Assembly: GCA_964554415.1 (NCBI GenBank)
Contig: CAZKON010000004.1
Location: forward strand, 1-24,000
Length of the DNA stretch: 24,000 nucleotides
Direction of reading: 5' to 3'
DNA from: Candidatus Woesearchaeota archaeon
GTDB taxonomy: Archaea; Nanobdellota; Nanobdellia; Pacearchaeales; GW2011-AR1
The notes beneath the pieces are model-generated. The model saw only the letters and a list, made by a program, of their open reading frames with translations. It had not been told where the DNA came from and searched no databases. This document shows positions 1-24,000 of this stretch, piece after piece (within the stretch, counting starts at the first letter, position 1; each line of letters opens with the position of its first letter). The position numbers and the translations under genes are program-made.

Positions 1-215
1 CGTCAAGAACTTTCAGTTCTTGAGCGCTGTTGAGAATCAGGTGATTCTCAAAGTCTCCGGCGGTGTCAAGAATCCCAGACTAAAGTTTGGGGCGTGTCAG
101 GTGTTCTTGAGCACTTTCGAGAATCCCAGAAAACGAGAGGATTCTCGAAGTCACAAAACCACAACAAGCCTCGGCTTTCAAGCCGAGGTTAAAAACCCGA
201 AGGGTTTTGTGACAT
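1..215. repeat. Hairpin-cluster element, copy A (left side cut by window edge)
   Basis: Stems read directly: 3-10/16-23 (TCAAGAAC/GTTCTTGA); 31-38/43-50 (TGAGAATC/GATTCTCA); outer 66-72/104-110 enclosing 74-80/85-91 (loop TAAA); 117-126/139-148 (10 bp); 169-175/182-188; 192-198/202-208 (loop GAA). Positions 66-126 align base for base with 17229-17288. The 70-aa ORF 20..232 is read-through of this element. Confidence 0.75.
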
Positions 216-232
216 TTCCTGAAGAATCATGA

Positions 233-1351
233 TCACTCAATCTGGAACCTTAAAATCGCGCCAACACCCTTTGTGAGATTTAAAAACTGCTGTCCCTCTT
301 GGTTTTCTGTTGAGATGAAGAACACGCTTGAGCCGATACGTTCTGCTTCCTGCTCAAGCTCTTGCATCTCTTTTTTTGGGAGTTCCTTTGAGATTAAAAG
401 AATATCCACTGCTCCTCTTTCCAGCGCAAGACGTGTTTTTTCCAAGCCATAAGCCGCCTTATCTCTGTTTTTTCCCAGAGCCTCAAAAAACTTCTGAATA
501 ATCTTTCTTTCTCTGATGAATTCCTGTTGTTCTATGTCTTCATGTGAAGCTTCTACTAGTAGTTTAAGCCCGTGTTCGTCAACATAGCCTATGTCTTTAA
601 CTGCAATGACTTTTTCTTTTAGCTTTGTTACAAGTTCGCTTTGTTCCAAAAACTCCTCTTTTGTTGGGATTGGGCCGCCGACAAGAATACCTTTAAGTTT
701 CGGCATGTCAAAGAATATCTCTTTCATTGCTTCTGCTACACGTTTGAAGAAGTATTTTGCAAGACCTTCTGTGATGCGATGAAAGCGCTGACTTGATTGG
801 CCACCTGCTCTTACTTTGCCAGGCACTCCTGATGTCATGATACGAATTACTTTGATTTGCTTGCCTTCTAATGCTCCGATAGTTGCCTGCTGACGGTCAA
901 TTGTAAGCAGCCCATAGATTTCTGTGACTTCAAGCATTTCTTTCAGAGGTTCTATGACAAATGCTTTATCGCATCTATATGTACGAATGCGCAGGGCTTT
1001 CGGCGGCTCGTATGCCCAAATCTGAACATCTTGCCCACCTTCTTTTTCAGAAACATTGCCACAAAAGATTGCTAAGCCATTGGTAGGTGTTTGTTTGTAT
1101 TCTTTGAGTTTGCGAATAATTGTTTCCAGCGCTGTGACTACGGAAGTTCTTGTTTGTTTTGATTTAATATTTTCCGCTGTTCCTGCTTCAGATGCAATCT
1201 GACTTGAGACTTGGTGGATATTGGTGCCCGCAGGTATAAGTACAGTCACAAGTTCTGTATGAACACCCCGTATACCTTCAAGTAAAGTCACAAGTTCTTC
1301 AAGTTCCTGTCTCTGTTGAGGTGTCATCTCAGGACTAATAACATTCGCCAT
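233..1351 (-). CDS. prf1: Archaeal peptide chain release factor aRF1
   Basis: 372-aa ORF with the NIKS codon-recognition motif (AENIKSKQTR) and the GGQ motif (RAGGQSSQRF). Three-domain eRF1/aRF1 layout. Confidence 0.95.
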   Translation of the reverse strand: MANVISPEMTPQQRQELEELVTLLEGIRGVHTELVTVLIPAGTNIHQVSSQIASEAGTAENIKSKQTRTSVVTALETIIRKLKEYKQTPTNGLAIFCGNVSEKEGGQDVQIWAYEPPKALRIRTYRCDKAFVIEPLKEMLEVTEIYGLLTIDRQQATIGALEGKQIKVIRIMTSGVPGKVRAGGQSSQRFHRITEGLAKYFFKRVAEAMKEIFFDMPKLKGILVGGPIPTKEEFLEQSELVTKLKEKVIAVKDIGYVDEHGLKLLVEASHEDIEQQEFIRERKIIQKFFEALGKNRDKAAYGLEKTRLALERGAVDILLISKELPKKEMQELEQEAERIGSSVFFISTENQEGQQFLNLTKGVGAILRFQIE

Positions 1352-1375
1352 GCTGAGAAATCTATGAAAAGAGGG

Positions 1376-1385
1376 TTAATAAAAG
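1376..1385 (-). promoter_or_regulatory. TATA-like box for aRF1
   Basis: Minus-sense CTTTTATTAA centred about 29 nt upstream of the ATG at 1351. The spacing implies a leaderless or very short-leader mRNA. Confidence 0.45.
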
Positions 1386-1392
1386 TAGAGGT

Positions 1393-2016
1393 TTAATGCC
1401 TGATGACGAACTGCTCAAGCTCCGAGCCTCTATGAATTGTCCATGGCCAAAAGAAACATTTAAACATAAATTGAGGAGAAAATGGCTCGCCTTCAGAGCT
1501 TAATGTAATGGTCAATTGCTCTTTTGCATCTATACATGTCAATGCTTGTTCTGCTTCAGCATAATCAATCGTTCCATTGTTGTCTTTATCAGCAAGCGTA
1601 CGAATAAATTCGTTTCTTTCTCTTTCATAGTCCAACCTTTCTTCTCTTGATTCCGCTACATCTCTTCTTACGTACACTTCAGCAGAAGCATCAATATATT
1701 TTTGAACATTTTTAGGATTCTTTTCATTGCTTAATGAATCTCGAATAAAGAAAACTCTTCGTTTCTCGTTCCAAGATTTTCCGAAATAATCGGAAAAAAG
1801 ATTTTCAGCGCTTTTGTTCTGTTCGCGGTATACTGATGCGATTTCTTGCGCATTGAGGCTCCCGTTTTTATTCGTATCGGCAATTCTCCGCGCCCCTGCT
1901 TGCATTTTCTGTGTAATATACGCGTGATAAGCCTGACCTCCTATTAAATTGAGACTCCACAGGAGGGCAGCTAAATAGCGGGGATGCAGATAGCGCCTGA
2001 GTGTGTTGGGTTTCAT
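1393..2016 (-). CDS. EF-hand calcium-binding protein with N-terminal hydrophobic segment
   Basis: Two canonical 12-residue EF-hand loops: DTNKNGSLNAQE and DKDNNGTIDYAE (D1, D/N3, N5, G6, I/L8, E12). Hydrophobic segment YLAALLWSLNLIGG near the N-terminus. Confidence 0.7.
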   Translation of the reverse strand: MKPNTLRRYLHPRYLAALLWSLNLIGGQAYHAYITQKMQAGARRIADTNKNGSLNAQEIASVYREQNKSAENLFSDYFGKSWNEKRRVFFIRDSLSNEKNPKNVQKYIDASAEVYVRRDVAESREERLDYERERNEFIRTLADKDNNGTIDYAEAEQALTCIDAKEQLTITLSSEGEPFSPQFMFKCFFWPWTIHRGSELEQFVIRH

Positions 2017-2017
2017 G

Positions 2018-2236
2018 TTAAAAACTGTAGGAAAAAGTTACGCCTCCATACAATTTATTTTCAAAATCAGAATCCAATGAGCGCTGGTAATTGAGGCGCG
2101 GAGCGATGCCGAACGGCAGCAGCCTTTTTGTTTCTGTCACTGGAACGTCTGTGCTCTGCGCGCGTGTTGCTAAATTCGCGCATGGTAAGATTGATGAGAG
2201 CAGTACAGTTTTCATGTGGTTCCTTGTAGTCATCAT
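2018..2236 (-). CDS. Small hypothetical protein, possible signal peptide
   Basis: 72-aa ORF. Its stop is separated by 1 nt from the start of the EF-hand gene (TAA C ATG), suggesting an operon. Hydrophobic N-terminus MKTVLLSSILPCANLA. No recognisable family. Confidence 0.4.
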   Translation of the reverse strand: MMTTRNHMKTVLLSSILPCANLATRAQSTDVPVTETKRLLPFGIAPRLNYQRSLDSDFENKLYGGVTFSYSF

Positions 2237-2330
2237 AGAGTAACGCTGAAAAAAGCCTATTTAATACTTATTACTCCTGTACAGGATATATAAAAGAAAG
2301 AATTAAATACCTGTCAGAACATTCAGAAGG

Positions 2331-3074
2331 ATGCATACGACATGGCACGAGTTGCTACGCTTCGGGCTTACTGAAGGGGAAGCGAAAGTGTATGTGGCGC
2401 TACTCAGCACAGGCTCTTCAACTGTCGGACCAATTGTGAAAGAATCGGGTGTTGCCTACTCAAATGTGTACGGCATTCTGCAGCGTCTCATTGAGAAAGG
2501 CATTGTGAGCTTTATTATAAAGAACAAGACAAAATATTTTCAAGCAGTCACGCCTTCGAACTTGTATGTTTATCTGGAAAAAAAGGAACGCGAGATCGCG
2601 CAGCAAAAAACACAATTAAAAATCCTGATTCCGCAGCTTGTGAAGCTGCAGGACATACAGCCATCGCAGGCAGCAGAAGTGTATCTCGGTATTGTAGGCC
2701 TGCACACTGCATACGAGCGCCTGCTTGCCAATACTACAAAGAACAATGAAGACTGCTTTTTTTATATCCATGAGAAAGAATATGGAGAGACAGCAGATAC
2801 GTTTTATCTGAACATTCAGGGATTGTTGAAGCAGGTAAATCTGCGTGGTATCGCCAATGCAGAAGCGCGGGATTCTGACTTTTTCAAGAAAGTGAAATTT
2901 GGGAAATTTCGATATGCGAAATTTCCAATTCCGGGGAACATTGAGGTATGCAAAGAGCGTGTGCTTGTTGTCTCGTGGGAAAAGCCCATCATTGCCGTGC
3001 TTATCTACTCGGCGAGCATTGCCAATAATTTTCAGAGGTATTTTGAAGAAGCATGGAAGAATGCGCGGGCGTAG
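2331..3074 (+). CDS. TrmB-family transcriptional regulator
   Basis: N-terminal winged HTH typical of TrmB (LTEGEAKVYVALLSTGSSTVGPIVKESGVAYSNVYGILQRLIEKGIV), followed by a coiled segment and a C-terminal effector-like domain. Confidence 0.8.
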   Translation: MHTTWHELLRFGLTEGEAKVYVALLSTGSSTVGPIVKESGVAYSNVYGILQRLIEKGIVSFIIKNKTKYFQAVTPSNLYVYLEKKEREIAQQKTQLKILIPQLVKLQDIQPSQAAEVYLGIVGLHTAYERLLANTTKNNEDCFFYIHEKEYGETADTFYLNIQGLLKQVNLRGIANAEARDSDFFKKVKFGKFRYAKFPIPGNIEVCKERVLVVSWEKPIIAVLIYSASIANNFQRYFEEAWKNARA

Positions 3075-3455
3075 TTAGAGAATAAGGGTATTAGAAAACT
3101 GTTTAAAATGAGGATCTCCTGTAATAATCTGGGCATTTATTTTCCTTGAAGCAATAACGATACATGCATCTGCTAAACCGAATGTGGGGATTTTCTTTCG
3201 CGTTTCAGCATGCAAGATTCCTGCCTCTTTCGCCATGCGAGGAGTCATTTCAATTATCTTAGCATTTTTAATCATTGCATCGTACGCTATTTGGACATTT
3301 CCTTTTTTTCTTTTTACCTTGCTTACAACTTCTGCCAGCGTTGTACTAATTATAAAAATCTCGTTATCTGCCGTAAGAAAAGAGTTTACTTTCTCTCCTT
3401 CCTTGCCTCCTTCAAGATATTCAATCCAAGCATATGCATCAATATAATATCTCAT
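3075..3455 (-). CDS. vapC: PIN-domain ribonuclease toxin VapC
   Basis: 126 aa with PIN acidic residues in the expected order (YIDAY, LAEV, LADA, TGDPHF). Overlaps the upstream antitoxin gene by 4 nt (ATGA). Confidence 0.85.
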   Translation of the reverse strand: MRYYIDAYAWIEYLEGGKEGEKVNSFLTADNEIFIISTTLAEVVSKVKRKKGNVQIAYDAMIKNAKIIEMTPRMAKEAGILHAETRKKIPTFGLADACIVIASRKINAQIITGDPHFKQFSNTLIL

Positions 3456-3679
3456 TCGTCCAGTTGACCCTTGAATTTGTCCTCTTTTGTAAATTTTCCA
3501 ATGCCTTTTAATGCACCAAAGTAACTTTTTCTGCGCTTTTTTACCTTTATCTCAATCACTTCATCTTCCTGAAGACTTTCTGCTTTTACGAGCGGGGCAG
3601 GCAGTGTCACTACAAACGAGCCACCTATTCTGCGAACTGTCGCAAGAGTCGTTGTTTCTCCTTCAGTATTATATTCCAT
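3452..3679 (-). CDS. vapB: AbrB/SpoVT-type antitoxin VapB
   Basis: 75 aa with a swapped-hairpin-like segment (GGSFVVTLPAPLVKAESLQEDEVIEIKV). Translationally coupled to vapC. Confidence 0.75.
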   Translation of the reverse strand: MEYNTEGETTTLATVRRIGGSFVVTLPAPLVKAESLQEDEVIEIKVKKRRKSYFGALKGIGKFTKEDKFKGQLDE

Positions 3680-3688
3680 GTTATATTT

Positions 3689-3709
3689 TATATAATACGA
3701 TATTATATA
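3689..3709. promoter_or_regulatory. AT-rich inverted repeat overlapping the TATA region upstream of vapB
   Basis: TATATAATA-CGA-TATTATATA: 9-bp arms are exact reverse complements, located 10-30 nt upstream of the vapB ATG (3679). Candidate promoter plus autoregulatory operator. Confidence 0.35.
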
Positions 3710-3786
3710 AATCTTTCGATGGATTTTGCTTTCCGAATAGTGCCTGAAAAGTAAGACTTATCGGACAAAGCTACTCAAACCAGAGC

Positions 3787-3796
3787 ATTTAAATAG
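3787..3796 (+). promoter_or_regulatory. TATA-like box for the nucleotidyltransferase gene
   Basis: ATTTAAATAG centred about 26 nt upstream of the ATG at 3817. Confidence 0.5.
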
Positions 3797-3816
3797 AGTA
3801 TATACTCGTCTATACC

Positions 3817-4791
3817 ATGAAACTCATTAAGCAGGTTGTGGAAATCGGGAACGGCGCGGCAGTGTATGTGCCTAAAGAGTACCTTGGCCAGGTAGTGGCG
3901 CTTATTCTTCCTGAAGGAACTCGAGAAATCCAGCAACGCATTCTTACAGCTCTTGTGAGATATATGCCCAACATTCTTGGGGTATATCTGTACGGAAGCT
4001 ACGCGCGGGATGAGCAGCAGCCAGATTCAGATATTGATATTCTTGTCGTCACTAAAGAGAGAGATGCAACACTTAAAAGGCATCTGAATGATATCGACGC
4101 AAGAGTCCTTCCACTTGATGCAATCAGGAAAGCAATAAGAGAGCATCCTTTATTTATTGTGCCAGTCATTCGGGAAGCAAAAGTGTTATTAAATCCTGCT
4201 CTCTTGGAAGAGTTGCGCACTCTTCCATTCAATCGTGCACAATTTCAATGGCCCCTCAAAGAAGTCGAACGGACGGTAAAGATTATAGAGACTTTTCTTG
4301 CTTTGGATAGCGATACTGCACCCATTGCCCCCACACACCTGTATTCACTCATTCTGAGAATACGCGTCTGCTTCCTGATTGAATGCCTTTTACATAACAA
4401 GGCGTATACTCATAAACGCCTTAAGGAAAATCTGATGAAGCAGGGATTCAGGAGCGAAGCGATTGAGCGTTGGTTTTCAATCTATCGTGCAGTCAGAGAC
4501 AATGAAGAGCCGCGCATGCACATCAAAAAAACGATGCGCCCTCCGCACCTTAAAACCTCGAGAACTGCTGTTCTCGACGGCCGTCAAAAACCGAAGGTTT
4601 TTGAGGGGTGCGGTTTGGGGAGGCGCTCGTTTTTTGGATGCTCGGGGAGCAACTCCACCTTAAAAGGTGGAGTTTTCTGGAGGCTCCCCGACATAACAAA
4701 AGATGAGGTCTTAACTCTTATTTTATTTCTTAAGGCTTCGATAAAAAAACTCAGACATGAAACGAAAAAAACGGCTGGAAAAGGGTATTGA
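3817..4791 (+). CDS. Nucleotidyltransferase-domain (MNT-like) protein with AbrB/SpoVT-like N-terminus, interrupted in frame by a hairpin element
   Basis: Minimal NTase signature LGVYLYGSYARDEQQPDSDIDILVV (G-S ... D-x-D). The N-terminal MKLIKQVVEIGNGAAVYVPKEYLGQVV resembles an AbrB-type swapped hairpin. The helical C-terminal half is interrupted at about aa 241-291 by structured DNA. Confidence 0.75.
   Translation: MKLIKQVVEIGNGAAVYVPKEYLGQVVALILPEGTREIQQRILTALVRYMPNILGVYLYGSYARDEQQPDSDIDILVVTKERDATLKRHLNDIDARVLPLDAIRKAIREHPLFIVPVIREAKVLLNPALLEELRTLPFNRAQFQWPLKEVERTVKIIETFLALDSDTAPIAPTHLYSLILRIRVCFLIECLLHNKAYTHKRLKENLMKQGFRSEAIERWFSIYRAVRDNEEPRMHIKKTMRPPHLKTSRTAVLDGRQKPKVFEGCGLGRRSFFGCSGSNSTLKGGVFWRLPDITKDEVLTLILFLKASIKKLRHETKKTAGKGY
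4536..4691. repeat. Hairpin-cluster element, copy B, inside a CDS
   Basis: Helices 4536-4540/4622-4626 and 4543-4549/4607-4613 enclose hairpins 4558-4565/4570-4577 (loop TGCT) and 4584-4592/4596-4604 (loop GAA). Helix 4642-4650/4683-4691 encloses 4653-4659/4666-4672 (loop TTAAAA). Locally GC-rich relative to its surroundings. Confidence 0.7.
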
Positions 4792-4942
4792 ATCACTTGA
4801 AACGCAAATAGCGATTCATAAAGAAAAGCTAAAAGAGGCAGTTGAAGAAGGGGATGAAGATTTAATACGCTATTACGAGAAGGACATTGAACACTTTGAA
4901 CAGGAGAAGAAGAAAAAAGAAGGGTATTGGGAAAGTGAGTGA
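4757..4942 (+). CDS. Small charged coiled-coil protein (hypothetical)
   Basis: 61-aa ORF, Lys/Glu-rich with heptad-like pattern (LETQIAIHKEKLKEAVEEGDEDLIRYYEKDIEHFEQEKKKK). Overlaps the 3' end of the preceding ORF. No family recognised. Confidence 0.4.
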   Translation: MKRKKRLEKGIESLETQIAIHKEKLKEAVEEGDEDLIRYYEKDIEHFEQEKKKKEGYWESE

Positions 4943-4946
4943 TTTG

Positions 4947-5915
4947 TTAATCGAACACCATTTTCTCAGAAGGAAAGATATGATCTTCTTTCATGATGGC
5001 AGTCTCTACTTTTTGAATGCTTTTAGAAAACTCTTCAGTCAATGCGGAGATAATTTTGGTATATTCTACAAAACTCTTGCACATGATTTCCAATTCAATG
5101 TCCCAGGGAGAGATTTGTTTGAGCATGAAGAGGATGTTGTGGTGATGTAGCACATAGTTCATAAGACGATCAAGTTCTTGCTTGCTTAGATTTCTAAAAT
5201 AAAGAAACGTCTTGTAAAATTCATAGCCTAACTTTTGATAATTGAGGATGGCGGAGTATTTGACGATGACTTTTTGTTCTTCAAGACGGCGCATTCTTGT
5301 TCTCACAATGTCAACAGTTGTATTATTGTCGTGCGCAATTGCCGCGATATTCTCGCGGCTGTTCTTAAAAAGAGATTTGAGAACTTTGATGCTCATTGTA
5401 TCGAGTTTGATATTGGAGGGCCTGTCAAACATGGTGAGCCACTCGGTTTTTGCATGATGCAGGAACGTTTTATCGTGTGTATGCACACTCACGACGGTTG
5501 CGGTCGTGCTTTCATGGATGACTTCCTTAAACCGAGTAAATAATTCGTTTTTCAAGTCAAAAAATTCTTGTGTGTCTTTCACGAAAAATGTCGCGCCAAT
5601 GTTCCATGCACCTTCTGCCACTCCGAGCCAAAAGAGATGCTTATCTTTTTTGAGATATTCGAGGAGTTGTTTTTTCTTTATAGGAACATTTGCCAGTTTC
5701 AAATAAATTTTTGCTGTTTGGTAGCCGAGTTTTGTCGGGTCAAGCCAGGTGGTGAAGCCGAGAATGATTTCTTCTTCAAGCATACGTTTGATACGATAAC
5801 GCGCCGCTTCTTTGCTTTTGCCGATGAGTTTTGCTAAGCGCGTTTCTGGAATGCGCGCGTTTTTGTCGAGCTCGAAGAGGATGTGTTTGTCTATCTCGTC
5901 TATATTGTAAGGCAT
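4947..5915 (-). CDS. Tandem-duplicated Lrp/AsnC-family transcriptional regulator
   Basis: Two HTH_AsnC-like modules: IDKHILFELDKNARIPETRLAKLIGKSKEAARYRIKRMLEEEII and SIKVLKSLFKNSRENIAAIAHDNNTTVDIVRTRMRRLEEQKVI. Each is followed by a ...KLGY... segment and a RAM-like domain. Confidence 0.8.
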   Translation of the reverse strand: MPYNIDEIDKHILFELDKNARIPETRLAKLIGKSKEAARYRIKRMLEEEIILGFTTWLDPTKLGYQTAKIYLKLANVPIKKKQLLEYLKKDKHLFWLGVAEGAWNIGATFFVKDTQEFFDLKNELFTRFKEVIHESTTATVVSVHTHDKTFLHHAKTEWLTMFDRPSNIKLDTMSIKVLKSLFKNSRENIAAIAHDNNTTVDIVRTRMRRLEEQKVIVKYSAILNYQKLGYEFYKTFLYFRNLSKQELDRLMNYVLHHHNILFMLKQISPWDIELEIMCKSFVEYTKIISALTEEFSKSIQKVETAIMKEDHIFPSEKMVFD

Positions 5916-5936
5916 TTTAGTAAATAATTGTCTTTC

Positions 5937-5946
5937 TTTATAAATA
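5937..5946 (-). promoter_or_regulatory. TATA-like box for the tandem-Lrp gene
   Basis: TTTATAAATA centred about 26 nt upstream of the ATG at 5915. Confidence 0.5.
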
Positions 5947-5993
5947 TTTCCATTTATTTACTAAAAAATAGGAGAAAGTTTGATATAGGGAAT

Positions 5994-6416
5994 ATGACGT
6001 GGAAAATCATGGAACAGAAAAATATTCGCCTTGGAGAACACTTTACACTCGTTGTAGACAATCGTAACACTCCTCTTGCATTCAGCGATGAAAGACCCTA
6101 TCGATACGGGTTACATCCTCAAGAGCAGCAAGCCAATTATTGGACATATCCCGTAACTCGTCTTGAAGTAGATTCTCTATTAAGAACCGTGAGTGAGTTC
6201 ATATCAGTAGGCAAGCCTTTAAGTGACACGACCATTAAAGCTCTAGAAAACCGCGTCCTTTCTACAGATGAATATTATACTACTTTTCAGGAACAAGTAA
6301 AAAGAACTTCTGAATTATATGCTGCGGGTAAATGCACGCATAAAACAGCAAATGAAGAAATTGAGCAACTTGCACAAAAATTCAGAAACCATTTAAATGA
6401 GGCAATATCAATATGA
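5994..6416 (+). CDS. Hypothetical protein
   Basis: The track ORF starts at TTG 5928, inside the divergent promoter, so the first ATG (5994) is preferred. No recognisable motif. Stop overlaps the next start (ATGA at 6413-6416). Confidence 0.55.
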   Translation: MTWKIMEQKNIRLGEHFTLVVDNRNTPLAFSDERPYRYGLHPQEQQANYWTYPVTRLEVDSLLRTVSEFISVGKPLSDTTIKALENRVLSTDEYYTTFQEQVKRTSELYAAGKCTHKTANEEIEQLAQKFRNHLNEAISI

Positions 6417-6742
6417 TTCCTAAACACACACTTCGTCTAAAACAAGAACAGCTAGACGTACAAACAATAGAACTTGCTCTCTTCAAGGAACTAGAAGGCA
6501 AAATCGTAGACTATGCCTATGCGCCCGATAGTAGAAATTCTTATGACTATCATGGCATCATGGGCAGAATTGGCGAGCATCATATCGAAATCCTCAAGCA
6601 CATGATGCGAGGAACTTACGATAAACGAGAACCTCAAGCAAGAGTTATTATCAATAAGACAAATATTTCCTCGCTTTCCGAATCAAATGTAAGTGTAGAA
6701 GAATATCTTAGAAGATACGTGGCTGCTGAAATAATTCGCTAA
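6413..6742 (+). CDS. Hypothetical protein
   Basis: 109-aa ORF translationally coupled to the upstream gene. No recognisable motif. Confidence 0.55.
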   Translation: MIPKHTLRLKQEQLDVQTIELALFKELEGKIVDYAYAPDSRNSYDYHGIMGRIGEHHIEILKHMMRGTYDKREPQARVIINKTNISSLSESNVSVEEYLRRYVAAEIIR

Positions 6743-6789
6743 GAATTGCACAAATTCTACGGTCAGATTTCTTTCACACATACATCTTC

Positions 6790-9192
6790 TCACTGCAACC
6801 CATGGCACGCCATCAAATCTTTCTCAAACGCGCGCAGGTCTTGCGGAATCTCAATGCCCTCAATAGACTCGCGGAGCGAGATGCTTTTGTCTTTCTTGGT
6901 TTTCCAGACAAGGCTGTTGAACGAAACAAGTGCATCAATGAGGGAGACATCTGTCGTCGTTTTCCGCGCTTTGGGGAATGCATTGAGAGAGAGGTGAAGC
7001 TCGTTGGCGATTACGGAAGTGATTTGAGGCACAATGGGATGCAGCAGGATGATGAGGCGTTCAAGCAGAGCATGTAGGGTGTATTTTGCAGAGTTACTTT
7101 CTTCTTCTGTAAACACATTTTCTGCGTTATATACTCTGTTTTTTACTAATTCAAGATAGTGCGAGGCAAACTGCTCCCAGAGGAATTCCCGGAGTTTGAG
7201 TGCCGGATGATAGAAATCGTACTTTTCGTAAGATTCTGCGACAAATGAAGTAAGATTCTCGAGATAGTCGAGAAATAGCTTGTCTAAGGACGCAAGTTTC
7301 TGTTTCTTCTTTGGTTTTTGAAATTGCATGATGAAGCGCGTTACATTAAGGAGCTTTGTTAGTGTCTTTGTTTCGGCTTTTATCTTCTCTTTTGAGCAGG
7401 CAAAGTCCTGTTTCGAGAGGTCTCCTTCTGTTGCTGCCCAAAATCTTATGGCTTCTGCGCCGTAATCACGAAGCAATTCCTGAGGGTCTATCATGTTGCC
7501 AAGAGATTTTGACATTTTGCGGCCTTTGTCATCAAGAATGTGATTATGAATCCAGACATCTTTGAAGCAAGGTTTGTTTGTTTCCAGATAGCCACGTAAT
7601 AGAGTGTAGTAGAGCCAGGTTCTTACAATCTCTTTACCTTGAGGACGGAGCGAGGCAGGATATGCTTTTTTGAAGAAAGAGTCATCTGATTTGTATTTGA
7701 GGAGAAAGAGTTCTGAGATTGACGAGTCGAACCATGTATCGAGCACACGCCCGTCGCCAATCCATTTAAGAGCGCTAAATTTCTTTTCTTTTAGAGTGCC
7801 AATGTATTTTCCGTTATGAAAAACTTCTGCATCTTTAGGAACTGTCTCTTTCCAGGGCTGAAAATAGGCGTTAGGAAGAGGAAGAGCAGTATAACGATTT
7901 CCTTTTGCATCTTCTGAATACCAAAGTGGAACAGGCGTGGCGTAAAATCTACGACGTGAAATTGGCCAGTCAATGGCAAGAGAGTCAATCCACGAGTCAA
8001 GAATTTTTTTTGATTCAGGAGGATAAAACTCTATTTGAGAAGCGATATCGCGCAAGCTGTTGCGGAATTCGAGTTGTTTGAGATAGTATTCTGGCATCTC
8101 AATGAATTCTATTTCTGCGCCTGAGCGTTCTGAGACAGGTGTTGAATGCACAATCTGTTCTTGTTTTACCAGCAGCTTTTCTTTTTTTAATTCTTCAATG
8201 ATTTTCTGCCGAGCGTCTTTGACTTTCAGAGCATGAAGAAATCCGGCGTGCTCGTTCATTGTACCATCTTGGTTAATCGCGATTGTTGCTTTTAGATTCA
8301 TCTCGCGGAAAAATTGAATATCTGAAAGGTCTCCAGCAGAGCACATCATCACAAGACCAGAACCTTTGTCAATTTTTGCAGCAGGATGCTCTTGAATCGG
8401 GATTTCTTTTCCAAAAATAGGGGAAATTGCGCTCTTGCCTTGCAGATGCTGATAACGCTTGTCTTCTGGATTGTAGATTACCATGCCGCAAGTGCAGATA
8501 AGTTCGGGGCGTGTTGTGGCGATAACAATTGATTCTCCTGTTTCTTTCACTTTCCATTGTATATGGTTGAACGTACTCGGCACGTTTTTGTATTCGATTT
8601 CTGCGTCTGCGACTGTTGTTCTTAATTTTGGATCAAAATTGCTAATGCGTTGGTCTTCATAGATAAGTTTCTTTCTGAAAAGCTCAATGAATGTTGCTTG
8701 TGTAAGCGCGCGGTATTCTGGGGCATCAGTATGATAGACAGAGCCGATGTCTTTGCTTTGTTTGTATGAGCTAAATGAGATACCTAACTTTGCAAAGCTG
8801 TCAATTGATTCTGCAGATGCTTCGCGCAGAAGTTTCTCGCAACATTCGACAAATTTCTCGCGGCTGACTTTAAAAGGGGATATATTAAACTTTTTCTCTG
8901 CAGCAACTTCAATCGGCAGGCCATTTCTATCTAATCCAAGAGGGAAAAGAACCTCAAAGCCTTTCATGCGCTTGTATCGAGCAAACATGTCCATGAAACA
9001 GTAAGTAACTGCTTGCCCGATATGAATTGGAGTATTTACATAAGGCGGTGGAGTGTCGATGGAGTAAATTTTCTTTTTTGTTTTTGGATTGAAGACATCG
9101 GATTCTGCTTTCTGCCATTGCTTCGTTATTGCAGTTTCTACTGCAGGAGACCATGCCTTTACTTCTGCAATCTTTGGATACTTGATGGGCAT
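6790..9192 (-). CDS. valS: Valyl-tRNA synthetase (class I aaRS)
   Basis: HIGH-type motif PIHIGQ, KMSKS motif (GRKMSKSLGN), and editing-domain signature ATTRPELICTCGMVIYNPEDKRY typical of ValRS. The roughly 800-aa length fits ValRS better than IleRS or LeuRS. The track start 9195 is a TTG and the adjacent ATG at 9192 is preferred. Confidence 0.78.
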   Translation of the reverse strand: MPIKYPKIAEVKAWSPAVETAITKQWQKAESDVFNPKTKKKIYSIDTPPPYVNTPIHIGQAVTYCFMDMFARYKRMKGFEVLFPLGLDRNGLPIEVAAEKKFNISPFKVSREKFVECCEKLLREASAESIDSFAKLGISFSSYKQSKDIGSVYHTDAPEYRALTQATFIELFRKKLIYEDQRISNFDPKLRTTVADAEIEYKNVPSTFNHIQWKVKETGESIVIATTRPELICTCGMVIYNPEDKRYQHLQGKSAISPIFGKEIPIQEHPAAKIDKGSGLVMMCSAGDLSDIQFFREMNLKATIAINQDGTMNEHAGFLHALKVKDARQKIIEELKKEKLLVKQEQIVHSTPVSERSGAEIEFIEMPEYYLKQLEFRNSLRDIASQIEFYPPESKKILDSWIDSLAIDWPISRRRFYATPVPLWYSEDAKGNRYTALPLPNAYFQPWKETVPKDAEVFHNGKYIGTLKEKKFSALKWIGDGRVLDTWFDSSISELFLLKYKSDDSFFKKAYPASLRPQGKEIVRTWLYYTLLRGYLETNKPCFKDVWIHNHILDDKGRKMSKSLGNMIDPQELLRDYGAEAIRFWAATEGDLSKQDFACSKEKIKAETKTLTKLLNVTRFIMQFQKPKKKQKLASLDKLFLDYLENLTSFVAESYEKYDFYHPALKLREFLWEQFASHYLELVKNRVYNAENVFTEEESNSAKYTLHALLERLIILLHPIVPQITSVIANELHLSLNAFPKARKTTTDVSLIDALVSFNSLVWKTKKDKSISLRESIEGIEIPQDLRAFEKDLMACHGLQ

Positions 9193-9214
9193 CAAACAAG
9201 AAGGAGAGGGGGGG

Positions 9215-9225
9215 TTAAAAAGATA
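9215..9225 (-). promoter_or_regulatory. TATA-like box for valS
   Basis: Minus-sense TATCTTTTTAA centred about 28 nt upstream of the ATG at 9192, followed immediately by a C7 (plus-strand G7, 9208-9214) tract. Confidence 0.4.
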
Positions 9226-9247
9226 ACTATGGGGAAAAAATAGATAA

Positions 9248-9531
9248 AGAGATTTCCTAAGCCTTCGCTACATCAAGATTCTGGCAATCGAATCTTGAGT
9301 GCCGTCAAGGTTTGGAAAACCTTGAGGTCCCCACAGCAAGCTGATGGGGTATTACGCTCGGCTTCTAGACGGAAATCTCTAATTTCAAACTGGCGCAGCA
9401 AGCTGCGGGGTATTACACCCAGTTTGAAATAAACACTTGTTACAGAGAATTAGGATAATTGAGTTGTATTTTGTTCCTAATTCTCTGTCTGGATGATTAG
9501 GAAAACAGGAATCAAATTAACCTAATCATCC
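9248..9531. repeat. Hairpin-cluster region in the valS / AbrB-like divergent intergenic space
   Basis: A perfect 10-bp long-range helix AGAGATTTCC (9248-9257) / GGAAATCTCT (9371-9380) encloses hairpins 9273-9280/9291-9298, 9305-9313/9317-9325 and 9329-9333/9345-9349. It is followed by perfect stems 9382-9393/9419-9430 (12 bp), 9442-9454/9476-9488 (13 bp) and 9491-9501/9521-9531 (11 bp). Confidence 0.7.
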
Positions 9532-9540
9532 ATATTAACA

Positions 9541-9693
9541 ATGTGTATGATATGGAAAAGGAAAGTACTCAAAAACTTTCGGTTGAATTTGCCGCGAGAA
9601 ATTCGTACATTATTGAATGTAAAAGAAGGAGATGCTGTTGATTTTATTGCAGATGAAGGCAGGTTTATACTCAAGGAAATAGAGAAAATTTAA
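9541..9693 (+). CDS. AbrB/SpoVT-like mini-protein (orphan antitoxin-like), not in the supplied ORF track
   Basis: Own translation: MCMIWKRKVLKNFRLNLPREIRTLLNVKEGDAVDFIADEGRFILKEIEKI (50 aa). The RLNLPREIR...GDAVDF...GRFIL pattern is the AbrB/MazE swapped-hairpin signature. Confidence 0.55.
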   Translation: MCMIWKRKVLKNFRLNLPREIRTLLNVKEGDAVDFIADEGRFILKEIEKI

Positions 9694-9953
9694 CTTTTAG
9701 CCTGCTTCCAAAGCAGCTTAAAGATATTTGCCTGCAATTCGGCAAACGCAGGGTCTTCAATTTTGATACCTATTTGTTCTTTGTCGGTAACGCGGAGAAA
9801 AATAACTTTATCCTTTGTGATTGCGAGTTCGTAGTCTTTGCCTTTGATAATTGAATCGAGAAAACGGATTTCCCGAAGAGATTTTTTATCATATTTTCTT
9901 GCTTCTTTTAAAGAAGGAGCATTTGTGGGGCTTTGGCTCTGGGCAGGCATCAT
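9690..9953 (-). CDS. Hypothetical protein resembling only the C-terminal domain of TrmB-type regulators (possible gene remnant)
   Basis: The tail KDKVIFLRVTDKEQIGIKIEDPAFAELQANIFKLLWKQAK parallels the C-terminus of the TrmB ORF at 2331-3074 (ERVLVVSWEKPIIAVLIYSASIANNFQRYFEEAWKNA). There is no HTH. Its stop overlaps the stop of the convergent mini-gene (TTAA at 9690-9693). Confidence 0.4.
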   Translation of the reverse strand: MMPAQSQSPTNAPSLKEARKYDKKSLREIRFLDSIIKGKDYELAITKDKVIFLRVTDKEQIGIKIEDPAFAELQANIFKLLWKQAKS

Positions 9954-10251
9954 GGAATTTTCACCTCAAGAACAGAAAAACGTCCTGCAAAATCTTGAAT
10001 ACTCTATTGAACAAACATTAATTCTCGAGACTCCTGTGCTTGGAAGCACAACGAATGCGACCAGAGGAGAAGAACGCTGGCTTGAGATTCAAGGCGGGCG
10101 CGGCAGAATTCTTCATGGATATCTTCCCAGCGAAGAAGAAGTACGTTCGTATACTACCGGCACGCAATGGCATTTGAGCAAAACAATACTTTATGAAATT
10201 CTGAAAAACAAGAGACGTATGCTGTATATCTTGCAGAAAACAACGAGTTAG
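9952..10251 (+). CDS. Hypothetical protein
   Basis: First ATG of ORF 9838..10251 that does not overlap the opposite-strand ORF body. No motif recognised. Its start overlaps the start of the divergent ORF by 2 nt, so at least one of the two calls is doubtful. Confidence 0.3.
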   Translation: MEFSPQEQKNVLQNLEYSIEQTLILETPVLGSTTNATRGEERWLEIQGGRGRILHGYLPSEEEVRSYTTGTQWHLSKTILYEILKNKRRMLYILQKTTS

Positions 10252-10320
10252 CGCGCAGGCGCGCATCATAAGAATGCCGTAGGCATTCCTATTTTTATCT
10301 TTAGCGCGAAGCGCTACTTT
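10251..10320. terminator. Three short GC-stem hairpins with T-runs between convergent genes
   Basis: GCGCGC-AG-GCGCGC (10251-10264); GAATGCC-GTA-GGCATTC (10272-10288) followed by CTATTTTTA; TAGCGC-GAA-GCGCTA (10302-10316) followed by CTTTT. Oligo-T tracts are the usual archaeal termination signal. Confidence 0.5.
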
Positions 10321-10352
10321 TCTAGAATTCTCATGTCATCATATACGAACAT

Positions 10353-11384
10353 TCAATTCCCAAAACGCCTTTGCCTCATATTGTAAAAATCAAGAGCTTC
10401 CTTGAATGCCTCTGCATCAAAGTCAGGAAAATGCACAGGCGCAAAATAAAGCTCAGCATATGCTGCCTGTAAAGGCATCAAACCGCTCAATCTCTGCTCG
10501 CCGGAAGTGCGGATAACTAAGTCAACAGGAGGTGCATCAGGAGCATCAAGCGCATGAAGAAGTGCACTCTCATCAATTTTTCTCCTCCCAGAAACAAGAA
10601 TCTTGTTTACGGCGCGCACAAGCTCATCACTCCCGCCATAATCAAGACATAACTGAACATTAAATTCAGAATATTTCTCTGTTTCCTGCTCAAGAAGCGC
10701 AAGTTCCCGAAGCAGAGAAGAAGGCAGGCGGTCTTTTCTTCCTAAATGACGAAATTTGATTTTATTAGCAGATGAATCACAACGAAGACGTTTAATTCCA
10801 CGCTCAAGTAACGCAAACAAAGCCTTCCTTTCAGCAGGCGCGCGCTTCCAGTTTTCTGTCGAGAATCCCCAAAGAGTTAAGTATCTTACTCCTGCGCTCT
10901 TAGCAGTAATAAATAATGACTGTATATGTTGAAAGCTCGCAGAAGTGTAATGGCCAAACTGAGGCTCCTGACCTCTTGTGCGCGCCCATCTTCTGTTTCC
11001 ATCAGGAATAATTGCCACATGAACAGGAACAGTATGTTTCTTTTTAGAAAAAAGTGTTCTGCCAAGATTGAGAAAACTCTTTGTTTGATCAGCAATAAAC
11101 GAAGCCTGTTTAATAACGCAAAAATCAGAGAGAGAGCGTGAAGGAGTCTGCCAATGATAATAAATACCGCTAACTTTGGAAAATCCAGGGCTGTCTCCAA
11201 GCCAATGGAGCAATGCAAGCAGATGTTCGTGAGTCCCTTGTGCGATGATATCAACGCTTCCATCAGCACGATTCATCACATGCCCTCCAATGCCTAAAGC
11301 GCGGGCTTTGTGCCGTATAATCTGCCTGAAACGCACACCTTGTACGCGTCCATGTATTTTTATCTCCATCTCATGAATTTTCAT
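10353..11384 (-). CDS. uppS: Acylphosphatase-domain / undecaprenyl-diphosphate synthase (cis-prenyltransferase) fusion protein
   Basis: The N-terminal ~90 aa carry both acylphosphatase signatures (IHGRVQGVRFRQ and GGHVMNRADGSVDIIAQG). The remainder has UppS motifs HVAIIPDGNRRWA, LTLWGFSTENWKR and DLVIRTSGEQRLSG. Confidence 0.85.
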   Translation of the reverse strand: MKIHEMEIKIHGRVQGVRFRQIIRHKARALGIGGHVMNRADGSVDIIAQGTHEHLLALLHWLGDSPGFSKVSGIYYHWQTPSRSLSDFCVIKQASFIADQTKSFLNLGRTLFSKKKHTVPVHVAIIPDGNRRWARTRGQEPQFGHYTSASFQHIQSLFITAKSAGVRYLTLWGFSTENWKRAPAERKALFALLERGIKRLRCDSSANKIKFRHLGRKDRLPSSLLRELALLEQETEKYSEFNVQLCLDYGGSDELVRAVNKILVSGRRKIDESALLHALDAPDAPPVDLVIRTSGEQRLSGLMPLQAAYAELYFAPVHFPDFDAEAFKEALDFYNMRQRRFGN

Positions 11385-12429
11385 TAACTACCTCCGCTGA
11401 TAAAAGCTCACAAAATTTTGGAAGCTCGGCACTTTGAATTCGCACACCGACAGCCCTGAGATGCCCTCCACCAGTAGCATTAGTAAGTTTAGGCAGAATA
11501 CAGGTAAGTATGTCGTGGACATTATCGCCGCGGAGAGATATATTTGTAATGCCTGCGTTTGTATATGCCACACATATGACGCAGTCTGAAAAACGATAGA
11601 CTAATTCATTTGATAATTCAGAACTCATGCTGGTATCACCGCCGTATGAAAAAAAGACAAGCGCGCCTTGCTTGCATAAAAGCGCTTGTTGAAGCAATGA
11701 ACTATATCGGGCATACAATCTTGTATATGTATTGCGAAACTGCGCGTTTCCAGGCACGTCAGCTAGCACTTCGCTCGGAAACATGCACTTAATAAGATAT
11801 TGTTGCAGATGCACGACATTTGTAGTAGAATCCTTCAATCCAAAGTTCAACGCCTGCGCTAATTTTCCAATTTCTGTTCTGTAATACGCATCGAATGGTT
11901 TGATTATATTTTTACCCCATAACTCAGGATGTTGTCGTGCAAAGTCTTCTGCAAAGTCTGGCAGGTGATGGTCTGCAATGCATCCCATAACTGCAATCCA
12001 GATGTCTTCTTTACGTCGGCATATCCTCTGCGCCCAATAAGTCACAGGCTCACTGCTTTTTGGCTCCCCATAAATAGGATTATAACTAAAGAAACTCTGC
12101 TCTGCTTCGAAAGACTTGCCCTGTAATTCATGATGGTCAATCCAGATTACAGGAAGTAAAAGTTCTTTTAGCGCCTTCAGAAATTCAGGCTCAAGTATAG
12201 GCTTGTCCAGAATGAAAACAGCGTCTGCCCCAAGTTCGCGCGCTTTCTGTGCGTACGAAACATTTAGCCCAGGATAGCTACGGACAGCAATGCCCCTGCC
12301 TCTTCCCAAAAATCGCGAAAAAATCAAAAAACTGCACAAACCATCAGCATCATTGTCGTAATAAAAAACAGGGTTCTGAGATTTCTCAAGATGTTCTCTG
12401 ATTTCTTTGCACTTTGATTCCGAAAGCAT
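11371..12429 (-). CDS. DHH/DHHA1-family phosphoesterase (archaeal RecJ/Cdc45-like)
   Basis: DHH motifs DNDADGLCS and WIDHHE, plus DHHA1 motif GGGHLRAVG near the C-terminus. Overlaps uppS by 14 nt. Confidence 0.8.
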   Translation of the reverse strand: MLSESKCKEIREHLEKSQNPVFYYDNDADGLCSFLIFSRFLGRGRGIAVRSYPGLNVSYAQKARELGADAVFILDKPILEPEFLKALKELLLPVIWIDHHELQGKSFEAEQSFFSYNPIYGEPKSSEPVTYWAQRICRRKEDIWIAVMGCIADHHLPDFAEDFARQHPELWGKNIIKPFDAYYRTEIGKLAQALNFGLKDSTTNVVHLQQYLIKCMFPSEVLADVPGNAQFRNTYTRLYARYSSLLQQALLCKQGALVFFSYGGDTSMSSELSNELVYRFSDCVICVAYTNAGITNISLRGDNVHDILTCILPKLTNATGGGHLRAVGVRIQSAELPKFCELLSAEVVNENS

Positions 12430-12537
12430 ATTCTAACACATAAAAGAAAGCTTTTAAGGGTTTGGGAAGATTGTTCTTGACAAGAGACCAATCAAAGTCC
12501 TCTATACCATCAGAAAAGATGGCTTCTATCAAAGAAA

Positions 12538-12548
12538 TCTTTAAATAG
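12538..12548 (+). promoter_or_regulatory. TATA-like box for the small membrane protein gene
   Basis: TCTTTAAATAG centred about 26 nt upstream of the ATG at 12569. Confidence 0.5.
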
Positions 12549-12568
12549 GAACAGTTCATATTATAAAT

Positions 12569-12757
12569 ATGAATAAATGGCTAGAACTCCTTATTGGATT
12601 GATTTTAGTGATTGCCCCTATTATCGCTGCTGCATATTATCCTGGTTGGTGGCTTGCGGCGCTTACTGTCTTAAAGGGAAGCATATTCTGGGCAGTCATC
12701 GCTCTTGGCGCTCTTTTTATCCTTCTCGGCATCTCGGATTTGAAAGAAGCGAGATAA
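12569..12757 (+). CDS. Small membrane protein, two predicted TM helices
   Basis: 62 aa with hydrophobic segments LELLIGLILVIAPIIAAAYY and IFWAVIALGALFILLGI. Correctly spaced TATA box. Confidence 0.55.
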   Translation: MNKWLELLIGLILVIAPIIAAAYYPGWWLAALTVLKGSIFWAVIALGALFILLGISDLKEAR

Positions 12758-12856
12758 AATACAAACTGCTTTCATACAATCTAGAAGGTTTTAACGTGAG
12801 CACAGCAATTTTCTATAAGTAGATTTTTCTAAGGATTTATCGCTTTTGCCCGCTAT

Positions 12857-12947
12857 GGAGAATTCGGTTGATTATGTTCCACTACATTCGAATTCTCCAG
12901 ACAGAGAATTTGGTACAAAAAGTAACTCAATTAACCAAATTCTCTGT
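12857..12947. repeat. Pair of long-stem hairpins between convergent genes
   Basis: GGAGAATTCG (12857-12866) / CGAATTCTCC (12889-12898): 10 bp, 22-nt loop. ACAGAGAATTTGG (12901-12913) / CCAAATTCTCTGT (12935-12947): 13 bp, 21-nt loop. The second has the same architecture as 9442-9488. Confidence 0.7.
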
Positions 12948-13466
12948 AATTGACTTCTGCACTTCAGAAAAACAAGAAGTTTTGCTGCTCTCATTAACCA
13001 CTAAATTACAGAGCGTTTCATTACGCTCAGAAACAGCAAAACGTTCGTAACATCCATCACGATAAGATGCAGTTTTCACATCAGCACAAAGTTCATTATC
13101 TCTCTTTGCAAATGCCACGTTAGCATAACAGAAATCTTCGCTGCCAGAATCAGCAATCAAAGTGCATGGAGTAAAGTCTCTGGTTTGAATGGCATAGTAC
13201 TGAAAGCATCCATTCCTTTCATTTCCTCGGATATTGTTGCAGATGCGGACATCATGCTCCTGCACAGAAAAATTAAGATAACATAAATATTGTTTTGACT
13301 CGTTGCGCTCGTATTTACATATCGAGGCAGAATTAGAAAAATCAACCAATAGTACAACCATAAATCCAAGAACTAAAACAGCTACTGCAAAAAAAGGTAT
13401 ATTCTCACGCGCGACTTCTCTAAGCGCATGATTCATAATGATTGAACGCAGAAAACCCGCAAACAA
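12927..13466 (-). CDS. Membrane-anchored Cys-rich repeat protein
   Basis: N-terminal TM (IPFFAVAVLVLGFMVVLLV), then about four 26-aa repeats with paired Cys: CNNIRGNERNGCFQYYAIQTRDFTP / CTLIADSGSEDFCYANVAFAKRDNEL / CADVKTASYRDGCYERFAVSERNETL / CNLVVNESSKTSCF. The track start is a TTG and ATG at 13436 is an alternative. Confidence 0.6.
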   Translation of the reverse strand: MFAGFLRSIIMNHALREVARENIPFFAVAVLVLGFMVVLLVDFSNSASICKYERNESKQYLCYLNFSVQEHDVRICNNIRGNERNGCFQYYAIQTRDFTPCTLIADSGSEDFCYANVAFAKRDNELCADVKTASYRDGCYERFAVSERNETLCNLVVNESSKTSCFSEVQKSITENLVN

Positions 13467-13626
13467 ATATTTGGGGTAAGGAAATTGCTTCTCCGCCTCA
13501 TGAAAACATTAATATTCTGTTCTTTAAAAACATTCTCTCTAAGGACGAGTTAGCGCAGCGAGGAAGTCCGCAGCAAGAGAGGAACGAGAGGGTATAATGG
13601 ATTAAGCTCGTATATAGTTTATTAGC

Positions 13627-14184
13627 CTAATTTTCTATATCTTTTAACGCAGTCTTAATGTTTCTCGTCAACTGCACCATTGAATCTTCAAGCTGCTGTT
13701 TATTCTTAGTTCCGGTGCAGACAAGCTTACCATTGGAAAAGAGCAGGAAAGTAGCAGGAGGTTCAACAAGCTTGTATACAAGACCAGGAAACTGCTCAGG
13801 TTCGTATTCAGTATTCTCCAATTGCAGAGCTAAAACATTCAGATTCAGATTTAAGTCAATGCTTCCAGATGCAACAATATTTTGTACAGTTATCTTAGGC
13901 GTTTCAGTAATTTTTACTCCTATCTTGGCTATCTGCTTAATGACTACCCGTATCACTTCCTTCACTTGCGCAACACTCTTAGTGCCTGTGCATACAAGAT
14001 TTCCTGAAGAAAATACGAGAACAGCAGACTTAGGTTTCTCAACACGCAAAACCAAACCAGGAAATTGTTCAGGGTTATATTCAGTATTACTCTGTGTACG
14101 TGCAAGTTTTGTCAAAGATATCTCTTTTCCTAAGGAAGTCGTAGCCACAATATTTTGAACTTTAAGGTTTGATTTAGTTGACAT
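13627..14184 (-). CDS. tbp: TATA-box binding protein
   Basis: Two direct TBP repeats: VQNIVAT...EYNPEQFPGLVLRVEKPKSAVLVFSSGNLVCTGTKS and VQNIVAS...EYEPEQFPGLVYKLVEPPATFLLFSNGKLVCTGTKN. The start is placed at the internal ATG 14184 because the TATA box lies inside the longer track ORF (to 14226). Confidence 0.93.
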   Translation of the reverse strand: MSTKSNLKVQNIVATTSLGKEISLTKLARTQSNTEYNPEQFPGLVLRVEKPKSAVLVFSSGNLVCTGTKSVAQVKEVIRVVIKQIAKIGVKITETPKITVQNIVASGSIDLNLNLNVLALQLENTEYEPEQFPGLVYKLVEPPATFLLFSNGKLVCTGTKNKQQLEDSMVQLTRNIKTALKDIEN

Positions 14185-14206
14185 AAGGCAGTATATGATG
14201 GTATCT

Positions 14207-14217
14207 CCTTTATAAGG
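14207..14217 (-). promoter_or_regulatory. TATA-like box for tbp
   Basis: Minus-sense CCTTATAAAGG centred about 28 nt upstream of the ATG at 14184. Confidence 0.5.
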
Positions 14218-14222
14218 AAAGT

Positions 14223-14549
14223 TCATTTATAAAGCTTTCCGAACTGGCTTGAAGAATCACTCTGCAAAGAAGACACGGGACTTTTAACAGAAGCTGAAGT
14301 CCCAGTTTTCACACTCAGCTCACCCTCCCGACGACGAATCCAAGAAAAAATTGCTGAAATTAAGATAATGCTGATAAAAAGCAAGACAAAGATTCCGATA
14401 GACCATTTATATAATTCTCCTGAAGGAGAAGTAAACGCTTGATAAACTTTTACAACAAGTATAAATCCCGCAATAACAAGAGCGCAAACTCCGACACCAA
14501 GAAGAACCCTCTCTAACCACTTAGGTATCATGTTCTTCTCCATTTTCAT
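14223..14549 (-). CDS. Membrane protein, two TM helices, Ser-rich tail
   Basis: 108 aa with hydrophobic segments VLLGVGVCALVIAGFILVV and IGIFVLLFISIILISAIF. Overlaps the ligase 3' end by 29 nt. No family recognised. Confidence 0.5.
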   Translation of the reverse strand: MKMEKNMIPKWLERVLLGVGVCALVIAGFILVVKVYQAFTSPSGELYKWSIGIFVLLFISIILISAIFSWIRRREGELSVKTGTSASVKSPVSSLQSDSSSQFGKLYK

Positions 14550-16290
14550 ATTCTTTAGAATTTATCTTTCTTAATGATTCTTCTGAAGATTTCCCCTCTC
14601 TGAAATTCTGTTCATTTTTAACACATCCCTCAATGTCAGCCAGTGTAGCTATATCGCTTGTTGTTCTGTCAGGCCGATAGTGCGTAATCCTCGGAAATCG
14701 CAATGCATAACCAGATAGATAACTCGGGCTCGCCTGTATATTCTGGTATGTTACAGAAACTATAACTTTAGGTTGCACACGTACACTATTCCCCTGACTA
14801 TCAATAATCAAAGGTTTAAGTATTTGAGTCATCTCGTCATAACTAGTCCCTGCTTCTTCTTTTTCCTTCAAACCGGAAGAAACCATTCCAACTTCAGCAA
14901 ATCCATCTTGTGTTCTGCAAGCCACAACATAACTAGTCAGCCAGCCTGCTCTTTTTCCAGAGCCGTATTCTGCTCCAACAATAACTAAATCAAGGTCATT
15001 TACCACAGGTTTTAACTTCACTATATATCCAACGCGGCGCCCTTGCTTGTAAGGCGCATTAAGTGCTTTAATTATGATACCTTCTTCGCCGCTCTTCAAT
15101 GCTTCAGTATAAAATTCTTCTGCTTCACTCTCACTTCCAGTCACAATCTGTCGTGAAGCCCTAATAACCCATTCTTTTGTAGAAATCAGTTTTTCCAGCA
15201 GTTTCCTGCGCTCAATAAAAGGTATTTTTAGCACACTTTTCCCATTGAGATAAAGAACATCAAATACGTTTATCTCAACAGGCAGTTTCTTGCTCAGCTG
15301 TTCAATACCGTACTTCCTTCGGATTCTCTGGCTGATTGCTTCAAAAGGCATATACCTTTTTGTCTCTGAATTGTAGCCGACAACCTCACTATCTAAAATA
15401 AAACTCTTTGCTTTCACATATTTCCTAACAGCCGCGACAACATCAGGAAACTGAGCAGTCACATTTTCAAGTTTTCGCGTAAAGAGCATAACCTGTTTCC
15501 CGTCATAATTTATAAGCATACGGAACCCGTCATATTTATGTTCCAGTGCCGCAGGCTTCCCGCATATACGAAATGCTTCTGTAATATTTGTTACCTTAAC
15601 AGGCAGCATAACTTTAATTGCTCTCCCAGGCACGACTGAAATGCTGTCTAACCCCCCTCTTCCGCGTGCCGCGGCTGCAAAAACCAATGCAAAGTCATTT
15701 GCAAGATCGTAAGCCTCAGTCAAGCGTTCGCGCATATCTTCCTCTCCAGCAAAGAAAGCAGCAGACAATGCATCAGTCAACAATGCATCAGCAACACCAA
15801 TGCGCAAGTCCTGTAAAACAGTGCGAATCAAATATCTTGCCTCTCTTGCTGTTGCTGCTCCAAGCAATTCCGCAATGCATCCAATCTTCTTTTCAACAGC
15901 TCCTTGCCCGCTGATAATCAGTAGTTTCTGTAAAATATCAAAAACATTTGCTATGCTCAACGCCTTTGAAAATAAAGGTTGCTGTTTTCTTTTCTCAGCA
16001 AACTCCGCTGCAATATCTCCTAAATCGCCGAGATTCTTATAACGCTGAACAATTATATCGCTTCCAATCCCAAAAGCATTAGCAATTGATTTGATTGCCA
16101 ACTGTCCAGATATCCCATATTCTCGTGTATCATAATCAGGCACAACCCTCCCCCGCAATAGATATATCCATTTATATTTGCCGGTTTTATGCAGTTCTTT
16201 CAGCCAATCCGCCAGCACGCTCGTCTTTTCACCTTGTTTGCGCGTTGCTGCAAGTCGCTCATAGACCTCAACAAGAGAAAGATATTTCAT
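14521..16290 (-). CDS. lig: ATP-dependent DNA ligase
   Basis: Adenylation motif I EHKYDGFR (KxDG) and an OB-fold region, with archaeal/eukaryotic ligase length. Start moved to ATG 16290 (MKYLSLVEVYERL) because the upstream ATG at 16311 overlaps the TATA box. Confidence 0.93.
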   Translation of the reverse strand: MKYLSLVEVYERLAATRKQGEKTSVLADWLKELHKTGKYKWIYLLRGRVVPDYDTREYGISGQLAIKSIANAFGIGSDIIVQRYKNLGDLGDIAAEFAEKRKQQPLFSKALSIANVFDILQKLLIISGQGAVEKKIGCIAELLGAATAREARYLIRTVLQDLRIGVADALLTDALSAAFFAGEEDMRERLTEAYDLANDFALVFAAAARGRGGLDSISVVPGRAIKVMLPVKVTNITEAFRICGKPAALEHKYDGFRMLINYDGKQVMLFTRKLENVTAQFPDVVAAVRKYVKAKSFILDSEVVGYNSETKRYMPFEAISQRIRRKYGIEQLSKKLPVEINVFDVLYLNGKSVLKIPFIERRKLLEKLISTKEWVIRASRQIVTGSESEAEEFYTEALKSGEEGIIIKALNAPYKQGRRVGYIVKLKPVVNDLDLVIVGAEYGSGKRAGWLTSYVVACRTQDGFAEVGMVSSGLKEKEEAGTSYDEMTQILKPLIIDSQGNSVRVQPKVIVSVTYQNIQASPSYLSGYALRFPRITHYRPDRTTSDIATLADIEGCVKNEQNFREGKSSEESLRKINSKEYENGEEHDT

Positions 16291-16310
16291 GTTCCAGAAA
16301 AGCAGGTACA

Positions 16311-16318
16311 TTATATAA
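16311..16318 (-). promoter_or_regulatory. TATA-like box for lig
   Basis: TTATATAA centred about 25 nt upstream of the ATG at 16290. Confidence 0.5.
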
Positions 16319-16369
16319 CGCTTGCGTTTCGCATGCTCGGATAGAAAAAGTCGTCATCAATAGTACTCT

Positions 16370-16771
16370 CTATTCGCGCCCGAAAGGCTCCAACTTCAGC
16401 CCGGGAATACGCTCAAAATGATTTGTATTTCTTGTGAGAAGAGACTCATTCCGGGAAATACAGATAGCAGCAATCATGATATCCGTAAGTTCAATCATTG
16501 CTCCAGCAGCCTTGAGTTGTTCAAAAATCTCTGCTGCTTTCTCTGAAGCTTCAAGAGTAAAATTGAGAATTGCAACGTTATTCAAAAAAAGTTCAACTGC
16601 GTCTTTTTGGCTTTTCTTGCTGAGGCGAAGGTTTCCGCGATAGAGTTCAAATGAATTAATGCTCGTGGTAAAAAGAGGTTGTTCCCTATCTTTCAGTGAG
16701 GTAATCATCTCAAAAATAGAGCGCTCATTCTTAAGGTAATCAATGATAATATCAGTATCAAGGCAGACCAT
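16370..16771 (-). CDS. vapC: PIN-domain ribonuclease toxin VapC
   Basis: 133 aa with MVCLDTDIIIDY, SFELY, LTDIMIAA and TRNTNHF, the conserved PIN acidic positions. The start overlaps the antitoxin stop by 1 nt (TAATG). Confidence 0.85.
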   Translation of the reverse strand: MVCLDTDIIIDYLKNERSIFEMITSLKDREQPLFTTSINSFELYRGNLRLSKKSQKDAVELFLNNVAILNFTLEASEKAAEIFEQLKAAGAMIELTDIMIAAICISRNESLLTRNTNHFERIPGLKLEPFGRE

Positions 16772-16986
16772 TACTTAAATCTCCGTGATGGCATCTTCCT
16801 CTCATCGTACAACTCCTTCTTAATGCGATCCGCATCTTCTTTGCTCCAGGATCCGGCGAGTTCACGAAGTGTTTTTTTCTTTTTTTCGCGTACAATCTCT
16901 ATAACAATTTCTGAGAAAGATTTTTCTTCATCAATTTTGCGCAATTCATTGTATGCTTCATCGGAGATGCTGATGACTTTAACCAT
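16771..16986 (-). CDS. vapB: VapB-type antitoxin (ribbon-helix-helix-like)
   Basis: 71 aa. MVKVISISDEAYNELRKI...SFSEIVIEIV is typical of small archaeal VapB partners of PIN toxins. Translationally coupled to vapC. Confidence 0.7.
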   Translation of the reverse strand: MVKVISISDEAYNELRKIDEEKSFSEIVIEIVREKKKKTLRELAGSWSKEDADRIKKELYDERKMPSRRFK

Positions 16987-16991
16987 AAATG

Positions 16992-17003
16992 CATGTATAC
17001 ATG
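16992..17003. promoter_or_regulatory. Perfect 12-bp palindrome between TATA box and vapB start (candidate operator)
   Basis: CATGTATACATG lies between a TATA-like TTAAATAC (minus sense, about 17009-17016) and the vapB ATG (16986). Confidence 0.4.
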
Positions 17004-17227
17004 TATGTATTTAAGCCTTTCGATGATTCAACGATAAACTATGCTAACACTGGTTAAAAATGTCAAGACAATGCCCTTTGGGCATCTAATTGGTTTATTA
17101 ATTGCCTCTGGTTTTTCTAATATTATCAATCATTATTTCTAATGGAAAGCATTATTATTAATTAAAATATGACCTATAAAGCTATCTTCCTCCATAGGAA
17201 ATAAAATGGGGTTAAAGTTTATATTAC

Positions 17228-17710
17228 TTCAAGAACCACCCACTAAAGTGGGTGGCGTGTCGTGGTTCTTGAGCACACTCGAGAATCCTTTATTACTCCC
17301 TGCTTAAGCAGGGAGATTGCATGATGTATTATAGGATTCTCGATGTATCAGATAATGCATTAACCAAAAAGCTTGTGAATCTCCCCGCCCAAGGGTTTGC
17401 CTTCGGCAAATCCGCCTGCTGGCGGAGTGGGGCATCCAAGAAAACCAAGAACCGAAGCGGACTCATATTTGAGATAATTATCTCTTAAATAAAAGAAGAT
17501 GCTTGGGAAGTATAGAAGACTTTAGGGGTTCGTCAAGAACTTCGAGAATATGCTTATTCTCGACAGCTTCAGAAACCTCTTGTTTCTGACAGTGCTCAGA
17601 AATAGAATATTTCTGACATGCTCAAGAATTTGCCAATTCTTGACATCTGCTGATTCTTGAACGCATCCAAGAACCAGAGGTTCTTGGTGTGTCAAAGTCT
17701 TCTATACTAC
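17228..17710. repeat. Hairpin-cluster element, copy C (largest): composite nested hairpins, GC-rich three-hairpin module, and a 14-bp-closed tandem hairpin array
   Basis: 17229-17235/17266-17272 encloses 17236-17243/17248-17255 (loop TAAA). 17279-17288/17334-17343 (10 bp) encloses 17296-17303/17308-17315. Also 17396-17401/17405-17410 and 17411-17416/17421-17426 (loop TGCT). 17510-17523/17694-17707 (14 bp, perfect) encloses hairpins starting at 17542, 17569, 17596, 17622 and 17667. No ORF. Confidence 0.8.
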
Positions 17711-17721
17711 AAGCTAGATTT

Positions 17722-18651
17722 TTACTTATAACTAGATAATACCGAACGTAAAAAGCGCTGATCTACTGCATCAAATCCCAATGAATCATCCATATAAAAC
17801 ATAAGAGAAGTTGATTTTAGTTTTCCATCCTCATATAAATAATTTGAGCTTCGCCATGCGCCGACACCATTGCAATTATAGTAGCAGCCTGTTCCCTCGA
17901 GACAACCGATGCCTCTGTCTGTTTCATCACGGAAAGGAACACATCGCGTTTTATAAAATGAATCAATTTCAGTTCTCCAAAAACAATTATTATTTGACTT
18001 GCATAAATTTTCTGAAAGGTCTTTACAATAATCATAAAGCACACCAGAAGGTTCTTTTTGAGAATCTGTACACCATTTAGGACAACCATCAACGTCACAA
18101 TTAGGCATATCTTTCAAATTAAGACCATATCCATTAAATTCACCTCTTACTCGCTTTTGATCAGTTAATCCAAGTAAATGAGCAAACTCATGGACAGTTT
18201 CGATATGACCGTTACTACTAATAAGATTATCTAGAGAGATGGTAAGAGCAATCTTTCCCCCACCCCCCGACTTTCCCTTACCCACTGACTCCGCCCATCC
18301 TCCAGTTTTTTCTGAATCCTTATTATCCCAAATAATTATTGCATGATCATAAGGAATCTCTGATAAAGATAGCCAATCCTTCACGTCTGCTATACATTGA
18401 AAGGGATTATCAGCAAAATAACAATGTTTTTGTAAAAAGAAAGATTCAAGAGAAGGAGGCATTTTTTCAATTTTATAAAAATTAAACTTGTTTCTGTCTG
18501 ATTTAAAAGGTTCATAGTAAAGAATTCCCTTGTACTTACTCTCACTATCAATTTGCTCCAAAACATTCTTATCAAAATCCTCGGGATTAGAAAAATCAAG
18601 ACCGATAAATACGACATCTAACTTATCCTCGGGCTTTCCATTAATAAGCAC
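17722..18651 (-). CDS. Zinc metalloprotease domain protein (HExxH, peptidase M64-like) with Cys-rich C-terminus; probably the 3' part of a longer frameshifted gene
   Basis: HEFAHLLGLTD zincin motif preceded by an M64-like layout (DVVFIGLDF...PF...FNFYKIE...IIIWDN...GGWAE). The track start is a GTG with no signal peptide. The frame stays open upstream with no stop up to and beyond the G7 tract at 18849-18855, and contains no ATG. Confidence 0.7.
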   Translation of the reverse strand: MLINGKPEDKLDVVFIGLDFSNPEDFDKNVLEQIDSESKYKGILYYEPFKSDRNKFNFYKIEKMPPSLESFFLQKHCYFADNPFQCIADVKDWLSLSEIPYDHAIIIWDNKDSEKTGGWAESVGKGKSGGGGKIALTISLDNLISSNGHIETVHEFAHLLGLTDQKRVRGEFNGYGLNLKDMPNCDVDGCPKWCTDSQKEPSGVLYDYCKDLSENLCKSNNNCFWRTEIDSFYKTRCVPFRDETDRGIGCLEGTGCYYNCNGVGAWRSSNYLYEDGKLKSTSLMFYMDDSLGFDAVDQRFLRSVLSSYK

Positions 18652-18815
18652 TTTCTCATATACTGGAAAAGTAGATAAAAGACCTTTGCAATTGGCATCA
18701 CATTCTTGTTTAGTATAACATGAATTAGATAAATAAACATCACTCTTCTTACATCTATAACATATCTCCTCCTTAAAACAACCTTCACCACTTGTTTCTT
18801 GTTGAGACGGCTGAG

Positions 18816-21689
18816 CTACAGCTGGCGTACCTGACTGAGGAACATCTGCCCCCCCGTCCCACCGCCCCCAAACAATTTCCTGAAGAAGTTAATTATTTTC
18901 TCAAACAACCCTGCATCAACGCACTTCCCGCCCGCGCATACATTGCTCCCGCATTCATAGTTATTCTCACACGTCGCTTCTGCTGCTCTCTGCGCTTTCA
19001 TCGTCCCGCTCAATGCACAGTAATCCCCGCCTGCCCGCGTGCCAAATCCAATGCACTTGCTACTTCCATCGCTACTCGGCAAATTGCATCCGATTGTCGC
19101 GCATGAGTTGCTGCTTCCGCTTCCTCCACCGCTTCCTCCCCCGCCACTGCTTCCTCCGCTGCCAGATGTTCCCCCCGAACTACTGGTCCCGCTATAATAA
19201 ATAAATGCCGTACGCGGTGCACTTATAGAGCCTTTATGCAGAGCGACTATAGGGACATCACCACCAGTTGAACTGATAATATTATCTGTATTTGCAGGGT
19301 CAGAATAAGAAGATTGCCTCGTATAAATTTTGTTCACATCAACATAAGAAGAACTCCCGCTTCTTTGTTGACTCAACGTAATAATCGCCTCTTTGCCTGC
19401 CTCAAAATTCCCAGATACATCTTGTCCATGAACAACTAAGTGAAAATATTCAGAAAAATAAAAACGCGAAAGTGAGTTACCAATCGCACCTTGTTCAGTT
19501 GTACTACCATAAAGAGAATATCTTAAAGATTCATCTAATGTCGGAAGATAAATAGCAAGACCTTCCCGCGTGGCAAGCATATTAAACTTTATACGATTAT
19601 CTTGTGCGCTCACATAGACACTTTTCGTTCCCGAATTTATGTAAACCTCATCAATTTTCAAACTTACTAAATTATCAAAATTCACGATATCTCCTGCTTT
19701 CTTATCCCCCTTTGATGTCCATGCTCCATTGCTGTAATATTCAACATTAGTCTTGTTAGCAAACTCTTCTGCAGTATAGGAATTAAATCTAACAAGATAC
19801 GAAACAGGGTTACGAGAGTCATTAAGAGTCACAACCATATATCTATCGCCCCCAGTATAATTGTATAACACCCTACTCGTCATTGAACTTGTGACAAGGC
19901 GATTGCTAGGACTTTTACCTATACCAAGAAATGAACCAGAGGCATTAGTATACAATAAAGGCATCGTGACTTCTCCGCTTTTGATTGTTGTCTTTAATTG
20001 TAAGACATAACTTCCATCATTTGTGATAGTCGTAGTTTCTTTAAGGCTATTTGCGAGTTTATTAAGTTTCTCAAACTCTATCGCACTAGAACCTTCGCTT
20101 GTTGAATATGCAACACTAACACCTTCAGATGCACACGCACTGTCTTCAATAATGATATCTCCATCTGAAGGGTTGCAATTGACTGTTCGAAGAGTGCAAG
20201 TATTATCCTGAAGGGAAGACGAACCAGTACATGAGATTCCAAGAATTAAACATTTTCTTTTCTCAACTTTTCCTTCAGTTTTGGAAGAAATAAACGTGCG
20301 CATTTGAAGAAGCTGTAAATTAGTGGACTTATAGTTAATAGAAGTGTACAAATTACTTTCACTTTCTGATTTCACATCTTTTATAGAAAGCGCGCGCTCT
20401 TTACATGCTGTTTGAGAAAGCTTTTGGATTGCAGGCGCGTCACAAGATTCAGGAAGAAAAACAAGAGAAACCCTGCCCCAACCAAGTCCCAGTGGAGAAT
20501 TCTCAATGCCTTCAACAATTACTTTAATATTAGTCTCCGGGATTTTAAAGGATTCATATGCTCGAAGAGAGGCAGTATACTCCTTCTTATCATTCCCAAC
20601 TTTAGAAAAGTAAATCGCGGCACTTTCTCCGAAAGGTTGGGCATATACTGAAAAAGAAGTACCCATAATTCTCAAGTCAATTATCCCATCTTCAATTGTG
20701 ATTCGTGTGACATCGCACGATGCTGTTCCGCTTCCTCCGCTCGCCACGCATGCGCCATCAACACATCCATTTAAACAAGGATATTTCTCAAGTGCAGCAG
20801 TATCGGCAGAAGTGCAGAAATATTCAAAAACAACCGCACCTTCATCACTAACGCTGCAATAATCGGTCGCTTTACCGCCGTCTTTATTAACAAGTGTCCC
20901 TTTCACAAAGTAATTCTTTCCATTAGGAAATCCATCTCTTTCATCAGTATCTTTTGTGTCATCATCAGTGCACTGCGCTGTTCCGCTTCCTCCGCCTTGG
21001 TTCGGCGTTGTTGTCATTCCAGCAAGCTTCTTCTTTCCTTCACGGTATAAATCTTTCACAGCTTGCTCTGACAACGCATCTGCATACACGCGAACATCGT
21101 ACGCTCTGCCCTCAAAGTATCTATTGTCATAAGGCGCAGGCAAACCACAATCATGCCCGATGCATAAGTCACCTGTTGTACCGAGCGTGCCGGAAGCAGC
21201 AACGCTCGCTTCAAGCACTCCGCCACGATACAATGAAATAGTCGCGCCATCCCAAGTGCCAACCCAATGATCCCATGTGTTCAATGGAAGGCGATTCGCT
21301 CCAGAAGAAACCGAGTACCATGCATCATCCAAGAACACCCAGAATTTCACGCTCCCGTCTGTTTCCGCGCTTAAAATATAAGAGTTTCTCTTTGACACCC
21401 AGCTTCCAGTAATCTCATTGTTCCCTGTCCTGAGTGCCTTGGTATTAAACCATCCTCCGACAGTAACTGCTTTCTTCGATGTTTTTATATTGCTTGCAGA
21501 TGTAGTCCCATATGCACCGGAGCCATCGTAAGTTCGCACATCAGGAACTATAATCTGTGCAGAAGTTGAATAATCATCAATCACTTTTCCTGTGACTGTA
21601 AAAGGCCAAAACGCAGAAACAACACTGACACTCAAGACGAGCAATAACGCAAAGACCAGTGCAATAAAAACACTTCTTCCCTCTTTCAT
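18816..21689 (-). CDS. Giant secreted/surface protein: signal anchor, LamG (concanavalin-A-like lectin) domain, Cys-rich modules, Gly/Ser linker
   Basis: N-terminal SVFIALVFALLLVLSVSVVSA. LamG-like core ITGSWVSKRNSYILSAETDGSVKFWVFLDDAWYSV...WDHWVGTWDG...ISLYRGGV...GDLCIGHD...FEGRAYDVRVY. Cys-spaced modules (CTDDDTKD...DYC...EYFC...CLNGCVDGAC; CENNYECGSNVCAGGKC). Poly-G/S linker. Confidence 0.85.
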   Translation of the reverse strand: MKEGRSVFIALVFALLLVLSVSVVSAFWPFTVTGKVIDDYSTSAQIIVPDVRTYDGSGAYGTTSASNIKTSKKAVTVGGWFNTKALRTGNNEITGSWVSKRNSYILSAETDGSVKFWVFLDDAWYSVSSGANRLPLNTWDHWVGTWDGATISLYRGGVLEASVAASGTLGTTGDLCIGHDCGLPAPYDNRYFEGRAYDVRVYADALSEQAVKDLYREGKKKLAGMTTTPNQGGGSGTAQCTDDDTKDTDERDGFPNGKNYFVKGTLVNKDGGKATDYCSVSDEGAVVFEYFCTSADTAALEKYPCLNGCVDGACVASGGSGTASCDVTRITIEDGIIDLRIMGTSFSVYAQPFGESAAIYFSKVGNDKKEYTASLRAYESFKIPETNIKVIVEGIENSPLGLGWGRVSLVFLPESCDAPAIQKLSQTACKERALSIKDVKSESESNLYTSINYKSTNLQLLQMRTFISSKTEGKVEKRKCLILGISCTGSSSLQDNTCTLRTVNCNPSDGDIIIEDSACASEGVSVAYSTSEGSSAIEFEKLNKLANSLKETTTITNDGSYVLQLKTTIKSGEVTMPLLYTNASGSFLGIGKSPSNRLVTSSMTSRVLYNYTGGDRYMVVTLNDSRNPVSYLVRFNSYTAEEFANKTNVEYYSNGAWTSKGDKKAGDIVNFDNLVSLKIDEVYINSGTKSVYVSAQDNRIKFNMLATREGLAIYLPTLDESLRYSLYGSTTEQGAIGNSLSRFYFSEYFHLVVHGQDVSGNFEAGKEAIITLSQQRSGSSSYVDVNKIYTRQSSYSDPANTDNIISSTGGDVPIVALHKGSISAPRTAFIYYSGTSSSGGTSGSGGSSGGGGSGGGSGSSNSCATIGCNLPSSDGSSKCIGFGTRAGGDYCALSGTMKAQRAAEATCENNYECGSNVCAGGKCVDAGLFEKIINFFRKLFGGGGTGGQMFLSQVRQL

Positions 21690-21695
21690 TGTGTC

Positions 21696-21709
21696 AGAGA
21701 GAGAGAGAG
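21696..21709. repeat. (AG)7 / (CT)7 dinucleotide microsatellite between TATA box and start codon
   Basis: AGAGAGAGAGAGAG read directly. It lies between the ATG at 21689 and the TATA-like box at 21714-21726. Confidence 0.85.
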
Positions 21710-21713
21710 CGTC

Positions 21714-21726
21714 TATTTAAATATTT
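21714..21726 (-). promoter_or_regulatory. TATA-like box for the 957-aa LamG protein gene
   Basis: Minus-sense AAATATTTAAATA centred about 31 nt upstream of the ATG at 21689. Confidence 0.45.
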
Positions 21727-21747
21727 CTATGATGCATCGCCAAAAAA

Positions 21748-24000
21748 TCAAAACCCTGTCGATACACCGCCAGGCTGCAGCGTTGATGAGTGCGGCTCTG
21801 GTCTGTAAAATTCATTATTCTTGTTTGTGTTCTGCTGCTTCACGACATAAACAATTGCAACAATTACAAAGATAATGAATATAATTAATGCGATGATAAC
21901 AACAATCATTGTCTTAGAATCAAGCGCCGCAAGACCTTTTTTGTCAATTCCTGTAGAATTTGTAGTATTAATAAGTCTCGTCACGCCAGGAGCAACGTTA
22001 GTGCCTCCGCCAGGCCCACCACCGCCTCCACCTGGAGCAGTTTCTTCAGTTATTGTACGCAGCATGATAAGAGGTTTGCCATTTGTAACCTGAAGGAAAG
22101 TGATATTAAAATCAGGACGGCTGTTTGCATTCAAGTCAAGTGATTGTGTTTCACCTTGTGAAAGAGTAAAGGTAATAGGCAGGTTCTTGATTGTTATTGT
22201 TAATCTGTTAGCGCTCAAACTGACAATTGTCATGTTATAATTAGTTGTTCCTACTCGGAACAAGAGAGTCTCACCTACGCTAAGTGTTGTATTATACCCC
22301 CGCGCCAGTGCTGTCGGCTGAATCACTAAAGGCGCTGGCTTTGGCTGCGGCTCATCGCTACCTACAAGCGTTATGGTGTTGTTCTTGCTAGCTGAATCAT
22401 TTTGATAATTCCCGAGTCCATTGTTGAAGAAAGTCATCCGAAGCAGAGAATTATCAGAAGAACTTGCAAAGTAAGCACCATAATTTGCGTTTGACCTTAA
22501 AGCAGTACGATCCATAGTATTAAAGTTACTGCGCTCAAACCACACACCGCTTCCAAGACTCTGCTCAATTGCTCCCCTGTTAATAAAAGAATTCTGTGTA
22601 TCATTGAGATGCAATCCAACTTCTTCGCTTTGAGATATTGAAACACTATCAAGCACCGCTCCCCGCGTATTATGAATTAATATTCCTTTCGTGAACCCTT
22701 CAACCTTGATATTCTTTAGTGTGACATTCTTCTTATCGCGGACAGAAATACCTGTTGTTATTAATGATGACGAAGCAAGCGGATCAGCTGAAGTCGTAGT
22801 GACTCTAACAAAATTTCCTTGCCCATCAAGAGAAACATTGTCTGAAGCAATCGTCAAACATGTTTTATCGGAGCTGAGTGACTGCGTAAGCTGGTAGATT
22901 CCTGGCTTATCAATTGTACCGCACGCACTCACACCCGTTGGAGACACAGGAGTAGTTGCTGCAAGCGCAAGTTGTGTTTTGAACAATGAGTCTGCTTCTG
23001 CTGCCGAAAGCCCATAATCAAAGAATTGTAGTTCATCAATATGCCCATTAAAGAATCGCTTTTCAGCTCCGCCTGTAAAGTCACGACCGATGTACAAATC
23101 TCCAATTGCTCCCATGGTCCCTCCTGAAACAGGAAGACTTTTTATTTCGCTTCCATCTAAATATAAAACAAGATGGCTTCCATTATAAACTGCACTCCAA
23201 TACTGCCACACTCCAGTTTTAACGCTTCCTACAGGAGCTCTTACAGACACCCATTCTTTATCCAAAAATGCCCAGAAATCAACGGAACCATCTTTATTCG
23301 GGCCAAAAACATAAGCTTTTCTCTTTGACACCCAGCTTCCAGTGATATCTCCTGCAGTCAAATCATTTGTCTTGAACCATCCAGAAATACTAAAGGCTCC
23401 ATAAAATGAGAGCACTGCCGCGTTAGGTACATATAACTCGTCATCACTGCCATCAAATGAAGCTGCCTTTCCTACCTTGCCGCTACTGCTTGCTACACCG
23501 TTTTTTGCACTTCCTCCAATGTTACCGAGTATATCTTTGACTGCTCCTGGCTCTGCACTAATAATTTCGTCAAAACTCCAATGCGCCACTCTGCCCAGAC
23601 CACCGGCACTCAATAGTTCCCTGCGCTGCTTTTCATAAATCGCTTTAATCCCATCTGCGTTAGTAACCTTATAAGTAATATTCATTTCGTCAAGCATACC
23701 ATTCAAATAATGAGTGCGGACATTCCCATTAAAAACATCTTTACCCATGCCAAGTGTAAGTCCTGAAATTGAGGCATCTGGTCCATCAGAAACGCTTGCC
23801 GAAGCAATCTGTTTTCCGTTTATATAAATCGCCTTGACTGTTCCACCATTTCCTCCAGAAACCAATGCGACATGGGTCCAATTTCCATAATAAGGACTAT
23901 AGTCCACACTGACTCTTCCTTTAGAGTCGCTTGGCTCCCCATAATCCCAATACAATTTATTATTTGCCCATAGATATGCGCCAAAACGATTAGCATCACC
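21748..24000 (-). CDS. Giant surface protein (5' end outside window): two LamG domains, right-handed beta-helix (PbH1-like) repeats, Gly-rich linker, C-terminal TM anchor
   Basis: The frame is open to the window edge (the track start at 23955 is a TTG). LamG cores: WTHVALV...IYINGK...LDEMNI and ITGSWVSKRKAYVFGPNKDGSVDFWAFLDKEWVSV...LYLDGS...GDLYIGRD...FNGHIDELQFF. Beta-helix-like repeats: NVTLKNIKVEGFTKGILIHNTRGAVLDSVSISQSEEVGLHLNDTQNSFINRGAIEQS. GGGGGGPGGG, then TM MIVVIIALIIFIIFVIVAIVYVV. Confidence 0.85.
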   Translation of the reverse strand, partial: GDANRFGAYLWANNKLYWDYGEPSDSKGRVSVDYSPYYGNWTHVALVSGGNGGTVKAIYINGKQIASASVSDGPDASISGLTLGMGKDVFNGNVRTHYLNGMLDEMNITYKVTNADGIKAIYEKQRRELLSAGGLGRVAHWSFDEIISAEPGAVKDILGNIGGSAKNGVASSSGKVGKAASFDGSDDELYVPNAAVLSFYGAFSISGWFKTNDLTAGDITGSWVSKRKAYVFGPNKDGSVDFWAFLDKEWVSVRAPVGSVKTGVWQYWSAVYNGSHLVLYLDGSEIKSLPVSGGTMGAIGDLYIGRDFTGGAEKRFFNGHIDELQFFDYGLSAAEADSLFKTQLALAATTPVSPTGVSACGTIDKPGIYQLTQSLSSDKTCLTIASDNVSLDGQGNFVRVTTTSADPLASSSLITTGISVRDKKNVTLKNIKVEGFTKGILIHNTRGAVLDSVSISQSEEVGLHLNDTQNSFINRGAIEQSLGSGVWFERSNFNTMDRTALRSNANYGAYFASSSDNSLLRMTFFNNGLGNYQNDSASKNNTITLVGSDEPQPKPAPLVIQPTALARGYNTTLSVGETLLFRVGTTNYNMTIVSLSANRLTITIKNLPITFTLSQGETQSLDLNANSRPDFNITFLQVTNGKPLIMLRTITEETAPGGGGGGPGGGTNVAPGVTRLINTTNSTGIDKKGLAALDSKTMIVVIIALIIFIIFVIVAIVYVVKQQNTNKNNEFYRPEPHSSTLQPGGVSTGF

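Follow-up and report, generated by a model that had tools for sequence, protein, structure and literature searches.

An in-frame insertion of a dispersed two-hairpin repeat in a nucleotidyltransferase gene of a DPANN archaeon

Small hairpin repeats that lie in frame within genes have been described as Rickettsia palindromic elements (RPEs) and as intragenic MITEs, namely intragenic ERIC, large BOX and QMITE1 (PMC10969869). The repeat reported here was found inside a nucleotidyltransferase (NTase) gene, in a 24,000-nt stretch of DNA from a Candidatus Woesearchaeota archaeon (hereafter the window). It resembles RPEs in being a dispersed hairpin repeat of ~100-170 nt that sits in frame in an unrelated gene whose orthologs do without it, and in adding a peptide at a site that is predicted to be compatible with the fold. 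An intragenic location is very common among RPEs, which encode a conserved peptide, whereas this family is almost always intergenic. Its host is a DPANN archaeon, and the terminal inverted repeats and target-site duplication of classical MITEs were not found. Recurrent in-frame insertion into many genes marks RPEs, whereas only two genes carry the present element.

REP superfamilies are described as carrying a GTAG or CGTC head (PMC3733652). Like REP and BIME sequences, the present family includes ~21-nt palindromes in tandem intergenic clusters, often just 3' of genes, with stems that vary while complementarity is kept. Unlike in REP and BIME, its hairpins can be nested in the loops of a larger repeat, and one such set is intragenic. 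By inspection, the flanks of the small hairpins (GC-TCARGRAY...RTYCYTGA-CA) lack a GTAG or CGTC head, and the window showed no RAYT transposase. ERIC (IRU) elements are imperfect palindromes of ~127 nt with a conserved core, and their longer variants arise from extra sequence at fixed internal sites. Comparably, extra hairpins of this family occur at the loop of its first domain (D1) or at the junction of D1 with the second domain (D2), but the two-domain architecture, the archaeal host and the unrelated sequence separate it from the ERIC of enterobacteria.

GC-rich hairpins or double hairpins in AT-rich genomes are known from mitochondria: the G+C clusters of yeast (optional and in frame in VAR1), the elements of Allomyces mtDNA and the byp elements of Magnusiomyces. 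They are mostly intergenic and occasionally coding, are polymorphic for presence or absence, and spread without a classical transposase. The G+C clusters, Allomyces double-hairpins and byp are all organellar, whereas the element here is archaeal. The ribosome bypasses byp elements, which often contain stops, whereas the present insert is stop-free and in frame, so that bypassing is unneeded. Archaeal bulge-helix-bulge (BHB) introns, such as that of cbf5 in Crenarchaeota, are likewise short, structured, frame-preserving segments of an archaeal ORF, but the two 3-nt bulges and 4-bp helix are absent from the junctions here. Finally, the IS200/IS605-derived PATEs share with this family hairpins near the ends and the lack of both terminal inverted repeats and target duplication; recognition could act on the folded single strand of these hairpins. 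Unlike PATEs, the element has no conserved 4-5 nt target on its 5' side, and neither TnpA nor TnpB was found in the window or the loci examined.

The insertion in the nucleotidyltransferase gene

The host gene (Table 1) encodes a DUF2080-like N-terminus, a Pol-beta/MNT-type nucleotidyltransferase and a C-terminal helical bundle with an ANT(4')/KNTase-like fold. The protein matches Pfam families PF18765, PF01909 and PF09853, and the top Foldseek matches of its model were the ANT(4')/KNTase structures 6un8 and 1kny. A first-pass annotation had noted that the ORF runs without a stop codon through a self-complementary segment, which it took for an insertion of about residues 235-291 with an offset of 171 nt. 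The ORF does read through and yields the peptide that was quoted, and the orthologs bear out the insertion. A protein alignment with 12 orthologs and a DNA alignment with the closest ortholog (contig L001, 74% amino-acid identity to the window NTase) both leave a clean gap of 57 codons, exactly 171 nt. The ~130 homologs are all ~265 aa long; none has the insert, and no ortholog carries a homologous peptide at its position. Since ACAT/AT is present at both ends, the position of the junctions is uncertain by a few nucleotides in either direction. Taken as 4522-4692, the insert is exactly 171 nt long and begins at codon phase 0.

Mis-assembly is typical at repeats, so a chimeric join in this metagenome-assembled genome has to be considered, and another contig with a copy, L068, stops 18 nt past it. 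However, the two flanks of the insert are collinear, in-frame parts of one gene, and no ortholog-aligned codon is lost. An exact, stop-free insert of 57 codons would very rarely come from a chimera, and we regard an artefact as extremely improbable.

The segment had also been described as bracketed by an imperfect direct repeat resembling a target duplication. The repeat exists, as ACATCAAAAAAACGATG at 4520-4536 and ACATAACAAAAGATG at 4691-4705, but it has another origin. On the left, (AC)ATCAAAAAAACGATG belongs to the element itself: it forms the conserved 5' terminus and recurs in six further copies, which lie at unrelated loci. On the right, ACAT forms the conserved 3' terminus of the element, and the remainder, AACAAAAGATG, is host coding sequence, for which element-free orthologs have ACAAAAGAGG. 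Comparison of the flanks of 8 copies and of the empty-site DNA of the ortholog led us to reject a target-site duplication of 16-17 nt; a duplication of AT, 2 nt at most, would be compatible with the data. Among the 8 copies compared, the others show no flanking repeat except an AT, which is inseparable from the element sequence, and the left flanks (GCAC, CACC, AGAA, GAGA, GTTT, AGAA) are not conserved. There are no terminal inverted repeats either, the ends ATCAAAAAAACG... and ...CCCCGACAT not being mutually inverted; the inverted repeats of the element are internal and correspond to the arms of D1 and D2.

Of the six combinations of orientation and phase, a single one is free of stops, namely sense in phase 0, which is the one observed. 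The other five would each introduce one or two stops, and ~7% of shuffled sequences are stop-free. That the sole non-disruptive configuration is the one present suggests filtering by selection.

Table 1. Features of the window, and copies of the element on related contigs.
Feature	Location	Strand	Evidence or remark
Host NTase gene	3817..4791	+	324 aa here, ~265 aa in all orthologs
Inserted element	4520..4692	+	171-nt surplus over orthologs; covariance-model match 4519-4700, 138 bits
Domain D1, long imperfect hairpin	4522..4640	+	Minimum-free-energy fold; consensus fold and pair counts, 5 and 7 copies
Nested 51-nt insertion, D1 apical loop	4556..4606	+	Comparison of copies; covariance-model alignment (52-nt insert at D1 loop)
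Small hairpin A, TCGAGAAC-TGCT-GTTCTCGA, TCARGRAY stem family	4558..4577	+	Motif statistics
Small hairpin B, TCAAAAACC-GAA-GGTTTTTGA	4584..4604	+	Hairpin scan
Domain D2	4641..4691	+	Minimum-free-energy fold; consensus fold and pair counts
Element 3' tail ACATAA	4691..4696	+	Alignments of copies
Host sequence CAAAAGATGAG	4697..4707	+	Within right 'repeat'; element-free L001 has CAAAAGAGGAG
Downstream ORF, 61 aa, overlaps NTase gene	4757..4942	+	ORF list; gene tables of L001 and L090-L097
Diverged relative of element	108..217	-	Weak covariance-model match, 24.8 bits, E ~2e-4
Intergenic locus upstream of MazE	3680..3816	+	Element in L001 at homologous place
Copy L001	12134-12264	-	Intergenic
Copy L002	1292-1422		Intergenic
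Copy L052	850-1031		Intergenic; two small hairpins between D1 and D2
Copy L053	261-440		Intergenic; two small hairpins between D1 and D2
Copy L053, second	3845-4040		
Copy L089	6206 onward		
Copy L068			Inside helicase-like ORF

Structure of the element and its dispersed family

The folding energy of the segment 4519-4707 is -95.1 kcal/mol (z = -8.65). Across 200 shuffled versions the mean was -55.7, and not one was as stable. D1 and D2 are each self-closed, and the two ends of the element are unpaired with each other. D1 comprises a basal stem (AAAAAAACG/CGTTTTTT), a middle stem (GCGCC(CT)/(GG)GAGGCGC) with a TTTG bulge, and an upper stem (CCGCACC/GGTGCGG). The insertion nested in its apical loop is missing from the copies in L068, L002, L001, L052 and L053. 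The L089 copy has the first small hairpin only at this position, TCGAGGAC-TGCT-GTCCTTGA, the positional homolog of hairpin A. D2 comprises a lower stem, (C)TCGGGGAGC/GCTCCCCGA, a conserved 3' internal loop, TTTTCTGGAG, and an upper stem, CTCCACC/GGTGGAG, closed by a TTAAAA loop; the whole upper hairpin, (A)CTCCACC/TTAAAA/GGTGGAG(T), spans 4652-4673. The sequence CGACAT is invariant in all complete copies. The hairpins first listed at 4558-4577, 4584-4604 and 4652-4673, and those listed for comparison at 192-208, 17236-17255 and 17542-17563, all proved exact.

A covariance model detected 8 DNA copies in 7 sources, the window copy and seven in related DPANN metagenome contigs; homologous copies scored between 55 and 157 bits. 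Six of these seven are intergenic and one lies within another gene, and L053 holds two copies 3.5 kb apart. Further traces were found at the ORF level (P0121, P0122 and P0126). P0122, encoded on a 15.5-kb contig, probably marks a second copy in the genome of the window; its modules run in the order D2 5' half, inner hairpins, D1 3' arm. The window NTase and the helicase-like ORF of L068 are the only genes known to carry the element. The window's reading frame is interrupted by stops in 5 of the 8 copies, which led us to reject a family-wide coding constraint, and an exhaustive search of 1.84 billion representative proteins recovered the insert peptide in four ORFs; on both counts the family is unlike RPEs. 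The structure is kept. In an alignment of 7 copies, pairing holds in 94.7% of pair cells, against 38-45% in controls with the partner slid by 1-3 columns, and 10 of the 38 pairs have changed on both sides, a number that 0 of 500 shuffles reached. These compensatory changes show that the element structure is under selection.

The first-pass annotation had proposed that the element family is, or was, mobile. The copies at unrelated intergenic sites and in a second gene agree with this, as do three orthologous sites that differ in presence or absence: the NTase gene, the locus upstream of MazE and the helicase gene. Upstream of MazE, the L001 copy is bounded by the shared flanks AAATCTTTC and AGCATTTAAA, and the window has ~60 nt of other sequence instead. 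The helicase gene contains the element in L068 and lacks it in L098. Neither the element nor hairpins of the family were found at the other Pacearchaeota NTase loci, L090-L097. Its known hosts are groundwater DPANN archaea of one narrow lineage (Woesearchaeota/Pacearchaeota-like). Literature searches returned no prior report of the family and Rfam no match, and it appears to be undescribed so far.

The modules of the segment had further been matched to intergenic hairpin clusters of the window. This relation stands in motif, architecture and covariance model but not in BLAST, where the segment had no significant match in the rest of the window: the best match to a cluster had E = 3.3, the value also of the weak resemblance between hairpin B and 192-208. 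The stem word TCRAGAAY occurs 26 times in the window against 5.4 expected, a count reached by 0 of 100 shuffles, and is concentrated in 1-150, 4558-4577 and 17229-17660. Perfect hairpins are also in excess (31 against 8.5 expected) and clustered. The small-hairpin arrays have a period of ~27 nt. Across five loci, 24 of 26 small hairpins of the TCARGRAY family are intergenic, and the two others are those inside the NTase gene. The diverged relative near the start of the window, directly 3' of the eRF1 gene and in sense orientation, consists of a D1-like hairpin, GTCACAAAACC...GGTTTTGTGAC, followed by a D2-like part, TCGAGAATCC-tctcGTTTTCTG-GGATTCTCGA, which has the GTTTTCTGG loop motif in common with the element. 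Most larger intergenic regions of this genome are taken up by the repeat family.

Several other identities were considered. Rfam 15 gave no match for the window at the gathering threshold, and at E up to 10 the element and the L002 copy returned only noise of 10-16 bits; a known RNA family, ribozyme or intron model was rejected on these grounds. No tRNA or tmRNA was found, and there is no transposase among the window ORFs. A viral, phage or plasmid origin was rejected, as viral contigs gave chance matches only and BLAST against phage and plasmid collections was blank. An H/ACA, C/D box or K-turn reading of D1 and D2 was rejected by eye rather than by a formal test: the pocket has only 2 nt on its 5' side, the tandem G.A pair is absent, and ACA lies 18-19 nt from the upper stem, not 14-16. 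By inspection, the stems of the small hairpins misfit the RYYYAAC/GTTRRRY consensus of integron attC sites.

Genomes with NTase proteins of only 50-74% identity share identical 25-nt blocks, which fits a functional RNA or protein-binding site equally well as a selfish element. The insert could be a co-opted cis-acting RNA signal that governs RNA processing or stability, or one that pauses translation and tunes expression of the 61-aa partner ORF, with the peptide as a by-product. The identical blocks and the compensatory changes across genomes speak for such a role, as do the insert's position 65 nt upstream of the start of the partner ORF and the location of several copies immediately 3' of genes in sense orientation (that of L052 right past the stop codon, 108-217(-) past eRF1). 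However, ~130 orthologous operons do without the element, and its intergenic contexts are divergent, convergent and tandem, with no constant neighbour. We consider a cis-acting role improbable.

Fate of the insert in the host protein

In the AlphaFold2 model the host fold outside the insert has pLDDT >90, and residues 231-290, with pLDDT <50, lie between helices 213-227 and 295-321. The insert is thus predicted to form a disordered surface loop that separates the final two helices, the rest of the fold being confident. After the insert, 33 codons follow without frameshift or stop, and the C-terminal helix is conserved. Over 32 codons past the insert, pN is 0.20 and pS 0.42 relative to L001, values that measure total divergence from L001 and not time since insertion. 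The overlapping 61-aa ORF, which accompanies the NTase gene as a conserved partner in every relative, is intact.

Three outcomes had been offered for the gene: a tolerated 57-aa insertion, silent inactivation, or removal of the segment at the RNA level. In the second, the insertion would be in frame by luck and the gene a young pseudogene, its protein non-functional or its ribosomes stalled by the structure. The insertion is unique, with no near-identical allele with or without it in the databases and a closest ortholog at 74% identity, and a structure of -95 kcal/mol does lie within the coding region. Moreover, the intragenic copy in L068, with a TAG directly after it, appears to break the helicase-like gene before the Walker A motif. 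Against inactivation stand the open frame and conserved helix beyond the insert, the predicted inter-helix position, the intact partner ORF, and the fact that only the non-disruptive configuration of six is observed. We regard inactivation as unlikely, although with some chance of being correct.

DPANN archaea have splicing endonucleases of relaxed specificity, and the length of the insert is a multiple of three. Excision from the mRNA, by splicing endonuclease and RtcB or by another hairpin-specific nuclease and ligase, would restore a protein of 267 aa. The compact, strongly structured element and the ratio of G.U to A.C pairs (11:4), which leans to a sense-strand structure, also agree with removal. 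Removal by archaeal splicing nevertheless finds no support in the junctions, which no bulge-helix-bulge geometry joins. Two geometric scans led us to reject a BHB intron: for excisions of 165-177 nt the best score, 8, fell below the null mean of 9.2 (95th percentile, 12), and the overall best BHB motif would remove conserved residues and shift the frame. The self-closure of D1 and D2, which leaves the element ends unpaired, also argues against removal, as do the mostly intergenic location of the family, at sites for which splicing is irrelevant, and the lack of a match to Rfam ribozyme and intron models even at E up to 10. Removal from the mRNA is in our view very improbable.

Of the three outcomes, the tolerated insertion is favoured. 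We consider it probable that the NTase gene has received a tolerated, translated, RPE-like insertion of a dispersed non-coding two-hairpin repeat. The element proper consists of D1 plus D2, with a core of ~120 nt, and the window copy would already have borne its two nested small hairpins in the D1 loop before insertion, giving 171 nt. It would then have inserted in sense orientation at the point of the gene where the loop joining the last two helices is encoded. With a length divisible by three and the one stop-free orientation and phase, the insert leaves the gene open and would be read straight through. Translation is assumed to proceed through the structure, and we infer that the insert is translated and tolerated; the product would have the normal fold plus a disordered surface loop of 57 residues, as the model predicts. 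The mobilising machinery would recognise a folded single strand rather than terminal inverted repeats, and a neighbouring copy may have served as the template for the insertion, via microhomology at the 3' junction.

Implications for DPANN genomes

A broader proposal, which we hold to be unlikely, is that the D1-D2 element and the 21-nt TCARGRAY hairpins form a new class of structure-defined mobile modules in DPANN archaea. What is recognised would be folded single-stranded DNA or RNA, and spread would involve neither terminal inverted repeats nor target duplications; the small hairpins would enter loops and junctions of larger copies, and the whole element could enter coding sequence. In a stronger version, the in-gene copy may be cut from the mRNA by a hairpin-specific nuclease and a ligase unrelated to BHB splicing. 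If this proposal were true, the small hairpins would be among the smallest self-propagating units known.

A tolerated insertion would mean that the RPE phenomenon is not restricted to obligate intracellular bacteria and extends to reduced DPANN archaeal genomes, and that a structured repeat can enter a gene and persist there as extra protein sequence. The family shows unusually clear structural covariation and modular, nested hairpins. Such elements break assemblies and swell gene calls with spurious small ORFs, and they can create new protein loops. Their mobilising activity, if identified, may represent a new structure-guided DNA or RNA insertion system.

A 57-codon insertion in a nucleotidyltransferase gene

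The protein encoded by ORF 3817-4791 comprises a DUF2080-like N-terminus and a Pol-beta/MNT nucleotidyltransferase (NTase) domain, as identified with Pfam. A first-pass annotation had proposed that a hairpin element is inserted in frame in this gene, and the ORF indeed stays open through the segment. About 130 NTase homologs, labelled mostly Pacearchaeota, Woesearchaeota or Nanoarchaeota, are all ~265 aa long, and alignment with 12 orthologs leaves a single clean 57-residue gap opposite the insert. In the closest ortholog, on contig L001 (74% amino-acid identity), ...CGTGTAC is followed directly by AACTGACAAAAGAGGAG..., whereas the window reads ...CGCATGC, 171 nt, and ...ACAAAAGATGAGG.... Thus, by protein gap and DNA alignment, the insertion is real, lineage-specific and exactly 57 codons long; a mis-assembly at this position is possible but has a lower probability.

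The 32 codons downstream of the insert are still in frame and conserved relative to L001 (pN 0.20, pS 0.42). A 61-aa partner ORF that overlaps the NTase 3' end is intact in the window and conserved in all relatives. This partner is a 60-61-aa coiled-coil ORF, not a HEPN domain, and its pairing with the NTase gene is kept in all relatives. Silent inactivation of the NTase gene is possible, and less probable than a tolerated insertion.

Coordinates of features in the window and in loci of related archaea
Feature	Locus	Coordinates	Strand	Remark
NTase ORF	window	3817-4791	+	324 codons
Partner ORF	window	4757-4942	+	gene pair with NTase
Partner ORF	L001	8863-9048
Partner ORF	L090	8557-8739
Partner ORF	L094	9272-9457
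Partner ORF	L096	10764-10949
Element-related sequence	L002	1292-1422		intergenic
Element copy	L001	12134-12264	-	covariance model match
Weak match	window	108-217	-	covariance model match
Helicase-like ORF with element	L068	19-489	-
Element-free helicase-like homolog	L098	247-681
Locus with promoter-like block AGCATTTAAA	window	3680-3816
Locus with promoter-like block AGCATTTAAA	L001	12095-12350	-
Hairpin clusters	window	1-232; 9270-9530; 12880-12950; 17220-17700		intergenic
Hairpin arrays	window	1-51; 17542-17643		~27-nt period
Double-hairpin units	window	61-150; 17229-17345	+	homologous
CAGAGAAT-stem copies	window	9440-9498; 12891-12949		59 nt, 85%
Copy with hairpins between D1 and D2	L053	3845-4040		CAGAGAAT-type stem
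Two large proteins	window	18816-23955	-	957 and 735 aa

Structure and copies of the element

Window segment 4519-4707 has a folding energy of -95.1 kcal/mol, whereas dinucleotide-preserving shuffles average -55.7 ± 4.6 (z = -8.65; 0/200 as good), and its reverse strand folds about equally strongly. The three hairpins first described in the insert, and the three with which they were compared, are all exact. Rfam gave no matching family, whatever the threshold.

Searching species-representative genomes with the insert peptide revealed a related intergenic sequence in a Woesearchaeota genome (L002). A metagenome scan with an 18-mer common to the window and L002 copies gave 53 matches, including three more true copies (L052, L053 and L068), and the L089 copy was reached through protein search. 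A covariance model with five copies as input then matched the L001 copy, a second L053 copy and, weakly, the beginning of the window. Public data contain few members of the family. The element peptide occurs in only 4 ORFs among 1.84 billion representative proteins, 3 of them small and spurious-looking. One small ORF, P0122, on a 15,477-bp NCBI contig, is 100% identical to two nested hairpins and the D1 3' arm of the window copy, with the 5' half of D2 preceding in place of the D1 5' arm. This identity with altered module order suggests a second, recombined copy, possibly from the same genome.

All copies consist of a domain D1, followed directly by D2 and an invariant 3' end, CGACAT. D1 is a long imperfect hairpin: an A-run/T-run stem forms its base, a TTRAAA loop caps its 7-bp apical stem, and it also contains a GCGCC/GGCGC stem and a TTTG bulge. 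In D2 the lower stem is TCGRGRAGC/GCTYCCCGA, the upper stem likewise bears a TTRAAA loop, and the 3' internal loop, (G)TTTYCTG, is conserved. Across seven copies, 94.7% of pair cells hold standard pairs, and both sides have changed in 10 of 38 pairs, a number reached by 0/500 column shuffles; sliding the partners by 1-3 columns lowers pairing to 38-45%. Selection acts on this structure. There are more G.U cells than A.C cells (11 vs 4), which leans, though not decisively, towards the strand that is sense for the NTase gene. Co-option of the insert as a cis-acting RNA signal is possible, with a lower probability.

Copies differ from one another by entire small hairpins, with an 8-bp TCARGRAY-type stem and a 4-7 nt loop. 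L068, L002 and L001 show the bare core only. L089 carries one such hairpin, TCGAGGAC-TGCT-GTCCTTGA, within the D1 apical loop, and the window copy carries the corresponding hairpin, TCGAGAAC-TGCT-GTTCTCGA, plus a second (51 nt in total, 4556-4606). L052, both L053 copies and L089 have at least two hairpins between D1 and D2. The TCARGRAY hairpins also form arrays, with a period of ~27 nt, in window intergenic clusters, L002, L052, L053 and L089, and are absent from L001 and the more distant Pacearchaeota loci examined. Beyond the NTase gene, 24 of 24 are intergenic (five loci), and the stem word occurs 26 times in the window against 5.4 expected. The proposed match between insert modules and intergenic clusters thus holds in essence, from common stem type, arrays and enrichment, but BLAST alone does not reveal it.

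Hairpin clusters fill most larger intergenic regions of the window, with 31 perfect hairpins against 8.5 expected, many with TCARGRAY stems. In the 17542-17643 array, consecutive stems vary yet remain complementary. The two double-hairpin units share a layout: a first hairpin of TCAAGAAYC, an upper hairpin with a TAAA loop, cgtgtc and GTTCTTGA; then GCAC; then a second hairpin, TCGAGAATCC ... GGATTCTCGA. Their upper stems are compensated (CCCAGAC/GTTTGGGG vs CCACCCAC/GTGGGTGG). An apparent 59-nt inverted repeat represents two hairpin-element copies with a CAGAGAAT stem, a type also found between D1 and D2 in L053 and L089; the pair was rejected as transposon ends, the genes between encoding UPP synthase and a DHH phosphoesterase. 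The two very large secreted-type proteins of the window contain concanavalin-like lectin (Laminin_G_3) and beta-helix domains; a GC-rich stretch (GC 0.53-0.58, 18800-19200) with short TTCCGCTTCCTCC repeats lies in the first protein.

Element termini and movement

The imperfect direct repeat around the insert is present, but its reading as a target duplication fails. What was taken for the left repeat, (AC)ATCAAAAAAACGATG, is the 5' terminus of the element itself: it opens the L001, L002, L052 and first L053 copies, at loci unrelated to one another, is shared by L089 from CAAAAAAACG onward, and has a compensated variant in the second L053 copy. In the right repeat, ACAT is the invariant 3' end of the element and AACAAAAGATG is host coding sequence, which reads GACAAAAGAGG in the element-free L001 ortholog. 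A 16-nt target duplication was therefore rejected. A 2-nt AT duplication is compatible with the data, since every copy reads AT, C...CGAC, AT, though it is indistinguishable from element sequence. The two ends of the element do not form inverted repeats, the 5' flanks of the copies have no common target motif, and the window harbors no transposase. Although they lie at non-homologous loci, the window copy and the intergenic copy of L001 share a 3' flank, ATAACAAA(A)G, which points to microhomology between the element 3' end and the host site.

The family has moved, as first proposed: the element is present or absent at three orthologous sites. It is present in the window NTase gene and absent from the L001 ortholog. 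Upstream of MazE, L001 has the element between flanks AAATCTTTC and AGCATTTAAA. In the window, a different sequence of ~60 nt occupies this place, only ~840 nt away from the in-gene copy and on the same strand. In L068 the element sits within a helicase-like ORF, shortly upstream of the Walker A motif. It comes directly after ...LPLPDKLSG, is read in the frame used in the window, and has a TAG behind it, 18 nt before the contig end; the element-free L098 homolog runs on VCHLATGTGKS. The gene downstream of the promoter-like block AGCATTTAAA is the NTase gene in the window and a 212-aa gene in L001, which marks a rearrangement breakpoint adjoining the L001 element site.

The insertion may have been a local, templated event, as the donor-like locus nearby and the microhomology at the junction suggest. 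The selected structure, the identity of 25-nt blocks in the basal D1 stem across divergent genomes, and the lack of terminal repeats suggest that a folded single strand could be the form recognized during movement.

Fate of the insert

No bulge-helix-bulge geometry joining the junctions stood out from background (best score 8, against a null mean of 9.2), and splicing of this type was rejected on that ground. The best motif overall would remove conserved residues and break the frame, and each domain, D1 as well as D2, closes on itself. Excision at the RNA level by a system other than those known is possible, though less probable than translation of the insert. Only the observed one of six orientation and phase placements is free of stops, and ~7% of shuffles are open. 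The frame used in the window has stops in 5 of 8 copies; thus, the family is not selected to code, and the open frame in the NTase gene is best explained by survivorship. An AlphaFold2 model (60 homologs) is confident for the host protein (214 residues with pLDDT ≥ 90), the fold of which resembles two-domain ANT(4')/KNTase-type enzymes, and leaves residues 231-290 as an unstructured stretch that separates helices 213-227 and 295-321.

The evidence best supports a reading in which a structured extragenic repeat was inserted in frame into a loop-coding part of the gene and is tolerated and translated. Such an insertion resembles those of the palindromic elements of Rickettsia and of other intragenic MITEs (PMC10969869), but the element has neither the terminal inverted repeats nor the target duplication that formally define MITEs, and does not share the frequent in-gene insertion of the Rickettsia elements. 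Literature searches returned no account of such elements in DPANN archaea. We class it as a new hairpin-repeat family in a new host clade, in which one copy is clearly intragenic and in frame, and which stands out by modular nesting and strong covariation.

What the first reader, a model, noticed from the sequence alone, without database searches (positions are those of the whole stretch)
17507..17710. Tandem array of ~27-nt hairpin units with compensatory stem changes, closed by a perfect 14-bp helix
GTATAGAAGACTTT (17510-17523) is the exact reverse complement of AAAGTCTTCTATAC (17694-17707). Inside, four consecutive units repeat with a 26-27 nt period. They are TCGAGAATA-TGCT-TATTCTCGA-CAGCT (from 17542), TCAGAAAC-CTCTT-GTTTCTGA-CAGTGC (17569), TCAGAAAT-AGAAT-ATTTCTGA-CATGC (17596) and TCAAGAATT-TGCC-AATTCTTGA-CATCTGC (17622). 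These are followed by CCAAGAACC-AGA-GGTTCTTGG (17667-17687). Unit ends (TC..GAA / TTC..GA, spacer CA..GC) are conserved, while interior stem positions differ between units yet always stay complementary. Pairing rather than sequence therefore appears to be maintained. A two-unit version with the same flanks (CGTCAAGAACTT ... TCAAAGTCT) sits at 1-58, so unit number varies between copies. It is not a CRISPR (no spacers, non-identical repeats), is not coding, and matches no RNA family I recognise. Candidate explanations are a novel multi-hairpin structured RNA, a REP/BIME- or IS200/605-derived (PATE-like) palindromic element family of this lineage, or an array of dyad-symmetric protein-binding sites.
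Basis: partly seen in the sequence, partly recalled or inferred. Interest (0 to 1): 0.85.

Follow-up and report, generated by a model that had tools for sequence, protein, structure and literature searches.

The report
Palindromic repeat mosaic in DPANN archaeon
The hairpin array is real, but it is one nested copy of a short palindromic repeat family scattered through the genomes of tiny DPANN archaea (even inside genes), resembling bacterial REP and Rickettsia RPE "selfish" repeats, and is not a stand-alone RNA gene.

Summary
A perfect 15-bp inverted repeat (17509-17523 / 17694-17708) encloses six perfect 8-9 bp hairpins whose stem interiors differ but stay paired. The fold z-score is about -9 on both strands.

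It is not a unique structured RNA. The host is a DPANN archaeon. The same unit, (T/C)G-TCAAGAAYY-loop-RRTTCTTGA-G-C(A/G), recurs in four other intergenic stretches of the window. It occurs hundreds of times in related contigs and in MAGs labelled Nanoarchaeota, Woese-, Pace- and Micrarchaeota. Bacterial and viral hits were at chance level.

- Units are 86% intergenic and show no orientation bias toward flanking genes.
- They usually form head-to-head dimers.
- Unit number differs at an orthologous site (4 versus 2 units).
- Some copies sit in frame inside genes, including a 48-aa insert in a G6PD.

The window element is a nested mosaic. A host palindrome carries a two-hairpin dimer. A 106-nt four-unit module lies inside one of those hairpins.

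Pairing beyond the conserved 7-mer is strongly maintained, so single-strand hairpins matter rather than double-stranded half-sites. No Rfam hit, no RAYT link and no published description were found.

Best reading: a REP/BIME/RPE-like, probably mobile, palindromic element family, and a new variant of a known kind. What it does, and what moves it, are unproven.

The parts
17509..17523 (.). Left arm of the closing 15-bp inverted repeat (AGTATAGAAGACTTT). It is the arm of a repeated 'host palindrome' module.
   Evidence: (I2) shows 100% complementarity. The same module, TATAGARGACTTT...AAAGTCYTCTAT, occurs in L005 15091, L056 6662 and L212 3766. It occurs 'empty' (closing helix only) in L005 4617 and L090. 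The A/T versus G/C difference between the window and L005 is compensatory.
17694..17708 (.). Right arm of the closing inverted repeat (AAAGTCTTCTATACT).
17667..17687 (-). First hairpin of the resident dimer (CCAAGAACC aga GGTTCTTGG).
   Evidence: Its homologue in L005 15110 is CCAAGAATT tcc AATTCTTGG, a compensatory CC/GG to TT/AA change.
17645..17660 (-). 5' arm (read on the minus strand, TCAAGAATC) plus the remaining loop (AGCAGAT) of the second hairpin of the resident dimer. This hairpin is interrupted by the four-unit module.
   Evidence: After removing 106 nt, the window element matches L005 15091-15185 at 81 of 95 positions.
17539..17644 (-). The 106-nt four-unit tandem module (boundaries +/-1 nt). 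On the minus strand it reads GTCAAGAATT..GAGCATGTCAGAAATA..GAGCACTGTCAGAAAC..GAAGCTGTCGAGAATA..CGAAGT. It lies between the loop and the 3' arm of the host hairpin.
   Evidence: It is homologous to the free-standing array at L005 8718-8822, with conserved linkers and differing but still paired stems. Two-unit versions occur in L032, L090, L156 and L221. The covariance model scores are higher on the minus strand.
17542..17563 (-). Unit TCGAGAATA tgct TATTCTCGA.
   Evidence: The unit is identical in L156 and L221.
17569..17589 (-). Unit TCAGAAAC ctctt GTTTCTGA.
17596..17616 (-). Unit TCAGAAATA gaa TATTTCTGA.
   Evidence: It is the best covariance model hit in the window (36.8 bits, E = 5e-8, minus strand).
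17622..17643 (-). Unit TCAAGAATT tgcc AATTCTTGA.
17527..17538 (-). 3' arm of the interrupted host hairpin (TCTTGA) plus the conserved linker CGAACC that leads to the closing helix.
17229..17343 (+). Neighbouring dimer of the same family with nested inner hairpins. One unit is TCAAGAACCAC[..ACTAAAGT..GGCGTG..]GTGGTTCTTGA. The other is TCGAGAATCCT[..CTCCCTGCttaaGCAGGGAG..]AGGATTCTCGA. The linker is GCACAC.
   Evidence: The sub-family with the inner ACTAAAGT/GGCGTG hairpin occurs in L010, L014, L039, L063, L090 and L212.
1..149 (+). Cluster of four family units (3-23, 30-51, 66-110, 116-149), cut by the window start.
4552..4610 (.). Two-unit element (TCGAGAAC.., linker CGGCCG, TCAAAAACC..) enclosed by an outer helix CCTCCGCACC / GGTGCGG..GGAGG.
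   Evidence: The homologue is at L005 1244-1296.
9273..9331 (+). Two family units (TCAAGATTC.., TCAAGGTTT..) lying between divergent genes.
12470..12510 (-). Decayed remnant of the same host-palindrome element (..TTCTTGAC..TCAAAGTCCTCTATACC). It lies at the position orthologous to the intact L005 15091 copy.

Best explanation
The feature is a nested mosaic of short palindromic repeat units. The units belong to a family dispersed through the intergenic DNA of DPANN archaea.

The unit is a 9-bp stem (TCAAGAAYY / RRTTCTTGA) with a 3-5 nt loop. It is extended by two further base pairs beyond a single bulged G on the 3' side.

Units occur as singletons, mostly as head-to-head dimers, rarely as tandem arrays, and often inside the loops of other palindromes.

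At this locus three layers are nested:
1. A ~100-bp 'host palindrome' element forms the outer 15-bp closing helix.
2. That element carries a two-hairpin dimer.
3. A 106-nt module of four tandem units lies between the loop and the 3' arm of one hairpin of that dimer.

The copy behaves as repetitive DNA that is probably or was formerly mobile, and non-autonomous, of the REP/BIME, RPE or MITE kind. It is not a dedicated gene.

The following steps are shown:
- Copies are dispersed.
- Composite copies lie in non-syntenic contexts in different genomes.
- Unit number changes at orthologous sites.
- A copy is inserted in frame in a conserved enzyme.
- Pairing is maintained by double changes.

The following steps are inferred:
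- The hairpin must form on a single strand. The bulge and the conserved G.T point to one particular strand.
- An unidentified enzyme or host factor recognises the hairpin in that single-stranded form.
- New copies prefer the single-stranded loops of existing palindromes.
- Arrays grow or shrink by recombination or slippage between the conserved linkers.

Any host-level effect, such as protecting RNA 3' ends or insulating neighbouring genes, would be secondary and is unproven.
For: Host identity: archaeal eRF1 and ATP-dependent DNA ligase are present. The nearest named ligase homologues come from Nanoarchaeota and Pacearchaeota MAGs.

Family size and placement:
- 622 perfect family hairpins occur in 1.67 Mb of sequence. 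86% lie in the 19% of sequence that is not ORF.
- The covariance model finds 22 hits in the window, all in five intergenic stretches.

Distribution:
- All 52 hits labelled DPANN or other archaeon show extra stem complementarity, against 2 of 12 bacterial hits.
- The four viral hits lack stem complementarity, as expected of chance matches.

Arrangement: head-to-head dimers outnumber the reverse arrangement 55 to 2. Arrays of four or more units make up 10 of 382 clusters.

Turnover:
- A 112-nt block is present in L005 but absent at the window's DHH/UPPS gene junction.
- At an orthologous site L005 has 4 units and L032 has 2. The difference is a clean 50-nt indel at unit boundaries.
- An intact element in L005 corresponds to a remnant in the window.
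- Copies of one composite sit next to unrelated genes in different genomes.

Nesting: removing 106 nt restores 81/95 identity to L005 15091. The removed piece is homologous to the free-standing array at L005 8718.

Mobility into genes: the same composite forms a 48-aa in-frame insert in a G6PD. The insert is absent from all five aligned homologues. Other copies lie in FtsY, in an intein and in an LPG synthase.

Pairing is selected or regenerated:
- One search shows 230 units with two or more extra pairs, against 26 expected.
- One search shows the lower-stem pair as U-A in 73 units and C-G in 17, with a covariation score of 0.316 against 0.157 for shuffles.
- One search shows the same pattern with RNAalifold.

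Closest published description: CGTC/TGTC-tagged REPs have 8-9 bp stems, 4-5 nt loops, predominantly head-to-head dimers, no dedicated transposase and intragenic copies, and their dimers are inserted inside host palindromes (PMC3733652).
Against: - No transposase or other cognate enzyme was found. One Y1 transposase gene abuts units in L204. Three other Y1 transposase contexts have none.
- No unambiguous target-site duplication or clean empty site was seen for this copy.
- The unit consensus is the same across MAGs labelled as different DPANN phyla and across GC of 25-57%. That is unusual for fast-evolving selfish repeats and may point to a conserved host function.
- Density is about twice as high in convergent as in divergent spacers (1.2 versus 0.58 clusters per kb). 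This fits either avoidance of promoters or a role at gene 3' ends.
- Gene calls in the related loci are a simple long-ORF heuristic.
- The loci were chosen because they contain a dimer, so counts are biased toward dimers.
- No transcript data are available.
Confidence: 0.65

Rival explanations
1. Host-functional hairpins. The units would be cis-acting RNA elements that a conserved DPANN factor recognises. Possible roles are protecting RNA 3' ends, punctuating transcripts or blocking read-through. Head-to-head dimers would serve both transcription directions, and this array would be a reinforced version placed after the 309-aa gene. This is not exclusive of a selfish origin, because bacterial REPs are thought to do both.
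For: - The consensus is conserved across MAGs labelled as different DPANN phyla despite very different GC content.
- There is structural covariation, including a two-pair lower stem and a one-sided bulged G.
- G.T occurs at stem position 3 in 14 units, against A.C in 1, on the strand defined by the bulge.
- Clusters are about twice as dense in convergent as in divergent spacers.
- The window array's preferred strand is the sense strand of both flanking genes.
Against: - Units and tandem arrays show no orientation bias toward flanking genes. The counts are 33 sense versus 32 antisense. For arrays, the upstream gene is on the same strand in 8 cases and the opposite strand in 15.
- Distances to stop codons are broad, with a median of 138 nt.
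- No U-tract follows the stems.
- A close relative with the same synteny (L009) has none.
- Copies occur inside ORFs.
- Taken over all stem positions, G.T versus A.C is 15 versus 7, which is not significant.
Confidence: 0.3
2. A stand-alone, novel multi-hairpin non-coding RNA gene. The closing helix plus the hairpin array would together form one functional molecule.
For: - The fold is very stable, with a z-score near -9.
- A closing helix is present, and the stems show compensatory differences between the window and L005.
Against: - There is no Rfam match, even at E = 10.
- Both strands fold equally well.
- The 'molecule' is assembled from three independently occurring modules.
- Homologues carry 0, 2 or 4+ units.
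- One homologue lies inside a G6PD coding sequence.
- No promoter or terminator was defined.
Confidence: 0.07
3. An array of dyad-symmetric binding sites for a dimeric DNA-binding protein acting on duplex DNA, such as a regulator or a nucleoid or partition protein.
For: - The half-site TCAAGAA / TTCTTGA is conserved.
- Dimers have two-fold symmetry, with the palindromic linker GCATGC.
- Sites are intergenic.
Against: - Positions 8-9, outside the conserved half-site, are truly complementary. T-A occurs 147 times and C-G 142 times, against T.G 6 and C.A 2. A pyrimidine/purine preference alone would not produce this.
- Loops vary from 3 to over 60 nt, including nested hairpins.
- The bulge is asymmetric.
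- No gene family is enriched next to the sites.
- No TATA-like element occurs at a fixed distance.
Confidence: 0.08
4. The perfect stems come from a DNA-level process, not from selection. Examples are quasipalindrome correction by intrastrand template switching, or gene conversion within hairpins. In that case the 'compensatory' changes would say nothing about function.
For: - Stems are almost always perfect Watson-Crick (298 perfect against 103 with one non-Watson-Crick pair).
- Both strands fold equally well.
- Quasipalindrome correction by template switching is an established mutational mechanism (general knowledge, not tested here).
Against: - It explains neither the conserved one-sided bulge nor the conserved G.T at stem position 3. 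Correction would erase both.
- It does not explain why the unit sequence is conserved across MAGs labelled as different phyla.
Confidence: 0.15

Closest known systems
CGTC/TGTC-tagged REPs of bacteria (Di Nocera et al. 2013, PMC3733652; includes Neisseria dRS3 and Rickettsia RPE-4/RPE-6)
   Same: - The unit begins with (T/C)GTC.
- Stems are 8-9 bp, with A-T pairs right after the tag, and loops are 3-5 nt.
- Head-to-head dimers predominate.
- Sub-families have alternative complementary stem residues.
- Dimers are inserted inside other palindromes.
- Some copies are intragenic.
- There is no dedicated transposase.
- Copies prefer unidirectional and convergent spacers.
   Different: - The hosts here are archaeal (DPANN). 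The paper reports bacteria only.
- Here the tag is base-paired. TC pairs with GA, and (T/C)G pairs with C(A/G) beyond a bulged G. In the paper it is an unpaired end motif.
- The tail is G-C(A/G), not CCA.
- The stem sequence TCAAGAAYY is distinct.
- The tandem (head-to-tail) array of the window is an arrangement the paper calls negligible for CGTC elements.
- Sequence homology to those families was not tested.
Enterobacterial and Pseudomonas REP/BIME and REPIN-RAYT systems
   Same: - They are short intergenic palindromes in high copy.
- They form mosaic clusters with conserved linkers.
- The common form is the inverted doublet.
- G.T pairs in the stems hint at a single-strand form.
   Different: - There is no GTAG tag.
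- No flanked RAYT gene was found.
- The two halves of a dimer usually differ in sequence, so each folds on its own and not as one long REPIN hairpin.
Rickettsia palindromic elements (RPE)
   Same: Palindromic repeats of a reduced-genome symbiont lineage insert in frame into protein-coding genes and add a peptide segment. Here the examples are a 48-aa insert in G6PD, plus copies in FtsY, an intein and an LPG synthase.
   Different: - The host domain is different.
- The window copy itself is intergenic.
- The sequence relationship was not tested.
- No structural evidence shows that the inserted peptide is tolerated.
Modular MITEs such as pneumococcal BOX elements (A-Bn-C) - recalled from general knowledge, not tested
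   Same: Terminal inverted-repeat-like ends close a variable number of internal tandem modules, and the element folds into a stable multi-hairpin structure.
   Different: - Here the internal modules are themselves the dispersed REP-like unit.
- No target-site duplication was defined, and no partner IS is known.

Membership tests
REP/BIME with RAYT (GTAG super-family) | Short (20-40 bp) palindromes in high copy, mainly extragenic | tested here: met
   622 perfect units occur in 1.67 Mb, and 86% of them lie in the 19% of sequence that is not ORF.
REP/BIME with RAYT (GTAG super-family) | Conserved GTAG tetranucleotide at one end | tested here: not met
   Flank profiles show (T/C)GTC, never GTAG.
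REP/BIME with RAYT (GTAG super-family) | A single-copy Y1 (RAYT) transposase gene flanked by the repeats | tested here: not met
   A tblastn search of the 1.67 Mb found two Y1_Tnp genes, both cut by contig ends. Only the one in L204 abuts units, and only on one side. Three homologue contexts (L248, L253, L254) carry no family hairpins. Sampling is limited to these loci, and whole genomes were not searched.
CGTC-tagged REPs (PMC3733652) | Terminal CGTC (or TGTC/CCTC) motif, described as unpaired | tested here: inconclusive
   The motif is present (TGTC 73 and CGTC 17 of 101 units). However, it is base-paired here: TC pairs with GA, and (T/C)G pairs with C(A/G) beyond a bulged G.
CGTC-tagged REPs (PMC3733652) | Stem of 8-9 bp, loop of 4-5 nt, A-T pairs at the first stem positions | tested here: met
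   The commonest stem length is 9 bp, with most stems 8-10 bp. The commonest loops are 3-4 nt. AA/TT follows the tag in 75-97% of units.
CGTC-tagged REPs (PMC3733652) | Short unpaired 3-nt tail, mostly CCA | tested here: not met
   The 3' flank is G then C(A/G)(T/C).
CGTC-tagged REPs (PMC3733652) | Head-to-head dimers predominant, tandem dimers negligible | tested here: met
   There are 55 AB clusters against 2 BA clusters, and about 75% of units are followed by an inverted unit. The window's four-unit tandem array is an exception to this rule.
Rickettsia RPE-like intragenic palindromes | In-frame insertion within conserved protein-coding genes | tested here: met
   This was met for a homologous copy, not for the window copy. 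The L212 G6PD carries a 48-aa insert that equals the composite element and is absent from five aligned homologues.
MITE | Terminal inverted repeats | tested here: met
   A 15-bp perfect inverted repeat bounds the element. The same ends recur in L005, L056, L090 and L212.
MITE | Target-site duplication and a cognate autonomous IS with the same ends | tested here: inconclusive
   The TA or TATAGAG at both ends cannot be told apart from the inverted repeat itself. No IS with these ends was seen in the loci held.
IS200/IS605-derived PATE | Sub-terminal hairpins matching those of a resident IS200/IS605 element | tested here: not met
   The Y1_Tnp elements in L204, L248, L253 and L254 carry different, GC-rich hairpins.
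CRISPR array | Near-identical direct repeats separated by unique spacers of similar length | tested here: not met
   The units differ from one another and are joined by 5-7 nt conserved linkers. The CRISPR repeat models matched only by chance (E = 3-5), at other coordinates.
Any Rfam family | Score at or above the family's gathering threshold | tested here: not met
   There were 0 hits in the window at gathering thresholds. Nothing overlapped 17507-17710 at E <= 10. In 12 related loci only tRNAs were found.

The most novel reading that the evidence does not exclude
The unit could be the recognition element of a conserved, still unidentified DPANN-specific system and not plain selfish DNA. One possibility is a domesticated single-strand nuclease or transposase working with its repeats, in the way RAYTs work with REPINs. 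Another is a host RNA- or DNA-binding factor that marks self nucleic acid, transcript ends or DNA to be taken up. Either would explain three observations: the same 9-bp stem with its bulged G persists across MAGs labelled as different DPANN phyla with GC of 25-57%; a G.T pair is conserved on one strand; and head-to-head dimers are strongly preferred. It would be the first REP-type system described in archaea.
Probability: 0.2. Interest if true: 0.8.

Novelty: new variant of a known kind. Interest (0 to 1): 0.55.

Why it matters
- REP, BIME and RPE-type palindromic repeats are known from bacteria. No description for archaea or DPANN turned up in the literature held.
- A family shared by MAGs labelled Nanoarchaeota, Woese-, Pace- and Micrarchaeota would give a lineage marker.
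- It would explain why these genomes assemble poorly at intergenic spacers. Contigs break at the repeats.
- It is a warning for annotation. ORFs run through the repeats, and proteins carry repeat-encoded inserts.
- It parallels Rickettsia, another reduced-genome symbiont whose proteins carry palindromic inserts.
- If a cognate protein exists, the conserved hairpin provides a direct bait for finding it.

Tried and rejected
- **Rfam:** there was nothing at gathering thresholds, nothing at E = 10, and only tRNAs in 12 related loci. No tRNA or tmRNA lies in the window.
- **Tandem Repeats Finder:** it does not report the array, because the units are too divergent.
- **First genome scan:** a scan with the ligase protein found nothing, because the peptide patterns were too strict.
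- **H/ACA idea:** an ACA follows each stem on the + strand. I rejected this because the ACA is simply the complement of the TGT of the (T/C)GTC tag. The units also show no K-turn-like sequence on inspection, and no pseudouridylation pocket was looked for.
- **C/D box, K-turn and bulge-helix-bulge readings:** no box sequences and no 3-nt bulges are present.
- **Intrinsic terminator:** no T-run follows the stems.
- **Promoter or TATA association:** no positional enrichment was found.
- **Operator of a neighbouring gene:** no gene family is enriched beside the clusters.
- **RAYT/IS200 link:** there is one adjacency (L204) and three negative contexts. The hits were then confirmed as Y1_Tnp by Pfam.
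- **Viral carriage:** only four viral hits were found, and none has stem complementarity, as expected of chance matches.
- **Coding repeat:** a 57-aa ORF runs through the array on the minus strand, but only because two of the three frames of the unit lack stops. The array lies between a stop codon and the next gene.
- **RNA strand from wobble pairs:** the asymmetry is strong only at stem position 3 (14 versus 1). Over all positions it is 15 versus 7, which is not significant.
- **TBP-downstream spacer comparison:** aligning the window with L005 gave replaced, non-alignable sequence, not a clean insertion.
Full report

Yes. Reading 17300-17900 and the repeat search show a perfect 15-bp inverted repeat. 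AGTATAGAAGACTTT (17509-17523) pairs with AAAGTCTTCTATACT (17694-17708).

Between the arms lie perfect hairpins at these positions:
- 17542: 9-bp stem, 4-nt loop
- 17569: 8-bp stem, 5-nt loop
- 17596: 9-bp stem, 3-nt loop
- 17622: 9-bp stem, 4-nt loop
- 17667: 9-bp stem, 3-nt loop

TCAAGAA at 17533 also pairs with TTCTTGA at 17654 and encloses the four tandem units.

The 208-nt segment folds at -84.3 kcal/mol on the + strand and -81.9 on the - strand. Shuffles average about -46. The z-scores are -8.9 and -8.7, and 0 of 200 shuffles fold as well.

Tandem Repeats Finder does not report the array, because the units are too divergent. Rfam finds nothing at gathering thresholds and nothing over the element at E <= 10. 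No tRNA is present.

**2. Host and surroundings**

The window encodes eRF1, an archaeal-type ATP-dependent DNA ligase, TBP, a class I tRNA synthetase, several toxin-antitoxin pairs and large Laminin_G_3 surface-type proteins.

The closest named ligase homologues come from Nanoarchaeota and Pacearchaeota MAGs. The host is therefore a DPANN archaeon, with 41% GC.

The element lies on the + strand between two minus-strand genes. On one side is the stop codon of a 309-aa ORF (17722-18651, no Pfam match). On the other is a vapBC operon.

**3. The hairpins belong to a family**

A scan of the window for perfect hairpins finds the same kind of unit, TC(A/G)AGAA..TTCT(T/C)GA, in four other places:
- 1-149
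- 4552-4610, again enclosed by an outer helix
- 9273-9331
- 17229-17343

A relative whose ligase is 89% identical (L005/L006/L007) carries the units in at least six intergenic spacers. A more distant relative with similar synteny (L009, 75% identical) has none, and L010 has two.

I then scanned the public collections with a two-unit pattern, GTCAAGAA N7-13 TTCTTGAGC N2-5 TCNNNAA. The results were:
- Window: one match, none expected by chance.
- Of the first 80 genome loci, 52 carry Nanoarchaeota, Woese-, Pace-, Micrarchaeota or other archaeal labels. All 52 show extra stem complementarity.
- 16 loci carry a TPA label 'uncultured Methanosarcinales', quoted as deposited. 13 of them show extra stem complementarity.
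- 12 loci are bacterial. Only 2 show any extra stem complementarity, which is chance level.
- IMG/VR gave four hits, none with stem complementarity.

Contig GC among the hits ranges from 25% to 57%.

**4. Anatomy of the unit**

The sample is 1.67 Mb of sequence (the window plus the fetched loci). It holds 622 perfect family hairpins.
- The commonest stem length is 9 bp.
- The commonest loops are 3-4 nt. About 100 units have loops of 30 nt or more that contain further hairpins.
- The arm consensus is T-C-A-A-G-A-A-Y-Y.
- The flanks are G..G or C..C in equal numbers. This is one asymmetric unit seen on either strand.

On the strand I call 'A-sense' the unit reads 5'-(T/C)G-[TCAAGAAYY loop RRTTCTTGA]-G-C(A/G)-3'. 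The stem continues for two more pairs beyond a single bulged G.

I tested this on an alignment of 101 distinct units (A4). Only the outer 7 bp and the flank G were imposed during selection. The free pairs behaved as follows:
- Pair 8: 95% paired (C-G 50, U-A 36, A-U 7).
- Pair 9: 81% paired.
- Lower-stem pair 1: G-C in 92 of 101 units.
- Lower-stem pair 2: U-A in 73 and C-G in 17, so TGTC..GAGCA alternates with CGTC..GAGCG.
- Covariation score: 0.316, against 0.157 +/- 0.008 for shuffles. The score collapses when the partners are slid by a few columns.

RNAalifold finds the same bulged lower stem on its own.

An independent test used 341 units chosen only for a perfect outer 7 bp. 230 have two or more extra pairs, against 26 expected. 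The 8th pair is T-A in 147 and C-G in 142, against T.G in 6 and C.A in 2.

So it is true complementarity that is maintained, not just a pyrimidine/purine preference. This argues for a hairpin on a single strand and against duplex half-sites.

**5. Arrangement and genomic behaviour**

- 86% of units lie in the 19% of sequence not covered by long ORFs.
- The usual form is a head-to-head dimer with the 3' ends facing: (A)TG-unit-GCATGC-unit-CA(T). There are 55 such clusters against 2 in the reverse order. About three quarters of units are followed by an inverted partner.
- Clusters of four or more hairpins are rare (10 of 382). The window cluster, with 6, is among the largest.
- Cluster density is 1.2 per kb in convergent spacers, 0.77 in co-directional spacers and 0.58 in divergent spacers.
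- Distances to stop codons are broad, with a median of 138 nt.
- Orientation is unrelated to flanking genes. The counts are 33 sense against 32 antisense. For tandem arrays the upstream gene is on the same strand in 8 cases and the opposite strand in 15.
- No T-run and no TATA-like element sits at a fixed distance.
- No gene family is enriched beside the clusters.

One strand-specific feature besides the bulge was found. At stem position 3, G.T occurs 14 times against A.C once on the A-sense strand. Summed over all positions the contrast is 15 against 7 (p = 0.13).

**6. Evidence for turnover and mobility**

(a) L005 has a 112-nt palindromic block at the DHH/UPPS junction. The two genes abut in the window.

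(b) At the orthologous site after the Laminin_G_3 gene, L005 has four units and L032 has two. The difference is a clean 50-nt indel at unit boundaries.

(c) An intact closing-helix element at L005 15091 corresponds to a decayed remnant at window 12470-12510.

(d) Copies of one composite, with conserved flanks, lie next to unrelated genes in different genomes.

(e) The closing-helix module occurs 'empty' in L005 4617 and L090. It occurs filled with a dimer in L005 15091, L056 and L212. It occurs filled and further expanded in the window.

(f) In L212 the composite lies inside a glucose-6-phosphate dehydrogenase gene with the reading frame kept. It adds 48 residues that are absent from all five aligned homologues, which are 37-62% identical. 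The Pfam G6PD_C match is split into two stretches, consistent with the insert.

(g) Other copies lie in the FtsY A-domain (for L051 and L062; L088 carries a similar dimer in ORF-like flanks), in the intein of a MoxR ATPase and in an LPG synthase. Two of the three frames of the unit lack stop codons, which makes such inserts tolerable.

**7. What this particular locus is**

Read on the minus strand, the element is: TATAGAAGACTTTGACACA - [CCAAGAACC tct GGTTCTTGG] - ATGCGT - [TCAAGAATC agcagat ^ TCTTGA] - CGAACCCCTAAAGTCTTCTATA.

At the caret lies a 106-nt segment (window 17539-17644, +/-1 nt) that begins GTCAAG and ends CGAAGT. With that segment removed, the element matches L005 15091-15185 at 81 of 95 positions. 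The differences include compensatory changes:
- CC/GG against TT/AA in the CCAAGAA hairpin.
- A-T against G-C in the closing helix.

The 106-nt segment is itself homologous to the free-standing four-unit array at L005 8718-8822. The linkers are conserved (GAGCATGTC, GAGCACTGTC, GAAGCT(G/A)TC, CGAAGT), while the stems and loops differ but stay paired.

Two-unit versions occur in L032, L090, L156 and L221. The last unit in L156 and L221 is identical to the window's.

The locus is therefore three nested layers: host palindrome, then dimer, then tandem module. No target duplication is evident at the inner junction.

**8. Mechanism, and what is shown versus inferred**

Shown:
- The family is dispersed, variable and able to invade genes.
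- Its hairpin pairing is maintained through double changes.
- It has a strand-asymmetric architecture.

Inferred (confidence about 0.65 for the class, and lower for the mechanism):
- These are non-autonomous palindromic elements of the REP/BIME, RPE or MITE kind.
- Their propagation or retention needs the hairpin to form on a single strand.
- New copies prefer the loops of existing palindromes.
- Arrays change length by recombination or slippage at the conserved linkers.

I found no cognate enzyme. It found two Y1_Tnp genes, which Pfam confirmed. One abuts three units in L204. Three homologue contexts carry only their own GC-rich hairpins.

A secondary host role remains possible, for example protecting RNA 3' ends or acting as a bidirectional insulator. 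The cross-phylum conservation of the consensus and the enrichment in convergent spacers keep it alive. The lack of any orientation bias argues against a simple role on the mRNA sense strand.

**9. Comparison with what is known**

The closest published description is the CGTC-tagged REP super-family (PMC3733652). Its features are:
- a terminal CGTC motif, often TGTC
- stems of 8-9 bp that start with A-T pairs
- loops of 4-5 nt
- predominantly head-to-head dimers
- alternative complementary stem variants
- dimers inserted within host palindromes
- intragenic copies (Rickettsia RPE-4 and RPE-6)
- no dedicated transposase

The differences here are:
- The tag is base-paired, not unpaired.
- The tail is G-C(A/G), not CCA.
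- The hosts are archaeal.
- The window shows a tandem array, which that paper calls negligible for CGTC elements.

I therefore describe the family as working like a REP/RPE family. I do not file it as a member of the CGTC families.

GTAG/RAYT REPs, IS200/IS605-derived PATEs, CRISPR and all Rfam families each fail at least one defining feature (see the membership table).

Four full-text searches found no description of such a family in DPANN. One of them used the literal motif strings, and the dimer 13-mer TTCTTGAGCATGC occurs in no paper held.

**10. Verdict**

The family is DPANN-wide, not lineage-private.
- The stand-alone RNA and duplex binding-site options are disfavoured.
- Novelty: a new variant of a known kind.
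- Interest is moderate (0.55). The locus itself is ordinary repeat DNA. What merits follow-up is a conserved REP/RPE-like family that spans MAGs labelled as different DPANN phyla, inserts into proteins and has no known enzyme.

**Limits**

- Gene calls in the related loci are a long-ORF heuristic.
- The loci were selected for containing a dimer.
- Taxon labels are quoted as deposited.
- No expression data or complete genomes were available.

Noticed in passing
window 9444-9486, 9490-9532, 12856-12899, 12903-12945; L005 335, 383, 13381, 13424, 15366, 17155-17262: A second, different hairpin family. Stems are 11-14 bp and loops are 19-22 nt. The loops are conserved (~ACAAAAnnnAACTCAATTA), and the hairpins come as inverted pairs. 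In L005 one such pair flanks a single TCAAGAAC unit, and the whole 112-nt block is missing from the window's DHH/UPPS junction.
   Followed up: partly
window 9331-9360 and 9396-9425 (inside TTTCAAACTGG...CCAGTTTGAAA); L025, L036, L040, L041, L093, L121, L131: A third recurrent hairpin, C(N)GCAGCAAGCTGC(N)G followed by GGTATT(A/T)C. It is repeatedly found beside family dimers in several genomes, which suggests larger composite repeats.
   Followed up: no
window 66-110 and 17229-17272; L010, L014, L039, L063, L090, L212: A sub-family of units carries a conserved inner hairpin (..ACTAAAGT..) followed by GGCGTG. The inner stems covary. In 7 of 8 copies the insert has the same orientation relative to the unit's bulge.
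   Followed up: partly
L212 3763-3906 (G6PD gene 2708-4186); L051 and L062 (FtsY), L088 (similar dimer in ORF-like flanks); L146 (intein of a MoxR-type ATPase); L128 (LPG synthase): Family elements sit inside protein-coding genes with the reading frame kept. The G6PD insert of 48 aa is absent from all aligned homologues. In one frame the dimer reads ..EHAQEP..VLD.. as peptide.
   Followed up: partly
window 17722-18651 (-): The 309-aa ORF next to the element has no Pfam match. It contains an HExxH motif (HEFAHLLGL) and a Cys-rich C-terminal half. In the syntenic region of the close relative L005, it and the adjacent vapBC pair are replaced by a nucleotidyltransferase-type gene pair.
   Followed up: no
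window 3817-4791 (+): The 324-aa ORF (DUF2080 plus nucleotidyltransferase domains in its first ~125 residues) runs straight through the two-unit element at 4552-4610 and a further hairpin at 4651-4674. Its 3' half may be a repeat-driven ORF extension.
   Followed up: no
L204 5170-5758 (-): An IS200-family Y1 transposase gene is cut by the contig end. The position usually held by the catalytic Tyr in the ..WSPGKF.. motif reads K (judged by eye against recalled IS200/IS605 TnpA motifs; no alignment was made). The gene is followed by its own GC-rich hairpin and then by three family units. Three homologous transposase loci have no family units.
   Followed up: yes
window 169-208 (-), just after the eRF1 stop: Two GC-richer hairpins occur here (CCTCGGCT ttca AGCCGAGG; AAAACCC gaa GGGTTTT). 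Read on the gene's strand, the second is followed by a T-run. This is a terminator-like signal distinct from the repeat family.
   Followed up: no
L001-L004 (Logan contigs of the same organism): Short-read assemblies of this organism break at these repeats. L002 starts inside the hairpin at window 17236. None of the four contigs extends into the 17507-17710 element.
   Followed up: no
window 3075-3679, 9538-9693, 16370-16986: The window is dense in toxin-antitoxin genes (PIN with MazE/AbrB, a lone AbrB-type gene, VapBC). These and the repeat-filled spacers are the parts that differ most from the syntenic relative L005.
   Followed up: no

Follow-up and report, generated by a model that had tools for sequence, protein, structure and literature searches.

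Two loci lying 17 kb apart on one archaeal contig fold into nearly the same nested hairpin and differ by paired substitutions that leave the stems intact. This raises the question of whether such elements belong to an RNA of the host or to something that moves between sites. The DNA analyzed here (the window) comprises 24,000 nt of contig CAZKON010000004.1 from a Candidatus Woesearchaeota archaeon. The original prediction had described a composite hairpin conserved at the two loci and had argued weakly for an RNA read from the plus strand. Our comparison indicates that both loci are probably insertions of one small, non-coding, hairpin-forming mobile repeat family of Woese- and Pacearchaeota (Nanoarchaeota-type DPANN). 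The family is new, and the kind of selfish repeat that it represents is already known.

Architecture of the repeat unit

Alignment within the window shows that the same unit occurs at 64-150 and at 17229-17345. It consists of two adjacent hairpins joined by a linker GCACNN and has variable loop contents. The parts of the two copies are as follows.

64-150, minus strand: unit copy 1 (the predicted 66-126 and the remainder of the unit)
64-65: TG
66-110: hairpin A, with outer stem TCAAGAA/TTCTTGA, inner hairpin TCCCAGAC-TAAA-GTTTGGGG and bulge CGTGTCAGGTG
111-116: linker GCACTT
117-148: hairpin B, TCGAGAATCC-12 nt-GGATTCTCGA
149-150: AG
17229-17345, minus strand: unit copy 2 (the main locus of the original prediction)
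17229-17272: hairpin A, with inner hairpin CCACCCAC-TAAA-GTGGGTGG and bulge CGTGTCGTG
17273-17278: linker GCACAC
17279-17343: hairpin B, carrying CTCCCTGC-TTAA-GCAGGGAG
17344-17345: terminal TG

The alignment of 66-126 with 17229-17288 was reproduced, and the copies have their outer stem in common, as well as the TAAA loop and the GCGTGTC bulge. The adjacent stem TCGAGAATCC/GGATTCTCGA is identical at the two loci, while the loop that it encloses has 12 nt in copy 1 (127-138) and 45 nt in copy 2 (17289-17333), where it includes the additional CTCCCTGC-TTAA-GCAGGGAG hairpin. Among all copies, loop contents range from 3 to more than 100 nt.

The near-invariant parts of the unit are the stems TCAAGAAC/GTTCTTGA and TCGAGAATC/GATTCTCGA. 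The unit reads on the strand opposite to that of the original description (hereafter the original orientation), as 5'-C(T/A)-TCGAGAAT.. hairpin-NN-GTGC-TCAAGAAC.. hairpin-CA-3'. Copy 1 appears on the minus strand as CT-hairpin B-AAGTGC-hairpin A-CA, and copy 2 has CT at 17227-17228 in place of the usual 5' TG. The TCGAGAATC and TCAAGAAC hairpins stand 2 nt from the unit ends and their stems agree at 7/8 positions. The arm at one extremity, TCAAGAAC, likewise matches the reverse complement of the arm at the other, GATTCTCGA, at 7/8 positions, so that terminal inverted repeats are present, none of them long. In 35/43 units, the stem of the second hairpin continues through ACW of the linker and WGT of the flank, with T-A, A-T and G-C variants. 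A single tag, GTGC or GCGC and not GTAG/CGTC, stands at one end only.

Covariation, folding and strand

As had been described, the inner stem has A-T at pair 4 in one copy and C-G in the other, C-G versus A-T at pair 6, and G.T and T.G, respectively, versus C-G at pairs 3 and 8. The compensatory pattern persists when more copies are added, with 7/8 inner pairs doubly changed (33 cells) among 16 distinct copies. In this set, which was pre-filtered for at least 6/8 pairs, covariation scores 0.68, compared with 0.26 for shuffled data (0/500 shuffles reach 0.68), and the signal collapses in every slid register. Without the filter, at least 6 pairs form in 14/19 inner hairpins, compared with about 6.4 expected from shuffled partners. 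Strong covariation alone is no proof of a functional RNA, since mobile palindromes yield the same signal.

The strand assignment did not survive. Wobble pairs had been taken to favor a plus-strand RNA. C.A mismatches in the original orientation, which become G.U only on the opposite strand, recur elsewhere (L015, L025, L033, L041, L008 and L020; L numbers denote the loci compared), and when single mismatches were counted automatically over 38 units, 3 were G.T and 3 A.C. Either orientation thus contains mismatches of both the G.T and the C.A type, and the wobble argument fails. Within the window, the two strands give equally good folds, with z-scores from -6.5 to -7.6. Among 19 units, the original orientation has the lower energy in 11 and the opposite one in 4, and the two lie less than 1 kcal/mol apart in another 4; a strand call from these energies was rejected as too weak.

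Rfam 15 yielded no match to the whole window at gathering thresholds, and within 16900-17800, searched at E up to 10, only chance-level matches (E>1) appeared. A tRNA/tmRNA scan found none, and the flanks of the copies hold no conserved promoter or terminator. Several specific structures were also dismissed. For H/ACA, box C/D, K-turn, bulge-helix-bulge intron, hammerhead-like and type III toxin-antitoxin repeat RNAs, the unpaired motifs or pockets that these would need are, by eye, either missing or not conserved from copy to copy. An origin of replication, a dif site or a dimeric operator does not fit arms spaced 3 to more than 100 nt apart around covarying inner stems.

Further units and nesting within the window

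The description as a two-locus element held for both copies and was too narrow, because further units occur in the window and in other genomes. Those in the window, together with related hairpin modules, are listed below.

1-53 (unit itself 3-53), minus strand: small short-loop unit, TCAAGAACT-ttc-AGTTCTTGA, linker GCGCTG, TTGAGAATC-aggt-GATTCTCAA, AG
151-213, no strand assigned: composite hairpin beside copy 1, TCACAAAACC...GGTTTTGTGA around GCCTCGGCTT-tca-AAGCCGAGG
4523-4693, no strand assigned: composite nested hairpin of similar style, including TCGAGAAC-tgct-GTTCTCGA and TCAAAAACC-gaa-GGTTTTTGA
9273-9540, no strand assigned: cluster of related hairpin modules
12891-12949 and 17381-17436: related hairpin modules
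17533-17660, plus strand: host hairpin TCAAGAATC-tgct-GATTCTTGA, into which a unit has been inserted at TCAAGAA|TC
17540-17645, plus strand: the inserted unit, CT-TCGAGAATA-tgct-TATTCTCGA-CAG[..]TGC-TCAAGAATT-tgcc-AATTCTTGA-CA
17567-17618, plus strand: second unit nested in the linker of 17540-17645, CT-TCAGAAAC-ctctt-GTTTCTGA-CAGTGC-TCAGAAATA-gaa-TATTTCTGA-CA
17667-17687, no strand assigned: lone hairpin of the same stem type, CCAAGAACC-aga-GGTTCTTGG

Three levels of nesting thus lie within 17533-17660. The empty form of the host hairpin exists in L036 (1713-1770), beside which the lone hairpin of 17667-17687 is also found, and the uninterrupted form of the 17540-17645 unit exists in L020 (1419-1477) and L018 (6221-6280). 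A CRISPR array was rejected for this region, where the stems of 17540-17645 differ from unit to unit, the hairpins stand 5-6 nt apart and nested insertion accounts for the layout. The 151-213 hairpin is a separate module adjoining copy 1 and recurs with a covarying inner stem in L007, L010 and L019, while the unit at 1-53 abuts the start of the window. The motif TCAAGAAC is present 9 times in the window, far above the 1.5 expected by chance (0/100 shuffles reach 9). DPANN genomes are very small and gene-dense, yet the hairpin repeat makes up about 5% of the window.

Dispersal across genomes

A 23-nt pattern, GTTCTTGAGCRCNNTYGAGAATC, retrieved 28 genome loci and 31 metagenome loci, and no match was found in the viral contigs searched. 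Fourteen of the genome loci are contigs of a single Woesearchaeota MAG (CAZCXX01), and all sequences compared are MAGs and metagenome contigs. About nine hits (L002-L006, L021, L051 and L060) were dropped as chance matches lacking the flanking arms; such hits came from Actinomycetes, Desulfobacterales, Pseudanabaena and a Micrarchaeota coding region. Around 50 loci carry both flanking arms, and their sources are Woese-/Pacearchaeota MAGs and metagenomes.

The two copies are not simply recent duplicates, an outcome that the original prediction had allowed for, and instead belong to a dispersed insertion family found across many genomes. Copies in unrelated flanks keep stems that are 80-98% identical, with inner stems altered by compensatory pairs, and the main stems are near-invariant across orders. 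Copy 2 shares 89-91% identity over 118-122 nt with L041/L055 and L046, L041 and L046 share 96% over 122 nt, and the flanks are unrelated in each case. Window positions 103-213 are 98% identical to L010 4861-4972, again between differing flanks. In 435 kb, 160 distinct TC-purine hairpins were counted as singletons, dimers and arrays.

Presence also varies among relatives. The array downstream of aRF1 is missing in L061 and L062, whose aRF1 is 84-86% identical, and the sole public contig with the aRF1 of the window ends 44 nt beyond the gene, at the repeat. The repeat would account for assembly breaks in these MAGs and could serve as a strain-typing marker. In the literature, nothing on these sequences or on DPANN hairpin repeats was found beyond a bulk MITE census, in which one Woesearchaeal genome, at 105 per Mb, ranks with the archaea richest in MITEs (PMC11602168).

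Insertion junctions and target

Nine comparisons of filled and empty sites define the ends of the element.

L019 versus L007
L047 versus window ~9393-9400
L009/L018/L022/L024 versus L056/L038
L011 versus L049
L018 6224-6273 versus L027/L020
L032 versus L052
L040 2705-2750 versus L047
window 17540-17645 versus L036
window 17567-17618 versus L020/L018

The ends are exact, with at most 1 nt of ambiguity and target-site duplication at 0/9 junctions, and the whole unit is gained or lost as one block. The modular gain and loss of hairpins that had been proposed from the two loops is thereby seen directly. At 9273-9540, for example, the window has the empty site ctctaa|tttcaaac (~9393-9400); at the same site, L047 carries a unit and L040 a larger composite. 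Read on the strand of the element, insertion occurs after a purine run and before T (RRRR|T). The left flanks end in GGGA, AGGA, CAGA, GGGA, GAAA, AGAA, GAAG, ACAG and TGAG, a purine run with no one fixed tetramer among these nine events, and the right flank begins with T at 8/9 junctions.

Units are frequently inserted in the arms, loops and linkers of earlier hairpins. The 5' arms of the unit hairpins are themselves TC-purine runs (TCAAGAA|T), and because they resemble the purine-run target, units insert into earlier copies and produce the nested and tandem composites. The tag is asymmetric as well. A GC flank stands on exactly one side in 67/160 TC-purine hairpins and on both sides in 0; of the one-sided hairpins, once oriented, 48/67 have 5' GTGC and 51/67 have 3' CA.

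Gene context and in-frame copies

Relative to genes, units lie in sense and antisense and in convergent and divergent spacers, with no consistent position. Copies 1 and 2 and the 1-53 unit all lie 3' of genes, as seen on the gene strand. Other copies lie within genes. The composite at 4523-4693 is read through in frame in ORF 3817-4791, an NTase-like protein (Pfam NTP_transf_2 and Polbeta) with an insertion of about 57 aa relative to its homologues L010 5788-6618 and L037 3427-4197. Another unit stands in frame within a glycosyltransferase (GT2) ORF of L034/L036, in which the Glyco_tranf_2_3 match covers residues 10-264, across the insert of 39 codons. In this one orthologous pair, the element is 95% identical and the flanking coding sequence 73-90%, which suggests, from sequence comparison, that constraint or gene conversion may act beyond pure junk and weighs to that degree against the mobile-repeat reading. 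Such ORFs are natural cases of hairpin repeats absorbed into proteins.

Alternative explanations

A structured plus-strand RNA, either a small RNA or a cis-acting UTR element whose hairpins are selected for RNA function, would account for the strong covariation of the inner stems, for the loops and bulge conserved in the original orientation as T[AG]AA and GYGTGYTNGG, for the slightly better folding of that orientation in 11/15 units whose strand energies differ, and for an element that outconserves its flanks in L034/L036. This reading is nonetheless highly improbable. It is opposed by the lack of any Rfam match under either gathering or E-value thresholds, equal folding of the window on either strand, the balance of 3 G.T and 3 A.C mismatches with recurrent C.A in the original orientation, and flanks without conserved promoter or terminator; moreover, loops may be as short as 3 nt or exceed 100 nt, copies take mixed gene orientations and sit in convergent and divergent spacers and within ORFs, and presence or absence differs at otherwise identical sites. 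The hairpins might also be kept by the host as 3'-end or stability elements, protein-binding sites or topological insulators, mobility explaining only their spread. The position of copies 1 and 2 and of the 1-53 unit, the conservation in L034/L036 and stems near-invariant across orders, as recognition by a conserved protein might produce, agree with such a use, and bacterial REPs have secondary roles of this sort (PMC3733652). Against it stand the inconsistent position and orientation relative to genes, orthologous sites that are empty in close relatives, copies within coding sequence and mutual nesting, which is unexpected of tuned regulatory sites, so that we give this reading little probability.

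Mobility itself could be of the conventional kind, that is, a MITE moved by a DDE transposase that recognizes a terminal inverted repeat TCRAGAAY. The inverted-repeat-like ends (the outer arm of hairpin A matches that of hairpin B, reverse-complemented, at 7/8 positions), the size of 50-120 nt, the mainly intergenic location and the many copies all speak for it; MITE-Tracker-type censuses label such repeats MITEs, including the 105 per Mb of the Woesearchaeal genome, and the larger composite in L018/L022/L024 has a 12-bp terminal repeat, AGAGAATTTCTC. It is made improbable by the missing target-site duplication (0/9 junctions), asymmetric termini (CW...CA) with an internal GTGC tag, a strand-specific target with the purine run on one side only and the lack of a parent insertion sequence among the loci. 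We consider it quite probable overall that the family is a mobile selfish repeat, and it is best explained as a non-autonomous, duplication-free palindromic element whose nearest counterparts are the IS605-derived PATE/SMR of Haloquadratum, bacterial REP/BIME and RPE.

Possible route of mobilization

The absence of duplication, the strand-specific target adjoining one end and the two similar near-terminal palindromes together point to a single-strand route. Such a 'peel and paste' movement, with the enzyme supplied in trans, is advanced tentatively by analogy. It would proceed as in IS200/IS605, the transposase-free PATE derivatives and REP/RAYT, the enzyme being encoded elsewhere in the genome. 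Only copies that still fold could be recopied, which would preserve pairing, and selection would then act on propagation of the element in single-stranded form and not on an RNA function of the host. In IS608, the hairpin offsets are asymmetric, at 19 nt and 10 nt. The hairpins here, 2 nt from both ends, are unlike those of IS608 and count against a single-strand route.

Within about 475 kb of loci, no full-length element with TnpA (Y1 HUH)/TnpB and shared ends and no RAYT gene flanked by repeats was present, and a crude motif scan for IS200 TnpA over the same sequence returned 0 hits. When 501 ORFs from the loci were compared all against all by BLASTP, no multi-copy family emerged except housekeeping and toxin-antitoxin genes, and for 79 mid-sized ORFs the Pfam matches listed were to housekeeping families only. 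No ORF was flanked by a split unit except toxin-antitoxin or NTase genes. Repeats longer than ~350 nt were lacking among the loci, leaving no candidate autonomous parent there; these negative results count against the preferred reading. A unit with exact ends, a target preference and filled and empty sites gives a starting point for finding the mobilizing enzyme, which would represent single-strand transposition in archaea that have hardly been studied.

We regard it as rather unlikely that the family represents an undescribed class of self-nesting, duplication-free two-hairpin DPANN transposon that derives from neither IS605 nor REP. A structure-specific enzyme would then move the elements, and the purine-run target would be recognized through pairing with the linker of the element, the 'A' of GCAC pairing with the target T, and ACW with WG and that T. 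The hosts, with their very small genomes, would tolerate the elements or even exploit them, both as insertions in frame within proteins and as conserved nucleic-acid structures.

Relation to known palindromic elements

For the preferred reading, a non-autonomous palindromic element, PATE and SMR-A of Haloquadratum walsbyi, transposase-free relatives of IS605-type transposons, offer a parallel; they insert without duplication, also into palindromes, bear near-terminal palindromes and include terminal-only 52-bp forms (PMC3119063). The DPANN unit resembles them in its archaeal host, a length too short to code, duplication-free insertion and similar palindromes by both ends. Terminal-only forms down to 52 bp consist of little beyond the two palindromes, and elements often insert in one another's palindromes. 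The target of PATE is a short one-sided oligonucleotide, to which the purine run before T at the nine DPANN junctions may correspond. The two were compared by description, with no sequence relation seen. They differ in host (haloarchaea for PATE), in the absence of an IS605-type parent or tnpA/tnpB near any copy in the loci, in hairpins 2 nt from both ends and in loops that carry further structured inserts.

Generic prokaryotic MITEs are likewise small, non-coding and mostly intergenic with inverted-repeat ends, and the census gives no anatomy for the DPANN family (PMC11602168). The DPANN unit differs from them in its lack of target-site duplication and its asymmetric ends. Integron attC sites combine a conserved basal stem with a terminal structure of variable length and are thought to act as folded single strands. 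The unit shares this combination, including the very variable length. In contrast, the attC R box RYYYAAC/GTTRRRY is unmatched by TCAAGAAC/GTTCTTGA, the DPANN hairpins are directly adjacent with no cassettes between sites, and no integrase lies nearby.

Like REP/BIME (and REPIN) sequences, the unit is a short palindrome with a conserved tetranucleotide tag at one end that occurs as singletons, dimers and clusters, mostly extragenic and in some cases intragenic; some REP families also insert into other palindromes and show compensated stem variation, while the head-to-tail arrangement of DPANN dimers is reported as rare or absent in REP (PMC3733652). High copy number is a further common trait, REP palindromes measuring 20-40 nt. 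The tag is GTGC in the DPANN family versus GTAG or CGTC in REP, the host is archaeal and no RAYT was seen in the loci. Rickettsia palindromic elements (RPE) form hairpins of about 100-150 nt and occur between genes and in frame within genes, leaving the reading frame intact. The in-frame copies in the GT2 ORF of L034/L036 and in ORF 3817-4791 recall them, whereas host and sequence are unrelated and in-frame copies are a minority in the DPANN family.

A Two-Hairpin Unit in Many Copies

The two-hairpin repeat at window positions 17229–17345 is most likely a non-autonomous mobile repeat. Several kinds of small palindromic mobile repeat are well known, among them REP/BIME, RPE, MITE and PATE/SMR. 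In a bulk census, a Woesearchaeal genome had already stood out as dense in MITEs (PMC11602168), and no description of this particular family was found in the literature searched. New are the head-to-tail unit of two hairpins, its GTGC tag, exact termini, purine-run target, self-nesting and in-frame copies.

The original prediction described a composite nested hairpin at 66–126 and 17229–17288, and every sequence feature that it listed is present. In the orientation used there, the full architecture is (T)G-TCAAGAAC-insert-GTTCTTGA-GCACNN-TCGAGAATC-insert-GATTCTCGA-(A/T)G. Both stems and the linker are near-invariant across loci, and the inserts, 3 nt to >100 nt long, are of recurring types. 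The copy at 17229–17345 has the commonest insert type, and 15 distinct full copies were gathered. The sequence TCAAGAAC occurs nine times in the window against 1.5 expected, and the common stems of both regions are far beyond chance. Both hairpin regions fold much better than shuffled sequences (z −6.5 to −7.6), equally on the two strands. The window holds more copies than originally seen:

Further units and composites in the window
1–53: small unit
151–213: related composite hairpin
4523–4693: related composite hairpin, inside ORF 3817–4791
9273–9540: related composites
12891–12949: related composite hairpin
17533–17687: short-hairpin array with stems TCGAGAATA, TCAGAAAC, TCAGAAATA, TCAAGAATT and CCAAGAACC

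Dispersal Across Genomes and Metagenomes

Scans for the family used the exact pattern GTTCTTGAGCRCNNTYGAGAATC, which runs from the first hairpin's 3′ arm through the linker into the 5′ arm of the second hairpin. Matches lay at 28 loci in species-representative genomes and at 31 in JGI metagenomes, and viral contigs gave none. About nine chance matches in bacterial or coding DNA were set aside, and every other locus has the complete architecture. Among the genome loci, 14 contigs come from one Woesearchaeota MAG (CAZCXX01) and others from Woesearchaeota and Pacearchaeota MAGs, with two in a MAG labelled Methanosarcinales. The contigs of the latter (L017 and L026, 8.2 and 3.1 kb) carry full long-insert units, and they could be mis-binned DPANN contigs or reflect true presence in a host lineage.

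Window 17229–17350 is 89–91% identical to copies at the fetched loci L041/L055 and L046; between L041 and L046 the identity is 96% over 122 nt, and between window 103–213 and L010 it is 98%. In each of these comparisons, the copies share the element only and have unrelated flanks.

Insertion Junctions, Target and Nesting

The repeats land in one another, so identical background sequence occurs both empty and carrying a unit, and nine such comparisons gave exact junctions. On the strand opposite to that of the original prediction, the inserted block is always 5′-C(T/A)-hairpin-NN-GTGC-hairpin-CA-3′, with one of the nine ending in C. None of the nine filled/empty junctions shows a target-site duplication. 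To the left of the insertion lies a purine run (GGGA, AGGA, CAGA, GGGA, GAAA, AGAA, GAAG, ACAG, TGAG), and the first base to the right is T in eight cases. Flank statistics agree with these junctions: of 160 distinct hairpins, 67 have a GC flank on a single side only and 0 have it on both, and the hairpins so oriented have GTGC as 5′ flank in 48/67 and CA as 3′ flank in 51/67.

Within the family, the 5′ arm of a hairpin is itself a TC-purine run with T or C after it (TCAAGAA, then T). This resemblance to the target accounts for the presence of units in linkers of older copies as well as in their arms and loops. A three-level nest in the window starts from a host hairpin (17533–17660; empty form in L036), which is split by a unit (17540–17645; uninterrupted form in L020 and L018), the linker of which is split by a second unit (17567–17618). 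An empty site at window ~9393–9400 is occupied in both L047 and L040.

Compensatory Changes and the Strand Question

In the inner hairpin of the first stem-loop, 7 of 8 pairs have changed on both sides among 16 distinct copies, with variants such as CCACCCAC/GTGGGTGG, CCCCAGAC/GTCTGGGG, CCCTACAC/GTGTAGGG, CCTCGGAA/TTCCGAGG and CTCTGCGC/GCGCAGAG. These copies were pre-selected for having six or more of the 8 pairs. They reach a covariation score of 0.68, compared with 0.26 in shuffles, and all slid registers collapse; unfiltered, at least 6 pairs form in 14 of 19 copies against 6.4 expected. The upper hairpin of the second stem-loop varies likewise (CTCCCTGC/GCAGGGAG versus CTCCCCGC/GCGGGGAG). 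The second stem is extended across a one-base bulge by linker positions 3–5 (ACT, ACA, ACG), which pair with the 3′ flank (AGT, TGT, CGT) in 35 of 43 units. The hairpin structure is conserved through compensation, and neither strand is favoured.

Wobble pairs had been taken as a weak sign of a + strand RNA. Many copies have C·A mismatches in that orientation, which would be G·U only on the opposite strand, so the argument fails. An automated count found 3 G·T and 3 A·C among single mismatches. Units face either way with respect to neighbouring genes, tandem, convergent and divergent spacers are all occupied, and the hairpin regions have no match in Rfam.

Copies Inside Genes

At two orthologous loci of related genomes (85% identical over 1,991 nt), an ORF of 376 codons for a family 2 glycosyltransferase contains in frame a full unit of the same type as in the window:

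Unit-bearing glycosyltransferase ORF
L034, about 124–1242, reverse strand
L036, 5145–6263

The unit adds ~40 residues between 'EIILLPNKPL' and 'KNPFGKIVKIFPTG...FIDDDAYP', and the Pfam match runs across the insert. Between the two loci, element columns are ~95% identical and flanking coding sequence 73–90% (60-nt windows), a difference compatible with constraint or gene conversion. In the window, the nucleotidyltransferase-like ORF 3817–4791 (+) reads in frame through the ~170-nt composite nested hairpin at 4523–4693 and is there ~57 residues longer than its two homologues in L010 and L037, which align on both sides. At its N-terminus there is also a match to DUF2080 ('putative transposon-encoded protein').

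Nature of the Repeat and Possible Route

Short hairpin units in many copies and genomes have exact ends without duplication, target purine runs, nest in one another, vary in presence or absence and occasionally lie in frame; together these traits form the signature of a non-autonomous mobile repeat. A structured + strand RNA, proposed originally and conceivable for individual copies, was not confirmed: mixed orientation and equal strands, together with presence/absence variation, copies within ORFs and hugely variable loops, contradict it as a general account. Some copies may serve the host as a terminator, stabiliser or binding site, as the conservation of the element above its flanks in L034/L036 would allow, but this leaves nesting and absence from orthologous sites unexplained. 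A MITE moved by a DDE-type transposase would have the inverted-repeat-like ends seen here, and censuses label such repeats MITEs (PMC11602168); however, it does not fit nine junctions without duplication and asymmetric termini.

For a mobile repeat, pairing would be kept if only foldable copies propagate, and compensatory change would then reflect selection on the element and not on a host RNA. More tentatively, movement may proceed by cutting and joining of a single strand, with an enzyme provided in trans, as indicated by the lack of duplication, the strand-specific target next to one end and the two similar near-terminal palindromes. Such a route is known for IS200/IS605, PATE and REP/RAYT systems (PMC3733652 for the last). 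Haloquadratum PATEs are transposase-free IS200/IS605 derivatives with 52-bp terminal-only forms and no duplication, and their palindromes are targets of other small repeats (PMC3119063). Two findings count against this specific route: the hairpins here are only 2 nt from both ends, and ~475 kb around the copies contained no candidate for the mobilising enzyme.

Setting of the Copies in the Window

The window has ~41% G+C and its ORFs are of archaeal types:

ORFs of the window
233–1351, − strand: aRF1
13627–14226, − strand: TATA-binding protein
14521–16311, − strand: ATP-dependent DNA ligase
16370–16986: VapB-PIN pair
Elsewhere in the window: class I aminoacyl-tRNA synthetase

The copy at 17229–17345 occupies a ~730-nt spacer between the antitoxin start (16986) and the stop (17722) of a 309-aa ORF without a Pfam match. 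The copy at 64–150 lies directly beyond the aRF1 stop, in a region truncated by the window start. The sole public contig with the window's exact aRF1 (L001, Logan contig SRR12113383_735695, 2,113 nt) ends 44 nt beyond this gene, where the hairpin array begins, probably through an assembly break due to repeats. This array is absent in relatives with aRF1 84–86% identical.

The top named homologues of aRF1 are from 'Nanoarchaeota archaeon' and 'Candidatus Pacearchaeota archaeon', which places the host among the DPANN archaea, in the Woese-/Pacearchaeota group. Some close homologues (P0069, P0078, P0081; 503–514 aa) have Hint/intein domains (PF01079, PF14890) and appear to carry an intein; the window's aRF1 has none. 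A 99-nt direct repeat (21318–21416 and 23251–23349, 76% identical) falls in two large neighbouring surface-protein ORFs (18816–21689, 21748–23955) as a common domain segment (ITGSWVSKR...FWAFLD); its differences are not adenine-specific and so give no sign of a diversity-generating retroelement.

Other Repeat Modules

Another module that recurs, C(N)CAGCAAGCTG(N)GGGTATTAC, consists of a 5-bp stem with a CAAG loop, then GGGTATTAC. Two copies lie in the window (9320–9430) and others in L009, L011, L018, L022, L024, L029, L038, L040 and L047, the last with two mini-hairpins inserted in the loop. Window 9440–9498 and 12891–12949 are inverted copies, 3.4 kb apart, of a 59-nt hairpin (ACAGAGAATTAGG...CCTAATTCTCTGT, 85% complementary) with a similar copy in L020, which looks like a further repeat family with AGAGAATT-type arms. 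Adjoining the unit, a G+C-rich composite hairpin at 17381–17436 (CTCCCCGCC...GGGTTTGCC-ttcg-GGCAAATCC...GGCGGAGTGGGG) recurs in opposite orientation after units in L032, L049 and L052. A near-identical composite of ~230 nt stands at three sites of one MAG (L018 6941–7115, L022 2721–2953, L024/L009 ~5070–5300). Its ends form a perfect inverted repeat of 12 bp (AGAGAATTTCTC/GAGAAATTCTCT), flanked by AAT on either side; it contains a short-loop unit that is lacking in L056 and L038, and looks like a conventional MITE itself targeted by the unit.

Follow-up and report, generated by a model that had tools for sequence, protein, structure and literature searches.

At one locus of a tiny uncultivated DPANN archaeon, the gene for a LamG surface protein is overlapped at its 3' end by a metalloprotease frame that has no start codon of its own, raising the question whether the two form a single gene and, if so, what separates them. 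We analysed the locus within a window of 24,000 nucleotides from the 853-kb, 84%-complete genome. A first-pass annotation of this window had pointed to a run of seven G residues (G7) between the two frames and offered three readings: programmed -1 frameshifting, a phase-variable homopolymer switch, and a sequencing or assembly error.

Reading frames at the G7 run

The LamG open reading frame (ORF) encodes 957 residues on the minus strand (18816..21689). Translation and domain search give, in order, a signal peptide, a LamG domain, a Cys-rich middle, a G/S linker, a C-terminal Cys module, a Gly tail and the residues QMFLSQVRQL, followed by TAG. The putative N-terminal signal peptide or anchor (MKEGRSVFIALVFALLLVLSVSVVSA), judged from the composition of the translation, lies at 21612..21689, and the LamG (Laminin_G_3) domain at 21057..21527 (residues 55–211, E 7e-19), both on the minus strand. 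The G7 run, read directly from the sequence, occupies 18855..18849 of the minus strand (C7 at 18849-18855 on the plus strand), in the context ..TTG TTT GGG GGC GGT GGG ACG GGG GGG CAG ATG TTC CTC AGT CAG GTA CGC CAG CTG TAG. The 0-frame codons ACG GGG GGG place the run in the G_GGG_GGG register, which is a slippery heptamer of the X_XXY_YYZ type. The TAG that closes the ORF follows 11 codons past the run (18818..18816). The last 10 residues of the ORF, QMFLSQVRQL, are out of frame, and the C-terminus of the unfused 957-aa form reads ..GGGGTGGQMFLSQVRQL.

In the -1 frame of the same strand, a stop-to-stop open stretch of 388 codons covers 18888..17722. Both frames are open in an overlap of 73 nt (18816..18888), and the -1 frame contains no ATG, GTG or TTG ahead of a GTG at 18651. 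Past the run, 377 open codons lead into an M64-like zinc protease. A fused product would comprise 947 aa + 375 aa = 1322 aa, and its junction peptide would read ..LFGGGGTGGADVPQSG.., also given as ..KLFGGGGTGGADVPQSGTPAVAQPSQQETSGEGCFK... This is the arrangement of a split gene: two overlapping ORFs on the same strand in different frames, the downstream one start-less and homologous to other proteins upstream of any start codon. The first-pass annotation had claimed the slippery register, the TAG at 18816-18818, the continuation of the -1 frame into the metalloprotease and the length of the fusion; each agrees with the local sequence, the ORF coordinates and the translation.

The G7 run is the likeliest place of a one-base frame break, and a G8 run would be in frame. 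A G5 run 10 nt upstream (18865..18869, minus strand) is a less likely place for the change of frame. Together the two runs make a quadruplex-type motif (G3+N1-7 x4, 18849-18869), one of only 8 genome-wide. A codon-usage score, weakly informative across the junction, prefers the -1 frame from about 18880 on.

The protease frame begins upstream of the annotated start

The protease had been called as a 309-aa ORF from the GTG at 18649..18651, a codon that encodes a Val within the domain (..EKVLINGKPEDKLDVVF..). The phmmer alignments to five homologues (P0004, P0006, P0009, P0023 and P0039) start at query residues 14–44, and the GTG is residue 67. On the minus strand, the -1 frame opens with a linker rich in P, Q, S, T and A (ADVPQSGTPAVAQPSQQETSGEG, 18781..18849), which resembles the linkers located after the signal peptides of homologues; here too the codon-usage score is weak. 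A six-Cys module follows (CFKEEICYRCKKSDVYLSNSCYTKQECDANCKGLLS, 18673..18780). This module, which precedes the annotated GTG, is homologous to the Cys module at the N-terminus of P0004; 6/6 Cys align (E 5e-4). The M64-like zinc metalloprotease domain, with its Cys-rich C-terminal half and the stop codon, occupies 17722..18660. These alignments show that the protease frame is already coding well before the annotated GTG; the earlier description of an ORF with no ATG and an internal-looking GTG was correct.

An N-terminal signal or TM segment is present in 10/10 close homologues (43–53% identity), each the product of a stand-alone gene that includes a signal peptide, and is absent from the window ORF, in agreement with the earlier remark that the protease lacks one. 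The protease can be made and exported only by reading on from the LamG ORF.

The domain itself is well preserved. Within the zinc-binding motif HEFAHLLGLTD (HExxHxxGxxD; 18160..18192, minus strand), residues H220, E221, H224, G227 and D230 are invariant in an 11-sequence alignment, and D230, downstream of HExxH, is probably the third zinc ligand. The window protease retains 68/68 of the columns invariant in that alignment. One conserved Cys (NNC.YDK) is substituted, which could be drift or beginning decay. Among 74 positions invariant in the other members, the window protease departs at 6, and other members depart at 0–6; used as a test for relaxed selection, such private deviations, within the range of the functional members, are not decisive.

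The term 'M64-like', used in the first-pass annotation, finds weak support. In the domain search the window protease has no match to Pfam PF09471 above threshold, and two close homologues reach this profile at E 0.0028 at best. The link is transitive, through distant homologues that pass the PF09471 threshold (P0011, P0013, P0020, P0043 and P0025), and it is joined by the HExxH site. With Foldseek, the top 16 matches are M64 structures (4df9, 9qdi, 3p1v, 9qdh, 9ekk and 9i4z; best E 4e-7), to be read as a hint only, as AlphaFold modelled the protease piece poorly (pLDDT 53.5, TM about 0.3). Members of peptidase family M64, such as the Thomasclavelia ramosa IgA protease, Bacteroides BF3526 (PDB 4df9/9qdi) and BACOVA_00663 (PDB 3p1v), are HExxH zincins, as is the protein described here. 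Their motif is of the HEFGHSFGGLxDEY type, whereas that of the window protease is HEFAHLLGLTD. The Cys-rich C-terminal half of the window protease is specific to a small DPANN/CPR subfamily, unlike other M64 proteins.

LamG relatives end at the run

Comparison with relatives delimits the C-terminal module of the LamG protein (18849..19106, minus strand), which consists of a Cys-rich domain, an amphipathic helix ...GLFEKIINFFRKLFGG and the Gly tail GGTGG. This Cys/helix module is common among relatives. It forms the natural C-terminus in L015, L017, L020 and L024; in L022 and L027 it is internal and precedes a linker and further Cys domains, an order that makes a fusion behind it architecturally plausible. 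The orthologues in a JGI relative (P0018/L015, 80.6% nt identity) and in a genome of the same genus (G001) terminate LFGG*, and the LamG relative on a syntenic ENA contig (L040) terminates LFGGGGRGGQ plus a Gly tail. The LamG orthologues and syntenic relatives thus end exactly at the run, without a protease, and the protease module is therefore a lineage-specific appendage.

Fusions of LamG, module and protease were absent from a word-indexed search with the fused protein, a phmmer search of 1.84 billion representatives, locus scans of metagenomes and GTDB, and 61 related genomes, and the shift site and ORF overlap are conserved in no relative examined. The comparison of homologous loci, which had been proposed as a check, therefore returns relatives whose LamG gene ends at the run but none with a single fused ORF. 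Palindromic hairpin repeat copies lie just downstream of the protease stop (17507..17710); they belong to a dispersed repeat family and serve as context only. A 52-bp match of L015 to window 17645-17696 was considered as a synteny anchor around the insertion and rejected, as it belongs to this dispersed palindromic family.

One explanation of the locus is that the junction was never in frame. A protease lacking its start and signal codons would have been joined to the LamG 3' end by deletion or illegitimate recombination; the G7 run would then simply belong to the Gly tail, and the protease would be a non-functional remnant of recent origin. One event suffices for this, and the surroundings have the look of a hot spot for rearrangement and insertion: in relatives that share its flanking genes, the locus lacks the protease and the VapBC pair and has fewer repeats, and the same-genus LamG orthologue of G001 is located elsewhere in its genome (the synteny rests on L040 and G001). 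The stand-alone state of the close protease homologues, each with a signal peptide, also speaks for such a join, as does the 0-frame sequence ..LFGGGGTGGQ, which agrees with ..LFGGGGRGGQ of P0019 through the codon after the run. However, with 375 open codons and every invariant residue retained, such a join would have to have happened very recently. The -1-frame linker, moreover, begins right after the run and looks like a natural interdomain linker, and in-frame module shuffling is the norm in this protein family. We consider a junction that was never in frame rather improbable.

The G7 run is present in the DNA

The Logan contig SRR12113420_176534 (L039) is identical to window 19138..17657 over 1482 nt (100% identity, no gaps), G7 included. 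It was assembled from a single run, SRR12113420, by a different pipeline, and the two assemblies may share reads. G7 is the only tract length seen, in both assemblies, and no G8-type product occurs among 5.8 billion database proteins. The same G7 in an independent assembly makes an assembly error unlikely. A chimeric join at the G-rich junction was also considered and rejected: no 13-mer of the junction recurs, except in the conserved helix-coding part.

If the true tract were G8, the locus would be a plain, uninterrupted ORF of 1322 aa and the frame break an error of sequencing or consensus. Indel errors classically occur at homopolymers, the domain behind the run is intact, and both assemblies might derive from overlapping read sets. 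An error of this kind is nevertheless hard to reconcile with the identical G7 from the second pipeline and with the other 22 G/C runs of 7–8, which break no frame. The whole genome has just 7 candidate split ORF pairs, unlike what a homopolymer-error-prone assembly would give. Sequencing error, the last of the three first-pass readings, is thus disfavoured, and we regard it as highly unlikely. The DNA itself carries the frame break, a real homopolymer frameshift.

G/C runs in the genome and the function of the tract

The genome holds 19 G/C runs of length 7 and 4 of length 8, and G7 alone is unremarkable. A long open -1 frame follows 1 of these 23 runs of at least 7, the one studied here (377 codons); the other 22 give 2–73 codons. 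The open -1 frame at G7 goes well beyond chance. A scan of the whole genome for two ORFs on one strand, the downstream one start-less, gave only 7 candidates, 2 of which have a homopolymer in the overlap. A frame break occurs at 0/22 of the other G/C runs of at least 7, most of which lie inside ordinary ORFs (for example, a C8 in a gyrase-like ORF).

The possibility that the tract is a phase-variable contingency switch, raised in the first-pass annotation, would have slipped-strand mispairing interconvert G7 (LamG only) and G8 (LamG-protease), with both states retained in the population. The gene encodes a surface protein, and the tract coincides exactly with a domain boundary, which would make the product of either state a sensible one. 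The tract uses GGG twice, the rarest Gly codon (14.6% of Gly codons), whereas the Gly tail of L040 has mixed codons and no run. The LamG gene has a (CT)7 repeat between its ATG and a TATA-like box, searches for MutS_V and NucS_C domains found none in the 84%-complete genome, and the protease domain has stayed intact though out of frame. Set against these points, G7 is short for a contingency tract, and it is common to no relative. The single length in two assemblies and the lack of a G8-type protein among the database sequences likewise count against switching, and the other 22 runs of at least 7 are not enriched in the surface genes of the genome. No variation in length was seen, and we think a contingency switch distinctly unlikely.

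Programmed recoding, by -1 ribosomal frameshifting or transcriptional slippage, would let a stable G7 gene yield the 1322-aa form in a set proportion. The heptamer has the correct register, the -1 ORF is long, intact and without its own start, and a G-quadruplex-type motif spans the run. Low-level shifting on G7 is known in herpesvirus thymidine kinase, and -1 shifting in archaea and archaeal viruses (PMC5009743). The efficient heptamers of bacteria and haloarchaeal viruses, however, carry a second triplet rich in A/U, unlike G GGG GGG (PMC5009743), and the overlap, a hallmark of programmed sites (PMC3711429), is conserved in no relative. The check for a downstream stimulatory RNA structure was run and found none: the 109 nt downstream (18740-18848) have an MFE of -19.4 kcal/mol (z +0.83), and 153/200 shuffles fold as well. 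Four other ORFs contain the G_GGG_GGG register as well; in two of these, >300 and >900 codons are still to come, and efficient shifting there would be harmful. Of the earlier proposal of programmed frameshifting only the register stands, and we judge it most improbable.

More broadly, the tract could be a functional domain-level toggle that sets, by reversible G7/G8 slippage or low-level recoding, whether the LamG protein carries the M64-like protease. With the tract placed precisely where the ancestral protein naturally ended, both states of such a toggle would give working proteins. We regard this as unlikely.

A probable one-base slip in a composite gene

The break is most likely an ordinary homopolymer frameshift. 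The simplest reading, either a plain and perhaps recent slip or a domain added out of frame, was not among the three listed in the first-pass annotation. We suggest, at about an even chance, that a one-base slipped-strand indel in the Gly-tail homopolymer interrupts one composite gene for a 1322-aa surface protein. The composite would consist of the signal peptide, LamG, Cys-rich modules, the Cys/helix module ending LFGGGGTGG, the P/Q/S/T linker, the six-Cys module and the M64-like protease. Distant M64-like domains are likewise C-terminal in long surface proteins (P0043, P0025 and P0088). The frame would be broken by one base at G7 and restored by G8, and the slip was possibly aided by the apparent absence of MutS- and NucS-type mismatch repair.

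Since the LamG orthologues end precisely at the run, the G7 allele is predicted still to yield an orthologue-like LamG protein. The dominant genotype sampled would accordingly make a complete 957-aa protein with a 10-residue junk tail, and the protease module would be out of frame and untranslated, barring rare spontaneous slippage on the G run. The fusion may once have been in frame, with a recent slip; the lack of the fused arrangement in every relative counts against this. The intact protease domain implies that the break is recent, or compensated by reversion or recoding. The break may be reversible.

For annotation, the 309-aa 'GTG-start' protease would be a miscall, and the coding unit a frameshifted composite gene of 1322 aa. 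The locus would exemplify domain gain in modular DPANN surface proteins, with a protease of a DPANN/CPR subfamily added behind the usual C-terminal module, and homopolymers in Gly tails would make such additions easy to turn off. If the tract proved variable in length, it would help support homopolymer-based surface variation in archaea seemingly without mismatch repair.

Comparison with known systems

Poly-G/C contingency loci are known from Campylobacter jejuni, Neisseria, Haemophilus and Helicobacter pylori, and their tracts typically have at least 8 bases and are visibly polymorphic between reads and strains. As in these loci, a G/C run lies in a surface-associated gene and one base switches the frame. 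The present run differs in being a G7 of which one length is seen, in a genome with no enrichment of long runs in surface genes.

Programmed -1 frameshifting on X_XXY_YYZ heptamers occurs in dnaX, IS elements and the haloarchaeal-virus tail-assembly G-T genes, and candidates include archaeal Mg-chelatase (PMC5009743). The LamG locus shares with them the heptamer register and a 0-frame stop that overlaps a long start-less -1 ORF. In contrast to those systems, its heptamer is all G, has no stimulatory structure, is unconserved, and is tolerated in the same register within other ORFs. The 'savior indel' at G7 of herpesvirus thymidine kinase is compensated by low-level frameshifting (PMC5009743); that case concerns a eukaryotic virus under drug selection, whereas here the gene is archaeal and the full-length product hypothetical.

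Another known case is the poly(A) tract of Listeria monocytogenes inlA, where a homopolymer frameshift truncates a surface protein (Orsi et al. 2010, PMC2831843). The inlA tract is at the 5' end of its gene, whereas the poly-G run described here lies at a 3' domain boundary, in an archaeon, with no reversion observed. The truncated product here would also be a complete orthologue-like protein, with only the appended protease module lost. The two genes are alike in that slippage by one base within a short mononucleotide tract of a surface-protein gene yields a truncated product, a change potentially reversible at a rate far above that of point mutation.

The junction between the LamG surface protein and the protease frame

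The composite gene consists of a 957-aa LamG surface-protein ORF (21689..18816, minus strand) followed, in the -1 frame, by an M64-like protease ORF that lacks a start codon. The minus strand at the junction reads AAA TTG TTT GGG GGC GGT GGG ACG GGG GGG CAG ATG TTC CTC AGT CAG GTA CGC CAG CTG TAG. The G7 run lies at 18855..18849 and the TAG stop of the 957-aa ORF at 18818..18816, and the G_GGG_GGG register is set by the 0-frame codons ACG GGG GGG. The -1 frame is open on the minus strand from 18888 to 17722 and contains no ATG, GTG or TTG upstream of the GTG at 18651; when the last G is re-read, the fused product is 947 + 375 = 1322 aa. On re-reading, everything that the first-pass annotation had stated about the sequence (G7, register, stop, open -1 frame, absence of ATG, 1322 aa) was correct. 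Two of the eight quadruplex-type motifs (G3+N1-7 x4) in the 853-kb genome fall in the composite gene, with the minus strand G-rich: one (18849-18869, minus strand) spans the frameshift site, and the other (18257-18283, minus strand) lies within a Gly-rich insertion, GKGKSGGGG, unique to the window protease among its homologues.

The window is archaeal, encoding aRF1, an ATP-dependent DNA ligase and further archaeal genes, and the 853-kb genome is of the small size seen in DPANN archaea. The 957-aa protein has a signal-peptide-like N-terminus, a Laminin_G_3 domain (residues 55-211, by domain search), a long Cys-rich middle part, a G/S linker and a C-terminal module, C.NN[YF]EC.SN[VI]C...C[VI]..GL..KI..[FW]F[KR].LFG(G), which is widespread among related genomes. 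A (CT)7 repeat (21690-21727, minus strand) separates the ATG from an A/T-rich TATA-like box (atatttaaata) and is the gene's second simple-sequence tract.

The protease frame is coding upstream of its GTG

The -1 frame encodes, in order, a P/Q/S/T/A linker, a six-Cys module and a zincin domain of ~310 aa that carries the motif HEFAHLLGLTD and is Cys-rich in its C-terminal half. Homologue alignments (phmmer) begin at query residues 14-44, ahead of the GTG at residue 67. Over the 66 residues that precede it, the frame aligns with the N-terminal Cys module of the homologous protein P0004, with 6/6 Cys matched (E 5e-4, single comparison). All ten close homologues begin with a signal or TM segment of their own, which is followed by a variable linker/Cys region and then by the domain from ..NG...KLDVVFVP. 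The window protease has the linker, Cys module and domain, and neither a start nor a signal peptide, as first described; homology reaching upstream of the GTG also bears out its internal look. The start-less frame is thus coding upstream of the GTG, and the 309-aa gene call is a truncation artefact. The protease module can be made and exported only as an extension of the LamG ORF.

No stops occur over the 375 codons of the protease frame, and 68/68 invariant alignment columns are kept. At columns invariant in the other ten sequences the protease departs 6 times in 74, one departure being a lost conserved Cys; the other sequences range from 0 to 6, placing it at the top of the range, but inside it. 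By these measures the domain is intact. A Pfam search with the window zincin gave no match. Its close homologues (43-53% identity, 329-906 aa), one of them at a locus in a Saccharibacteria MAG (L033), form a small subfamily. More distant homologues score above the Peptidase_M64 threshold, and the top 16 Foldseek matches are all M64 structures (BF3526, BACOVA_00663, T. ramosa IgA protease), obtained with a poor structure model (pLDDT 53.5). The label 'M64-like' can therefore be kept as a reasonable description of the predicted mode of action, family membership being transitive only.

P0002 (485 aa, Thr-rich linker and Cys modules), a stand-alone close homologue, is encoded in an archaeal ribosomal-protein operon between uL4 and uL2 (contig L028, Ga0172366_10009067, 4027-5484). 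P0020 (711 aa, metagenomic) combines one signal peptide with two tandem M64-like domains that differ in subtype, HELGHSFGGLSDEY preceding HEFAHLLGLSDE.

The homologous locus in relatives

The JGI contig L015 shares 80.6% nucleotide identity over 1.2 kb and encodes a 733-aa orthologue ending ...FFKNLFGG*, with no protease after it. The orthologue in a same-genus genome likewise terminates LFGG*, at a different chromosomal position from that in the window. The ENA contig L040 has the window's gene order (KaiC-like gene, LamG/beta-helix gene, surface protein with the C-terminal module, DNA ligase). The surface protein there terminates in LFGGGGRGGQ and a mixed-codon Gly tail, and no protease is present in L040, where ~650 nt separate the surface-protein and ligase genes. 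Of the two arrangements envisaged at the outset, a single fused ORF and a separate protease gene, these relatives have neither. Because they have no protease, the module is lineage-specific, as are the hairpin repeats and the VapBC pair. The frame break falls exactly at the end of the ancestral protein, so that the G7 allele still yields an orthologue-like protein, with 10 junk residues at its end.

In two further relatives (L022 and L027) the C-terminal module is internal, with a P/E-rich linker and additional Cys domains behind it, and some surface proteins of 900-1800 aa end in distant M64-like domains. An in-frame LamG-protease fusion is therefore architecturally plausible.

A VapB/VapC (PIN) pair (16370-17010) and ~900 nt of palindromic hairpin repeats separate the surface-protein locus from the DNA ligase gene here, and both are absent from the syntenic L040. 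The locus is a hot spot of rearrangement and insertion.

The G7 run is present in a second assembly

An independent assembly was sought by exact-protein look-up, which returned a Logan contig of 1482 nt from a single run (SRR12113420_176534). It matches window positions 19138..17657 at 100% identity with 0 gaps, G7 run and stop codon included. Four other runs gave Logan contigs that are 100% identical to the window over the adjacent VapC-ligase stretch, so the population recurs in that study. No repeat able to cause a chimeric join is present at the junction.

The genome (853 kb, 40% GC, 44 contigs, 84% complete) contains 19 G/C7 and 4 G/C8 runs, and the G7 run by itself is unremarkable. The other 22 runs of at least seven lie mostly inside ordinary ORFs, including one C8 in a gyrase-like ORF; none has a frame break, and split ORFs are very few in the genome. 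With the same G7 in a second assembly and intact frames at the other 22 runs, the error reading of the first-pass annotation loses ground: an assembly error is unlikely, and a sequencing error very unlikely. A longer product of the G8 type was not found in the protein databases. A minority G8 allele may exist in the population, which is compatible with the contig data because contigs drop rare variants.

What stands out is the coincidence of G7 with the frame junction. The open -1 frame after this run is 377 codons long; at the other 22 runs it extends for 2-73 codons. Across the genome, 7 candidate same-strand ORF pairs with a start-less downstream partner were detected, and only two of them have a homopolymer in the overlap. 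The second of these is an A6 (contig C3, 21730-21787, minus strand; 186 + 135 codons). Elsewhere in the window, a plus-strand G7 at 9208-9214 precedes the start codon (9195) of a minus-strand class-I aminoacyl-tRNA synthetase gene by 13 nt, in the leader/promoter region and not in coding sequence.

Origin of the frame break

The simplest account is an ordinary slipped-strand indel in the Gly-tail homopolymer of the composite gene, and we give such a slip, in a once in-frame fusion, about an even chance of being correct. It is improbable that a single event instead placed the junction out of frame from the outset, leaving a remnant that was never translated.

An evolved phase-variable switch at the G tract is likewise improbable. 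A surface gene with a sensible product in both states would suit a contingency locus, as would the double use of GGG, the rarest Gly codon, and the (CT)7 repeat in the gene's promoter region. The 84%-complete genome yielded neither a MutS_V (PF00488) nor a NucS_C (PF01939) domain, which also fits a switch and suggests that canonical mismatch repair may be missing. Nevertheless, the tract is short, a single length is seen, and long G/C runs of this genome are not concentrated in surface genes.

Programmed -1 frameshifting, the remaining proposal, has only the register in its favour and little prospect of being right. The 109 nt downstream, the place for a stimulatory RNA structure, have no folding advantage over shuffled sequence (z +0.83). 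The overlap is kept in no relative, and four other ORFs of this genome carry a G run of at least seven in the same register. Two of these four have >300 and >900 codons left to read, which argues against efficient shifting. Efficient -1 sites in bacteria and haloarchaeal viruses have A/U-rich second triplets, and runs of 7 G are mentioned only for very low-level compensatory shifting (PMC5009743).

The distinctive points of the composite gene are a break at a domain boundary and a lineage-specific protease appendage.
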